64,000 nucleotides of DNA from Octopus sinensis (GCF_006345805.1 NC_043007.1:57784001-57848000); one strand, 5' to 3'; shown: positions 1 through 64,000, counted from the first letter of the stretch. Notes: generated by a model not told the origin, from the sequence alone. A program made the numbers and translations.

Positions 1-6
1 TATTAA

Positions 7-72
<66 letters not shown>

Positions 73-89
73 ATTTATGTATTTATGTT

Positions 90-120
<31 letters not shown>

Positions 121-688
121 TATATACATACATAGATACATACATACAAGATGGGGAAACTAACGAAATTTCAATGCTGCAAAAAGAACAGTCTAATCCA
201 CGCTTTAAAAGTGGGGCTGAATGCGTGACAGTAAACAAGCGATAAATACTGTAATGCTAATTGTTTTGCTCTCAATATATTTATAATTTCAATTTATTAA
301 GATCACCCGGCTACGCATGGTAGTCTGCGCTTATCCCTACTTCCCTCCATCAGCGTTTTTCTTAAGAAGTTTTGTATGTCTATTTATCGACTTAATGAAC
401 TCCTGTTGGACAGATGTGTGTGCGTATGTGTATTTATAAATACATATTATGTGTGTGTGTGTGTGGATGTGTGTCTTTTATATTTTGCAGTCATTGCGAC
501 TACGCTGAGGCACCACATTGAAGAATTTTAGTTAAACGAATCGAACCCAGTAATCATTTTTTAAAACTAGGTACTTATTTCGTCGTTCAGTTCTGCCAAA
601 CCGCTAGACAAAACATCAACATCAGTTTTTAAGTCGATGCACACATACGTACAATATATATATATATGCATATATATATATATATACA

Positions 689-915
689 CGAAGTTGTACT
701 GAAAAGTTCCTGATTTTGGGTAAAAGAAAATACACGCGGATCGTTTAATTATGATTTTATAAAACATATTCCCCTCTCGGATTCACACATTTATTGCAGC
801 GGTCCTTCAGTTTTTCTGGGCTCTGTTAAAGTACTTAGAAAATTGGAAGGTTAACCGTCCAACCAGCCCTTTCTCGCCACCTTTAAAGCCATGGACTTTT
901 CAGCACCCCCTCATG
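689..915. mobile_element. Mariner-derived MITE, decayed copy
   Basis: Ends resemble the TIR CGAGGGGGTGCTGAAAAGTTCC; internal sequence homologous to 19899-20099. Confidence 0.7.
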
Positions 916-1193
916 TATATATATGTATACATTTATACAGTGGGCTTCTTTTAGTTTCTGTTTCCCGAATCCATCCACAGGGCTTTCGTGTTCCGGTGGC
1001 TATAGTCGAAGACATTTACCCAAGGTGCCAAGCTAAACTAGCCAAGCATATTTCTGTTAGGGGACACTTCACCTGTAACGTTAATCTTGCCCACCCATTT
1101 TGTCTAACTCCAACCCACCAACACTCACATAATTACGCAGAAAATATTCTCTTAGAAAAATGCTACCCCATGTTCACTAACCACACACACACA

Positions 1194-1252
<59 letters not shown>

Positions 1253-1438
1253 GAGCATGTCTCTCTCTAGTCTAATTCCAAGAATGAAACTACTAGATAT
1301 CGTAAGCCTTTGAACTTCCTAATGCCCATAAAAAACACCTCTTTACATTTGTGTTGAGATTTTTCCTCTTTCTCAAGCTTCGGGTGAAATAAAATATATT
1401 TTGTCGAGCGCACGCTTGTTGATACGTACAAACACACG

Positions 1439-1469
<31 letters not shown>

Positions 1470-1626
1470 GGAGTGGCTATGTGGTAAGAAGCTTGCTTCC
1501 CAACCACATGGTTCTGGGTTCAGTCCCACTGTGTAGGACCTTTGGCAAATGTCTTCTGCTTACAGCCTCAGGCTGACTAAGGCCTTCTGGATGGACTTGG
1601 TAGACGGAAACAGAAAGAAACCAGTC

Positions 1627-1671
<45 letters not shown>

Positions 1672-1908
1672 TGTGTCTGTGTGTGTGTGTGTGTCTATTT
1701 GTGTATCTGTGTTCGTCCCTCTACCATCGCTTGACAACCGATGTTGGTGTGTTTGCGTCCCCGTAACTTAACGGTTCGGCAAACGAGAACGATAGAATAA
1801 GTTCTAAGCTTACAAAGAATAAGTCTTGGAGTCGATTTGGTCGACTAAAGGCGGTGCTCCAGCATGTCCGCAATCAAATGATTGAAACAAGTAGAAGAAT
1901 AAGATAAA
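1470..1908 (+). mobile_element. tRNA-derived SINE, family 1 (abundant octopus-type SINE)
   Basis: Pol III A/B-box-like head (GTGGCTATGTGGTAAG...GGTTCAGTCC), conserved body, internal (TG)n and tail GAAACAAGTAGAAG. Many homologous copies in the window. Confidence 0.85.
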
Positions 1909-3319
1909 GGAATATATATTTACATATATTTATGTACGTACGTAGGTAAATGTATGTGCATGTATCTTTCCATGTATATATGTATATATGTATGTATGTA
2001 TATGTATTGACTATGTACGTAGGAATGTATTTACCTATGCATTCACACACAAACTCGTACATTCATACAGACACTTATACACACCCTTACATTCGCTGAT
2101 ACGTGCATACAGGGAAACAAAGCTATTTCAACTTGCTTTCAAATAATAATGATTCCATAATAAACGCATAATGTCTCTTCATTATGCTGTTGTGTAACCA
2201 CATAACTTCACCTCAGATGAAACAAACCCAACATACACACACACACACACATACACAAACATGTGTGTGGCCAACTGAACTTGTGAAGTGGAAGCATGTG
2301 TATGGCATATTATAGCTCGATAGGTATGTGCACCAGCTCTGTGGCCATTTGGAAACACTGGGAGATAGCAACTGTTCGCCACTACAGCCTAGCAGCTTTG
2401 ATGTTTATTGAACTGCACTGAATTAGCTGTTCATCGTGTTCTTTTCGAGCTTTATATGATCAATGATTGACTAGAATTATCGGAAATCTCAGACTACAAA
2501 TGAATGGTTGGTCAAAACGACAGGAGAAGCTGATTCGTTGGAATGTGAAGATAATTAATATAGGATTACGACTTAGGCAGATGTAGGCCAATTTTCGTGG
2601 TGCGTGTGCGCGTGTGCGTTATAGTTGATTATAGGGAACACTGTCGGGATGTTTGTGATTTCAGAATGATAAAGAGGAATGTGGAGAGTAATGAGGGCTG
2701 ATTGAATCAGGAACATCAGAGAATCATGACATTCAGGCATTTGACGCCAAGCAATAATATTTATACGTAATAAAAGTTTCATTTGGGCCAGGCAGAATGG
2801 TTTTATGTTTTGTTAGAGGGCTCAATGGGAGCCTTGTGTTTTAAATATATTAACAGCAGCGCAGTGAAGTACATTTTCATAATCCGTTGGCAAAAATAGC
2901 CCAAATCCTTCGCGAGAACGAAATCGTTGACATTGAGTTACGGTCACCTTATTATAGGCCCCTGTCCCCCAGGAATGGGTCATTCGTTAGTTCTTTGGAT
3001 ACACTCAACGACACTACTGCTTACCAAATGCTACACACGCACATATATATATATATATATGCAAAGAACCATCTGCTATTCCATGTGAATCGACGTCACA
3101 TAAGAAACGCAATTAAGAGCACTGGCATCAAACAGCCTTATTTACCAATTTCTGTTGGAGTAATACCAATAGCATAGGCAGTACTCCACCATGCCCATAT
3201 CCTCCAGGGCTAAAACTAATAAAAGAATAAAGGTGTATATATATGTGTGTGTGTATGTTTGTGTGTATGTATGTTCGTAGGCATGTGTGTGTCATATATA
3301 GATTGATTTAATAACTTCC

Positions 3320-3341
3320 ATTTTTTTAATTTTATTTGCAG
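3320..3341 (+). promoter_or_regulatory. Putative 3' splice acceptor of a 5'-UTR intron of Fezf
   Basis: Polypyrimidine tract TTTTTTTAATTTTATTTGCAG ending at 3341, 92 nt before the ATG. The in-frame stop at 3389 lies downstream of it, so any upstream exon would be non-coding. Confidence 0.55.
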
Positions 3342-3433
3342 ATATTTCTATCTACTCAAGTGAGATTTTGCAAGAAACCAATCGAAATTGAAAAATATTT
3401 TCCTTCACAAACAAGCCAGAAAAGCTATTGAAA

Positions 3434-5458
3434 ATGTATGAAGAGAGTAGCAGCGGTCGAAGTATGGAGGGTAGCTTGCCTCGTTCGTCAGTATTGATCA
3501 AAAAGGAACTTCCAAGGCATATGCCTTCCAATAGAAACAGTGAAAACTCAAAAGCTGAACTGACATTTTCCATTGAGAAAATTATGGAATTTACGCCGTC
3601 CAAGCGGACTAATAAAGATCTATCTCCACAACAGCATTTACACAATAACCAACATAATAACAACAGTAACGTGTGTATCAACAACAATCATAGCAACAAC
3701 ATTAACTCTTCTAACAATAATCATAATGTTCACAATAACATCATTAACAACACCAATAATATCGTCAACAATAACAGCAACAACACTCTTAAGGTCAGTG
3801 GACACAATGGTTACAAAACTCAGTCGAAAAACATCGATTCGTTATGGGTTCCAACATCGGTGTTTAATCCGTCAATGCATGGATCTGCATACGCAAGTAT
3901 CTTCTTTAATACGGATCTCCAACGACGGGCAGGCTTAAACTTAATTAGTAATCCTTCAGATTATAGGGACCCAGTTATTTATGCACCTTACCTCCATCCA
4001 GCGTTTCCGTTACCTCGAAACGCTAACGTAAATGATTACCAGACACAAATACTTAGGCAATATCCCTTTTTATTTAATTCGAACTCCATCAGAAAAGACA
4101 GAAACCTGGAGACTCTCAATATGTTTAAAAATACAGGTTTTCAGGGATTACATCATAATGCATCCAGATATTCGTCAGCCATCGATAAAAATTTAATTGT
4201 TGACGTAGGAGGTTATGCCTGCAAAGATTCCATTATCGGCAGTGGTGTATCTGAGAATGGTATAAGCAGCGGGTGCTCCGTAAATAGTAACAGCATGAAT
4301 GGTAGTAGTGTATGGAAAAGTCCACAAAGTCTAACACCAAATGCACATTGCTCTTCGTCGCAAAGAAAATCTTTTATCGAAAATAGTAACGTTTATTCGG
4401 ATGCTTCTGCTCTTCCATTGGCTTTGACGCCGAACTCTACGAGTTCCAAGCAACATGAGAGCTTAAACAGTTCTTGTAACTCTAGTCAGCAGGGAGAAGA
4501 TGGAAGATCTAGTATTAAATCAACAATTGCCGTCGGTTCACCGGACTCAGCTTTGGTATCGCCGAATAATATTGCCAATACCAGCAACAGTTCTTCTCTG
4601 ATGGCAGGGCGATCTTTGGTAGCAAAGAAAAACAGTTTAAAGACACAGAAGACGTTCACGTGCCCTGAATGTGGCAAGATTTTCAATGCCCACTATAACC
4701 TAACACGTCACATGCCTGTGCACACTGGTGCTCGTCCATTCATATGTAAAGTATGTGGTAAAGGTTTTCGACAAGCCAGTACTCTGTGCCGTCATAAGAT
4801 TATACACACTTCGGAAAAACCACACAAATGCAACACTTGCGGGAAGGCCTTTAACCGGAGCTCCACGCTGAACACACACATGCGTATACACCAGGGTTAC
4901 AAGCCATTCGTCTGTGAGTACTGCGGTAAAGGGTTCCATCAGAAAGGTAACTATAAAAATCATAAATTGACACACAGCTCCGAAAAACAGTTCAAATGTT
5001 CTGTATGCAACAAGGCCTTTCACCAGATCTACAACCTCACTTTTCATATGCATACCCACAACGAAAAGAAACCGTTCACCTGCCAGATATGCGGTAAAGG
5101 GTTTTGTCGAAATTTCGACCTAAAGAAACATATGCGAAAATTACACGAAGGTGCTTCACTTCCATCTTCCGGTTCTTCGTTCGGCGGAAGACTAATCAGT
5201 CCACCCGGAAATGTTAGCGCTGGTTTGCATCACAGTTCGCATCCAAACTTAACAAATCCAGCACCAAACACAAGCAGTATGCTAGCAGCAGCAGCTGCAC
5301 AATCCTCTCTTTCAAACCAAGCTGCAGCGGTGTTCTTTTCACGGCCGACAGCTCTTCTTTCACAGAATCCTTTGACGTGTCATCGTTCTTTGCTCTCGCC
5401 TCTCGTCCTTAATTCCTCAGCCACCAGTCTATTACACAAAATATCTTCTATGATATAA
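3434..5458 (+). CDS. Fezf: Fez-family zinc-finger transcription factor (Fezf1/2, earmuff ortholog), single coding exon
   Basis: eh1 Groucho-binding motif LTFSIEKIM (3560-3586). Six C2H2 fingers at 4655-5146 with the Fez-diagnostic sequence [27 protein letters not shown]...[14 protein letters not shown]. First ATG is 3434 (the ORF track starts at TTG 3428); an alternative ATG is at 3464. In-frame TGA upstream at 3389-3391; stop TAA 5456-5458. Confidence 0.96.
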
Positions 5459-6304
5459 TTAAACTCTCTTAGTTTGTTGGAAGTTTTTCTATGTTTTTTT
5501 AAATTATGTACTTTAAATTTTCCAGCATTTCAGTCCGTGAGTAATTAATTTAAAAGAAAAAAAAAAGACAAAGATAAATTAAATAACAAAAACAAAAACA
5601 AATGATGGATGTAAAAAAAAAACTATTTTCAAACATTTTGAAAACAATTACAACAATAATAATAATAACAATAATGACCATTACAAAAACTCTCCCCCAA
5701 AACACAAATGCAGAAGCAACATCAATATGGCAGTGAAATGAGAGAAACAGAAATAAAATACAAAGATATGCTGATTCATAATAATAACTGAAAGAAGTAA
5801 CTGTAGCAGTAGTAGTAGTAGTAGTTGTAGTAGTAGTAATTGCAGTAGAAGTGGTAGTACTATTAGTAGAAGACGAGGAAGAAGAGTGCACGGAAGGCAA
5901 GTAAAGGGGAAATAGAAAAACAAAAAGCGAAGAACAGAAGAATAACAAGTACAAAAGAATGAAGAGAAAAGTGGAAGGTGAGATAAAAATACGTTAGAAA
6001 GAGCAGCACACAGACTGCAGGTATTTCCAAGAACGAAATATTGCCGTCGACGACTTTATATATGTTGCTCAAAATACACTTGTGATTGCTTAACATGGTA
6101 CTCTTATATTACGTATTGGGGAAGAGTAAGAATTCTCCGGTCACACTGGCATTCGTTATATGCAATAACAGCCATAGCGATCACAATGATAACGATGATG
6201 GTGATAGTGGTGATGGTGGTGGTGGAGGAGGAGGAGGAGGAGCAAAGGAAGAAAATAAGGGAAGGAAGAGGATGGAAAGGAGGACAACGAGTAGAACACT
6301 GATA

Positions 6305-6411
<107 letters not shown>

Positions 6412-6666
6412 GATTTCAGCAATGAGGAATACTAAAACGATCATCGTCGACATCATTATCATCATCATCATCTTCACCGTCGTCGTCGTCGTCGTCGCCA
6501 TCATCATCATCATCATCATCACAGTTATCATGACGTAGGCAGGAGACACGACAGAAGTAAGACAGAACAAAGAAACAGGCTGTTGATGGTGATGAAGGTG
6601 ATGACAGGGAGAGGTAAACAAAAACCATGCGATACGAGAACCTACTACTACTAACTACTACTACTA

Positions 6667-6702
<36 letters not shown>

Positions 6703-6973
6703 ACTACTACTACTACAGTTACTGCCACAATGAAATGTGGCTCAAATATCATTGACAGTAAAGATGTGTGTAAAATTCTGTATACAAATATTATAAATAT
6801 ATAAATATATATATAAATATGGTATAAATGATTGGTTGAACATACTATCATGTTTTTATTATTATTTTTCTAATACTTTTGAGTTCATTACCATTACTTA
6901 CTGTTTCATATATATACACATACATGTGTACATACATACACACACACACACACACAGATATATCTGTATATAT

Positions 6974-7010
<37 letters not shown>

Positions 7011-7170
7011 TCCACACGTGAAGCAGTTAATCCAGACTCGTTTTACTTTTCTTTCTCTCTTTCTTTATTTCTTTCTATCCAAGAGCGTAAGCGCCAAACG
7101 TCAGATACTTTTCCATTTTCCCTGCGCGTCAAATATACCTTTGTTGATCCTTTACAAAGATGTATGTATA

Positions 7171-7209
<39 letters not shown>

Positions 7210-7693
7210 AGATGGAGGATCTCTACGTGGACATCCATTATGCCAGAAGTAGATCCGCTATGGTCTTACCAATAAAAAGGAATGTTCTCAAGAAAATTTA
7301 GCGAACACCCAGACGTAAGCGAGCAAGGCAAATGAAAAGATACAAAATATAGATTAATCATAAACTAATTTCGCTATTAACACTTACACAAAATTACTTA
7401 CGTAATTGTCCGCAGCTCTTCAGTATGATCGTCATTGAAAATATAATTTGGAGAACTATAGACGAAACGTCTGCATGAGATTGAATATGTATACAGTTCT
7501 ACCAATTACACTTGGGGTTATCTTTCAAAAGTCTTCGTTTTATATGTATGTAATATAATGTTTCTGAATCTTCAGATTTTAATATGCTAGACCACTGGTT
7601 TTAAATTGATATTAATCAAATTAATATTCAATTTTTCACCCTTATTATTTTAAATTTACATATATGTTTAAATATATATAAATATATATATAT

Positions 7694-8110
7694 AGGCGTA
7701 GGCGTGGCAATGTAGTAAGAAGCTTTCTTCTCCAGTGCATGGTTCTGGGTTCAGCCCCACTGCGTGCTACCGTAGACAAGTGTCGTATATAATAGCTTCT
7801 AGTATAGCTTCCGACCAAAGCCTTGTGAGTGGATTTGGTAGACGGAAACTGAAACAAGCCCGTCGTAATTATGCATGTATGTATATATATGTATATGTGC
7901 CTTTGTGTCTGTGTTTCCCCCTTTCCATCACCGCTTGATAACTGATGTTGGTGTGGTTGTGTCCCCGTAACTTAGCGGTTCGGTAAAAGAAAGACTGATA
8001 GAATAAGTACCACTTCTTAAAATAAAAAAATGTACTGGGTTTATTTGACTAAAATTTCAAGGCGGTGCACCAGCATGGCCGCATAATAGAAACTGAAACA
8101 AGATAAAAGA
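7694..8110 (+). mobile_element. SINE family 1 copy
   Basis: Colinear homology to 1470-1908 and 29910-30315. Confidence 0.8.
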
Positions 8111-8361
8111 TATATATATATATATATATATAGTGGTAAGAAACTTACTTCCCAACAATATGGTTCTGGGTTCAGTCCCACTGCCTGGTACCTTGGGCAA
8201 GTGTCTTCTACTGTAGCTGTAAGTCGATTGTATCGACCCCGAAAGAATAATAGCAAAAGTCGACGACGTTGGAATATGAAGTCAGATTTTTGTCTGGCGT
8301 GGTGTTGAACTATTCTGCCAGATCACCGCTACCTATAATATGCGTGTGTGTGTGTGTGTGC

Positions 8362-8666
8362 TCTTTTATTTACATTATATACATTTGACAGATATTTGTC
8401 CTCATCTTGTTTGTTGTTAACACAACGTTTCGGCTGATATACCCTCCAGCCTTCAGGTGTCTTGGAGAAATTTCAAACTTGGGTTCTCATTCCTAAGGTA
8501 TTTTTTAATGTTATTATTATTATTATTATTTTATTATTATTATTATCATCATTATTATCATTATTATTATTATTATTATTACTATTATTATTCAGGTCAC
8601 TGCCTGGAATTGAACTCAGAATCTTGGGGTCAGTAGCATGCGCTCTTAACCACTACGCCATATGCC
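8362..8666 (-). mobile_element. tRNA-headed element with (AAT)n spacer and hammerhead-like tail
   Basis: Minus strand: tRNA-like head 8666-8591 (A box TGGCGTAGTGG, B box GTTCAATTCC), then (AAT)n, then GACAC-CTGAA-GGCTG..CAGCC-GAA-ACGT-T-GTGTT at 8461-8419. Confidence 0.65.
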
Positions 8667-8739
8667 ATAAATCTCATAATTCAGGCTTTGCAACTTTTAG
8701 ACCGTAGCTTGAGGAGTGTGAGGACGTGCATTGTCGTGC

Positions 8740-9430
8740 AGGAGAATTGGGTCATCTCTATTCACTAGTCTGGGCTGCTTCTTTTTCAAATTCTCATGCA
8801 TACAATCAATTTCCTGGCAATACGATGTTGCTGTTACCGTTTTTCTTTGTTGCAAAAATTAATAATGAATAACTGCCTTCGCAGACTTTTTTAGGGTGCA
8901 ATGAAGGATTTGGGTTGTGTTTAGGTGACATTCCTGCATCTAATCACTGTCCTGTTCTCCTGCTGTTGTCAAAGAGTATCCATTTCTCATCACAATTAAT
9001 GATTTGATGCAAAAATGGTCTTTTTCCAGTGGAGAAAGCAATAAGGAGCACACTTCGAGGCGTCTATTTTTTTAAATCACTTTCGGTTGATGTGGAACAG
9101 ACCTATCCATTTTCTTGATTTTTTCCAATGTTTTACTGGTGTCCTGAAACAGTTGTGCGAGAAGTTTGGAGTTCTGATGAAAGTTTTCGAGCGTTTGTTC
9201 TCGGATTTTATTCAACCAAAGCATTTAATCCATCGACCAGAATAACTGGTTTGGGCCTACCCCTTAGTTTATTTTCAAGTCTATCATCCCCTGAACGAGT
9301 GCTTTGGAATCATTTCTGAACAGTTCTGATGTCAACAAAACCATTCCGTAGCGCTTCTGCGGCAGAGTGACCCAGTTTGTACTCATACGAGAAAATCACT
9401 TAACATAGTTTGGCTGTTATCATTTTCATT
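8740..9430 (-). mobile_element. Degenerate mariner (DD34D) transposase relic
   Basis: Minus-strand translation contains YEYKLGHSAAEA, RGRPK, VPHQ and CDEKWILFDN motifs, broken by stops and frameshifts. Confidence 0.8.
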
Positions 9431-9649
9431 TCTTCTCATCAGAGAAAAGAACCCTGGTCCATTCGTAATCCCACATCTGATGCTGCCAACCAAACACTAA
9501 TCTAACAGCTTGGTGGGAAGGGACAATAACGTACACCCTAGCCGCTTCTTCAAGGTGGAAACTATGATTTAAAATCATATTCCTGCTTGGAAACGGAATA
9601 GCAGCGTGACTTCTTCGGAACTCGACAGTGGCCCCTCTTTATCCCTTTC

Positions 9650-9990
9650 TCATGCAACCTTGGGACTTCCACAAGCATGAACCCTGTTGTAGTTGTCAGG
9701 ACCTTTCAGAAAATTCTCCACAGACTTTCTGCCTCGCCGAATTTTCTCAGTAATTTTCCGGTTACTCATTCCTTCCACAGTCAGTGCAAGAATTTTCCCA
9801 CGTTCAACATCAGATAACTTCTTAACTTTAAGCATACTGGAGTCGAGTATTTTCTGAAACAAAGCAGAAAAAATCAAGATGTATTAGTGGCTTTATAGTT
9901 TTAAAGTGTTGATATGCTAGGGAAAACTGGAAAATGGGGTGGTGTAATGTTTAAAGTATTCACAAAATGCCTATTTGCAATATGTTATGC
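9650..9990 (-). mobile_element. Tc1/Tc3-like transposase N-terminal HTH fragment
   Basis: ORF 9650-9877: KKLSDVERGKILAL..EGMSNRKITEKIRRGRKSVENFLKGPDNY resembles the paired-like DNA-binding domain of Tc3-type transposases. Confidence 0.7.
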
Positions 9991-10066
9991 CCACTAGGCC
10001 ACTTGAATACGAGGTAAATTTGAAAATAACTTTTTTTTTAAATTAGCTTTATATATTTGAATAGTA

Positions 10067-10112
<46 letters not shown>

Positions 10113-10257
10113 TATATATATATAATATATATACACATACAAATAGATAGGTAGCTAGAGAGATAGATATAACGATAGAAATAGAGAGAGAGAGAGTTTG
10201 CATACATATATGTGTAGTAGATATATGTCAATACACACATACACATATGTGTGTATG

Positions 10258-10288
<31 letters not shown>

Positions 10289-11022
10289 ACTGTATATATA
10301 TATATATATAATATATATATATATATTAAATTAAATGAGGGTGAGGTAATTTGATATTTATTTAATTAATATCAATTTCACACCAGTGGTCTAGCATATA
10401 AAAAACTAAAGATATATGTGTATATCTCTCTCTATATATATATATACATATGTTTATGTATATATCTATATATGCATATATATATATATTTATGTATATA
10501 TTTGTGTGTGTTTGTGTGTGTATGTGTCTTTGTGTCTGTGTTTGTCCCCACCACAGCTTGACAACCGATGTTTGTTTCATTACGTCTCCCTTACTTTGGG
10601 AGACGTAATGACGGAAGCAAGTAAAAGATAAACGATAAATGATACCACAAACTTCAATCTGGACTATATGCCAAATGCAAAATGGCGGCTATGATAAACG
10701 TTGTTCAAATATATTACTGCTATTCATTACATATTATATTGTTTTTCTCATATATTCTTATTTTTTTCTTTATTTTATTTTATTCAATGTATGTTTTATA
10801 CTTATTTTAAATGAACAAATGAGAAAGAATATCATGCTGGAGCATGGCCTTAGTTATGACTGCTAAACTTAACTCAAGGACTAAAGAATATACGAGCCAA
10901 TGATGTATGTTAGCAGAAAGAACCCAATAAGTAGGGGACGAAAATACACTACGAGATACTTCAGAGAAGACTGAATAGTCACGACTGAAGCCTACTTGAT
11001 AAGGGTTCACTTATTATTATTA

Positions 11023-11410
11023 AGGCGGCGAGCTGGCAGAATATTTAGCACGCCGGGCTTAGCTGGCAGAATATTTAGCACGCCGGGCTTAGCGGTATTT
11101 CGTCCGTCCTTTCGTTTTGAGTTCAAATTAATTCCGCTGAGGTCCACTTTGCCTTTCTTCCTTTCGAGGTCGATAAATCAAGTACCAGTGAATCAAGTAA
11201 CAGTGAAATACAGGGGTCGATGTAATCGTCTAGTCCCCTCCCTTAAAATTTCGGGCTTTGTACATGAGTTCAAATTCCGCCGAGATCGATTTTTACCTTT
11301 CATCCTTTCCGGGTCGATAAAAATAAGTACCAGTTGAGCAGTGAGATCGATGTAATCGACTCATCTCCTCACAAAAAAAAAAAAATGCTGTCCTTGTAGC
11401 AAAATTTTAA
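11023..11410 (+). mobile_element. tRNA-derived SINE, family 2, with internal duplications
   Basis: GGCGGCGAGCTGGCAGAA head (a 30-bp segment is duplicated), GAGTTCAAAT B-box, body GTCGATAAAATAAGTACCAG repeated twice. Homologs on the minus strand at 62955-63375. Confidence 0.75.
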
Positions 11411-11417
11411 ACCATTA

Positions 11418-11458
<41 letters not shown>

Positions 11459-11950
11459 GAGTGAGAGAGCAGTTCATGCCATCAAAGTGACACTGGGGTA
11501 AAATATACGAAGCCCAATATACTCATCATGACTACCCGTCTGATAAGGGTACACCAGGCACATGCATCACAACCATATGTGCGCGACATGGTGATCTCAT
11601 ATTAAGATAAACAGCACATGACCTTGCAGTTGAGGCCCAGTTAGAATTTTCTTCAGGTTGAGTAGCCCATCCCGCTCAAAGGTCCCTGAATAAGGGTTGT
11701 TTAAGGATGTTGAAAGAACCACCCATGTTTCCAGAGGTGAATTATTCAAACCCCAAAACATCCCTCTCAGCACATGGCTATGATGCTCCCCCACTACTTC
11801 TGCTCGTGATCAGAGATGCATATATCGTCAGCCACTAAGGGACATGCTCAACTGGTTAAGGTCAAACAACTGACAAGCAAATCTGTGGTATTGAGCAGAA
11901 TATTTGCTGTAGCCCATCTTTTCTTTTGAGCAGAATATTTGCTGTAGCCC
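11459..11950. repeat. Unclassified ~490-bp interspersed-repeat-like sequence embedded in (TTA)n
   Basis: Non-coding, bounded on both sides by (TTA)n, with a ~25-bp terminal duplication (GAGCAGAATATTTGCTGTAGCCC). Single copy in this window, so repeat status rests on recognition. Confidence 0.45.
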
Positions 11951-11968
11951 ATTTTATTATTATTATTA

Positions 11969-12044
<76 letters not shown>

Positions 12045-12054
12045 CATTATCATG

Positions 12055-12462
12055 TGATGAAACCTCACAGCTTATTTTGCTGTGATGGAAAGTGTCAGCT
12101 TTCCACAGCCAGCAGACTAAGGTGACACTTGATAACTGGGCATGCTTCGAGAACCCTGCAAGAATTCTTGCATTTCCAAGCAATGCTGATTTTTGTAGGT
12201 GTTCTACCTTCACACTTGCACCGATCTTTTCCAGCTATGCTGGTAGTTGAGTGCTGATATTTCCAGGTGTACCAATTACTATTAGTATCACATCTACTCT
12301 CTTCATTGACCACAGCCTTCGTATTTCCCACATCAAATCGTCGTAGTTGTTTATTTTTTCTTCTTTCACATTGATCCTGTTGTCACCGGGGCATGCTATG
12401 TCGATTCTGGGCAGCAAAAACAGATTTATTGTCTGATACCCAGATAAATGAAGCTGTACCAA
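12055..12462 (-). mobile_element. R4/Dong-clade non-LTR retrotransposon 3' fragment (restriction-like endonuclease)
   Basis: IDIACPGDNRINVKEEKINNYDDLMWEIRRLW..VIGTPG and LQKSALLGNARIL match the RLE C-terminus. The 3' end runs into (AAT)n, the known Dong-type target. Confidence 0.85.
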
Positions 12463-12878
12463 ACTAAATCGAGTACGTTGATTCCGAATTTGAACTCAGA
12501 ATTGCTGTAGCACGACAGGATCATTAGTTATGCATATATTTATATATTAATACTATATTAGAATAGTTAAGTTCAAGGTAAATGATAATTATAATAGTAT
12601 ATTAGAACCGTATATAGTAAATTTATGTTCAAGGTAAATAGCATTATAATATAATGGTACATAGTATATTTAGATAAGGGAATACTCACTTTATTTTTAT
12701 ATGCTCAACTCAGAAATGTTTGAGAAACTTGCTCTTGCGCTTATGCATCGTATGTGTGTTTAATATTATTATAGTTTACAATTATAGCATGCGTAAATAA
12801 ATACTATAAGGTAAAAAATATTAATATATATATACATATATACTGTATATACATATATATTTGCATATATATAATATA

Positions 12879-12944
<66 letters not shown>

Positions 12945-13016
12945 CATACACATACATATATAATATATATATATATATATATAAAGGCAAAATTAATAGA
13001 GATCATATATATATAT

Positions 13017-13120
<104 letters not shown>

Positions 13121-13190
13121 CACATACATACATATATAATATATATATATATATATAAAGGCAAAATTAATAGAGATCATATATATATAT

Positions 13191-13294
<104 letters not shown>

Positions 13295-13329
13295 CACATA
13301 CATACATATATAATATATTATATATATAT

Positions 13330-13842
13330 AAAGGCCAAATTAATAGAGATCATAAAAGAGATCACTTTTGCTAAAAATAAGTGTTAAAAGCAAGAAAGCC
13401 CTGTCTTAACGACTGACAAAGGGAGGTAAGTTCCCACCGTTCATAGTCGGATCACGATTTCGAATTTTGACGTAGACCATCTTAACCCTCATCAGCGACT
13501 CTTAACGCCTAGGTTTAAACACAACTAATTAGCCACCCTTTTTAATTCGTTGTTTACGCTTTTACCGTCCTCAACATCAGCACATATTTCCAACGGCTTT
13601 TCTTATAGGACTGACAGAGGTAGTCGAGTTTAACCCTAGTCGTTAAGTGTCGCTGATGAGGGTTAAGATGGTCTTTGTCAACATCTGATATCGCGATTCG
13701 ACTATGGACGCTAGGAACTTACCTCTCTTTGTCGGTCGTTAAGACTGCCTTTCTTGCTTTTGAGTTGTTTTAACTCCTATTTTTAGCAAAAGCGGTGCTA
13801 GTACACTCTGTCACTTTTGTAACCTCTATTAATTTTGCCTTT
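13330..13842. mobile_element. Non-coding fold-back element with ~190-bp inverted arms, each carrying a hammerhead motif
   Basis: Arms ~13330-13520 and ~13627-13842 are imperfect reverse complements (ends AAGGC(A/C)AAATTAATAGAG / CTCTATTAATTTTGCCTT) around a ~105-bp spacer. Confidence 0.8.
13445..13500 (-). ncRNA. Type I hammerhead ribozyme, canonical core
   Basis: AGTCG-CTGATGA-GGGTT(17 nt)AATTC-GAA-ATCGTGAT-C-CGACT: 5-bp stem I, 5-bp stem II, AUC cleavage triplet. The mirror copy at 13648-13703 (+) has GAAA mutated to GATA but a perfect ATCGCGAT palindrome. Confidence 0.8.
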
Positions 13843-14682
13843 TGGTTGTAATTGCTAATAAGTCATCAATATTTATATATATATATAATCCTTCATTAGT
13901 TGTCGGTTGTCTATCTACTCTACATTTCGAGCATTCGGCGACAATATGAGTCTTCGAAGACAATTGCTCCCATATCTTCCATAATCAATTTTGGTTTTGT
14001 TGGGCGGGGGACAGTTGGGAACAAAAACGGGACAGTGGAGACATACAAGGAAACTGAACGAAAACAAACATGGAGGGTCGTTAGACCAGAACGAGGGGAA
14101 AGATAGTGAACGCTGGAAAAAATATTTTCTTTGAAAAGAGAGAGACAGAAGATGTCCAGTCCTTAGGGCGTCCGTGCAGGAACAGAAAGATGGTCAATTG
14201 AGGAAAAGAAAGATGGTTGATAGTCACGTGTGAGCAACGAGAGAGAGAGAGAGAGAGAGAGAGAGGGAAAGAGAAAGAGGGAGGGAGACATTCTTTGCAT
14301 TCTTTACCTACCACGCCCGGAATACATACCAAACATCCTGCTTCATTGATGGATTGGTGAACTACTGTAAACTCACACATCATACCAACTCACAGCATAC
14401 CAACTCACATCCTGCCACTCACAGCAAAATGTACATATAACTCTGTAACGTATTATGTAAACTGATGAGGTTTCTTATGTACTGTAGGGTGAATTCCATT
14501 CAATTATGTTGTTTCACGCCTACTAGAGTAGATGTAAACAGTGCAGTCTAACGTTCCCGTTATTCGGACAGTTGATTCAGAGTCACAACTGTCCAACAAA
14601 CGAGAACGTGAAACTGTGGGTAGCAGTTTTTTTTTGTGATATTTTTTCAACTTTAATAATAAAGGATGTATATATGAAGAGA

Positions 14683-14748
<66 letters not shown>

Positions 14749-14936
14749 ATATACACATTAATAATATGTATGTGTGTGCATGCACACACATGCACACATA
14801 TCCACTGCTATTTTTCTCGAATTTCTTGTCTTTATTTTAAGAATATTAGTATAGTTTGTATGACTCTAAAAACATTGCTACTTTACATGTGAAACGCAAA
14901 ATAGCCAAATAGTTTACGCAATAGTGTCTTCTGGTC

Positions 14937-15032
<96 letters not shown>

Positions 15033-15147
15033 TATAGTCCCGAGCCGAGCAGAGGTTTGCGAAAAGATTTAGTAGACAGAACAGAAACGGAAAGAAACCT
15101 GTATACATAGACGGCGCCTCGAAGTAGAAATAGTACTGTACTGTACA

Positions 15148-15494
15148 TTTTTTCCGCCTCAGCGAAAGGAGAGGTATTGTTTCAGTCACGTTTGTTTGTT
15201 TATTTGTTTATCCGTGGACAAAATATCTCAAGAAACGCTGGATGACACTTTCAGTGATGTTTGACCTTGTGACTGGCACGAACTGCTTAAATTTGGGGAC
15301 AAGGATTCTGGACTATTTTTCCGGTTGATTTACTTAATTTTCAAGAGAGGTCGGGTTCATTTTTAATATTCTCGTTTGTGAAAGCAATTGAGTTTATTTA
15401 AGATATTCTCATTTTAAAAATCATATTTGGCTAATCATTAAGAGGACGTTGGTGTTGCCTTGTTGGAATTTTGCGCTCTCTGAATGCTCTTGTT
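15148..15494 (+). mobile_element. Helentron-associated (HINE-like) non-autonomous element; empty target copy
   Basis: 5' palindrome/subTIR TTCCGCCTCAGCGAAAGGAGAGG, (TTTG)n, 3' hairpin GCGCTCTCTGAATGC and CTTGTT end. Contains one AGGACGTTGGTGTTG at 15443-15457. Colinear with the sequences flanking the array at 30531-36277. Confidence 0.7.
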
Positions 15495-15722
15495 ATTTTT
15501 ATAATTTGTATATATCTATTTTATTATAAATGCAAAACAACACCACGGAGTAATCGACGTAAGTTAAATGATAAACCGCGATAACTGAAACGCGATAAGT
15601 CAACAGCCATATGGGAAGGGATTACTGTATTCAGTTTTATTTCAAGATTTATTGTCAATAGGGAAAGAGTCAGTTTCTAGCCTAGACCTAAGGCTCCTTG
15701 TTTGGAATTTCGACATCAAAAA

Positions 15723-16700
15723 CAGGGTATTTTTATATGTATGACACTGCCACATTTATTCAATATGACCATCTCTGTTTCGAATTACAGCCTTAAGTCT
15801 AGGTGAGAACGATTCACACGTGGCACGCAGCTGTTCTTGCAGAATCGAAGCCCACTCCTGGTGCAGTTTTGCCTTCAGAGCGTCGAGCGAAGCATGAGAA
15901 GTGCTCGAGACCCTCATCTCCAAAATGGATCAAATAGAAAACTCCAACGGGTTCGGAATGAGTCTTCTTGAGGGCACTACATCCTTGCCTATAAACGACA
16001 GAATGTTTTTCTGATTCCAATGCTGTCTGTTTGGAGCTGTGGGATGGTACCGAGTGCTCATTCGCCCATGGAAGCCTTTCAGCTTCCAGAATGTCGCTAA
16101 TGTGTCGTGTTAGTTTTACCATTTGAGGGCACAAAATCGAGGGGAGACCTTCCAGTGGTTGTCACAGCCGCCCAAACCATAAATGACTGTGGATTTTTGA
16201 GGTCGATTTACGATTCTACCCTCGACGGAGCTAGATACACTCCAAAATTGACCGTTCTGTTGGTTTACTTTGTGTTCGATGTCATTTTTCTTTTCATCAG
16301 TGAACACCATGTTGGGCAGTGTGCCTTCAGCAATCTGACACAGGATAAGAGGAATTCTCTCCAGTCTCATAGCCTTATAAACTTACGTGAGCTCATGACA
16401 GAGGATCATCTTGTAGGAGTAGATCCTGAGATCCTCCTTCAGCACTTGATACATCGATGCTCGGCTTATTTTTGCTGTGGCAGCCAGTTTTCTGACGGAA
16501 CGAAGAGGTTTTCGCCATATCTTTTCTTTGGTGCTTTTCATAAGCTGAGGGGTTTGCACACTTCCTTTTCGGCCAAGTTAGGTCGATCAGTGGTGGAATC
16601 AGTCTCTTGAAATTTATTGACAATTTTTCAGACTGTTGTTCGGTTAATTTTAACCTATTTTAACGACAGCTGTTGCTACGGAATTTGCAGATGTGGAAGA
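15723..16700 (-). mobile_element. Degenerate maT/DD37D-like Tc1-mariner transposase
   Basis: MVFTDEKK.DIE.KVNQQN, DILEAE.LPWA, a WP.SSPDLNP-like segment and a GHIE* end on the minus strand; multiple frameshifts. Confidence 0.75.
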
Positions 16701-16734
16701 TATGAAAAAAAAAAAAAAACCGACGGAGGCATTA

Positions 16735-16907
16735 AAAGGCATCATTTCGCAAGAGTTCTAATACTACTTCGAATAGTGGAAAACGCCTCTGGGCTGATGC
16801 ATTGCTTCAAATGGAGAATACTTTGAAGGCGATAAAAGTGTAAACATGTAAAACTAACTGAATAAAATAACATTGCAAAATGTCGGTTTCTTTTGGGCAC
16901 CCCCTCG
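16735..16907 (+). mobile_element. Mariner 3' end with right TIR
   Basis: Encodes a CIASNGEYFEGDK* C-terminus, followed by TTTTGGGCACCCCCTCG and TA. Confidence 0.75.
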
Positions 16908-17083
16908 TAGATAGATCGATAGATCGATAGATAGATAGATAGATACATACATACATACATACATACATACATACATACATACATACATGCATAAACATAC
17001 GTAGATAGAAAATTTGAAAGAGATTGATAGATATAAATAATATATACATACACGCACATACATAGATATATGTTTGTGTGTAA

Positions 17084-17129
<46 letters not shown>

Positions 17130-17630
17130 TTCGTAGCATATAATTGCCAAACAAGTGTGGCATCCTATACGAGACAGTGCTACAGATGTTTATAGACACA
17201 GGAAGACATCTCTTCTAGCTGGCTAATGACACACATTCTGGGTCCGATTAGTATTTGCAAAGGGAGGTCATTGCTCCCATCCCTAGCCTTAAGTGTTACA
17301 CAGGGACTCGAGTTTCTGGGGTGTGTACCCGTCCTCAACGTGTGTTAATCACCAGCTGGTGATGAAAACTCTCTCCAACTCGCAAAATACTATATGCTTT
17401 TTCCAGTGACAAAATTTCGCTGATCTCGAAAAAGGAGAAATAAGCTATATTAAATCTCAGAGATTTAATACAGCTACACACACACACACACATTTTTATA
17501 CTGATAGATGTTGATTTATACATACTCAAACATACACACATATACAACATACATAGATGCATACACACATACCTAGATACCTACTTACCTACCTACCCAC
17601 CTAGCTACCTACCTAGCTACCTACCTACAT

Positions 17631-19572
17631 AACGGGAAGCTTACGAAAATAAACAAAAGACGAAGGCAGGTGGAGTACAAACAAACAATTGTATTAGTAT
17701 GGCGCTCAGGAATAGAAATAAAACAAGTCTTTTACGTTTCGAGCCCACGCTCTTCAACAGAAAGATACACAGAAAAGAAACACCGAGAGAAACAAGGAGA
17801 GAAACAAGGAGAGAAAAAAATGCGTGCAGGAGCTAACGATTTAACATGGCGGTCTGATTTCGGCCAGAAGTCAGAGATCAGACGTTAGACGCAAGAGGGA
17901 TAGTAGGGGAGATAACAAGGTCAAATGACCTCGCCCCAACATAAGGGTGCGTTTGTGTATGAGAGACTATGTATGTGCGTATGAAAGGTCTGGACGTGTG
18001 TATGTATGTATGATGTGATGTGTAATGTCGTATGGTGTAGTGTAGTGTCGTATGGTGTAGTGTGGTGGGAGGTGGGGAAAGCCCATGTGGGGTGTGGGTT
18101 CGGCTGGGGGTTGGGGGAGAGTGGGGGTTGTGGGGAGAGTGAAAGAGGGAAAGAAGAGAGAGGGAGGAGTGGAGGAGGGAAGAGAGATGAGGGGGAGAGG
18201 AGATGAGGGGGAGAGGGGATGAAGAGGGAGGAGAGATGAAGGGGAGGGGAGAGATGAGATGAGATGAGGGGGTGGGGGGAAAGAAGGAAGGAGAGGATAG
18301 GGAAGGGAAGGGGAGGGTGAGAGGGGGAAGGAAGGAGAGGAGAAGAGGAGGGGAGAGGAGAGGAAAGGATAGAAGGGGAAATGATGGGAGGGGGAGGGGG
18401 AGAGAAGAGGAGTGAGGGAGCAGAGAGAAAGAGCGAAGAGGAAGAGGGATGAAGAAAGAGGAAAGAAGAGGAGGGAAAGAGAGTAGAGGCGAAAAGATGA
18501 AGGACTGAAGAGAAGTAGGAGTCGGGGGAGGTTAGATGATAGGGGGGAGGTTAGATGAGAATGGGGGGAGAGTTGAGACCGAATGGCGTGAAAGAGCGAA
18601 GAGAGAAGATTAATTCTTGTTCGCGGCGCAAACGGGGATCCGGATGGCCTCTGTGCAAGGACAATCCGAACACAGACAGGTGTTGCAAGGAGTGACCGGT
18701 GGAGCGGAAATGGCGTGAGACCGGTGTGTCGTTGGCAAGGCGGATGTCACGGAGGTGATCCGCGAGCCGGTCAGCCAAGCGGCGTCCCGTTTGTCCGATG
18801 TATAGGGAATGGCAGAGAGAGCAGGAGATGCAATAGATGATATTGCTGGAGGTGCAGGTGAAGGAGTTGATGATGCGATAGGGTCGATGATGGGTGCCAG
18901 TGAGGAGGGTGGTGTTGGAGAGGTAAGGGCAAGTGCAGCAACGTGGGCGGGAGCAGGGGAACGAGCCAGGTTGGGAGGTAGGGTCAGGGAAGGAGCTGTG
19001 GACCAAGAGGTCTCGTAGGTTATGGGCTCGTTTGAAGGAAGTGAGGGGTCGGTTAGGGAAGAGGTGTGAAGTGTGGACGGGTCGAACTGGAGATGCCGGA
19101 AAGCTCGAAGAATGGTGCATTGGAGAGGTAGGGTCGTGGGGTGGTAAGTGGGGGGAAAAGGGAGGCGGGAGACTACAGGGCGGGTTCGGGGGGAGAGAGT
19201 AGATGCACGGTCTACGGAACGTGCTCTGGCAAGGGCGGTGTGGATAGTGGTGAGGGGGTATCCACGTAAGATGAAGTGGCGAGCCATGAGTTGAGACTGA
19301 GTCTCAAAGTCATGGTCGTCACTACAGAGCCTACGTAGACGGAGGAATTGGGAATGGAAAGCTTGGTGTGTTTGGGGTGGGAGGAAGAGAAGTTTAGGTA
19401 TGAGTGTGAGTCTGTGTGTTTGTAGTGAATGGAGGTGGTAAGAGTGGAGTGATGAATGCTGACCGAAATGTCGAGGAAGGAGACAGAGGTGTTGGAGATA
19501 GTGGAGGTGAAGTGGAGGGCAGGATGGAAGGATTGAACGAAAGAGAGGAAGGAATCTAGATGTTGGGAGAGT
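17631..19572 (-). mobile_element. Penelope-like element (Neptune-like), 5'-truncated: RT thumb, GIY-YIG endonuclease, polypyrimidine tract, HHR tail
   Basis: SQFLRLRRLCSDD thumb. CSRPRCCTC linker. TCTSSNIIYCISCSLCHSLYIGQTGRRLADR..H and RLRREQELIF..GLN (ORF 18551-19120). HHR at 17728-17765. Confidence 0.9.
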
Positions 19573-19898
19573 TACATTTTTGTGTATGTGTGTGCGTGTG
19601 AATATATGTATGTACGTATGTTTATGACGTATCTGTCGTAATCCAGACAACTGTTTTAGCCGCTACGGCAAAGCCCTCCCACTCCAATTGATACGCTGAA
19701 AGAAGCTACTTATCATTTTCGTGACACTAAGTTTTTTTCGTAAGATTTAATGCAGAAGACAATTCATCGTTACATTTTTCTTTTTTTAATCATAGTTTGA
19801 ACAACTGAAATTCTCTCTTACCATGATTACACCAACCTTCAATGTACTAAATATTAGCTGTAGATGATAAAGAAATGTCGGAGATTCATATTATCATA

Positions 19899-20099
19899 CG
19901 AGGGGGGCGCTAAAAAGTTCCTAGCTTTGGATTAAATAAAGAAATACAGGACGATCAGTTAATTGTTATTTTATTCAATATATTCCCCTCTCACATTCAC
20001 GCACTTATATCGCAGCGGTCAAAAGAACTCAGAAGGTTGGGCCTCCAACCAGGTCTGTCGCGATATCCTTAAAGCCGGGAACTTTTCAGCATCCCCTCG
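19899..20099. mobile_element. Mariner-derived MITE with TA target duplication
   Basis: TA|CGAGGGGGGCGCTAAAAAGTTCC ... GGAACTTTTCAGCATCCCCTCG|TA. Confidence 0.85.
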
Positions 20100-23000
20100 T
20101 AGGTAGAATAGAATAGACATTATATAGGGACAACAGCTTTGTACGCAAAGTGCTACATGGGATTATTTTCCTTGGCCAACCTGGTGCACAAGATCAACAT
20201 TCTTGCAGTATTTGTGAACATAGCATTGTTCTCTCTATATGTAACATACGACGGTTCGGTGATGTTAGGTTGAATATGAGTCTCCACGTAGGCATGACTG
20301 CCAGGTGTAATTTTAGCTGTTTGATTATAGGTCATTAGCATGTTGAAGGAATAACCTTAATTTGGGCAAGCAAGGTGAGTATGCCTTGTAAAAAAGTAAT
20401 TATGCATGGATCTACAAGCGTAAGGGTGATCTTTCCGGTTATCAGCCGAAAATGGTTTAAAGGACTTGAATAGGGTGCATCTTTGATGACAGTAGTAGGG
20501 AAGATAAGCTTTCCTGTCGATGGATACTGCAAGGTGTCAAGAGAAAACTCCACAACTCCACCTTCCTGTCACTCTTCATCTTAGCAAGGAAACGATTTCG
20601 CTAGTATTACATGCAACATCTTTGACACAGCCCCGCCTTACTCACCTGAAGTTTTCGATTGCCAACTTTATTTGAATACGCACGCGCACGCACGCACACA
20701 TATTCAAACATACAGACACATATATAAATCGAAGTGTACGGTTTTACACGAGGTTGTAATGGATATATATAGTACTGTCTACTCCGATTAATGTACCCTC
20801 TCTTGAAAAATACACGAGAGCATATTTCTTCTGACTCATGCCTTCTTAGACGGCTATATATAACCGAAACTGTGACCTGGCCGCTGTTAAATTTATAACG
20901 TGAAAATAACAGCGCGACAGATAAGATAATATACAACAAATTACTATACTCAACAAATACAAGCGAAAATATATATTTGATATTGAGTACTCCTATACTT
21001 TTGTATGTGTGCATAAATAAACATATACAACTAGCAGTTTGACCATAGAGAGGGTCTCTACTATTTCATATATTTCTATATCTGCCTCACTCACTATATT
21101 TACACTTCTTGAACTTAATAGTTTACCCACTATATGTACCTATAATACACGAACCACTGGCTGTTGTAGACTACAAGATTAACATTGTAAGATTAATGTT
21201 TTGTTAACTTACCCAGAGTTTATTCTTTCATGTGTGAATTAGAACTCGATGTAGGAACGCAAGATAAATTACGTGGTAACCAACTCTTCACTAAGCTGTT
21301 TTTACACGAATTTAACTAGGTCAAAATTATATTTGATGATATTCCAAAATATTTAGGTGCTGCAAGACACGTCACATTTGAAGTTTTATAACATTTTCTA
21401 TAAGCGTAGAGTTATTTTGTAAACATTTATTTATTGAATAAGTGTTAATTATTAAAAGTGAATGTTAAATTGGTAAATAGGAACGTAAAGACGCATTACA
21501 GAATTGGGAAGGTTACGACCTATTTATGAGTTATAGCTATTTCTTTTGCCATCCCTCTCTCCTGAAGTCAATAAAGGTACTGAGGTTATTTAGTGGAGTC
21601 GGTTCAACTTATCGCATGCCCTTACATTATTGTTAATTTCTGCCAATGTAAGAACTCGATAATTAATAATATCAAGACAATGTATATCAGGAATAATTGG
21701 GGAACGGGCTAAATGACTTGACTCAATAAATTCTGTGTTCAAATCCACAGACGTCGGCGGTGCCTTATATCCATCTCGGATTAATAAAATAAGTACCTGG
21801 TAAGTAATGGGACTATTTTAATATAAAGTACAGATGGGATAATGTAGTCCTTCATATAATACATCAGAAAAAGTGGAATGGTTGAAGCTGGAATACTTTG
21901 ATCATAGATCTGCTCAATGTAGGCTGACATGAGAGTTAATGAACAGCATCTACAAATTAATTCTTGTGGATTTTTTTATTTTTTGATGGGGGGACACAAT
22001 AAATTCAATAAAATATCCACAAACAAGTCCTCTGGAAGATAAGGCCTTGAAGGTTTAGGAATGTTAACTGATTTAGAAACATTGTTGTTCACATCAAAAC
22101 ATAAATAAATATTGAGGAATACGAAAAGTCATTGGTAAAAGGGATTACTCTCCAGCACTGTAGCGTCTTCAACAAAATATGTCACAAACAAAAGTTCTTC
22201 TTTATATCTCATATATATATATTGATATAGTCCATCATTATTAAAGCAGTGTCACTAAAGTGTTCATGCTAGGCTATTACCAACAGACACAAGATGATAA
22301 ACTCAACCACTGCATAAAATCTTTGGCATTAACAGTAAAAGAATAGTTAAAAAGGGTCATAATGAGGTGCATTTAATCATGTTTAATAGCCAACTATTTC
22401 TCTTTGGTAGTTATATATAGAGAAAAACATAGAAAGAGGAAGTCTTCAAGGTATAACAAAGTGAAGAGGAGAAAAGTGGGAAAATAGGAGTGCTAGATGG
22501 AAAGCGGGAAAATTACCTTTAAAAACTTACTGCATCGTAGAATGTGTTATTATACAGGATATTGAGATCAGGAATGTCAATTTGTGAGTTAAAACTGAAA
22601 GGAAAAAGAAATTGTGATTGCTCCTGATTCTACTACATAGAAATGGGCATGGAAAGATTAACAGTCTAAAATATCAAATAGTGTATTATTAAGGAAAGGT
22701 ATAGTGAGATCAGTTGTGAATGTAATGGGCTAAGACAGAAAAGAGAAATGGAGAGAGCGTATTATTGTTCCTGGTAAAATTTAAGTATGGAACCGTTCAG
22801 TCATGTAGTAGTATGATCTCGCAGTGGTTTAGGAGATACTTGTTTATGCGGCGACATTCAGGAAAGAACTCTGATCTGGCATTTAAGTGGTTTGCAAATG
22901 TTTTGTCCCAGTATGTGTAAATGTGAGAGTGTGTGAGTGTGTAAATGTGTGAGTATGCAAGTGTGTATGAGTGTGTATATATGCATGTATGTATATATGT

Positions 23001-23923
23001 ATATTTGTATGTAATGGGGGAGAGACAATGGTAGAAATATAATTATTGTTAAGACTTCTTATGATAATACAATCCTTTTTTTACAAAAAAAAAATGAAAT
23101 GGAAAGTGTGGTTTGACATGGTTCCAGTAGAGCATTAGTATTAATCAAATGAAAGCTTGAGACACGAAATCAACTCTGCTCATAAAACAAACGAAATAAA
23201 TGTTTTATAGCGTGCATGGTGTCTGCTAGTTAATTACTGCAAAGTCAATAATCATTCAGAAAACAATAGTATTACTTTATCGATAATGAGCAGTACAACC
23301 AGCTGAATTATTGGCAGTTCAAATACAATCTCGGCACCATTACACTTCTGGCCAATACTATTAATTCTCTAGAACCTAGTCAACCTTTTCGAAAATAGGT
23401 AGAACTGGTGAAGTCTCTACCTTGTCATTCGATCTGTAGAATTTTTTCCCCATCATATTCCTTTGTCTTTTAATAATTTAAAATTGAAGGACAGGATCGT
23501 TGACGTCGGAACATCTTTGACATCTAATTTATCAGAGTTGATAAATTCACCAACACCGGGTGTCAAGCGGTGGTGAGAGACAGAGACACAAACAAATACA
23601 CTCAAACACACACACCCATTCAAACATACACGCACACTCAAACACACATACATACAAACACACATACATACAAACACACACACACACGCGCACACACACA
23701 CACATATGAAAACATGTGACTCACTTCCTTCAGTTTCCGTCTACCAAATCGATTCACGAGACTTTGGTCGGTCCAAGGACACCCATCCAAGGTGCCACGC
23801 AGTGGGACTGAATTCAGAACCATATGGTTGAGAAGGAAACTTCTCATCACACAGCCACGTCTGCACCTATATATACAGGTACTTACGTACATATTTGGTC
23901 TCCCGTATGTAAGTACATATATA

Positions 23924-23963
<40 letters not shown>

Positions 23964-24365
23964 GAAAGAATGGAGTCGAACGAAGATGTTAACAAAATTC
24001 CTTTACTCTCGACACATGTTTCGAAGACAGCATGGTTTCATTCCAAAGGAATAAAGGGTGCATTATGCAATCTTCTCATCAGGAAAGAAAGGGAGCCTCT
24101 CCCGACAACAAGGCAAACAAAAATTTCGATGATTGCCTACATGGTAAACAAAGCGATAATGAGTGTTTTTTTTTGAAACCGTTAGAAGAATTGACGTCAA
24201 AAATAGATAGTAGGAAGAGAAGGGACAAAGTAATAATAGGTAGGGAACAAGTGGAGAGGGAAGGGTACGTTGATTGAAAGAATGTTTGAAGGCTTAGGAA
24301 AGAATTTCTCTATAGAAGTGGTGTGGACGTAAAGCAAATTGTTCAAACTACAGTGACTATCGTTA

Positions 24366-26649
24366 TCATTTATATGAGTAGAAAGTGTGTTTCTGCCAGT
24401 GTTTACATTTGCATGATTTTTCTATGAGTGTGTTTACTAGGAGAACCTTAGAGAAAAGAATATGGAAGAGTTCAGAGTTACAAATGTTACAAAATCTCCT
24501 GCCCTTATCAAAAGGAAAGGATACAGACAGTATGAACCAATCTAACTTGAAAATTATATTGTTGTCTTTTAGACGCCAAACTAATTTACTTAGCCCTGTA
24601 CTATGTCGTTTTTTACTATCCCTGAATGTTGAATAGTGGTTTGAAATTCTCTTGGATAACTGGGAAGTGGACGCTCCTATATAGAAGAAGACATCGGTGC
24701 CGGAAGAAATTCTACACTGGTAAATAGGATTCTTAATCTTAGAATTACTAGACAAAAACTTTATTCTGTTGGGGTTGTCCTCCGACATCGAAACGAAGTT
24801 TTTATTGTTATGATTGTTGTTAATATTATTATTAGCGCTAACAACTACACTATTTCTATTATCATTAGTATTATTAATGGTATTACAACCAGTAATACCA
24901 CCGACAATAATACCGTTATTGTTGTTACCATCAACACTACCATTGTTATTAACACGACTAATACTATTATTAATATTATCATTGTTAACACTTTCGCTGC
25001 TACTAATGCTGTTACTATTAATACTATTCCTATTATTATGATTGTATGGTGGGTTGGAATTAGCAAAATTAGTGTTGGAACTCCCGGGTGAAAAATCTTT
25101 TTAGCAGCTTGGTATTGTGGGAAGATGTAATTTGTGAAAGATTCCTAGTGTTAGAGAAAGCGATTCTGACCTTGTGGGAATTGATAATAGAATGATATCT
25201 AGAATTTCTGGGAAAGTTCCTAGCAACGGCTTCACGGAACTGTAAGGGAAGGTTCGATTTAATTTGTTTTCCGAAAGGTATTACGAACCAGATACAGTTT
25301 TTTGTGGCCTTTGAATTGTTCTTAGTGTTATTTGTGATAGTAAGGGGAAAATTTCTGGGTTGGAAATTCGGGGTTGCATAGCGCTTACCTCCCTTAGTCC
25401 GTAAAGAATTTATTTTATGTACAGGGTTGCTGGTACTATTTGAATTGAAATCATTATTCCTATTACGAGTAACTTTACTATCTGGAGAAGCAGATGTTGG
25501 TTTAGAATGAGCTGAGTCGATGTATGACACTTTCTCCTTATAACCGGCTCTTAACAAGGCGGCGTTATAGAAGTCTGCCTTTTGGTTAAATATGTCGACA
25601 TTAGCAGATAATTTGGACAGTCTCAGAGATATGTTTTTAACTAAATTATCGATAATTGGCCTAGCATGATTACTGAAAATGCTGATATACTTAAGATTTG
25701 TGGAATGTTTATGATAAGGGAAGTATGAGTTATTCTGCAAATTGAGGGTAATGTCTAAGAAGTTGGCTTTAGTTAATTCATCGTCAAAAACTATGCGCAA
25801 GCCCATTCTACTAAAAAACCTAACTAATGTGTTAACCTTCTGTATTTTTTGGTTCGAAACGTTTTGGAGGTAAAGCAGACAATCGTCGCGATAAAGACCT
25901 CCACAGATGTCCGGGAATTGGTCGGCCATTTCATAAAGAATATAAATTCCGGCCAAATCGGCTATCTGGGCGCTATCTGTACTTCCCATTAGTACATCAA
26001 ACGCATTAGGGGTATCTCTACGGACCCACAACTTGCTATCGAACTGGATGAAAGATTTCCTAGCAGTCAATATTACACTAATTTCCTCCCTGGGGAGGCC
26101 TGCCTTATTGTGTGCGTGCCATAGGGCCTTATTAAATATAATGGGGTTGATTGAAGAATAGAAACTAGATATATCGAATTGGATGAATTTAGTGTTGGCC
26201 TTATCAGTAATAGAAGTAAACCAATCTACGACTTGAACAGAATTGGACCATAAGCTAAGTTTTAATTTATTAATTAATATAGGGATATACTTATCTAATA
26301 TGTATTTACTAAGGGTACCGATATCTGAACTGGAAGAGCATATGAGCCGCAATGCTGGGTTAGTATGAAAGTTCTGTTTGTGGTCCTTTAAGATGAATCT
26401 GGTTTGCCTAGGGTTTAATGGTTCCGTCTTCATCTGTAATCCGTAAGTCTCCATAATCTGCTTAGTTTCTAAGTTGGCCTGCCTGAGAGTATTCCTACTG
26501 GTGGTCCTGTAATTCTTATGTATCTCCTTTTCGAGCAGTTCTAAATAATGTCTCTTGGTAAGCTTATTGATGTTGCCGGTTTTATCCGATTGGACCAGGA
26601 TAGAATCTAAGCTGTTTATATCTCTAGAGACGTTATCGAGGTATCTGAG
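24366..26649 (-). pseudogene. PLE RT plus GIY-YIG ORF, 5'-truncated, one 2-nt deletion near 25100
   Basis: Open in frame from 26649 (SDKTGNINK..Y). RT motifs LKDHK, FDISSFY, MGSTDSAQIADL, LYRDD, FLDITL. EN motifs IYQC..YIGAS..KRISNH..CNICNSE..LVN..CKCKH. Left arm reads CTAAAAAGATT where the right arm reads CTAAACAAAGATT. Confidence 0.85.
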
Positions 26650-27462
26650 GTGAAGGTCAGAATCACTTTCTCTAACACTAGGAATCTTTCACAAATTATA
26701 TCTTCCCACAATACCAAGCTGCTAAACAAAGATTCTTCACCCGGGAGTTCCAACACTAATCTTGCTAATTCCAACCCATCATACAATCATAATAATAGGA
26801 ATAGTATTAATAGTAACAGCATTAGTAGCAGCGAAAGTGTTAACAATGATAATATTAATAATAGTATTAGTCGTGTTAATAACAATGGTAGTGTTGATGG
26901 TAACAACAATAACGGTATTATTGTCGGTGGTATTACTGGTTGTAATACCATTAATAATACTAATAATAATAGAAATAGTGTAGTTGTTAGCGCTAACAAT
27001 AATATTAACAACAATCATAACAATAAAAACTTCGTTTCGATCTCGGAGGACAACCCCAACAGAATAAAAGTTTTGTCTAGTAATTCTAAGATTAAGAATT
27101 CTATTTACCAGTGTAGAATTTCTTCCGGTACCGATGTCTTCTTCTATATAGGAGCGTCCACTTCCCAGTTATCCAAGAGAATTTCAAACCACTATTCAAC
27201 ATTCAGGGATAGTAAAAAACGACATAGTACAGGGCTAAGTAAATTAGTTTGGCGTCTAAAAGACAACAATATAATTTTCAAGTTAGATTGGTTCATACTG
27301 TCTGTATCCTTTCCTTTTGATAAGGGCAGGAGATTTTGTAACATTTGTAACTCTGAACTCTTCCATATTCTTTTCTCTAAGGTTCTCCTAGTAAACACAC
27401 TCATAGAAAAATCATGCAAATGTAAACACTGGCAGAAACACACTTTCTACTCATATAAATGA
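26650..27462 (+). pseudogene. Inverted duplicate of the PLE linker and GIY-YIG endonuclease (open frame, no RT)
   Basis: 270-aa ORF homologous to the left-arm C-terminus; preserves the undisrupted frame. Confidence 0.85.
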
Positions 27463-27734
27463 TAACGATAGTCACTGTGGTTTGAAAAATTAGCTTTACG
27501 TCCACACCACTTCTATAGAGAAATTCTTTCCTAAGCCTTTGAACATTCTTTCAATCAACGTACCCTTCCCTCTCCACTTGTTCCCTACCTATTATTACTT
27601 TATCCCTTCTCTTCCTACTATCTATTTTTAACGTCAATTCTTCTAACGGTTTCAAAAAAAACACTCATTATCGCTTTGTTTACCATGTAGGCAATCATCG
27701 AAATTTTTGTTTGTCTTGTTGTCGAGAGAGGCTC

Positions 27735-27826
27735 CCTTTCTTTCCTGATGAGAAGATTGCATAATGCACCCTTTATTCCTTTGGAATGAAACCATGCTGT
27801 CTTCGAAACATGTGTCGAGAGTAAAG
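27735..27826 (+). ncRNA. Type I hammerhead with canonical core and branched stem II
   Basis: CCTTT-CTTTC-CTGATGA(27745-51)-GAAGA[TGCATAATGCA and ATTCCTTTGGAAT hairpins]TCTTC-GAA-ACATGTGT-C(27816)-GAGAG-T-AAAGG; GUC triplet. An identical mirror motif lies on the minus strand at ~24001-24092. Confidence 0.85.
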
Positions 27827-28024
27827 GAATTTTGTTAACATCTTCGTTCGACTCCATTCTTTCATTTATTCATATACAACACACACATTTCTGCACATGA
27901 ACCCGGAGTTTCTACCCTTGACAGGTCGCTTCAACGGTGTTTCTGACGTGAATTTGCTACCCAGGTTTCGGTTAAGCGAATTTTCCATGCTGACGATAAA
28001 CATAGGATAATTCATTCACCTACT

Positions 28025-28084
<60 letters not shown>

Positions 28085-28815
28085 AAATTCTGTACGATTC
28101 TTAATCTTTCCTTTAGCCCCTTTCAGGCTTTCTTCGTTTCTTCCACTTTTCTTTTTTTCGCTTCCACCCTCTCTCACATTTCTTGGCCTTCCTTTCATTC
28201 TCATCATTTTCCCTCCTCCTTTACCTCACTCTGTCCCTTTCCTTTTTTCTCTTTCTCGTCCCTCCCTAATTTTTCAATCCCACTACCCCTACCTCTCTCC
28301 TCCCCTTCCATGTGACCGGTGTTCGGCCAAGCTTGACCGTTCTTTCTAGGTTCGACTACCAACCGTGTAGTATCTCTTATATTCCTTCCTATGACTCATT
28401 ATCCATGTTCCTGCCGTAAGGCTTCACTTCTATACACACCAGCTCAATTTAATTCGTCCTTAGTCGAAACACACCAGTTGTTAATGTCCTGTTGTTTGTA
28501 TTTGTAATTGTGTACCATTTCTCCGGTTTTTTTTTTGTCCTTGTTTTTGTATACATTCGCTTGCTTTCTTCCAAAGATTTTCTTAGGACCGGCCAAATTA
28601 GATTCACTTGCTTTCTTCCAAAGAAGATTTTCTTAGGATCAGCCAGATTAGAGCAGTCTCGAGAGTAACTGGCCGAAACTACTTGGACGATCTGGTACCC
28701 GACTGAAGATTGAAAGCTCCGAATGACCCTTACTTGTTTTTCCTGTCTTTTTTTGTATCGTCTAAGTGTCCGTATGTCTTGTCGCCTGTTATGTTTTTGT
28801 TCAATTTTTTGTTTT

Positions 28816-28859
<44 letters not shown>

Positions 28860-28871
28860 CGTTCAGAGATT

Positions 28872-28915
<44 letters not shown>

Positions 28916-29383
28916 TTATATATATATATTGAGAAAAAGTCAGAATTTTTCGGAAAAAGTCTTTTTATTTCTTCATTACTATTAACGCTTTGTCAAATAA
29001 AATTTTGTGAATGCGCAAACAGCTTGTTCACTGTTAGATAGATAGATAGAAAGAGAGGGAGAGAGGGAGAGGGAGAGAGGGAGAGGGAGAGAGGGACGGG
29101 GATCCTCCTTCCTATTCACCATTCATTTATTTATTTAGTCATTTACTCTTGTATGGGAATGGGTTTAAGGATGTTGACCTCTTCAGAAACAAAAAAAAAA
29201 ACAGGTGCGGTGTGGACATCACTGAAAATCTTTTTTCCTTTCTTTCTCTCTTATCCTCTTTTTTTATTTTTTATTTTCCTTTCTTTTTCCTCCTCTTTCC
29301 TTCTTTTTTCCTCTATCTTTCTTTTTCGCCTCTGAGCTATATTTAGAATACAATATATATATATATATATATATAAATATATA

Positions 29384-29767
29384 TAAAGGGAAAGTTTACG
29401 AAAATAAACAAAAGACAAAGGCAGGTGGAGTAAAATCAAACAAACGTATTAGTATAGCGCTCAGGAATAGAAAAAGTCTTTTATGTTTAGAGCCTACGCT
29501 CTTCGACAGAAAGATACGCAGAAAAAAACAAGGAGAGAAAAAAATGCGTGTAGGAGCTAACGATTTATCAGGTCGCCATGATAGATCGTTAGCTCCTACA
29601 CGTATTTTTTTCTCTCCTTGTTTTTTTTTCTGTGTATCTTTCTGTCGAAGAGCGTAGGCTCGAAACGTAAAAGACTTTTTCTATTCCTGAGCGCTATACT
29701 AATACATTTGTTTGATTTTACTCCACCTGCCTTTGTCTTTTGTTTATGTTCGTAAACTTTCCCTTTA
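29384..29767. mobile_element. Palindrome of two inverted Neptune-type 3' tails, each with an HHR motif
   Basis: ~187-bp arms around an 8-nt spacer (GGTCGCCA, 29571-29578). Arms are homologous to 17631-17850. HHR at 29637-29674 (+) retains all stems; the one at 29477-29514 (-) is mutated. Confidence 0.85.
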
Positions 29768-29909
29768 TATATCACGCGCTCACGTGGTCTCACTTTGAGC
29801 CTATATTCTACCACTACCAACCCTTACCTTTCCTCGACGGACACCTACCCTCTGGCTGCACCTCTCCTACACGGATCAAAGTGACTTTGTTATTGATATA
29901 TATATATAT

Positions 29910-30315
29910 CTTTTACTCTTTTACTCTTTTACTTGTTTCAGTCATTTGACTGCGGCCATGCTGGAGCACCGCCTTTAGTCGAGCAAATCGTCCCCGGGAC
30001 TTATTCTTTGTAAGCCCAGTACTTATTCTATCGGTCTCTTTTGCCGAACCGCTAAGTGACGGGGACGTAAACACACCAGCATCGGTTGTCAAGCAATGCT
30101 AGCGGGACAAACACAGACACACAAACATATACACGCACATACATATATATACATATATACGACGGGCTTCTTTCAGTTTCCGTCTACCAAATCCACTCAC
30201 AAGGCTTTGGTCGGCCCGAGGCTATAGTAGAAGACACTTGCCCAAGGTGCCACGCAGTGGGACTGAACCCGGAACCATGTGGTTGGTAAACAAGCTACTT
30301 ACCACACAGCCACGC
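29910..30315 (-). mobile_element. SINE family 1, near full-length, well preserved
   Basis: Head GTGGCTGTGTGGTAAG..GGTTCAGTCC, full body and (AAAAGAGT)n tail. Partial copies also at ~23560-23862, 40745-40925 and 56724-56890. Confidence 0.85.
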
Positions 30316-30355
30316 GATGGATAATTGTCAGCTCACTACAGTAATAATAACACCT

Positions 30356-30386
<31 letters not shown>

Positions 30387-30567
30387 AAGAAGAAGAAGAA
30401 GAAGAAGAAGAAGAAGAAGAAGAAGAAGAAGAAGAAGAAGAAGAAGAAGAAAAAGAAGAAGATTAAAGATAGTAATGATAATAACTATAATGGTAATAAC
30501 AAAGGCAATAATTATAATCATAACAATAATAACAAGAGCACTCAGAGAGCGCATACCTTCGCCAAGG

Positions 30568-30582
30568 CAACACCAACGTCCT
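30568..30582 (-). repeat. 15-bp direct repeat / target-site duplication 1 (AGGACGTTGGTGTTG)
   Basis: Plus strand CAACACCAACGTCCT; identical to the empty-site 15-mer at 15443-15457. Confidence 0.9.
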
Positions 30583-32400
30583 GATTTCTTTTATTAGGCA
30601 CTAGGCCTCTATAAAGATGGGACAATACAAAAACAGACAAAACAATACAATGGGGTACATAGAAACACATATCGAATGAAATTATGGATACAATGAAAAA
30701 AACGAGGATGGAACGGCTTACCTGCCCCCCCCCCCACCCCAAGCAGGTAGTTTCGTTTTACTGTTTTTAAATAAAGTTTTACTTAACATTTAAACATCCT
30801 TCTTGCATCTGTTGGTTTTCTTTTTATTTAAAAAAAATCACTATTTACACCATATATTCTGATATATCTTCGAATGCCACCACCGGTGCCAACTCATCGT
30901 AACGAAACTACCATTGTCACATCTATCCTTTCCTCAAGCAACTCCTTCAATCTTTCTCCTCTTTCTCTTTCCAGCAGGACAGCTTTCATACTTTCATTGT
31001 CCTCCTTGGGCGCCAATTTATTCCTAAATATGTTCTTCATCTTTGCAATCTTTTTTTCTATCTCTACACTTTTTGTGTATTATATCATATGTCTTAGATT
31101 TTTCCCTTTCGGTGTCACTCTCTGTTTTCTTTCACCAATCTCTTCTTCTGTATCTCTGTATGTCTCTCATTCTCTCTTTCATTTTCCTTTTTCTTCTGTA
31201 CTCTCTCCTGCTTGCTAGATGATGGTAACGGTCTCTGCATTCGCTCCTCACTTATATTTGTTGACCTTTCATTTTTTCTCTGCTCGTTCGTTTTTTTATG
31301 TTTTCCACTCTGCATCTCCTCTCCACTTGCCTTTCTTTTCTTCCTAGGACTCTTTGGTGGTGGATCTGTGTTATTTCCTCTTTACCACTGTATACTGTTC
31401 TTCCATTTTTCCTCCTCTACGGTTAAACCCTCTTCTTCATGATGTTCCTTCTCTAACTCCACCTCTTCGTGTTTCTGACGACACTTAGCTTTCATGTAAC
31501 CCCTTATTCTACATAGATAGCATACAGGAAGCCTTCCTTCCACCACAATTTTCAACCTCGTCTCATCCGGTAGTACCACTTCTTCTGCAATTTTGTGGAG
31601 GTCTGGTAAGCTTATGTGAACCGATACCTCCAGTCCATATCCCCACAGTTCACCTCCGTAGTTCTTGTGGCCTTCAATATTTGGGTGTCGTCCTCTGTAT
31701 TATAGAGGATGGCTTCCACCAGTTACGCCTCATCAATTTCTGGGGACACTCTACCAATCCTTACTGTGGCCACACGTTTGCCACAGTAAGTTAGTAGTAG
31801 CACCCACTCAGTTGATCTCAAAGGCACAGTTGATCTCAAAGTTTTATTGCTTCTTCCTCACTCACGAAGCGTACCTTCATTGTGCCGTATTTCTTTCCTC
31901 TAATGTAGAATGTCGTTAGGTCTTTAACTTCTTTTAAGAATTCTTCAATCGCCTCCACTGCTGCTATTTCCACTTTTTTTGTTGTAAGGAATAGCGTTCT
32001 ATATATAGTTGTTTTTGTTTTTTGTTTTTTTCTTCTATGGCTTCCTTAGGCGGAGTCAGCCTTAGGCTTTCTCCTTCCTTTCTCAATAATTCGTTATACT
32101 TCTTGAAATTAGTTTCGTTTAGTTCAATTTCTCTAACTTGCGGTATATCTGCTGTTAGACTCTTGCCAGTTACTGCAGCGTAACTGTCTGCTGCTGCTGA
32201 TTTACTTTCCATAATATTATCCACAACTTCACCCATAAATGGGGAAGAAAATAAAATTCAGACAACTATAAATCCAATAAATCCAACAATTCAGTAATAT
32301 AACAGTTTAACAATAACAATGTAACAATGACAAAACTCACATGGACCGAACACACCTCAAACGCAGCAGGTAATCAAATGACTCGATACAACGCTAACGA
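30583..32400 (-). mobile_element. ORF1-only L1/Tx1-like element, unit A (decayed)
   Basis: Starts TCGTTAG; ATG 32236 (MGEVV..SYAAVTGK); RRM-like region; zinc knuckle CYLCRIRGYMKAKC; K/E-rich tract; G-run 3'UTR; ends AATAAAAGAAATC. No APE or RT. Confidence 0.8.
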
Positions 32401-32415
32401 CAACACCAACGTCCT
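32401..32415 (-). repeat. 15-bp direct repeat 2
   Basis: CAACACCAACGTCCT, identical to repeat 1. Confidence 0.9.
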
Positions 32416-33712
32416 TATTTCTTTATATGGATATAATGAAAATGAGAATGAAATGGACTACCCCACCCCCCAAAAAAGCAGATAGTTCCATTTTGCTGTT
32501 TTTAAATGAACAGTTCATATCGGTCTTGTATCTGTTGGCTTATAACATATACTCTATTAAATCTTCGAAGGCCACCACCGGCGGCAATTCGTCGTAGCCA
32601 ATGTGTATTCCTGTCATCTGTATTCGTTCGCCAAACAACTCCTTCAGTTTCTCTCCTCTTTCTTTTTCCACCAAAAACAGCTTTCTTCCTCGGACTTTTA
32701 AGTGGTGAGCCTGTCTTCTTTCATTTTACCACCGTGTATCACTCCTCTAATATCGCTTCCTTCACGGTTGCACCCTCTTCTTCCTGGTATTCCTTCCCTG
32801 TCTCTTCCTCTTCGTGTTTCTGGGAACACTCAGCTTTCATGTGACCCCTTACTCCACAAAGAAAACATATAGGTGGTCTTCCTCCTACCACTATTCTCAA
32901 CCTTGCTTCGTCCGGCAGTTCTTCCGCAATCTTGTGGAGGTCTGGCAAGCTTATATGGACCAATACCTCTTGTCCATACCCTCATCAGTTCACCTCCATA
33001 GTCCTTGATATTTTTATTATCTTCGTGTCTTCCTCTGTGTCTACGAGAATGGCTGCCACCAGCCACGCCTCATCAATTTCTGGGGTAACTCTACCTATTC
33101 TTACTCTGGCCTCACGATTGCCACAGTAAGTCAGTAGTGGTGCCCACTCTGCTGATCTCAAAGTTACAGTGGAGTATTTTCTCGCTTCTTCTTCATTCAC
33201 GAAGCGTACCTCCACTGTGCCGTATTTCCTTCTTCTGGTGTAGAACATCGTTACGTTCTTAATTTCTTTGAGGCACTCCTCGACCGCCTCCACCGCTGCT
33301 TTTTCCACCTTTTTGTTACAATTTCCAATGTTCTATACACAATTGTTACCTTCTTCGTTCTTTCTGTTACTTCTTGGGGAGGGGGGCGTCACCCTCAGGC
33401 TATCTCTCTCCCTTTTCAATAAATCATTGAATTAAAAAAAAATTTTCTCCTGTAATTTAATTTCTGTAACCTACAGTCCCTCCGCTGACAGGCTTTTGCC
33501 AGTCACCGCAGCAGAACTGCCCGCTTGCACTGGTATTCTTTCCCAATTCTTCACAACTTCACCCATAAATGAGGAAAAAAATTAAAAAACGGTAACAACA
33601 CGTTCAACAGGTAACAATCAATCAACAATTCAATAAATAACAGTTAAACAAAAACGGTACTCACAAGGTGCGTATACACTTCCAAATCACTAATCAAACA
33701 AAACACTAACGA
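32416..33712 (-). mobile_element. ORF1-only L1/Tx1-like element, unit B (internally deleted)
   Basis: Starts TCGTTAG; ATG 33566; VEVRFVNEEEARKYS; intact CCHC knuckle CFLCGVRGHMKAEC; ends ATAAAGAAATA. Confidence 0.8.
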
Positions 33713-33727
33713 CAACAGCAACGTCCT
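33713..33727 (-). repeat. 15-bp direct repeat 3 (1 mismatch)
   Basis: CAACAGCAACGTCCT. Confidence 0.85.
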
Positions 33728-35438
33728 TATTTCTTTAATTAGGCACAAGGCTTCATAGAGAAGGAACAATACAAAAGACAGACAAAACGATACATTGGGA
33801 TACATAAAACATATAAACGAATGAATTATGAATATAAATGAAAATGAAGATAGAATGACTTACTTGCCCTCCCCCCACCAATAAGCAAGCAGTTTCATTT
33901 TACTTTTTTTAAATAAAGTGTGTACTTATCAGTCTTGCATCTTGTTAGTTTTCCTTTTGTTTAAAAATCCACACTAAGTCACACCATATGTTTCATCGAA
34001 TCGTCAAATATTACCACTGGTGGCAATTCATCGTAACGAAGTCGAATTCCTGTTATCACTATCCTGTCGCCAAATATTTCCTGCAACCTTCTTGCTCTTT
34101 CTTCCTCCAACAGCACCGCTTTCTCATCTCGATTTCCGTCACTGTTATCCACTTTAACCCTTATTACATGCTTCATTTTTGGAATTTTATTTTCTATCTC
34201 TACACTTATTTTGTAACTTATATTTCTCCCATATTTCCCCTTTGGTGGCTCTCTCTGCTGTACCTCATCACTCTCTTCCTCTGTTGCTGGTATTCCCGAC
34301 TCCTTTTTACTTTCATTTCTCCTCTTCTTCCGTCCTCCCTCCTCCTTACTAGTTGAAGGCAACGGTCTTTGTTTTCGTTCCTCAATTGGCTCCTCATTCC
34401 TTCTTTTCTCGTTCTTGTTCTCCTCTGCCTTTCTTTTCTTCTTCGGGCTTTTAGGTGGAGATTCAACATTGCTCCTCTTTCTTTCTACTATTGTATATTT
34501 TTCCACCATTTCATCCTCCGCTGTTGCGCCCTCTTCTTCCTAACACTCCTTCTCCGCCTCCTTCTGTTCATGTTTCTGGGGACACTTTGCTTTCATTTGT
34601 CCTCTTACTCCATATAAATAACATACCAGAGGTCTCCCTTCCACCACGATTCTTAATCTTGTCTCATCTGGTAGCACCAGCTCTTCCGAAATTTTGTGGA
34701 GGTCAGGCAGGCTGATATGGACCGACACCTCCAGTCCATATCCCCTGCAGTTCACCTCCTTAGTTCTTGATATCTTCAATACATGAGTGTCTTCCTCTGT
34801 GTTATTGGGGATGGCTGCCACCAATTTCTGGGGGCACTCTACTTATTCTTACTCTGGCCGCACGTTTGCCACAGAAGTAGGTAGCAGTAACCACTCGGCT
34901 GATCTCAAAGGCACATTGGAGTATTTCCTCGCTTCTTCTTTGCTTACGAAGCGTACCTCCACTGTGTCGTATTTCTTTCCTCTGGTGTAATATGTCGTTA
35001 TATCCTTTATCTCTACCGCTTCCTCCGCTGCTACTTCAATTTTTTTCGTTACCACATTCAACATTCTATAAATACTTGTCCTTTTAGTTTTTTCAAGTAT
35101 TTCTTTAGGAGGCGTCAACCTCAGGCTGTTCCCCTCCTTCAGCAAACTATTATATTTTTTAAAATTCTCCTTTAATTCGATTTCTTGGACCTGCAGTACT
35201 TCTACTGACAGGCCTTTGCCAGTCACCGTAGCGTAACTGCCCTCTGGTCTACTTTCTATGACGGTATTATTTATAACTTCAGCCATAAATGGGAAGAAAA
35301 AATAAAAGCCAAGTCAGTTAACAACAATTTCAACAATTCCAGTTAATAACAGTTCAACAATTCAGTAAATTAACGATACAATACAACAAAACTCACATGG
35401 AGCTCGGAATCAAATGATTCGAAAAATAACACTAACGA
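33728..35438 (-). mobile_element. ORF1-only L1/Tx1-like element, unit C (most complete ORF1)
   Basis: Starts TCGTTAG; ATG 35286; ORF1 pieces 35286-34849, 34824-34540 and 34509-33979, ending IFGDRIVITGIRLRYDELPPVVIFDD..MV*; ~250-bp 3'UTR ending ATTAAAGAAATA. Confidence 0.82.
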
Positions 35439-35453
35439 CAACGCCGACGTCCT
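35439..35453 (-). repeat. 15-bp direct repeat 4 (2 mismatches)
   Basis: CAACGCCGACGTCCT; followed directly by host HINE sequence CTCAACGATTAGCC. Confidence 0.85.
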
Positions 35454-36276
35454 CTCAACGATTAGCCAGAGATGATTTTTAAAATGAGAATATCTGAAAT
35501 AAACTCGACTGCTCTCACAAACGAGAATACTAAAAATGAACCCGACCTCGCTTGAAGATTAAGTAAGAAAAACGGAAAACTAATCCAGAATCCTTGTTCG
35601 GTCCTGATCGATCCCAATGGTAGTCATGGAATGTGAAGGTGGATGTGCGGGCCGTGTTTGTAATGTTGTATGTGTGTCGTCTGCAGTCGGAACAGGGACA
35701 GTTTTCTCTATGAAGACCTTTTTAACTCTATCCACTGACATAGTGTCTTTACGACCATTAAGGTCTATAGTGAAAAATTATGCGTGCGTGAAAGAAAGCG
35801 GAAAGGACCTGCATACGGTGCTGTTAATAGAGGTTAAACATCGCTGGCGCACAAAAACGTGAGTCTCAGAAGTAAAGCTCGAAATGCAATTGTCAAGTAA
35901 GTATGAGGTTTTAAACAGGGGCGGTATATTATCCATCAGCTTCTACTAAGATAGAGACGCGAGTAAAATAATAATAGAGAAATGAATATAAAACTTTGGA
36001 AACAGCAACGCCACCAAAACTTACGTGGAAACCATGAGCGTGCTTTCGAGGGAGATAATCAGAGAATAACTTGAAAGTTAACGTAAGATTGTAATACTTC
36101 ATGTAAACTAAATATAACAAATGATTCAGAATCCTTGTCCAGTACCGGATCGATCCCAAAATCTAATCAGTTCGTGCCAGTCACGAGGCCAAACATCTCT
36201 GAAAGTTTCATCCAAATCCACGGACAAAACAAACACGACTGAAAACAATACCTCCACCTTTGCTAAGGCGGAGGTG

Positions 36277-36352
<76 letters not shown>

Positions 36353-36604
36353 CTTGACCGAGTTGTCAATACAGTCCAGGAAATATGCACTAAGAGCAAG
36401 GATAACCGGGCAATTAACAACTAAACTACCAATCGGCAACAACACAAATAAAAATGAAGATAAAAATAAAAACAAAAACTTTTTACTCAAACCCCAAACT
36501 AATTATGGGGACAGGAAGGGAAAAACAGGAATAAACGTGACGTAACATAATAGATTACATAATCTTCAATTACATAATAGATACTAATATAAGTACAAAA
36601 TTAT

Positions 36605-37770
36605 TCATCAGGCTGAGTAAAAAGTAAGCAACGTTTTGAAACATGAAATTCATCACAACGTATTTCAACAATGCGGAAATTTTATTCATCAAAGTAAGTA
36701 CCATTACAATCAACACATTTTTGCCAACGAATTTGTTTATTCCGGTAACATAAGAATCTGGAGTTCTGGTGCTGATGGACTCTTTGAACGCACTTCCAGC
36801 ATCCGTTTGATTTTTGAACTCATTCTCTCGCAGGAAACCATCAAGGTGCTTGAAAAAGTCGTAATCAATGGGAGACAGGTCTGGGCAGGGAAGAACTTCG
36901 TAGCGAAGTTCCCTTAACTTCTGGAGCGTCATTAGTGAAACGTGTGGTCGAGCATTGTCATGAAGAATGATTGGCCCCAATCTGGGATGGAGGAGTAGCA
37001 GTTTTTCGTTCATTTTGGTAATTTCATAGCAATATGTTTTCTGCAGTAATGGTTTTTCCTGGTTTTCAGAAATTATAGAGGATGAGTCCAGCAGTACACC
37101 ACCAAACTGTCACCATAACCTTTTTGAAGAGCTTGGATTTTAAGAAGGTTTTCGGTGCTTCATTTTGGTCCAACCAAACGTTTTTTATTATTGTACAGAA
37201 TCCACTTTTCATGGCAAGTTACAATACGGTCGAGAAATGGATTGGTCTGTTTCCGAAGAAGAAACGACGAGCAAATTTCGTATCTGCACATTTTCTGATT
37301 TTCATTCAAATTGAGTTTCCGATCGCATGCATATGGTTGCAGGCAGTTTTCAGGCTAGCTTGAAGTTCTTTTGCCAGGTCTCGAGTGGTTTTATGTGGAT
37401 CATTCTCAATGACGGTCTTTAATTGACCGTCATCGATGACAGATTGGCGTCCATTACTTTCATGATCTTCAAGACTCAGGTTTCCACTGCAAAATCGTTT
37501 AAACCATTTTCAAGGTGACCACTCACTGGTCATTTCTTCACCAAACGCTTTGTTGATATGCTTCACGTCCATTTTTGAAGTTGAATAACAAAATTGCTCA
37601 AATATCGCGCTTTGACAGTTCCATTTCTGATTAATGTAACAACGATGAAAAAATATCAATGTTAGTTTTTTTATGCATTTGGGCAAGTCTATGTCTGTAT
37701 TATCTGACAATTGCTAAAAATTGTTTTTAAACAATTCAAAACACTACAAAAGTCCGGTTTATTTTTCTTC
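36605..37770 (-). mobile_element. Degenerate mariner (DD34D) element
   Basis: ORF 36570-37013 with GPIILHDNARPH and PDLSPIDYDFFKHLD; upstream WDQNEAPK and CNE.W-like remnants. Confidence 0.85.
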
Positions 37771-39292
37771 ACCCTTACTTTTGCTTTATTTATTCTTTCT
37801 TTCTTTATCCTTAATTTATATTATGACCTCTCCCTACTTCCCACTGCTCTAAGCCTACTATAATAAAATATCACCTATACCCCAATCCAGTCTACCTATG
37901 AATAAGTCTAGCAGACTCCTTTCTCATCCAGGTCACTGACCTTAAATATCCTATTACACACTTTCAAGAACTATATTCTTAATCTCAACGGCCAATTTAG
38001 TTGGTCATTTTCCCATTTCATAGTTGGCCTCGACAGACTTCAGCCACATCCCTGCTGTATTCTTGGGACATTCTTTTGTTTGTAAAATTACATTTCATCT
38101 GATGATTACGGTTTTTTTCTAATGGAGTAATGTTCTCATTCTATTAAAAAATTACGCAGGAAACAGCTGTAATGAGCTGGTAATTATTCATTGTCTGTTA
38201 TTATTCGTTTGATTATAATACACCAGGCAGATTTATGACTTGTCGGACACCCCAGAGTATACCAACAACGTACTAATCAAAGTAACGCGTAATTTGGATC
38301 AGCCCTTAGGGGCTAAATACTCATAGGGTTGGTTTTCTCTGTGTATACAACCGAAATATTCTATTTCATACTTACCAACCATAGACCGGAACCATAGAGA
38401 TTATCCAACACTACCTGGTGCATATCTTTTCAAGTACCTGATTTTTTCTGAATCCTTATTTTACAGTAGGTGTGTGTGAATGCGTGTGCGTGTGCAGGTG
38501 TGTGTGTATAATGATCTCATGTGATCGGACAAATTTGGTGAATGACAGTGTAATCGATATTACTAATCGTTGCTACATATTGGTCATCCATATTCAAGTC
38601 GAACTTTTACTGCCACAAGCTCTCCGCCAGGATTTAAATTCTAGAACACAACAGGCAAAATACTAATTTTATTCTCGTCTTGCCTTCCGTATAAAGCCTG
38701 TACAACCAACAATAGCAATAACAGAGAGAACAATTTTAAACAGTAGCTACAAGAATTACAAAACCGAGGCAACTAAGCATAATAAATAAATATGATGATA
38801 GATGCAACAATACATCAGTAGCAACAGAGCAGACTATACTAAACATAGTCATCATCATCATCATCATCATCGTCGTCGTCGTCGTCGTCATCATCATCAT
38901 CATCATCATCACCATCATCATCGTCATCACCACCACCACCACCACCAACACCACTGTCGTCAGGGTCATTATCATCTTCATTAACCATCATATTCATCGC
39001 CAAATCTATCTTAATCGTCATTATGGCCGTCTTCGTTTTTCTTTCTTCATCTGTTCATCTTCTTTTACTCCTCCACCACTTCCCCGGTCCTCTCTCTACT
39101 TCATTTACTCTTGCTCTCATTCCATTTTCTTTTTCCCCCATCGCATTCGTGTTCCTTTTCTCCACCGTCCGCATTCTTCTTCTTCTTCTTCTTCTTCTTC
39201 TTCTTCTTCTTCTTCTTCTTCTTCTTCTTCTTCTTCTTCTTCTTCTTCTTCTTCTTCTTCTTCTTCTTCTTCTTCTTCTTCTTCTTCTTTTC

Positions 39293-39327
<35 letters not shown>

Positions 39328-39853
39328 TATCATCATCACCGCCGTTGTTGTCAACATCCTCCTTGTCGTCATCACCATTGTCAAGATCAAATATTTTCTT
39401 CTTTTCTTCCTTGCATCTTCTTCGTTCTCATCTTTTTTCACGTCATTTTCTTCTTAATCTTCATCTTCTTCATAACCTTCTTTTTCTTCAGCATCATCTT
39501 TTTCATATTCTGTCTTTTCTTTCTTCATTTCCTTTTTCGTCTTCTTTTTCCTTCCTCTTATTTATCCTCATCTTTTGTACTTGATAAGTGACGGCGAATT
39601 AGTGAACCGTCAACCAAAAAGAAAAAAAAAACATTCAATTCTGACTGACTACACACGTGGCCACGGAGCCATTTATTACAAACACACACGCACACTCATA
39701 CACACACAGATGCACACGCACGCACATGCACGCATAAGCAGACACCATCACACACGGTCACACACACACACACAAATACACATGGACACGCACATATATT
39801 GTTTAATAGCGAAAGGCAAACAGTATGTGTGTGGTGGAGTGTAAAATGGCGTA

Positions 39854-39917
<64 letters not shown>

Positions 39918-40941
39918 GTAAATAATACAAAAGAATGGGAGTTAATAAATAACTAGATAAATAAAAATAAGTAAACAAATCAATAAAGAGATAAATAAAA
40001 TAACGTTTGAAGAAGCAGGGACAATATGTCGGACTGGTCGTTCGTTCGGTTATCACCATCTGGTCCGAGTTGGCATAAGACAAGTTAACAACTCTCGGGA
40101 GTTTAGCGGCTTTTCAACTGCGTGGATAGCAATACACCGCGTTTATTTAGCCATCACACATATAGAATAATACATCAGCGAAAATAATGTCTAATGATTC
40201 ACCTCCACCACTTACACCAGCCATTCACCAGCAACTGACACAATCATCATAAAACAACACTATAACCGCCGCCGTGTTATTGCTATAACCGACTCTGTCA
40301 CCAGTACCGACACCTCCGCTGTCGTTGCCGCCACCGCCGCTACCACCACGTCATCGGCGTTGCGTTGTCTTCGTCTCCTGTCGTTGCCGTCGTCGTTCTG
40401 TCGTCTTCGCCATCGTCGTCGTCGTCATCATTATCATCGTCATCATCATCATCCAAAGCCTCGCAACTGCAACACCAATATCACCATCATGTGTAAAACC
40501 ATCATCATCATTTCCACCACCACCACCACCACTACCACCACCACTACAATCGCTACTGCTGACAACAACAAAATATAACATCAATAACATTCATGAGATA
40601 ATGAGGGACCTACTACGTGGTCACTCGATTTGCCCAAAATAGCAGCCATGTATCGCTCAACTCATACACTACATACTTTAATAAAGAAAAAAAATATCCA
40701 TCAACAATGTCACATCTACATCATATATATATACATATATACCCCTATTTGTTTCAGTCATTTGACTGCGGCCATGCTAGAGCATCGCATTTAGTGGAGC
40801 AAATCGACCCTAGGACTTACTCCGTGTAAGCGTAGTACTTATTCTGTTTTTTCTGTTTTGCCGAACCGCTAAGTTACGGGGACGTAAATACATCGTTTCA
40901 TGCGATGGTGGGGGACAAACACAGACACACAAGCATATATG

Positions 40942-41003
<62 letters not shown>

Positions 41004-41010
41004 ATATATA

Positions 41011-41070
<60 letters not shown>

Positions 41071-41171
41071 GTTAATCCAAACAAGAAAGCAAAAACAAAA
41101 AAAACAACAACGCAAGGATGTGGAACAAATAAAGTATTATTGGACGCTCAGGAAAGAAGGGAAGAATGAGG

Positions 41172-41206
41172 GTTTGACGTTTCGAGCGGAGCTCTTCATC
41201 GGAAAC
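41172..41206 (-). ncRNA. Minimal type I hammerhead, U4C core variant
   Basis: GTTT-CCGATGA-A-GAGC(TCC)GCTC-GAA-ACGT-C-AAAC. Same motif at 42561-42595; a variant (CCGACGA, GUU) at 49421-49455. Confidence 0.75.
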
Positions 41207-41289
41207 ATAGGAGAAGGAAAGATCCCGAGAAGGGAAGACAGGAGAAAAAAATCGCTAGTGATACAGACGAGGTCATATATATATATATA

Positions 41290-42380
41290 TAGCAGAGTTA
41301 CCCGCCGTTGCCCTTGTTACATTCAATTGAAGAATTAGACTTTTCTGTTATATTTTCTGTAACGAACTGGAATATCTATGTTTCGAATTTCATCAAAATT
41401 GCAGATGAGGGTTATTTCCCTATATACATACCCTAAAAAAATTGTAATCGTGCCACATATATCCCATACTACTGATTTCTATGCGCATATTCTAAAATTC
41501 CAGTCTTATTGAACCTGTTAAAAAGATTTTGCACCTGAAAAATGAAGGTCATGGAGCTCTAAAATGTGAGAGTTTTAAGGCCCCTGTGGGAGTGGGCATC
41601 TAATGTCAAGTAGAGAAGTTGAATTGTTGAGAATCTTTTTAACTTGGGTCTTATATCTATTGTTTGGATTTCTTTGAAATAGGAAATATATGTTCACTGG
41701 TTTGTAAAAGAGAGCAAAGCTACAGGAAACCAAAAGACGAATGATCACAATAAGCAATCAGCTACCCTACCCAAGTCGTTACCACTCCCAGTGTAGGATT
41801 CCTCACCATCCAGGTGACAGGCACAGCCGTAAGATGCATTACGAATGTATGGCAATTGGAAGGGCATGATCCAACTGAAATAAACATTAACAACTGTGTG
41901 ACGTGAGGGCTAAGGAGAAATGAAAGTGTCAACTCTGGAGTTTGCAAATGACCACTATACTGATACGTAACTGGACAGAATAAATTTACAATCTATAAAT
42001 GTCCCTGAATACGGAGTCACTCATCTGGGAAGCCTTGAAATCAATGTTACCATCTGGGGACTATATGTGACCTAGTGATAATAAAAAGACTGAAAGAAGT
42101 CTGCAATCAAATAACTTTACTCAACACTTTGCAACTGAATCAGTGGAGGCAAAGATGACTCTCATTTACTTGACAATTATGCACCACATTGTAGAAATCA
42201 CAATGTAAGTGTATGTCAAAGCAAACTGTTACACTGTTGTACTATTGAATTACAAATAATGCTCATCTTTTATTTTCGGGACCCTACAGCTTCCAAAAAG
42301 ATCGATTCAGTACTTTTGACCTAGTTTTGGATCATAAAAGAAATTACTAAAATTTGGGAGTTAAGGCTCCCATTAGGGTG
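41290..42380 (-). mobile_element. Helitron-like non-autonomous element (second copy ~42678-43772)
   Basis: Minus-strand 3' end GGGCAACGGCGGGTAACTCTGCTA resembles a Helitron hairpin plus CTAG; 5' end lies in (TA)n. An internally deleted relative lies on the plus strand at ~47880-48060. Confidence 0.5.
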
Positions 42381-42465
<85 letters not shown>

Positions 42466-43772
42466 ATCCAAACAAGAAAGCAAAAACAAAAAAAACAACA
42501 ACGCAAGGATGTGGAACAATAAAGTATTATTGGACGCTCAGGAAAGAAGGAAGAATGAGGGTTTGACGTTTCGAGCGGAGCTCTTCATCGGAAACATAGG
42601 AGAAGGAAGATCCCGAGAAGGGAAGACAGGAGAAAAAAATCGCTAGTGATACAGACGAGGTCATATATATATATTATAGCAGAGTTACCCGCCGTTGCCC
42701 TTGTTACATTCAATTGAAGAATTAGACTTTTCTGTTATATTTTCTGTAACGAACTGGAATATCTATGTTTCGAATTTCATCAAAATTGCAGATGAGGGTT
42801 ATTTCCCTATATACATACCCTAAAAAAATTGTAATCGTGCCACATATATCCCATACTACTGATTTCTATGCGCATATTCTAAAATTCCAGTCTTATTGAA
42901 CCTGTTAAAAAGATTTTGCACCTGAAAAATGAAGGTCATGGAGCTCTAAAATGTGAGAGTTTTAAGGCCCCTGTTGGGAGTGGGCATCTTAATGTCAAGT
43001 AGAGAAGTTGAATTGTTGAGAATCTTTTTAACTTGGGTCTTATATCTATTGTTTGGATTTCTTTGAAATAGGAAATATATGTTCACTGGTTTGTAAAAGA
43101 GAGCAAAGCTACAGGAAACCAAAAGACGAATGATCACAATAAGCAATCAGCTACCCTACCCAAGTCGTTACCACTCCCAGTGTAGGATTCCTCACCATCC
43201 AGGTGACAGGCACAGCCGTAAGATGCATTACGAATGTATGGCAATTGGAAGGGCATGATCCAACTGAAATAAACATTAACAACTGTGTGACGTGAGGGCT
43301 AAGGAGAAATGAAAGTGTCAACTCTGGAGTTTGCAAATGACCACTATACTGATACGTAACTGGACAGAATAAATTTACAATCTATAAATGTCCCTGAATA
43401 CGGAGTCACTCATCTGGGAAGCCTTGAAATCAATGTTACCATCTGGGGACTATATGTGACCTAGTGATAATAAAAAGACTGAAAGAAGTCTGCAATCAAA
43501 TAACTTTACTCAACACTTTGCAACTGAATCAGTGGAGGCAAAGATGACTCTCATTTACTTGACAATTTATGCACCACATTGTAGAAATCACAATGTAAGT
43601 GTATGTCAAAGCAAACTGTTACACTGTTGTACTATTGAATTACAAATAATGCTCATCTTTTATTTTCGGGGAACCCTACAGCTTCCAAAAAGATCGATTC
43701 AGTACTTTTGACCTAGTTTTGGATCATAAAAGAAATTACTAAAATTTGGGAGTTAAGGCTCCCATTAGGGTG

Positions 43773-43825
<53 letters not shown>

Positions 43826-44807
43826 AGATAGATAGATATAGATATATATACACACACATACACAAACACACACACACACACAAGGATAAATTGATAGATA
43901 CAGCTGAGTGGGTAAACAAAAATATGAGACACAGGCTAATGCTTTTTTATGTTGATAAGCCTGGTACTTATTCTATTAGTTTGTTCTTGTGAAACCAGTA
44001 AGTTATGTGAATAAAACGGTAATGCAAAATTCCAATTTCAGTTGGGTACTCTTATGAATGTATGTATGTATGTATGTATGTATGTTTGTATATATGTATG
44101 TATGTATATATATCTGTGTTTGTGTATGACTTTTAGTGGGACGCATACGTTGGATCTGACTAGTTGTTGAGCTTGAAGTTATTAAAGGGTCAGAAGATAC
44201 AACACAGATGAGGACCACAATGGAATGTTGCTCCCACATCTCGGACACTGGGGTTCCCTGACGGATTAGCATAAAATCACTCAGTTACATGCTCCAGCTT
44301 GTAGTCTAAAATGCCCTCTCTACTTTCTCTCCTTATTTTACAGTACTCTAAAGACCTCTGTTCCATTGACATGGCTTGATTACTTCTGCATCTATTCCTC
44401 ACTACTCCTGTATCTCCATCTAATCAAGTATTGCAGTCACTACTACATTTGGCTCTTTTTCAGAACGTCTACCTCCTGGAACTTTCTCTTGTAGTCGTTC
44501 CTTATATATATATATATATGGATTTCGTAGAAAGAAACTTAAAGAAATCAATAGTGTATATATGTATGTATTTAAGTGTATGTGTGTGACTTTGTTTCTG
44601 TGTTTCGCCCTCATCACTGCTTCACAACTGCTGTTCGTCTATTTACATCCCCATAACTTTCTGGTTTCACAAGATGAAACTAATAGAATAAGTAGTAGGC
44701 TTATCAACATAAAAAAAGTACTAGGCTGTGTCTCATATTTTTGTTTGCCCTCTCAGTTGTATCTATCAATTTATCTTTGTGTGTGTGTGTATATATATAT
44801 ATATATT

Positions 44808-45187
44808 GTTGTATTTAGGAATGGTCATTTCGCCAGTTTAGCCAATAAAAACACACGCACTATATTTTTGGTGTTACTTTGCTTCAGCTTTATTTGTTTT
44901 TTACATTAATCTTAATCTTATTTCGGCCAGAGTTCTTTCGTCACACTCCTGTGACCGCATCACTGGTCCTTTCTTCTTTCTTATTTGTGTGTTTCTCCGT
45001 ACTAACGGTCAGTCATTTTGTATTTTGTATTTCTATTGTATGTGTCTTCATTTGCGCATGCGAATACCTCTATGTATGTATATGTTTAGTTAGTGTGTGT
45101 GTGGGGGGAGTGTCTGTAATATTTGTATCTCCTGTTTATATACATCTGTGTAATTTTTTTTTATTTTGTTCATGTGTTTACACCTAC

Positions 45188-45241
<54 letters not shown>

Positions 45242-45244
45242 TAT

Positions 45245-45315
<71 letters not shown>

Positions 45316-47575
45316 AAAAAATATGTATATAGTTATTTACTTTCATTTATTTATTTATCTGTATTTTATTTTATTATGTTCTCAGTTTTGTTTATATTGT
45401 AACCAGTTAATGGGGATGCTCTTCTGTCATATGCTGTGGTGTGTGCTAGTGTTCCATTCCAGTTTCCAATTCAGGCTAGGTTTATCTTCTATTATGCGTT
45501 TAGCTTCAGTAATTTGTCTGATTGTTGCGTCTGTTCTATGTGTGGACAAGATTTTAACTTCTATGTTGTTGATTGAGCCCCCGTGTTCCTACTCGGCGTG
45601 TTGGTACAGAACCGATGAGCTCTTTCCTTCCTTAAGTTCTCTCCAATGTCCATTTACCCGCTCTCTTATGCTCCGTGCCGTTTCCCCTACGTATGTCATT
45701 GTCTTGTTACTGCATCGTCCCTCTATACATCTTATACTATAGACTACATTTCTGGCTTTACAGTTTGTTTGTGGGCTAAATCTACACACAGTACAGTTCC
45801 TGTCCGTACAGGGGGTTCTACTAAAAGGGTAGGTTCTACCGATTATGGATTTGATAGGGTTGCCTGGCCTTTCAACAACCTTAATCCTTAGCTTAAATTT
45901 GTCTAGGGTCCTTCTAAAGCGGTACGCCAGTTCAGCTCTAGGGGTGGTGTCGACGAACATAACACTCTGGTATTTGTGGCTATCATACCAAGAGTTGGCC
46001 TTCCCTATTTTCTTTTTTGTCCTTTCAATAGTGTTCGATGACTTGCTCGTATAAAGTGGGCAAATCCCATTCCTATCATTACATAAGATAGTATCAAATT
46101 TCTTCATGGCTCCTTTGTATACTCTGATCCTTTCTTGATGGCTGTAACCTGAGAACTGCATGCGGTCAACGAAATGCTGTATGTATCTCTTTAACTCTGT
46201 AGGCTCGCACATGCGGGACACATTTCGCATTATTCTGACGAGGTCTGCAATCAAAATATTGAATTTGGCATTGTCCGCGATAGCTGAGTTCCGATGGATC
46301 AAGTATTTGGAGGCCATAGGTTTGGCATAGTACGAATGAAGGATTCGGATTTAATTATTCTCAGTTTCTATCCAGAGTTCTGTGTCTAGTACTGGTTGTC
46401 TATGGTTAGGGTGTTTAGTAGGGTTGTCTATCGTGACCTTAATACTCTGGTGGATGGAGTTAGCTATTTGCTGAATGCTCTCCATAGTACTAGTTTCTAT
46501 TTCTATTTCAAGAGTACATGTTCACGAGTATGGAGTTCTGTGTTAGGCGTTCCTTAAGCCTTCTGTCCCACCATACCATGAAAAGGTTGGTCACGTCACC
46601 GGTGATACTAACGCTGATGGCTGCCCCCTCGTCCTAGGCATATATTTTATTGCTAAAGTTAAACGTGTGGCCTTTTAGGGTAACTGTTATACTAGCTCCT
46701 AGTGAGATCATTCTCTTTACCTGATGGACATTTGCGGGGGTCTGTATGGCTCTGGTCCATCCGCTCCATCTCTCTATATGGGTCTTCCTAGCCATAGAAG
46801 TAATTGTGGGTGGTCTATCTCTTAAACGTCTACTGGGGCAGAAACTACTAAGATCATGTTTATCTAGGTAATCGTTGTCATATGTCAGTCTAAGTAGGAG
46901 GCCCAGTTCCTCTGTATTGACATTTGCTGAACTCCACCTCGCTCTCGTTGATCATCTTCACGCACTCTCCACCGCAAAATCCACGTCGATCGATGGGTAT
47001 AGGGATACCACATCCATGCTACCCACCTAACATCCTGTCAGGTCACAAGTGTTGCTACAGTCGTTGATCCTGCTGAGGAGATCTTCCGTGCTGTCACAAA
47101 CATTAGGTGACATCCGGATTATAGTGCGTATGATCATTGAGAGGAAGTAGGAGATGCTGTAGTTGCTAGCGATATTCGCTCCACAGACTGGTCTTGTTGG
47201 TGGTCCTGCTACAGGGTCAGTGGTTACTTTATGGTCCTTGTGAAGTCCATACAGTGCCGGGATATCGTTGTTCCATGCTTGGAAATTGTTAGCTGTGCGT
47301 TTGTGGGGTCCAAGAACAATTGTCCACATCATCATGTGGGCGTTGAGGACCTTTTCTCTCTCCTCATGCGCCTGTAAAGAGACACACAAATAAGAAAGCA
47401 AAGGACCACTGATGCGGTCACAGGAGTGTTACGAAAGAACTCTGGCCGAAATAAGATTAAGATTAATGTAGAAAATAATAACGCTGAAGCTAAGTAACAC
47501 CAAATATATATAGTGCGTGTGTTTTTATTGGCTAAACTGGCAAAATGACCATTCCTAAATACAACACTATCTGTT
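44808..47575 (-). mobile_element. Penelope-like element (Nematis-like), decayed, with an inverted 5' pLTR
   Basis: LYGLHKDHK..PTRPVCGA, SMDVVSLYPSID, GAAISVSITGDVTNLFMVWWD, YAKPMASKYLIHRNSA, and EN NVVYSIRC..C..YVGETARSIRERVNGH. ~200-bp inverted repeats at 44808-45005 and 47372-47575. Confidence 0.85.
47403..47447 (+). ncRNA. Hammerhead-like motif in the Nematis pLTR (A9C variant)
   Basis: GGACCA-CTGATGC-G-GTCAC(AGGAGT)GTTAC-GAA-AGAACT-C-TGGCC. The mirror copy at 44925-44969 has GTGATGC and a perfect GTCAC/GTGAC stem II. Confidence 0.6.
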
Positions 47576-47622
47576 TCAATACACGATTTCACATCAAAAT
47601 ATTGCAAAACAAATATATAAAC

Positions 47623-47672
<50 letters not shown>

Positions 47673-48059
47673 TAGGAAATTGGGAAATTATATTCTATGC
47701 ATAAGGGAAACCCTAACCCCCATGACAATTTATATATTTTTGCTGTTGATGAAACTTTAACCATACATATTACATACAAATGAAGTAATGTTTATAAAAT
47801 GTCATCTTCTTACAAGTTACAAAGACCCCTTCATGGGGACTTAACACCCACAATTTAGTCATTTTATCTAAGCAAAGACGAATACAGTTGTACTCTTGGA
47901 AGCTGTCGGGTCACCCGAGCATAAAAGATGAGCATTATTTGTAATTCAATTGTATAACAGTGTACCTAGTGAAAAAGATTCTCAACAATTCAACTTCTCT
48001 GGTTGACATTAACACGCCCACCCCCAAAGGGGCCTTAACACTCGTATTTCAGAGCTCCA

Positions 48060-48386
48060 AATTTTACACATGCCTTACTTAGGGTCCATGGAGTGTCATG
48101 GGCAAAAGAAATTTTTAACTTTTTGCCTAGGGCGAGCCCATTGCAATATCATATCCTCTCCACTATGAATCCCTAAAACTTGAGAACTACATAACCAATT
48201 TCATTCAAATTTTATACATGCCTTACTTAGGATCCCTGTAGTGTCATAGGCAAAAAAAAATGTTTAACTTCTTGCCTAGGACGAGCCCACAGCAATATCA
48301 TATCTTCTCCACTATTTCAGTATTACGTGTTAAAAGTGAAACAAAAACATCTTACTATTGTAATCTATATATTATAAAACCGAGAA

Positions 48387-48417
<31 letters not shown>

Positions 48418-48620
48418 GTGAATCCCTAAAACTTGAGAACTATACAACCAATTTCATTCAAATTCTACACATGCCTTACTTAGGATCCATGTAATGTCAT
48501 GGGTAAAAATATTTTAACTTCTAGCCTAGGGCAAACCCACAGCAATATCATATCTTCTCCCCTATATCAGTATTACGTGTTAAAAGTGAAACAAAAACAT
48601 CACTGTATTGTAATGTCAGA
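48060..48620 (+). mobile_element. Helitron-like repeat cluster with three ~110-190-bp subrepeats
   Basis: Repeated AATTTTACACATGCCTTACTTAGG..CCTAGGGCGAGCCCA unit. A TCTATATTATAAAA start followed by (GTCT)n at ~48364 is typical of a Helitron 5' end. Confidence 0.5.
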
Positions 48621-49251
48621 TGCTTTCACTTTAATAATGAAACTATTAAAGTCAAACTATCATATAAGAGGGATGAACCATTAACAATGGACATTCATCT
48701 TGCTAGAAGAAGATCCGCTATGGTCTTATATGCTACACCACTGGTTTTCAATTCATATTAATCAAATTAATATTCATTTCACCCTATAATTAAAATTAAG
48801 TTTACAACACACACACACACACACACACACACACCATATATATATATAATATATTATAATATATAATATATTATATATAGATGTATATATATGGATGTAT
48901 ATGGTGGCTGCCAACCTCATTATCGAGTATGGCCATTGCGCGAAGCTTAATCAATGTTATTATCGTGCAATGCTTGTGCAAGAAGGTTTTTTTTTAATGT
49001 GAGGAAAGGCTGTGCACTAAGTCAATCCCACTCACTAAGCAACAGCAGCCATAATCCGAAAAGAAGAACAAGTCGACAACATCGGTAACCATTGAGCCGC
49101 AGGTTTTATGTCGGAGTTATCTCAGTTACCAGAGTTAGCTTCTAGAAGGATGCCCTAACAAAGGTTAGGAGTCCTTCACTTCCAATGGTTTAACCGTGCG
49201 ATCGGGTAATCAGTCCGATTATTTCTATGTCCCCGCGCATGATACATCCTT

Positions 49252-49351
49252 NNNNNNNNNNNNNNNNNNNNNNNNNNNNNNNNNNNNNNNNNNNNNNNNN
49301 NNNNNNNNNNNNNNNNNNNNNNNNNNNNNNNNNNNNNNNNNNNNNNNNNNN
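49252..49351. other. Assembly gap (100 N)
   Basis: Run of N. Confidence 1.
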
Positions 49352-49694
49352 AACAACAACGTGAGGACGTGGAACAAATATAGTATTATTGGACGCTCAG
49401 GAAAGAAGGGAAGAAAGAGGGTTTAACGTTTCGGGCGGAACTCTTCGTCGGAAACATCGGAGAAGGAAAGATCCCGAGAAGGGAAGACAGAGGGAAAAAA
49501 TCGCCAATATGTAAGTATGTATGAATGTCTGTATGTATGTATGTATGTATGTATGTGTGTAGATATATCACGTGATATTTATATATTTATTTATTTATAT
49601 ATATATTTATACATACAGTGAAGCTTTACTATAGCGTCGTATATTATCGACTGCTATTTCTAGTGAATATTGGTGCTTTGTTGTACCAGTATCC

Positions 49695-49754
<60 letters not shown>

Positions 49755-50512
49755 GTAAATGTGAAAAAATACAAACTGGAACAAGAACGTGAAACATTTA
49801 GAAGACGATACAAAAAACACGGACATTCGAAGCCTTCAATCTTCAGTCAAGAACCGGATCATCTTCGCAATTTCGGCTGGCACCACTATACACATACCCA
49901 TACACACTGCTACCCTCACCGACACGCACCACTATACACACACCCATACACACTGTTCCACTCATCACTCACTTCACACACCACACATACACACATACAC
50001 ACACATAACACGCCTAAACACATAGACAAAGATAATTTTCGCCCGCATACATACACTTTACACATGCACTTTGGACACACACACATATACATGTGCACAC
50101 ACCACGTGAAAATGCACACAACAACTACTACACAAAAGGACACATACACACACACGTACACACACACACATTGCTCGCGCATACACACGTCAAGCCCACT
50201 CGCCCCCACACAAAAGCTTGCGCACTTCCTCTTGTTGGGATCACCATGAATTATCTCCCCTTCATTCAACCTCTCTTTATTATTATCCCCTTTCATTCAA
50301 TCTCTTTTTTTTTCCAATTATTCGCCATGGTGGACCACTGAATGCAACACGTTTCATTGAATCTCTATTTATTTCCTCTTATTCCTTTTCGTCGAAGAGC
50401 GTAAGCTCGAAAAATAAAAGTCTTTTCTATTTCTCCTGAGCGTTAAACTTATACATTTGTTTGTTGTTCCTACACCTGCCTTCGTCTTTGTTTTTCTATA
50501 AATTTGAACTAT

Positions 50513-50551
<39 letters not shown>

Positions 50552-51301
50552 CTATATATATATACAGAGAGAGGAAGAGAGAAGAGCAATACGAAAATGG
50601 AGAGGATTAATAGGTGGTATTCATCAACTTTTTGACATTATACTATGTCAATTTATTTATTTACTAAAAGGACAATTATAACAATATACATACATGTATA
50701 ACATGCTTTACATATATAATATATAAAATATCAGTAATTATTAAAGTATATAACATAGAGCAATAGAAATTGGGATAATATCTTACAGTTGTTTCAGCCA
50801 AGAGGCAATAATACCTCATTCTACTTTTATCCCTCCGGTACACTGAAGTAATTAGTAGATGTAATTGAGGTACTTGAGTGTTTCTCTAGGCATCGTCAAA
50901 TATTTTAGAAAATACATGAGGTTAAGTGATAAATATAAATACACACATATATACATACTTTTACATATACATACATATACAAAAATATACATAAATACAT
51001 ATACCTACACATAAATGTACATGCACATGTGTATGTATATGCATACACATGAATCAATTATTATTATTAGATGCATTATATTATTCATAATAGATAAAAT
51101 ATAAACAGAGGTATGAGAAAGTTATTATAAGAGGAGTAATATTGTAATTTATAAAATTAATATATCTTAAGATTATTTTAGTTGTGTAAGAATGAAAACT
51201 GTATATACATGAGGCAAACACAATATATGCCACATATACATACATACATACATACTATACTATATATTATATATATATATATCTATATAATATATATATA
51301 T

Positions 51302-54258
51302 AACGGAAGCTTTATGAAAATAAACAAAGACGAAGGCAAGGTGGAAGACAAACAACAATTGTATTAGTATGGCGCTCAGGAAATATAAATAAAACAAGTC
51401 TTTAACGTTTCGAGCCTACGCTCTTCACAGAAAGATACACAGAGAGAGAAAAAACACAGAAAGAAGGAGAGAAAAAAATGCGTGCAGTAGCTAACGAATC
51501 AACATGGCGATCTGATTTCGGCCAGAGGTCAAAGATCAACATGAACGAACGAGAGCGAAATAAGGGGAGATAATAGGGTTGATAAAAGGGTTGAGTGACC
51601 AGCTAAAAGTGCGTGGGAGGGGTCTGGATGTGTGTATTTATAGGTTGGTGTATGTATTAGTATGTATACGGGTGTGTGGTGTGTGTGGTGTGTGTGTGTG
51701 TGTGTGTGTGTATTAGAGAGTATTTTGCGTAAGATTGGTCTGGACGTGCGTATTGTATGGGGTTGGTGTATGTATTAGTATGTATTAGTATGTATTAGTA
51801 CGTATTGGTATGTATAGGTGTGTGTGTGTGTGTGTGAGAGAGTATAAGTGCGTATGCGGGGTCTGGACGTGTGTATGTTATAGGGTTGGTGTAAGTATTA
51901 GTATGTCTAGTATGTATTAGTACGTATTAGTATGTATTAGTTGGTGTGTGTATTAGTATGGCACATATATGTGAGTGTGATGTGTAAAGTCATGTGGTGT
52001 AGTGAGGAGAAGAGGGGAGAGAAGGGGAGGGGAGAAGAGGGGGAGAAGGGGAGGGAAGAAGAGGGGGAGGAGAAGGGGGAAGAGGAGACGATGGGGGGAA
52101 GGAAGGTGAGGAGGGGGATGAAGGAGGAAAGAGGGCGAGGGGAGAGAGAGAAGGGAGAGAGGGGAGTGAGGGAGCAGAGGGAAGGGCAAGAGGGAGGAGA
52201 AAGAGGGAAAAGGGAAGGGGGAGTAGGGGTGAAAGGATGAAGGACTGAAGAAGTAGGCGGTCGGGAGAAAGGATAGGTGAGGAGGGGAGAGGGGGGTTAG
52301 ATGAGGAGGGGGGGAGAGTTGAGACCAAATGGCGTATAAGAGCGAAGAGAGAAGATTAATTCCTGTTCACGCGCAAACGGAATTCCGGATGGCCTCTGTG
52401 TAAGGACAAACCGAACACAGATAGGTGTTGCAAGGAGTGACCGTGGAGCGAAAATGGCGTGAGACCGGTGTGTCGTTCCGCAAGGTGGATGTCACGAAGG
52501 TGTTCCGCGAACCGGTCAGCCAAGCGGCGTCCCGTTTGTCCGATGTACAAGGAATTGCAGAGAGAGCAAGAGATGCAATAGATATATTGCTGGAGGTGCA
52601 GGTGAAGGGAGGGATGATGGGATAGGGTCGATAGTGGGTGCTAGTGGGCGGGTGGTGTTGAGGAGTAAGGGCAAGTGCGGCAACGTGGGCGGGGCAGGGG
52701 AACGAGCCGGGGTTGGGAGGTAGGGTCAGGGAAGGAGCTATGGACCAAAAGGTCTCGAAGGTTTGTGGGCTCGTTTGAAAGAGGGGAGGGGGTCGGGTTA
52801 GGGAAGAGGTGGTGAAGTGGACGGGTCGGACTGGAGATGACGGAAAGCTCGAAGAATGGGCGTTTGAGACGTAGGGTCGTGGGGTGGTAAGTGAGGGAAA
52901 AGGGAGGCGGGAGACTACAGGGCGGGTTCGGGGAGAGAGAGCAGATACACGGTCCACGGACCGGCTCTGGCAATGGGCGGTGGTGATGTGGTTGAGGGGG
53001 TATCCACGTAGGTGAAGTGGTGAGCCATACGTTGAGACTGAGTCTCAAAGTCATGGTCGTCACTACAGAGCCTACGTAGACGGAGGAATTGGGAATAGGG
53101 GATGGAAAGCTTGTTGTGGTTTTGGGTGGGAGGAAGAGAAGTTGAAGGTATGAGTGTGAGTCTGTGTGTTTGTAGTGAATGGAGGTGGTAAGAGTGGAGT
53201 GAAGAATGCTAACCGAAATGTCGAGGAGGAGACAGAGGTGTTGGAGATAGTGGAAGTGAAGTGGAGGGCTGGATGGAAGATTGGACGAAAGAGAGGAAGG
53301 AATCTAGATGTTCGCGGGAGAGTGAGGTGGCACCGATAATGTCGTCAATATACGACCATATAGTTCAGGAGTGGGACCCAGTGAAATTAGAGAATATTTG
53401 GGCCTCAACATAGCCAACGAACAGGTTCGCATAGTTGGGGCCCATTCGCGTTCCCATGGCCACTCCCGAGACCTGATGGTAGAACTCGCCCCGCGAACGA
53501 GAAGCAGTTCAGAGTAAGGACAATTCGGCCAGACAATGAGTGTGGAGGTGTCAGGTACAGGGTTAGAGCGGAGGTCAAGAAAGTGTCGAAGGGCCTGCAG
53601 TCCTTCGTGGTGAGGGATAACAGTATAGGAGGCTTTGGATGTCCATAGTAAAAAGGATTTTGGAGGAGCCGGAGAAAGGAGAAAGATTGAAAAGCCGGAG
53701 AGCATGGTTGGTATCGTGGATGTGGGAGGGAAGAGATTGCCAACTAGGGGGGCAAGGACACGGTCGAGGTATTTAGAGATGAGCTCCGTGGGGCAGTTAA
53801 CAGCAGACGATGGGGCGGCCAGGTTGTTGGTTTGTGGATTTTGGGGAGGAAGTAAATGGTGGGGGTACGTGGTTTCGCACAATTAGGTTGGATGCGGTGC
53901 GGGGGAGACGGAGGACGAGTTGAGGTCTTGGACAGTAGAGGATACCGTCTGTTGGTAGCTACGTGTGGGGTTAGATGGCAGAGGGGAATAGAAGGAGGTG
54001 TCATTGAGTTGGCGGAAAGCTCGGCCCTATAGAGGTCCGCGCGCCACACACCTACAGCTCCACCCTGTCAGCCGGTTTGATTATGTCAGCGCGCCGCTGG
54101 AGGGAAAGAAGAGCAAGAGCTCAGCCGAGGAGATGTTGAGGCGGCGTTGGCGCCTGGAGAAGTTGAACCGCTCCAATGCACGCTGACAAGCGCCGCGAAA
54201 AGATCCCCTGCTAGGATCGGCCAGGGGCAGGCGTCCACGGGATGGTCGGCGGCCCATA
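51302..54258 (-). mobile_element. Penelope-like element (Neptune-like), longer copy with RT core, many indels
   Basis: IYFLPKIHKP, MDIQSLYTVIPHHEGL, GVAMGTRMGPNYANLFVGYVE, YIDD, thumb and GIY-YIG motifs spread across frames. Colinear with 17631-19572; HHR-like motif at 51399-51435. Confidence 0.9.
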
Positions 54259-54361
54259 TATTAACAATTAGGATAAAATCTTTAAAAGAAATTATCAGTA
54301 GTCAGCGTGAAAAACCTCGTAAGAGAAAAATCCGTAAATTCTTCCTCTTTGAAAATATTCA

Positions 54362-54530
54362 TTTATATTATATTGAGGGTACTACTATTCGTAGATACAA
54401 CACGCTAAGAGGGACCAATGCGGTCAAAAATACTAAAATAAACAAAATTTTTATTTTAGTAGTTTTGACCGCATTGGTCCCTTTAGCGTGTTGGTATCTA
54501 CGAATAGTAGTACCCTCAATATAATATAAA
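54362..54530. repeat. Near-perfect 169-bp hairpin (MITE-like fold-back)
   Basis: ~81-bp arms (TTTATATTATATTGAGGGTACTACTATTCGTAGATAC...) around a ~7-nt loop. Confidence 0.85.
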
Positions 54531-54560
54531 ATTATATATTATATATATATATATATATAT

Positions 54561-54627
<67 letters not shown>

Positions 54628-55005
54628 ATACATACATATATATATCTATATACATATATATATAATACATATATATTTCCGTTAACATATACTCATGGGT
54701 ACATACATATTAGAAGTGTTTAGAAGGGAGGATTTATGCAGAAGTTCGTATCATTATAATTATATAATTATACAATAATACACAAACATATACACATTCA
54801 TATAAACATGTAATATGTTTATTTCTCGGTTGCTTTTGTTTATGGAGTAGTTGAAATCCTGCGGGAAGTGGGTGGGGGGTATTTTTGTTCAGTCGCGTAA
54901 TCCAATTGGTCATCTATTGTTTTGAAATGCCTTGACTTTGTTTTGGTTGGTTAATTGCTAACCGATAACATAAAACAAATTAGGCAACAATACATGTGTG
55001 TATGT

Positions 55006-55047
<42 letters not shown>

Positions 55048-55170
55048 TATATATATATATATATATAATATATATTAATTAGAGAAAAACCACTATTATG
55101 CAAATCAAACAAAGAAAGACTTAATCCAATACATAAAAAATTTTATATAAATTAAATAAAATTAAATTCG

Positions 55171-55216
55171 CCACTACAATTGTTTCGTGTCTCTTCTAAG
55201 GACATTCATCAGGTGG
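55171..55216 (-). ncRNA. Type I hammerhead motif, canonical core
   Basis: CCAC-CTGATGA-ATGTC(CTTAGAAGA)GACAC-GAA-ACAATTGT-A-GTGG; 8-nt palindromic stem III, GUA triplet, A.C mismatch at the first stem II pair. Confidence 0.75.
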
Positions 55217-55875
55217 TTTTCAGATCTAAAAATAATCAATATTTTTAAGATATAAATTTAAAATGACTAAAAAATATAAATAATGTAAATTTATCAATGA
55301 AAAAATATATATATAATCAAGAACTAAAATAACCTCTATAAGCAATTGAATATAATGAAACCTAGTATTTAAGTTCTCATATTTAAAGATGAAGAATCTA
55401 ATTTCAAAAAACAAAAAGCAAAAAATAAAATATATATACACACATGCTCATACACATATATCTAAGTATATATATAAACATATCTAAATACATACACTAA
55501 CTCACACACCCATATATATATCTCTATCATTACACATAAACATCTAGGCAACGATAAATTAATAAAGTAGCCGTATACTTCTACACATTACTTATTCATA
55601 CTCCCACACACACACATACAACCCTCATTCATAAAAACACTCACTCAGCATGACAACAACACAGAGGAAACACCACATCCAGCAGCCGCAGATACTCAAC
55701 CACAACCCACAGAAACATTTCATTCTTAGCAAGAAACTACCAAATACCATATACCACATATATACAACAACCATACATAAATACTTAAAACAAACACACA
55801 CACACACATATTCCAAATACCACATGCATTTATTTGGATTTATCCCTAATATTATTATTATAGATATATATATAT

Positions 55876-55909
<34 letters not shown>

Positions 55910-55957
55910 GGAGAGAGAGAGAGAGAGAGGAGAGCAGAGAGAGAGAGAGAGAGAGAG

Positions 55958-56694
<737 letters not shown>

Positions 56695-57099
56695 TATATA
56701 TATATATTATATATATATATATTATCTTTTATCTTTTATCTTTTACTTGCTTCAGTTATTTGACTGCAGAAATTCTAGAGGACCGCCTTGAAGGATTTTA
56801 GTCGAACAAATCGACGCTACGACTTATTTTTTTAAAGCCTAGGACTTACTCTGTCGGACTCTTTTGCTGAATCGCTAAGTTACGGGGACGTAGAAGACAA
56901 ACGCACACACATAGACACATACATACATACATACATACATACTTACATACATACATACATATGTACATACATATGTACATACATACTTACATACATGTGT
57001 ATGTGTGTGTATGTGTATGCGTGTGTGTGTGTTTGTGTGTGTATGTGTGTGTGTGTTTGTGTGTGTATGTGTGTGTGTGTGTGTGTGTGTAAACTTTAG

Positions 57100-58560
57100 C
57101 TTGCCCGTTAGTGGTCGAAGAACAATCAGTCAAGTGGCCTGTAAACTTTCTGGATGCGGCCCAAGATGTCTCTGTATTTAGCAGCAGCACCGCAGCAGAT
57201 GTGGAAGCAATACTTCATTGTGGGCTACACTCAAGGTTTGTAGAGTGTCAGGAGATGTTGAGGGCTGTAATATCCTCTGGCCTTAATGAGAAAGATCAGT
57301 TCTGAGGATGTGAAATCATTGCACGTTTTGCGTGTGCTGTTTATGCTGCTAGTGGATAATGCATAACTGGGAAAAATTTGGATGGCATAAAGCGTCATGT
57401 CAGAATGCATAAGCGTGGACGTTATCGGATGTACCGATAAGTGAGTCATTAAGAGATTTGTAGGAGGTGGAGCGTGGGGGATAAAACTGAACCTGACAAC
57501 TCTAACACTGAATGGGTGAATGAAGAAAGAATTCGTTACCTTCTGAACATATTGACCCCGAACCAGCAAATCCCCACCCTTGGTTACACTGAGCCAAAAT
57601 ATATCAAAAATAAGTTATTTGGTTGATTTCCGCCGATATCAAGAGCCTCCATGAGAACGTCGTCATTCATGTCCCCCGCTGACAGTTTTTAGAATGCTAA
57701 TGTGGACGTTCTATTACACGACTTGTGACCTCCTAACAATATTCTAGATAACAGACCTTCAATTTTAGTTTAATCTTGTACTGGGACTGCAGCTCCGTCA
57801 AAAACACGAACTGTTTTATATACACAAACCACACATGTTCACTCTAAAGGAATTCTAACAAATGCTACAATATCACTGAACCCTCCGAACAGACATTTAT
57901 GGTACTGAATAAACTTATCGACCAGGTGAACTCAATTCGTATCCAAGAAATGAAAGAGCAGATACTCCAGCTTGGACGGTTGCGACCCAGAGCAGAGCGC
58001 AGTGAACAGGCGATAAGTAATTACGGAGTTGATGTTGGCGGCGTTCGCCAACTTAACTCGTCCTTTTAAGAATACATTCCTACCAGAAGCCCAATTTTGA
58101 GTCAGACTACTCACTCGGTTAGTAACATCTCGTCTCAGTTCTTCAGTAGTTGGGGATCAGTACTCAAACACAGCACATGCCATTTTTTATCTTGTCTTTT
58201 CTTTGGGAGGGGGCGGGAACCTTGCTTTTGTGTCAATGGACGTTGTGTTAACTGTTAGCTGGTGGGCATAAATATGGAACTGCCTCTTCAGGTACCGCAC
58301 TGAAAGCCCATCGTCTTCTATTTATTGCTTGTTTCTGTTCCCCTCTCATTTTCTTTCTACTTGGTATCTATCACCTCGATATGCTAAGAACCCGGCACTA
58401 TTATGATGGTTTAGCTCTTTTATTCCGATAATACAACTTTCCACGTTCAAGTTCAAACAGGATGAAGTCAACACCTCTAGCATCCGCAGCAGTTGTTTAA
58501 GAGCAAAAACGCAGAGGAGCGATGAAAGAGGACACACTTGACTGTTCTGATATAGTAACC
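57100..58560 (-). mobile_element. Highly degenerate L1/Tx1-clade ORF2 fragment
   Basis: Q(V)CPLSSLLCVFALKQLLRMLE resembles RT motif QGCPLSPLLYVLALEPLL. LKGRVKLAN..INSVITYRL..KLEYLLFHFL resembles the Tx1 post-RT region. Many stops; no YADD seen. Confidence 0.6.
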
Positions 58561-59432
58561 TTTAGCATGATCGCTAGCCAGACGCCTCCGAAGACGGGAT
58601 CGAAACCGCTACGTTACATGAGACAATTTACTCCTTGACATACACACACAAAAATAAAATAAAAAAACCGGGATGGTCACGGCTGCAACTTCCATTGGTC
58701 ATACGTCTGATCAATCAAGGCAAGCCTCGAGGCTAAATTACAACGATAACAACATCAGTTTCTGTCAATGGACACCAATATTTCATTTTCTCGCCCTAGC
58801 AAAAAGTAAAATAATCAACAACAATAACGTAAACAATGACAAGAGCAACAACAATAACTACAATAACAACCAGCAACAATATAGACACTGTTACATAGAC
58901 ATCATGCCTGGAACATATACACCTCGCCACCCACCTTCCAGAAAAAAATAGAAAGAAAGACTCTACACAAACAAAACAACACAACACCAACAATAACAAC
59001 ATTAAATAAGCTGTGATAGATTCAAGTGGCTGCACGTGCATCAGGAATATTTGATTTGGGGTTCGGCGCAGCACCCTTAATTTTCATATGCCCACTTTTC
59101 TCACCACACCACCGCCATCACGTCGATTCCTGTTTCTTTAGTTTTTATCTGTCGCTCAACTAACTGCTTCTTTAGCCTACTTTCTCACGTTCATTGTCTA
59201 CCTCGTAACAAACAAACAAACGAACACGCACACATAAGCACACACAAACACACACACATACGCGTAAAAACACGCACACACACACACGTCAACACCCATA
59301 CGCACACGTTTTATATCTCTATTTCTATATAGAGCTCACACATTTACACACACACACATATATATATGTATAGTGTGTGTGTGTGTGTGTATGCCGTAGT
59401 CAAATGACTGAAACAAGTAAAAGAATAAAAGA

Positions 59433-59500
<68 letters not shown>

Positions 59501-61240
59501 TATATATACATATATTTAAAAACATGCATATATACATTTGCAGTTATGCCCGCGCGCACACACACACACACACAAACATACACACACACGTATACATACA
59601 ACACACGTACACATACATGTGTAAGATAAAGCAAAAGGACAGGAAATAAGACCGTTTTGTAAATTAACGCAAATACATAGAACTACTAAATATACCTTCC
59701 TTTGTATTACAGGTAAGTTCATCACCATCAATCCATCGCGGGTAAGTTCACCGCCATTAACTCAGCGTGAAGGAAGTTCATCGTGAGAAAATTTCACCGC
59801 GAGGAAAGTTTACCGAGAAAATATATCCATAGTATCTCATCACTTATAGTTAAAAACTATTTTATTGAAAATAAAAAACGGTGAATTGATGAGTCAACTT
59901 ACCGGACATGCTTCTCTTGTCACAAGGTCGTGTTTTAGTTCTCGCTACAATAAAATATCTTGTGATGTCGTCATCATCGGATAGCAAAATGGAGTTTTAA
60001 CAATTTGTGCTTATGCAGGAAACAAGTACAGTAACATCAAAGAGTAACAGAAGGTGCTGAGAATATCGAGAATTCTTTTACGAACTTTTTGCTTATAAAA
60101 CTTTATAAGAATAGATGATAATTCAGGAGGTGCTCGCAAAACAGCAAGAAGCAAAACAGCAGTTTATCTATTCACTTTAAGTACGTTCTGGCACTGGTTT
60201 GGGAAGGACATTTTTCAGGAGATGCAAACCCAGGTTCAAAATGTTTTACAAGCAAAGTTTTATTGTTTATTTTATTTACTTTTTTCTTTGTTCTTTCAGA
60301 AGAAACCTAATTTCAAGCTACTTATTGTAGATCACTTTTTACGCATGGTTTTCTAAACCCGAGAAAAGGAATTATTAGTGCAACTTTTGATTTTGCATCC
60401 CACAAAAATTTAAGAGGTGCACTTGCAGCCCCTGCAGTCCCTGTTCCCGAGCCCATGCGTTCTGACACATTCAAACGTGAATAACTGAAAGCTATTGTTT
60501 CTCGTCAGTGGAAAACACCTGCACATTTTCGACAATGTATCTCATAACACATGCAGTTCACCGATGTAAGGAGATTTTAAGATACCGCGCTGTTTCGACC
60601 TTTTTCTATGTTTCCTCAGCCAAAGTTATGACTTAGAAAATCCTTGGTATAGTATTATTTATTTGAGAAAATGAATAGAATGGCTTTTCTGGTATTTTTC
60701 CCACTTTAATAATTTATGTACATCAAATAATTAAGTGGAAAAACCATTAGAAAAGCCATTTCTATTAATTTTCTCTAATATATATATATATATATATATT
60801 AATATATACGTATATATGCCTATACATACATACACACACTCATATATATATATATACAGCAATAAGAAAATGAAGGGATCAAGAGGTGTTATTCATCAAC
60901 TTTTAGACATTATATTATGTCTATTTATTTATGTTTTAAAAACCATTATAACAATATACATACATGTATAACATATTATGCTTTACATATATAATATATA
61001 AAAAATACCAGTAATTATTAAAATATATAATGTAGAGCATAGGAAGTAGAATAGTATCTTGCAGCTGTTCAGCCAAGAGGGCACAGTATCCCACTTTACT
61101 TCCATCCCTTCAGTGAACTGAAGTATGTGGTAGATAAGATTAAGGTACTTGGGTTTATTAATAGAAATTGAATATATTGAATAGAAATTATCCCTTAGTT
61201 GGTTGGATTCACAACCTCTAACTCTCTTGGTATATATATA

Positions 61241-61284
<44 letters not shown>

Positions 61285-61436
61285 GCTTGCGTTATGTTTG
61301 TCTTTCTCCATCATTTAACACCCGGTTTGGTTACTTTACGTCGTCCGGCAAAAGAAATCGATAGAATATGTACCAGACTTAAAAATAAGAAGGGATTGTC
61401 CCCAGTAAGACCGCAGTCCAGTGGCTTAAACAGGTT

Positions 61437-61502
<66 letters not shown>

Positions 61503-61692
61503 TGTATGTGTGTGTGTGTATACGACGGACTTCAGTCAGCCAAATTCACTCACAAGGCATTGGCTAACTCGGGGCTGGAGTAGAATACTCTTGCCCAGTG
61601 TGCCGCGCTGTTGGACTGAACTCGAAACGACGTGGGTGCAAAGCGAGCTTCGTAACCATGCTCCCATACCTGCATCTATAAAATTAAATATT

Positions 61693-61766
61693 TGGCCAGT
61701 ATGGGGTCCAATCTCACGACATTCGCGTTATTAGCCCGATGCGCAATCCAACTGAGCTAACCGGTC
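61693..61766 (-). pseudogene. tRNA-Ile(AAT) pseudogene
   Basis: GACCGGTTAGCTCAGTTGG...GCTAATAACGCG...CCCCATACTGGCCA matches tRNA-Ile-AAT, but the T-loop is corrupted (GATTGGAC instead of GTTCGATC). Confidence 0.7.
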
Positions 61767-62136
61767 ATATATACATGCGCTTCTTCCTGCTTACCATTAT
61801 CACTTGCAGTAATAACAACAACAACAAGCTGCCGATCACAACGTCTGTATGGGAGCTCCGTCGGAGTCATTACTTGACAGATATTTTTCGACCAGCGCAA
61901 GAATGAAATACAAAGTTATAAATACTCTTGCAAGATTTGAACTCGGAACGTGGAGAGACGTAACGAAATTATTACTACAAATCATTTAGTCCAGCGCTTT
62001 ACTAAAGAAGCCAATCCCAAAAATTACGATAAAAAAATACAACTTTGATAAGAGCTGTATTATTTTCATCATAGTTGTTCATGGTCGTCATTGCCATCGA
62101 CATCATCATCATCAGTAGCAACAACGTAGCAACAGC

Positions 62137-62186
<50 letters not shown>

Positions 62187-62191
62187 TGTGC

Positions 62192-62263
<72 letters not shown>

Positions 62264-62954
62264 GGTGGTGGTAGCAGCAACAGTGATAGCTACCAAATAC
62301 GTAGCCGAAGTCATCATTGAAGGGGGATAAATGGTTAAAAATCGAAAAGAAAAGCACACACAAACAGACCATAAAAAATAATAAAAAAATAGAAGAAAAG
62401 TAAAAAAAAAAAGCATTAAATACGCTTCAGAAGAAAGCAAACAATACGTGCTAAAGGGCAACTGAACGTATTTAGTAGGGGGTTATCAATACATTATGTT
62501 TGGGGGGAGTGTAGGCGTGTGTAAGGAGGAGGAAAAACGAGCGAGCGTGTTGTGAGAGAGGCATTGAGACTTCGGTAAGCCATTACAGAGGTGAATGTAA
62601 CAGCAAATTGTTTTTATTGAAAAACTGCAGACGGAGAGCAACATTAACGATGGTGATAACAATAATAATGTTTTATTTGTTTATTTATTTTAACGTTGAC
62701 ATAAGGTCATAATTCTTCTTGCGAAGGGTGGGGATTGAGTATGAGTTTAGACGATTAAATCGAGTACACTCTTTGATTAGCAGGGGAGGGGAGCCCTTAT
62801 TTTAACGTCTTCGGAAGAATGAAAAGCAAAGAAGAAATTTTGAGGAATTTGAGCTTACAACGTATAGGAACTTTGCAAATTACGGTATAACTCCCAAGTC
62901 CGTTGCGCCATTGATTTCTTTTTCATCTTTCTCCATTGCAATAATAATAATAAT

Positions 62955-63375
62955 CCTTTCTACTAAAAGCACAAGGCCTGAAATTTGGGGATGGGGACTA
63001 GCCGATTACATCGACCCCAGTGTTTCATTGCTACTTAATTTATCGATCCCGAAAGAATGAAAGGCAAAGTCAACCTAGGCGGAATTTGAACACAGAACGT
63101 AAAGATGGACGAAATACCGCTAAGCATTTTGCCCAACGTGTTAACGATTCTGATACTCGATGCCTTAGTATTGATAATGGTTTCAGGTTTTAGCTCAAAG
63201 CCAGCAATTTCGAGGGAGGGAGCTAAGTCGGGTACATCGACCCCAGTGTTCAACTAGTACTTATTTTATCAACTACGAAAGGATGAAAGGAAAAGGTGAC
63301 CCCGGTGGAATTGGATGAAATGCTGCTAAGATTTTGCCTGAGTGTGCCGACGATTCTGCCAGCTTGCTACTTTAG
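62955..63375 (-). mobile_element. Two adjacent SINE family 2 copies
   Basis: Reverse-complement homology to 11023-11410. Confidence 0.7.
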
Positions 63376-64000
63376 TAATAATAATGATAACAATAAAGAT
63401 TTCTTTGTTAACCACTTAAGGTTTACAAAAAGATCTAGGACAGTACAAGATGATAACATGTGAGATTACATGTAGTTTTGTTAACAATAAAAAGGAAAAA
63501 GTTCAAACAAGGAATAATTTCCACAAATCTGGGGTAATTTCCGACGGTCTCTCATCTAAAACTCTCAAAAAACGAAGCAAAACAAAAACCAGGCCAACCT
63601 CACCACTAAAGCACAATGCTCTCTCCTTATCCTTTTCCCTTAATCTACAGGCGTGTGCTCAGAGAAGATCCGTTTACTCAGTCCTGTACGCCTATTTGAT
63701 TATGAAGATTTACAAACATACTTTCCCAGTGATACTCGGTTTACTTACCATTATAAATAATACCAAATGTTCTTTCTCAAACCTTTCATAATGTGATACA
63801 AGTCTTTGGTGTAGCAATTGCATGCGGCTGAAGAGGGCTTTTGAACTATGTTATATCGATTGTAAGAATAAGTTGTTTTATAAAGCTCGAAACATATGTA
63901 CCGCGACATCCTTGGTGCCCTGTTTTTTCATTTTATTTCATTTCATTTGATACACACACACACACACATACACACACACACACATACACACACACACACA

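What the first reader, a model, noticed from the sequence alone, without database searches (positions are those of the whole stretch)
30568..35453. Stack of three site-specific retroelements separated by a regenerated 15-bp target, with the empty site visible in the same window
Seen: four copies of AGGACGT(T/C)G(G/C)(T/C)GTTG (30568, 32401, 33713, 35439) delimit three 1.3-1.8-kb units. All three units begin TCGTTAG and end near ATAAAGAAAT. Removing the array rejoins a host repeat that exists uninterrupted at 15148-15494 with one 15-mer (15443-15457). Known: Tx1-clade elements are often sequence-specific (Xenopus Tx1L inserts into the Tx1D transposon). Inferred: target-primed insertion duplicates the 15-mer, so each insertion recreates a target and the locus accumulates successive subfamilies in order. 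I do not know of a described Tx1-like family that targets a Helentron HINE.
Basis: partly seen in the sequence, partly recalled or inferred. Interest (0 to 1): 0.92.

Follow-up and report, generated by a model that had tools for sequence, protein, structure and literature searches.

The report
Stacked site-specific retroelement insertions in octopus
Three old, very different copies of a small gag-only mobile element sit head to tail at exactly the same 15-base site inside another octopus repeat, each insertion having re-created the site; it is a clean example of a behaviour already described in crocodilians and frogs, not a new kind of system.

Summary
Four copies of AGGACGTYGSYGTTG, all on the minus strand, bound three units of 1711, 1297 and 1818 bp. 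A fifth copy lies in an uninterrupted paralogue of the host repeat at 15443-15457.

The units are only 70-73% identical. Their differences carry the mark of purifying selection on one gag/ORF1-like reading frame (dN/dS 0.24-0.34). They therefore diverged as active lineages and inserted independently; this is not a local duplication.

No unit encodes a reverse transcriptase or an endonuclease. Relatives are known only from octopods. In Octopus vulgaris, the one intact relative is a 1.7-kb, one-ORF element with the same 3' tail; it and a second, rearranged copy carry target-site duplications of 10 and about 16-18 bp at unrelated sites. The 15-mer is thus a target-site duplication, and the family behaves like a non-autonomous, HAL1-like LINE derivative.

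Best reading (about 0.7): successive target-primed insertions, made by a site-specific partner LINE that was not found, into a 15-bp site next to the 3' hairpins of a HINE-like repeat.

"Tx1 clade" is untested and "HINE" is only partly supported. Genome-wide specificity could not be tested because no octopus genome could be searched. A direct precedent exists: SINEU-3 and Tx1-Mar in Mariner-N4_AMi, with tandem copies sandwiching a TSD. This is a new member of a known kind, of moderate interest.

The parts
35439..35453 (-). 15-mer copy X1 (AGGACGTCGGCGTTG), continuous with the upstream part of the host repeat; 5' duplication of unit U3
33728..35438 (-). Unit U3, 1711 bp. Starts TCGTTAGTGTT and ends TTAAAGAAATA. 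ORF remnant 35286-33979 (about 440 codons) with one in-frame stop and one short frameshift/deletion patch.
33713..33727 (-). 15-mer copy X2 (AGGACGTTGCTGTTG) between U3 and U2
32416..33712 (-). Unit U2, 1297 bp. It has the same termini, six in-frame stops, and lacks about 500 bp of the C-terminal linker and part of the 3' UTR. It carries an intact CCHC zinc knuckle (PF00098, 22.2 bits against a cut-off of 20.8) at about 32820-32870.
32401..32415 (-). 15-mer copy X3 (AGGACGTTGGTGTTG) between U2 and U1
30583..32400 (-). Unit U1, 1818 bp. Starts TCGTTAGCGTT and ends AAAAGAAATC. ORF remnant 32236-30845 with three stops and at least five frameshifts.
30568..30582 (-). 15-mer copy X4 (AGGACGTTGGTGTTG), continuous with the downstream end of the host repeat
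30525..30567 (-). 3' end of the host (HINE-like) repeat. It holds two hairpins, CCTTGGCGAAGG and GCGCTCTCTGAGTGC, followed by TCTTGTTATT.
35454..35615 (-). Host repeat, the part immediately upstream of the target site
35616..36153 (-). Second insert of about 520-540 bp in the host repeat (boundaries approximate), unrelated to the units. It is flanked by an imperfect direct repeat of about 37 bp and is absent from the empty copy.
36154..36285 (-). 5' part of the host repeat, with the 5' palindrome ACCTCCGCCTTAGCAAAGGTGGAGGT
15148..15500 (+). Uninterrupted paralogue of the host repeat (the 'empty site'), with a single 15-mer at 15443-15457

Best explanation
The locus records three separate, successive insertions of a non-autonomous non-LTR retroelement into one 15-bp site, AGGACGTYGGYGTTG. 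The site lies about 45 bp from the 3' end of a short interspersed repeat with HINE-like ends.

The element is about 1.7-1.8 kb. It has a 5' UTR, one gag/ORF1-like ORF of about 440 codons with a single CCHC knuckle, and a conserved 3' tail ...GCCTTGTGCCTAAT(T/A)AAAGAAAT without poly(A). It has no reverse transcriptase or endonuclease. It is an ORF1-only element in the manner of mammalian HAL1.

Shown:
- The three copies are deeply diverged lineages that evolved under selection on the ORF before they landed here.
- They share exact ends.
- Each is bracketed by the same 15-mer.
- A paralogous repeat shows the unoccupied site.
- The one complete relative examined in O. vulgaris is a discrete one-ORF element with the same tail, and both copies there carry target-site duplications of variable length at other sites.

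Inferred:
- The elements move by target-primed reverse transcription, using the RT and endonuclease of a partner LINE supplied in trans.
- That endonuclease nicks the two strands 15 bp apart at fixed positions of this sequence. Fill-in then duplicates the 15-mer and leaves a usable target on each side of the new copy.
- Later insertions therefore stack head to tail.
- The 15-mer variants are explained most simply by the order U3, then U2, then U1, each going into the 3'-most copy, which keeps the intact downstream repeat sequence.
- A polyadenylation-type signal (AATAAA or ATTAAA) sits 6-8 nt before the element's end. This would put the RNA 3' end inside the downstream 15-mer. Transcripts from occupied sites could then pair with a nicked empty target and start reverse transcription exactly at the element's end. 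That would explain the missing poly(A).
- Among the LINE groups reported as recently active in Octopus, L1-Tx1 is the most likely partner. This is a guess by elimination.
For: Same site, same ends:
- Four exact 15-mers where none is expected by chance.
- The junction motif GTTGTCGTTAGYGTT occurs only at the three 5' junctions.
- The joined flanks match the empty copy at 86.6%.

Independent origin of the units:
- Pairwise nucleotide identity is 70-73%.
- dN/dS is 0.24-0.34, and third codon positions differ at 0.35-0.51 against 0.15-0.36 for first and second positions.
- Private changes on each of the three branches have N/S of 0.5-0.9. I estimate the neutral expectation at about 2.5-3; this was not computed.
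- Copies at other loci (O. bimaculoides P0003-P0006, P0103) are as similar to each unit as the units are to each other in matched regions: 65-80% against 69-81%.
- The two host-repeat copies differ by only 13.4%. That is too little for the units to have reached 27-30% divergence in place.

Discrete mobile element that makes target-site duplications:
- L003 (O. vulgaris OX597833.1) 9916-11652 is a 1737-bp element with an intact 379-aa ORF (P0044). It has a perfect 10-bp duplication GCTGGGTTCG and the tail GGAGGCCTTGTGCCTATAATAAAGAGAAAT.
- A second, rearranged copy in L004 has flanks CCGKTGATTGTYACAC.
- No similarity between unit and host beyond the 15-mer.
- By eye, the two ends of a unit are not inverted copies of each other.

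Gag/ORF1-like coding content:
- zf-CCHC above the Pfam cut-off.
- 346 homologues were found. All those that carry a name come from Octopoda.
- None of the 19 longer homologues scanned has an RT or endonuclease domain.

Precedent for the mechanism:
- Tandem SINEU-3 copies sandwiching a 16-bp TSD in Mariner-N4_AMi, mobilised by Tx1-Mar (PMC4494074).
- ORF1-only HAL1 (PMC5753468).

Hint of tandem units elsewhere: the P0005 gene model joins the C-terminal domain of one copy to the middle and C-terminus of another.
Against: - No reverse transcriptase, endonuclease or partner LINE was found, so 'retroelement' rests on the gag-like ORF, the duplications and analogy.
- The only relatives whose flanks could be read (L003, L004) are not at the 15-mer. 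Site specificity is therefore not a property of the whole family. For the window's lineages it rests on one locus (three hits out of three).
- One of the two host-repeat copies in the window is empty.
- The duplications flanking U3 differ at 3 of 15 positions, although U3 has the least damaged ORF. Age estimates from the duplications and from ORF decay disagree, unless U1 and U2 were already defective when they inserted.
- There is no poly(A) tail, unlike SINEU/Tx1-Mar.
- The RRM-like fold of the ORF is not established: pLDDT 48-55 and no Foldseek match below E = 0.1.
Confidence: 0.7

Rival explanations
1. Local tandem duplication. One inserted unit was duplicated twice by unequal exchange, and the copies then decayed in place to 70% identity (a long-period satellite inside the host repeat).
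For: Head-to-tail arrangement with a constant spacer. HINEs often carry internal tandem repeats.
Against: Divergence between units is under purifying selection (dN/dS 0.24-0.34) and so is each branch (N/S 0.5-0.9). Neutral decay in place would give a dN/dS near 1. The host repeat copies differ by only 13.4%. With about 15% change per lineage, the 15-mers and termini would be expected to carry about 18 changes in 120 nt, but 6 are seen (P about 0.001). Neighbouring units are no closer to each other than to copies at other loci.
Confidence: 0.03
2. Site-specific recombination instead of retrotransposition. The units are non-autonomous cargo integrated from circular intermediates by a tyrosine or serine recombinase supplied in trans (Crypton-like or integron-like). 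The 15-mer is the shared crossover core, which also yields n+1 cores for n units.
For: Exact ends in all three units, a repeat of the same length each time, no 5' truncation, no poly(A), and a tandem stack at one core.
Against: The relatives with the same ORF and 3' tail are flanked by unrelated duplications of 10 and about 16-18 bp at other sites, as staggered nicks would give. A fixed core would not vary like this. The elements carry no internal copy of the 15-mer. The coding content is gag/ORF1-like with a CCHC knuckle. No recombinase was seen in the 19 longer homologues scanned.
Confidence: 0.06
3. Independent insertions, but without a sequence-specific endonuclease. The first copy landed here by chance. 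Later copies were drawn to it by homology, through cDNA recombination or template switching with a resident copy, or through a local hot spot created by the element's A-rich 3' end. Alternatively, the stack was built at another locus and arrived as one read-through transcript, or by hitchhiking when the host repeat was copied.
For: The sister subfamily is not specific for this site. Only one occupied host copy could be examined. The possibility of hitchhiking had to be ruled out explicitly in the crocodilian precedent.
Against: Homology-driven events would replace or fuse copies rather than leave a complete 15-mer between complete units. Both nick positions are reproduced to the base three times, although one side of the context changes after the first insertion. 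The units' 5' ends resemble the target (9 of 10 bases; frequency 0.00066 among random 12-mers of the window), which suggests long association with this site. Hitchhiking only moves the question to the place where the stack was first built.
Confidence: 0.15

Closest known systems
SINEU-3 / Tx1-Mar in crocodilians, targeting the DNA transposon Mariner-N4_AMi (Kojima 2015, PMC4494074)
   Same: A non-autonomous retroposon, with its LINE partner, inserts at a fixed position of another interspersed transposon. The duplication is about 16 bp. [quoted passage not shown]
   Different: SINEU is short, non-coding, headed by snRNA sequence and ends in poly(A); its partner Tx1-Mar is identified. Here the element is 1.7-1.8 kb, encodes an ORF1-like protein, has no poly(A), and its partner is unknown. 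The target is a HINE-like repeat, not a mariner. The stack here has three units from lineages only 70% identical.
Tx1L in Tx1D (Xenopus) and other Tx1-clade target-specific LINEs (Keno, Kibi, Koshi, Mutsu, Dewa)
   Same: APE-type LINEs with sequence-specific insertion, including insertion into another transposon. Type I ORF1p variants (RRM plus CCHC) are typical of the L1/Tx1 group in non-mammalian animals (PMC5203782).
   Different: Membership is defined by RT/APE phylogeny, which cannot be applied because the units have no ORF2. No Tx1-type partner with the same tail was found.
HAL1 ('half-L1') of mammals
   Same: A non-autonomous LINE derivative that keeps only ORF1 and depends on a LINE's ORF2p in trans (PMC5753468). 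Here all five copies examined are ORF1-only, and the ORF evolved under purifying selection.
   Different: HAL1 derives from an identified L1 and inserts without site specificity. The octopod ORF has a CCHC knuckle and a conserved C-terminal domain that are not found in L1 type II ORF1p.
R1 elements of arthropod 28S rDNA
   Same: An APE-type site-specific LINE with a fixed duplication of similar length (14 bp, from my own knowledge). Read-through target sequence at the RNA 3' end helps exact initiation. This is the model I infer here.
   Different: R1 is autonomous and targets a host multicopy RNA gene. No RNA gene is present at this site: there are no Rfam or tRNA hits anywhere in the window.
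HINE / DINE-1-like non-autonomous Helentrons (Thomas et al. 2014, PMC4067079) - for the host repeat
   Same: A short non-coding interspersed repeat with a palindrome at the 5' end, a stem-loop about 10 nt from the 3' end, and T-rich boundaries.
   Different: The subterminal inverted repeat is weak (10 of 12 bases, p about 0.1). Only two copies were seen. No Helentron with the same ends is available.

Membership tests
Target-specific non-LTR retroposon (TPRT with target-site duplication) | Each copy is flanked by a direct duplication of host sequence that is single at an empty site | tested here: met
   Four 15-mers for three units; one 15-mer in the uninterrupted paralogue at 15443-15457
Target-specific non-LTR retroposon (TPRT with target-site duplication) | Most genomic copies lie at the same target sequence | not testable with these tools
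   No octopod genome could be searched. Within the window, 3 of 3 copies are at the site. The two copies of the sister subfamily in O. vulgaris are at other sites.
Target-specific non-LTR retroposon (TPRT with target-site duplication) | Encodes an RT and endonuclease, or shares its 3' tail with a LINE that does | tested here: not met
   No RT or endonuclease in the units or in the 19 longer homologues scanned. The tail motif occurs only in the units and in the L003/L004 relatives. Only about 108 kb of octopod DNA could be inspected for a partner, so its absence is not informative.
Tx1 clade of LINEs | RT/APE sequence groups with Tx1 in a phylogeny | not testable with these tools
   The units have no ORF2
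Tx1 clade of LINEs | Type I ORF1p: RRM plus CCHC knuckle | tested here: inconclusive
   CCHC is met (PF00098, 22.2 bits). The RRM is not shown: there is no Pfam hit, the AF2 models have pLDDT 48-55, and the best Foldseek matches are RRM domains but at E = 0.1 or worse.
Tx1 clade of LINEs | Poly(A) 3' tail, as in Tx1-mobilised SINEU | tested here: not met
   The units end ...AAAGAAAT(A/C) directly against the 15-mer; SINEU elements have poly(A)
HAL1-like ORF1-only non-autonomous LINE derivative | A complete element with defined ends holds an ORF1-type gene and no ORF2 | tested here: met
   U1, U2, U3 and the intact L003 element (1737 bp, 379-aa ORF, perfect TSD) all have this structure. The rearranged L004 copy has the matching 5' and 3' parts.
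HAL1-like ORF1-only non-autonomous LINE derivative | The ORF is maintained by selection across lineages | tested here: met
   dN/dS 0.24-0.34 between units and N/S 0.5-0.9 per branch. Both the N-terminal and the C-terminal domains are conserved in Octopus and Argonauta proteins.
HAL1-like ORF1-only non-autonomous LINE derivative | Derivation from an identified parent LINE (shared ORF1 and UTRs) | not testable with these tools
   No parent LINE sequence is available
HINE (non-autonomous Helentron) - host repeat | Subterminal inverted repeats of about 12-13 bp | tested here: inconclusive
   CCTTAGCAAAGG against CCTTCGCCAAGG, 10 of 12 bases. 10% of shuffles score as well. Absent from the more decayed empty copy.
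HINE (non-autonomous Helentron) - host repeat | [quoted passage not shown] | tested here: met
   5' ACCTCCGCCTT-AGCA-AAGGTGGAGGT (-18.7 kcal/mol). 3' GCGCTC-TCT-GAGTGC, 10 nt from the end, in the array copy; weaker in the empty copy.
HINE (non-autonomous Helentron) - host repeat | An autonomous Helentron with the same termini exists in the genome; insertion within TT | not testable with these tools
   Only two copies are available. Their boundaries are T-rich (TTTTTT|CCGCC and GTTATT|TTTA in the empty copy), but this is not diagnostic.
Local tandem repeat / satellite | Neighbouring units are each other's closest relatives and diverged neutrally in place | tested here: not met
Recombinase-mediated integrating element (Crypton-like) | The same crossover core flanks all members; a recombinase gene occurs in autonomous members | tested here: not met
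   Sister copies have unrelated flanking repeats of different length. No recombinase domain in the homologues scanned.

The most novel reading that the evidence does not exclude
An ORF1-only (gag-only) retroelement superfamily has been kept under purifying selection across Octopoda (Octopus and Argonauta). At least three of its deep sublineages share strict specificity for one 15-bp site beside the 3' hairpins of a Helentron-type repeat, and their 5' ends have come to mimic the target. That would be the first site-specific HAL1-like family and the first LINE-dependent element known to home to a rolling-circle transposon. Its stacks would serve as ordered fossil records of subfamily succession.
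Probability: 0.35. Interest if true: 0.6.

Novelty: new member of a known kind. Interest (0 to 1): 0.42.

Why it matters
If genome-wide counts confirm the specificity, this would extend TE-into-TE homing by LINE machinery to cephalopods and to a protein-coding, ORF1-only passenger. Homing of this kind is known from Xenopus Tx1 and from crocodilian Tx1-Mar/SINEU.

Stacks that regenerate their own target are natural layered records: the order of units gives relative ages of subfamilies without a molecular clock.

The family is also a practical issue for annotation. Several octopus 'CCHC-type domain-containing' gene models are fragments of these elements, and one appears to splice across two tandem units.

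It does not reveal a new mechanism.

Tried and rejected
1. Getting more genomic copies.
- A protein-pattern scan and a junction-pattern scan of JGI metagenomes, plus one scan of viral contigs, found no octopod DNA. The two junction hits (L001, L002) are GC-rich chance matches with no similarity to the units.
- Exact-protein look-ups failed for P0001, P0003-P0006, P0103 and three window ORFs.
- Only P0044, P0167 and P0014 gave loci. None holds the 15-mer or the host repeat.

2. Classifying the ORF.
- Pfam gives only zf-CCHC.
- A PDB sequence search gives only retroviral nucleocapsid knuckles at E above 0.3.
- Two AlphaFold runs gave pLDDT 47.7 and 55.4.
- Foldseek against the PDB gave nothing below E = 0.1, with weak RRM domains at the top. 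I do not use these as evidence.

3. I suspected that the unit ends were diverged copies of host sequence on either side of the 15-mer. Local alignment against shuffles showed nothing beyond one low-complexity match, so I rejected the idea.

4. A full-text search for the host repeat's 3' motif in papers returned only unrelated primer matches.

5. I looked for RT-bearing ORFs in the window that could be the partner. Pfam found only a C2H2 zinc-finger gene.

6. The first word-indexed protein search, with the full 440-aa query, was swamped by the K/E-rich linker and gave one hit. Using the N-terminal domain alone worked better.

Full report
OBSERVATION

The pattern AGGACGTYGSYGTTG occurs five times in the window and nowhere else, even when one mismatch is allowed. 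None is expected by chance. Four copies lie on the minus strand at 30568, 32401, 33713 and 35439. The fifth lies on the plus strand at 15443.

Read on the minus strand, the four copies bound three units: U3 (35438-33728, 1711 bp), U2 (33712-32416, 1297 bp) and U1 (32400-30583, 1818 bp). All three begin TCGTTAG(T/C)GTT and end (T/A)AAAGAAAT(A/C). The junction motif GTTGTCGTTAGYGTT occurs only at these three places.

Joining the array's flanks in a script gives a sequence that matches 15299-15500 at 86.6% over 202 bp, and a further 61 bp upstream at 88.5%. The alignment runs from a 5' palindrome to ...GCGCTCTCTGA(G/A)TGCTCTTGTTATT. One addition: the host copy at the array holds a second, unrelated insert of about 520-540 bp (roughly 35616-36153) that the empty copy lacks.

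WHAT THE UNITS ARE

The units are homologous along their whole length but only 70-73% identical. U2 lacks about 500 bp.

Each unit carries the remains of one reading frame of about 440 codons. It has an N-terminal helical part, an alpha/beta domain, a single CCHC zinc knuckle (PF00098 above the Pfam cut-off in U2), a K/E-rich linker, and a conserved C-terminal motif (...LRYDELPPVVIFDD...). ORF damage differs between units:
- U3: one stop and one frameshift patch.
- U2: six stops and the deletion.
- U1: three stops and at least five frameshifts.

No unit has a reverse transcriptase, an endonuclease, or any other recognisable enzyme. By eye, the two ends of a unit are not inverted copies of each other. 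No part of a unit resembles the host repeat beyond the 15-mer. The window has no Rfam or tRNA hit, so the target is not a known RNA gene.

Word-indexed protein searches found only Octopus bimaculoides and O. vulgaris proteins. An exhaustive phmmer search with the best of these (P0001) found 346 cluster representatives at E below 0.001. Those that carry names come from O. bimaculoides, O. sinensis, O. vulgaris and Argonauta hians. Nineteen of the longer ones were scanned against Pfam. They show zinc knuckles, or host domains fused in by gene prediction, but never an RT or an endonuclease.

LOCAL DUPLICATION OR INDEPENDENT INSERTIONS

Codon-by-codon comparison of the three ORF remnants gives dN/dS of 0.24-0.34. 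Third codon positions differ at 0.35-0.51, against 0.15-0.36 for first and second positions. Changes private to each of the three branches have a non-synonymous to synonymous ratio of 0.5-0.9. I estimate about 2.5-3 for neutral decay; that figure was not computed. Most of the divergence therefore arose while the ORF was functional, in separate active lineages, and not after the copies came to lie side by side.

Three further points agree:
- The two host-repeat copies differ by only 13.4%. This bounds the time available at this locus well below what 27-30% neutral divergence would need.
- The 15-mers and the unit termini carry 6 changes in 120 nt, where about 18 would be expected if they had decayed with the units (P about 0.001).
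- In matched regions, family members from other loci are as close to each unit (65-80%) as the units are to each other (69-81%).

I regard local duplication as refuted.

IS THE 15-MER A TARGET-SITE DUPLICATION

Two O. vulgaris loci could be fetched through proteins of the family.

In L003, a sister subfamily (about 32% amino-acid identity) forms a discrete 1737-bp element at 9916-11652. It has an intact 379-aa ORF and the tail ...GGAGGCCTTGTGCCTATAATAAAGAGAAAT, clearly homologous to the tails of U1 and U3. It is flanked by a perfect 10-bp direct repeat, GCTGGGTTCG.

In L004, a rearranged copy of the same subfamily is bordered by CCGKTGATTGTYACAC. The 5' part is inverted together with its flank.

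These loci show four things:
- (a) The one-ORF, 1.7-kb structure is the normal form of the family.
- (b) The family has exact ends.
- (c) It creates duplications of variable length (10 to about 18 bp) from whatever sequence it enters, as staggered nicks do. A fixed recombination core would not vary like this.
- (d) The sister subfamily does not use the 15-mer site.

By homology, the 15-mer at the array is a duplication of host sequence. The single copy at the empty site (15443-15457) fits this.

MECHANISM

Shown: three independent arrivals at one nucleotide position, each with the same 15-bp duplication and the same element ends.

Inferred: a partner LINE's endonuclease nicks the bottom strand at the 5' edge of the 15-mer and the top strand at its 3' edge. 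Target-primed reverse transcription and fill-in then duplicate the 15-mer. Each new copy is thus bracketed by two potential targets, and one of them keeps half of the original context.

Both nick positions are reproduced to the base in all three events, although one flank changes after the first insertion. Recognition must therefore lie mainly in the 15-mer plus one side.

The 15-mers read, from 5' to 3'..TCGGCG....TTGCTG....TTGGTG....TTGGTG... The array's host copy keeps CpGs that the empty copy has lost. The simplest history, with three substitutions, is as follows:
1. The ancestral site is the CpG form, and U3 inserts first.
2. The 3' copy of the 15-mer undergoes CpG decay.
3. U2 inserts into that 3' copy, and then U1 inserts into the new 3'-most copy.
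4. One later G-to-C change occurs in the second 15-mer.

This order conflicts with ORF damage, since U3 is the least damaged. The conflict disappears if U1 and U2 were already defective when mobilised in trans. I hold the order loosely.

All tails carry AATAAA or ATTAAA 6-8 nt before the end and have no poly(A). Cleavage would then fall in or past the downstream 15-mer. RNA from an occupied site could pair with a nicked empty site and start cDNA synthesis exactly at the element's end, as proposed for R1 and R2. This is an inference from established models and was not tested.

The units' 5' ends (T-CGTTAGTGTT) match positions 5-14 of the target (CGTTGGTGTT) at 9 of 10 bases. Only 0.066% of random 12-mers from the window do as well, and the sister subfamily shows nothing similar. 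This may reflect microhomology used to seal the 5' junction, or long co-evolution with the site.

COMPARISON WITH WHAT IS KNOWN

The behaviour has a direct precedent. In crocodilians, SINEU-3 and its partner Tx1-Mar insert at fixed positions of the DNA transposon Mariner-N4_AMi with a TSD of about 16 bp. [quoted passage not shown] Tx1 itself inserts into Tx1D.

ORF1-only LINE derivatives are known as HAL1 (PMC5753468).

ORF1 proteins that combine an RRM with a CCHC knuckle (type I) are typical of L1/Tx1-group elements in non-mammalian animals. However, Jockey-superfamily ORF1s can look similar (PMC5203782).

In O. vulgaris, the LINE groups with recent activity are RTE, Dong-R4, CR1, L1-Tx1, Hero and R2 (PMC13282606). 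L1-Tx1 is the natural suspect for a partner with an ORF1 of this type and an APE capable of specificity, but this is elimination and not evidence.

Membership in the Tx1 clade cannot be tested without an RT. The one accessory trait that can be checked, poly(A), is not met.

For the host repeat, two of the HINE hallmarks listed by Thomas et al. (PMC4067079) are present: a palindrome at the 5' end and a stem-loop near the 3' end. The subterminal inverted repeat is not significant, and no Helentron partner is available. 'HINE-like' is a fair label; 'HINE' is not established.

LIMITS

Site specificity rests on one occupied locus and one empty one. No octopod genome could be searched with the tools at hand.

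One indirect hint of further stacks exists. The O. bimaculoides gene model P0005 begins with a segment homologous to the C-terminal domain of the ORF (E = 1e-7). It then continues with the middle and C-terminus of a different copy, as if it had been spliced across two tandem units.

Structure prediction was too poor to support any fold assignment.

VERDICT

The clade assignment and the identity of the host repeat are unproven. The element is better described as an ORF1-only, HAL1-like non-autonomous retroelement of octopods.

It is a new member of a known kind of system. It is interesting as a tidy three-layer example and as the first such case in cephalopods, but it is not a surprise to a specialist. 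Interest is 0.42.

Noticed in passing
window 35428-35438, 33702-33712, 32390-32400 (unit 5' ends) versus the 15-mers: The first 11 nt of each unit (T-CGTTAGTGTT or T-CGTTAGCGTT) resemble positions 5-14 of the target 15-mer (CGTTGGTGTT) at 9 of 10 bases. Only 0.066% of random 12-mers from the window match as well. The sister subfamily in L003 shows no such resemblance to its own duplication.
   Followed up: partly
window about 35616-36153, with direct repeats at about 36120-36160 and 35580-35620 (minus strand): The host repeat at the array carries a second insert of about 520-540 bp. It is bracketed by an imperfect duplication of about 37 bp (TGGGATCGATC.GG.AC...ACAAGGATTCTG.AT) that is absent from the empty copy. 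It could be another insertion with a long duplication, or a junction between two copies of the repeat.
   Followed up: no
protein P0005 (O. bimaculoides A0A0L8GR87), not in the window: Its residues 7-47 are homologous to the C-terminal domain of the unit ORF (E = 1e-7). They are followed by the middle and C-terminus of another copy. The gene model probably spans two tandem units of different subfamilies at another locus.
   Followed up: partly
L004 9424-9441 and 9903-9920; element pieces 9441-9852 (minus) and 9921-10216 (plus): A copy of the P0044-type element in O. vulgaris is split. Its 5' part is inverted together with its flanking duplication, which leaves inverted copies of CCGKTGATTGTYACAC. 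This is either a twin-priming-like structure or a later inversion.
   Followed up: partly
window 24366-24788 (-), 25069-26454 (-), 26650-27462 (+): Two ORFs on opposite strands share the same 140-aa C-terminus, which includes a GIY-YIG-like motif (FFYIGASTSQLSKRISNHYS). They flank a 461-aa ORF. By my own recognition this looks like a Penelope-like element in inverted partial-dimer form. Pfam gave no hit.
   Followed up: partly
window about 18000-20000 and 52000-54000: Two blocks stand out from the AT-rich surroundings: GC 0.51-0.55 with strong GC skew (+0.55 to +0.57). They carry related ORFs that include a GIY-YIG-like motif (IYIGQTGRRLADRLADH).
   Followed up: no
window 3428-5458 (+): A long open reading frame encodes a C2H2 zinc-finger protein with at least five fingers (Pfam E = 6e-32). 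It is the only clear host gene seen in the window.
   Followed up: partly
window 30200-30320, 30357-30462 and 36570-37013: The array's host repeat is itself embedded in other repeats. A SINE-like segment and an (AAG)35 microsatellite lie just past its 3' end. On the 5' side there is a mariner-type transposase remnant (...HDNARPH...), which I recognised by eye; Pfam gave no hit.
   Followed up: no
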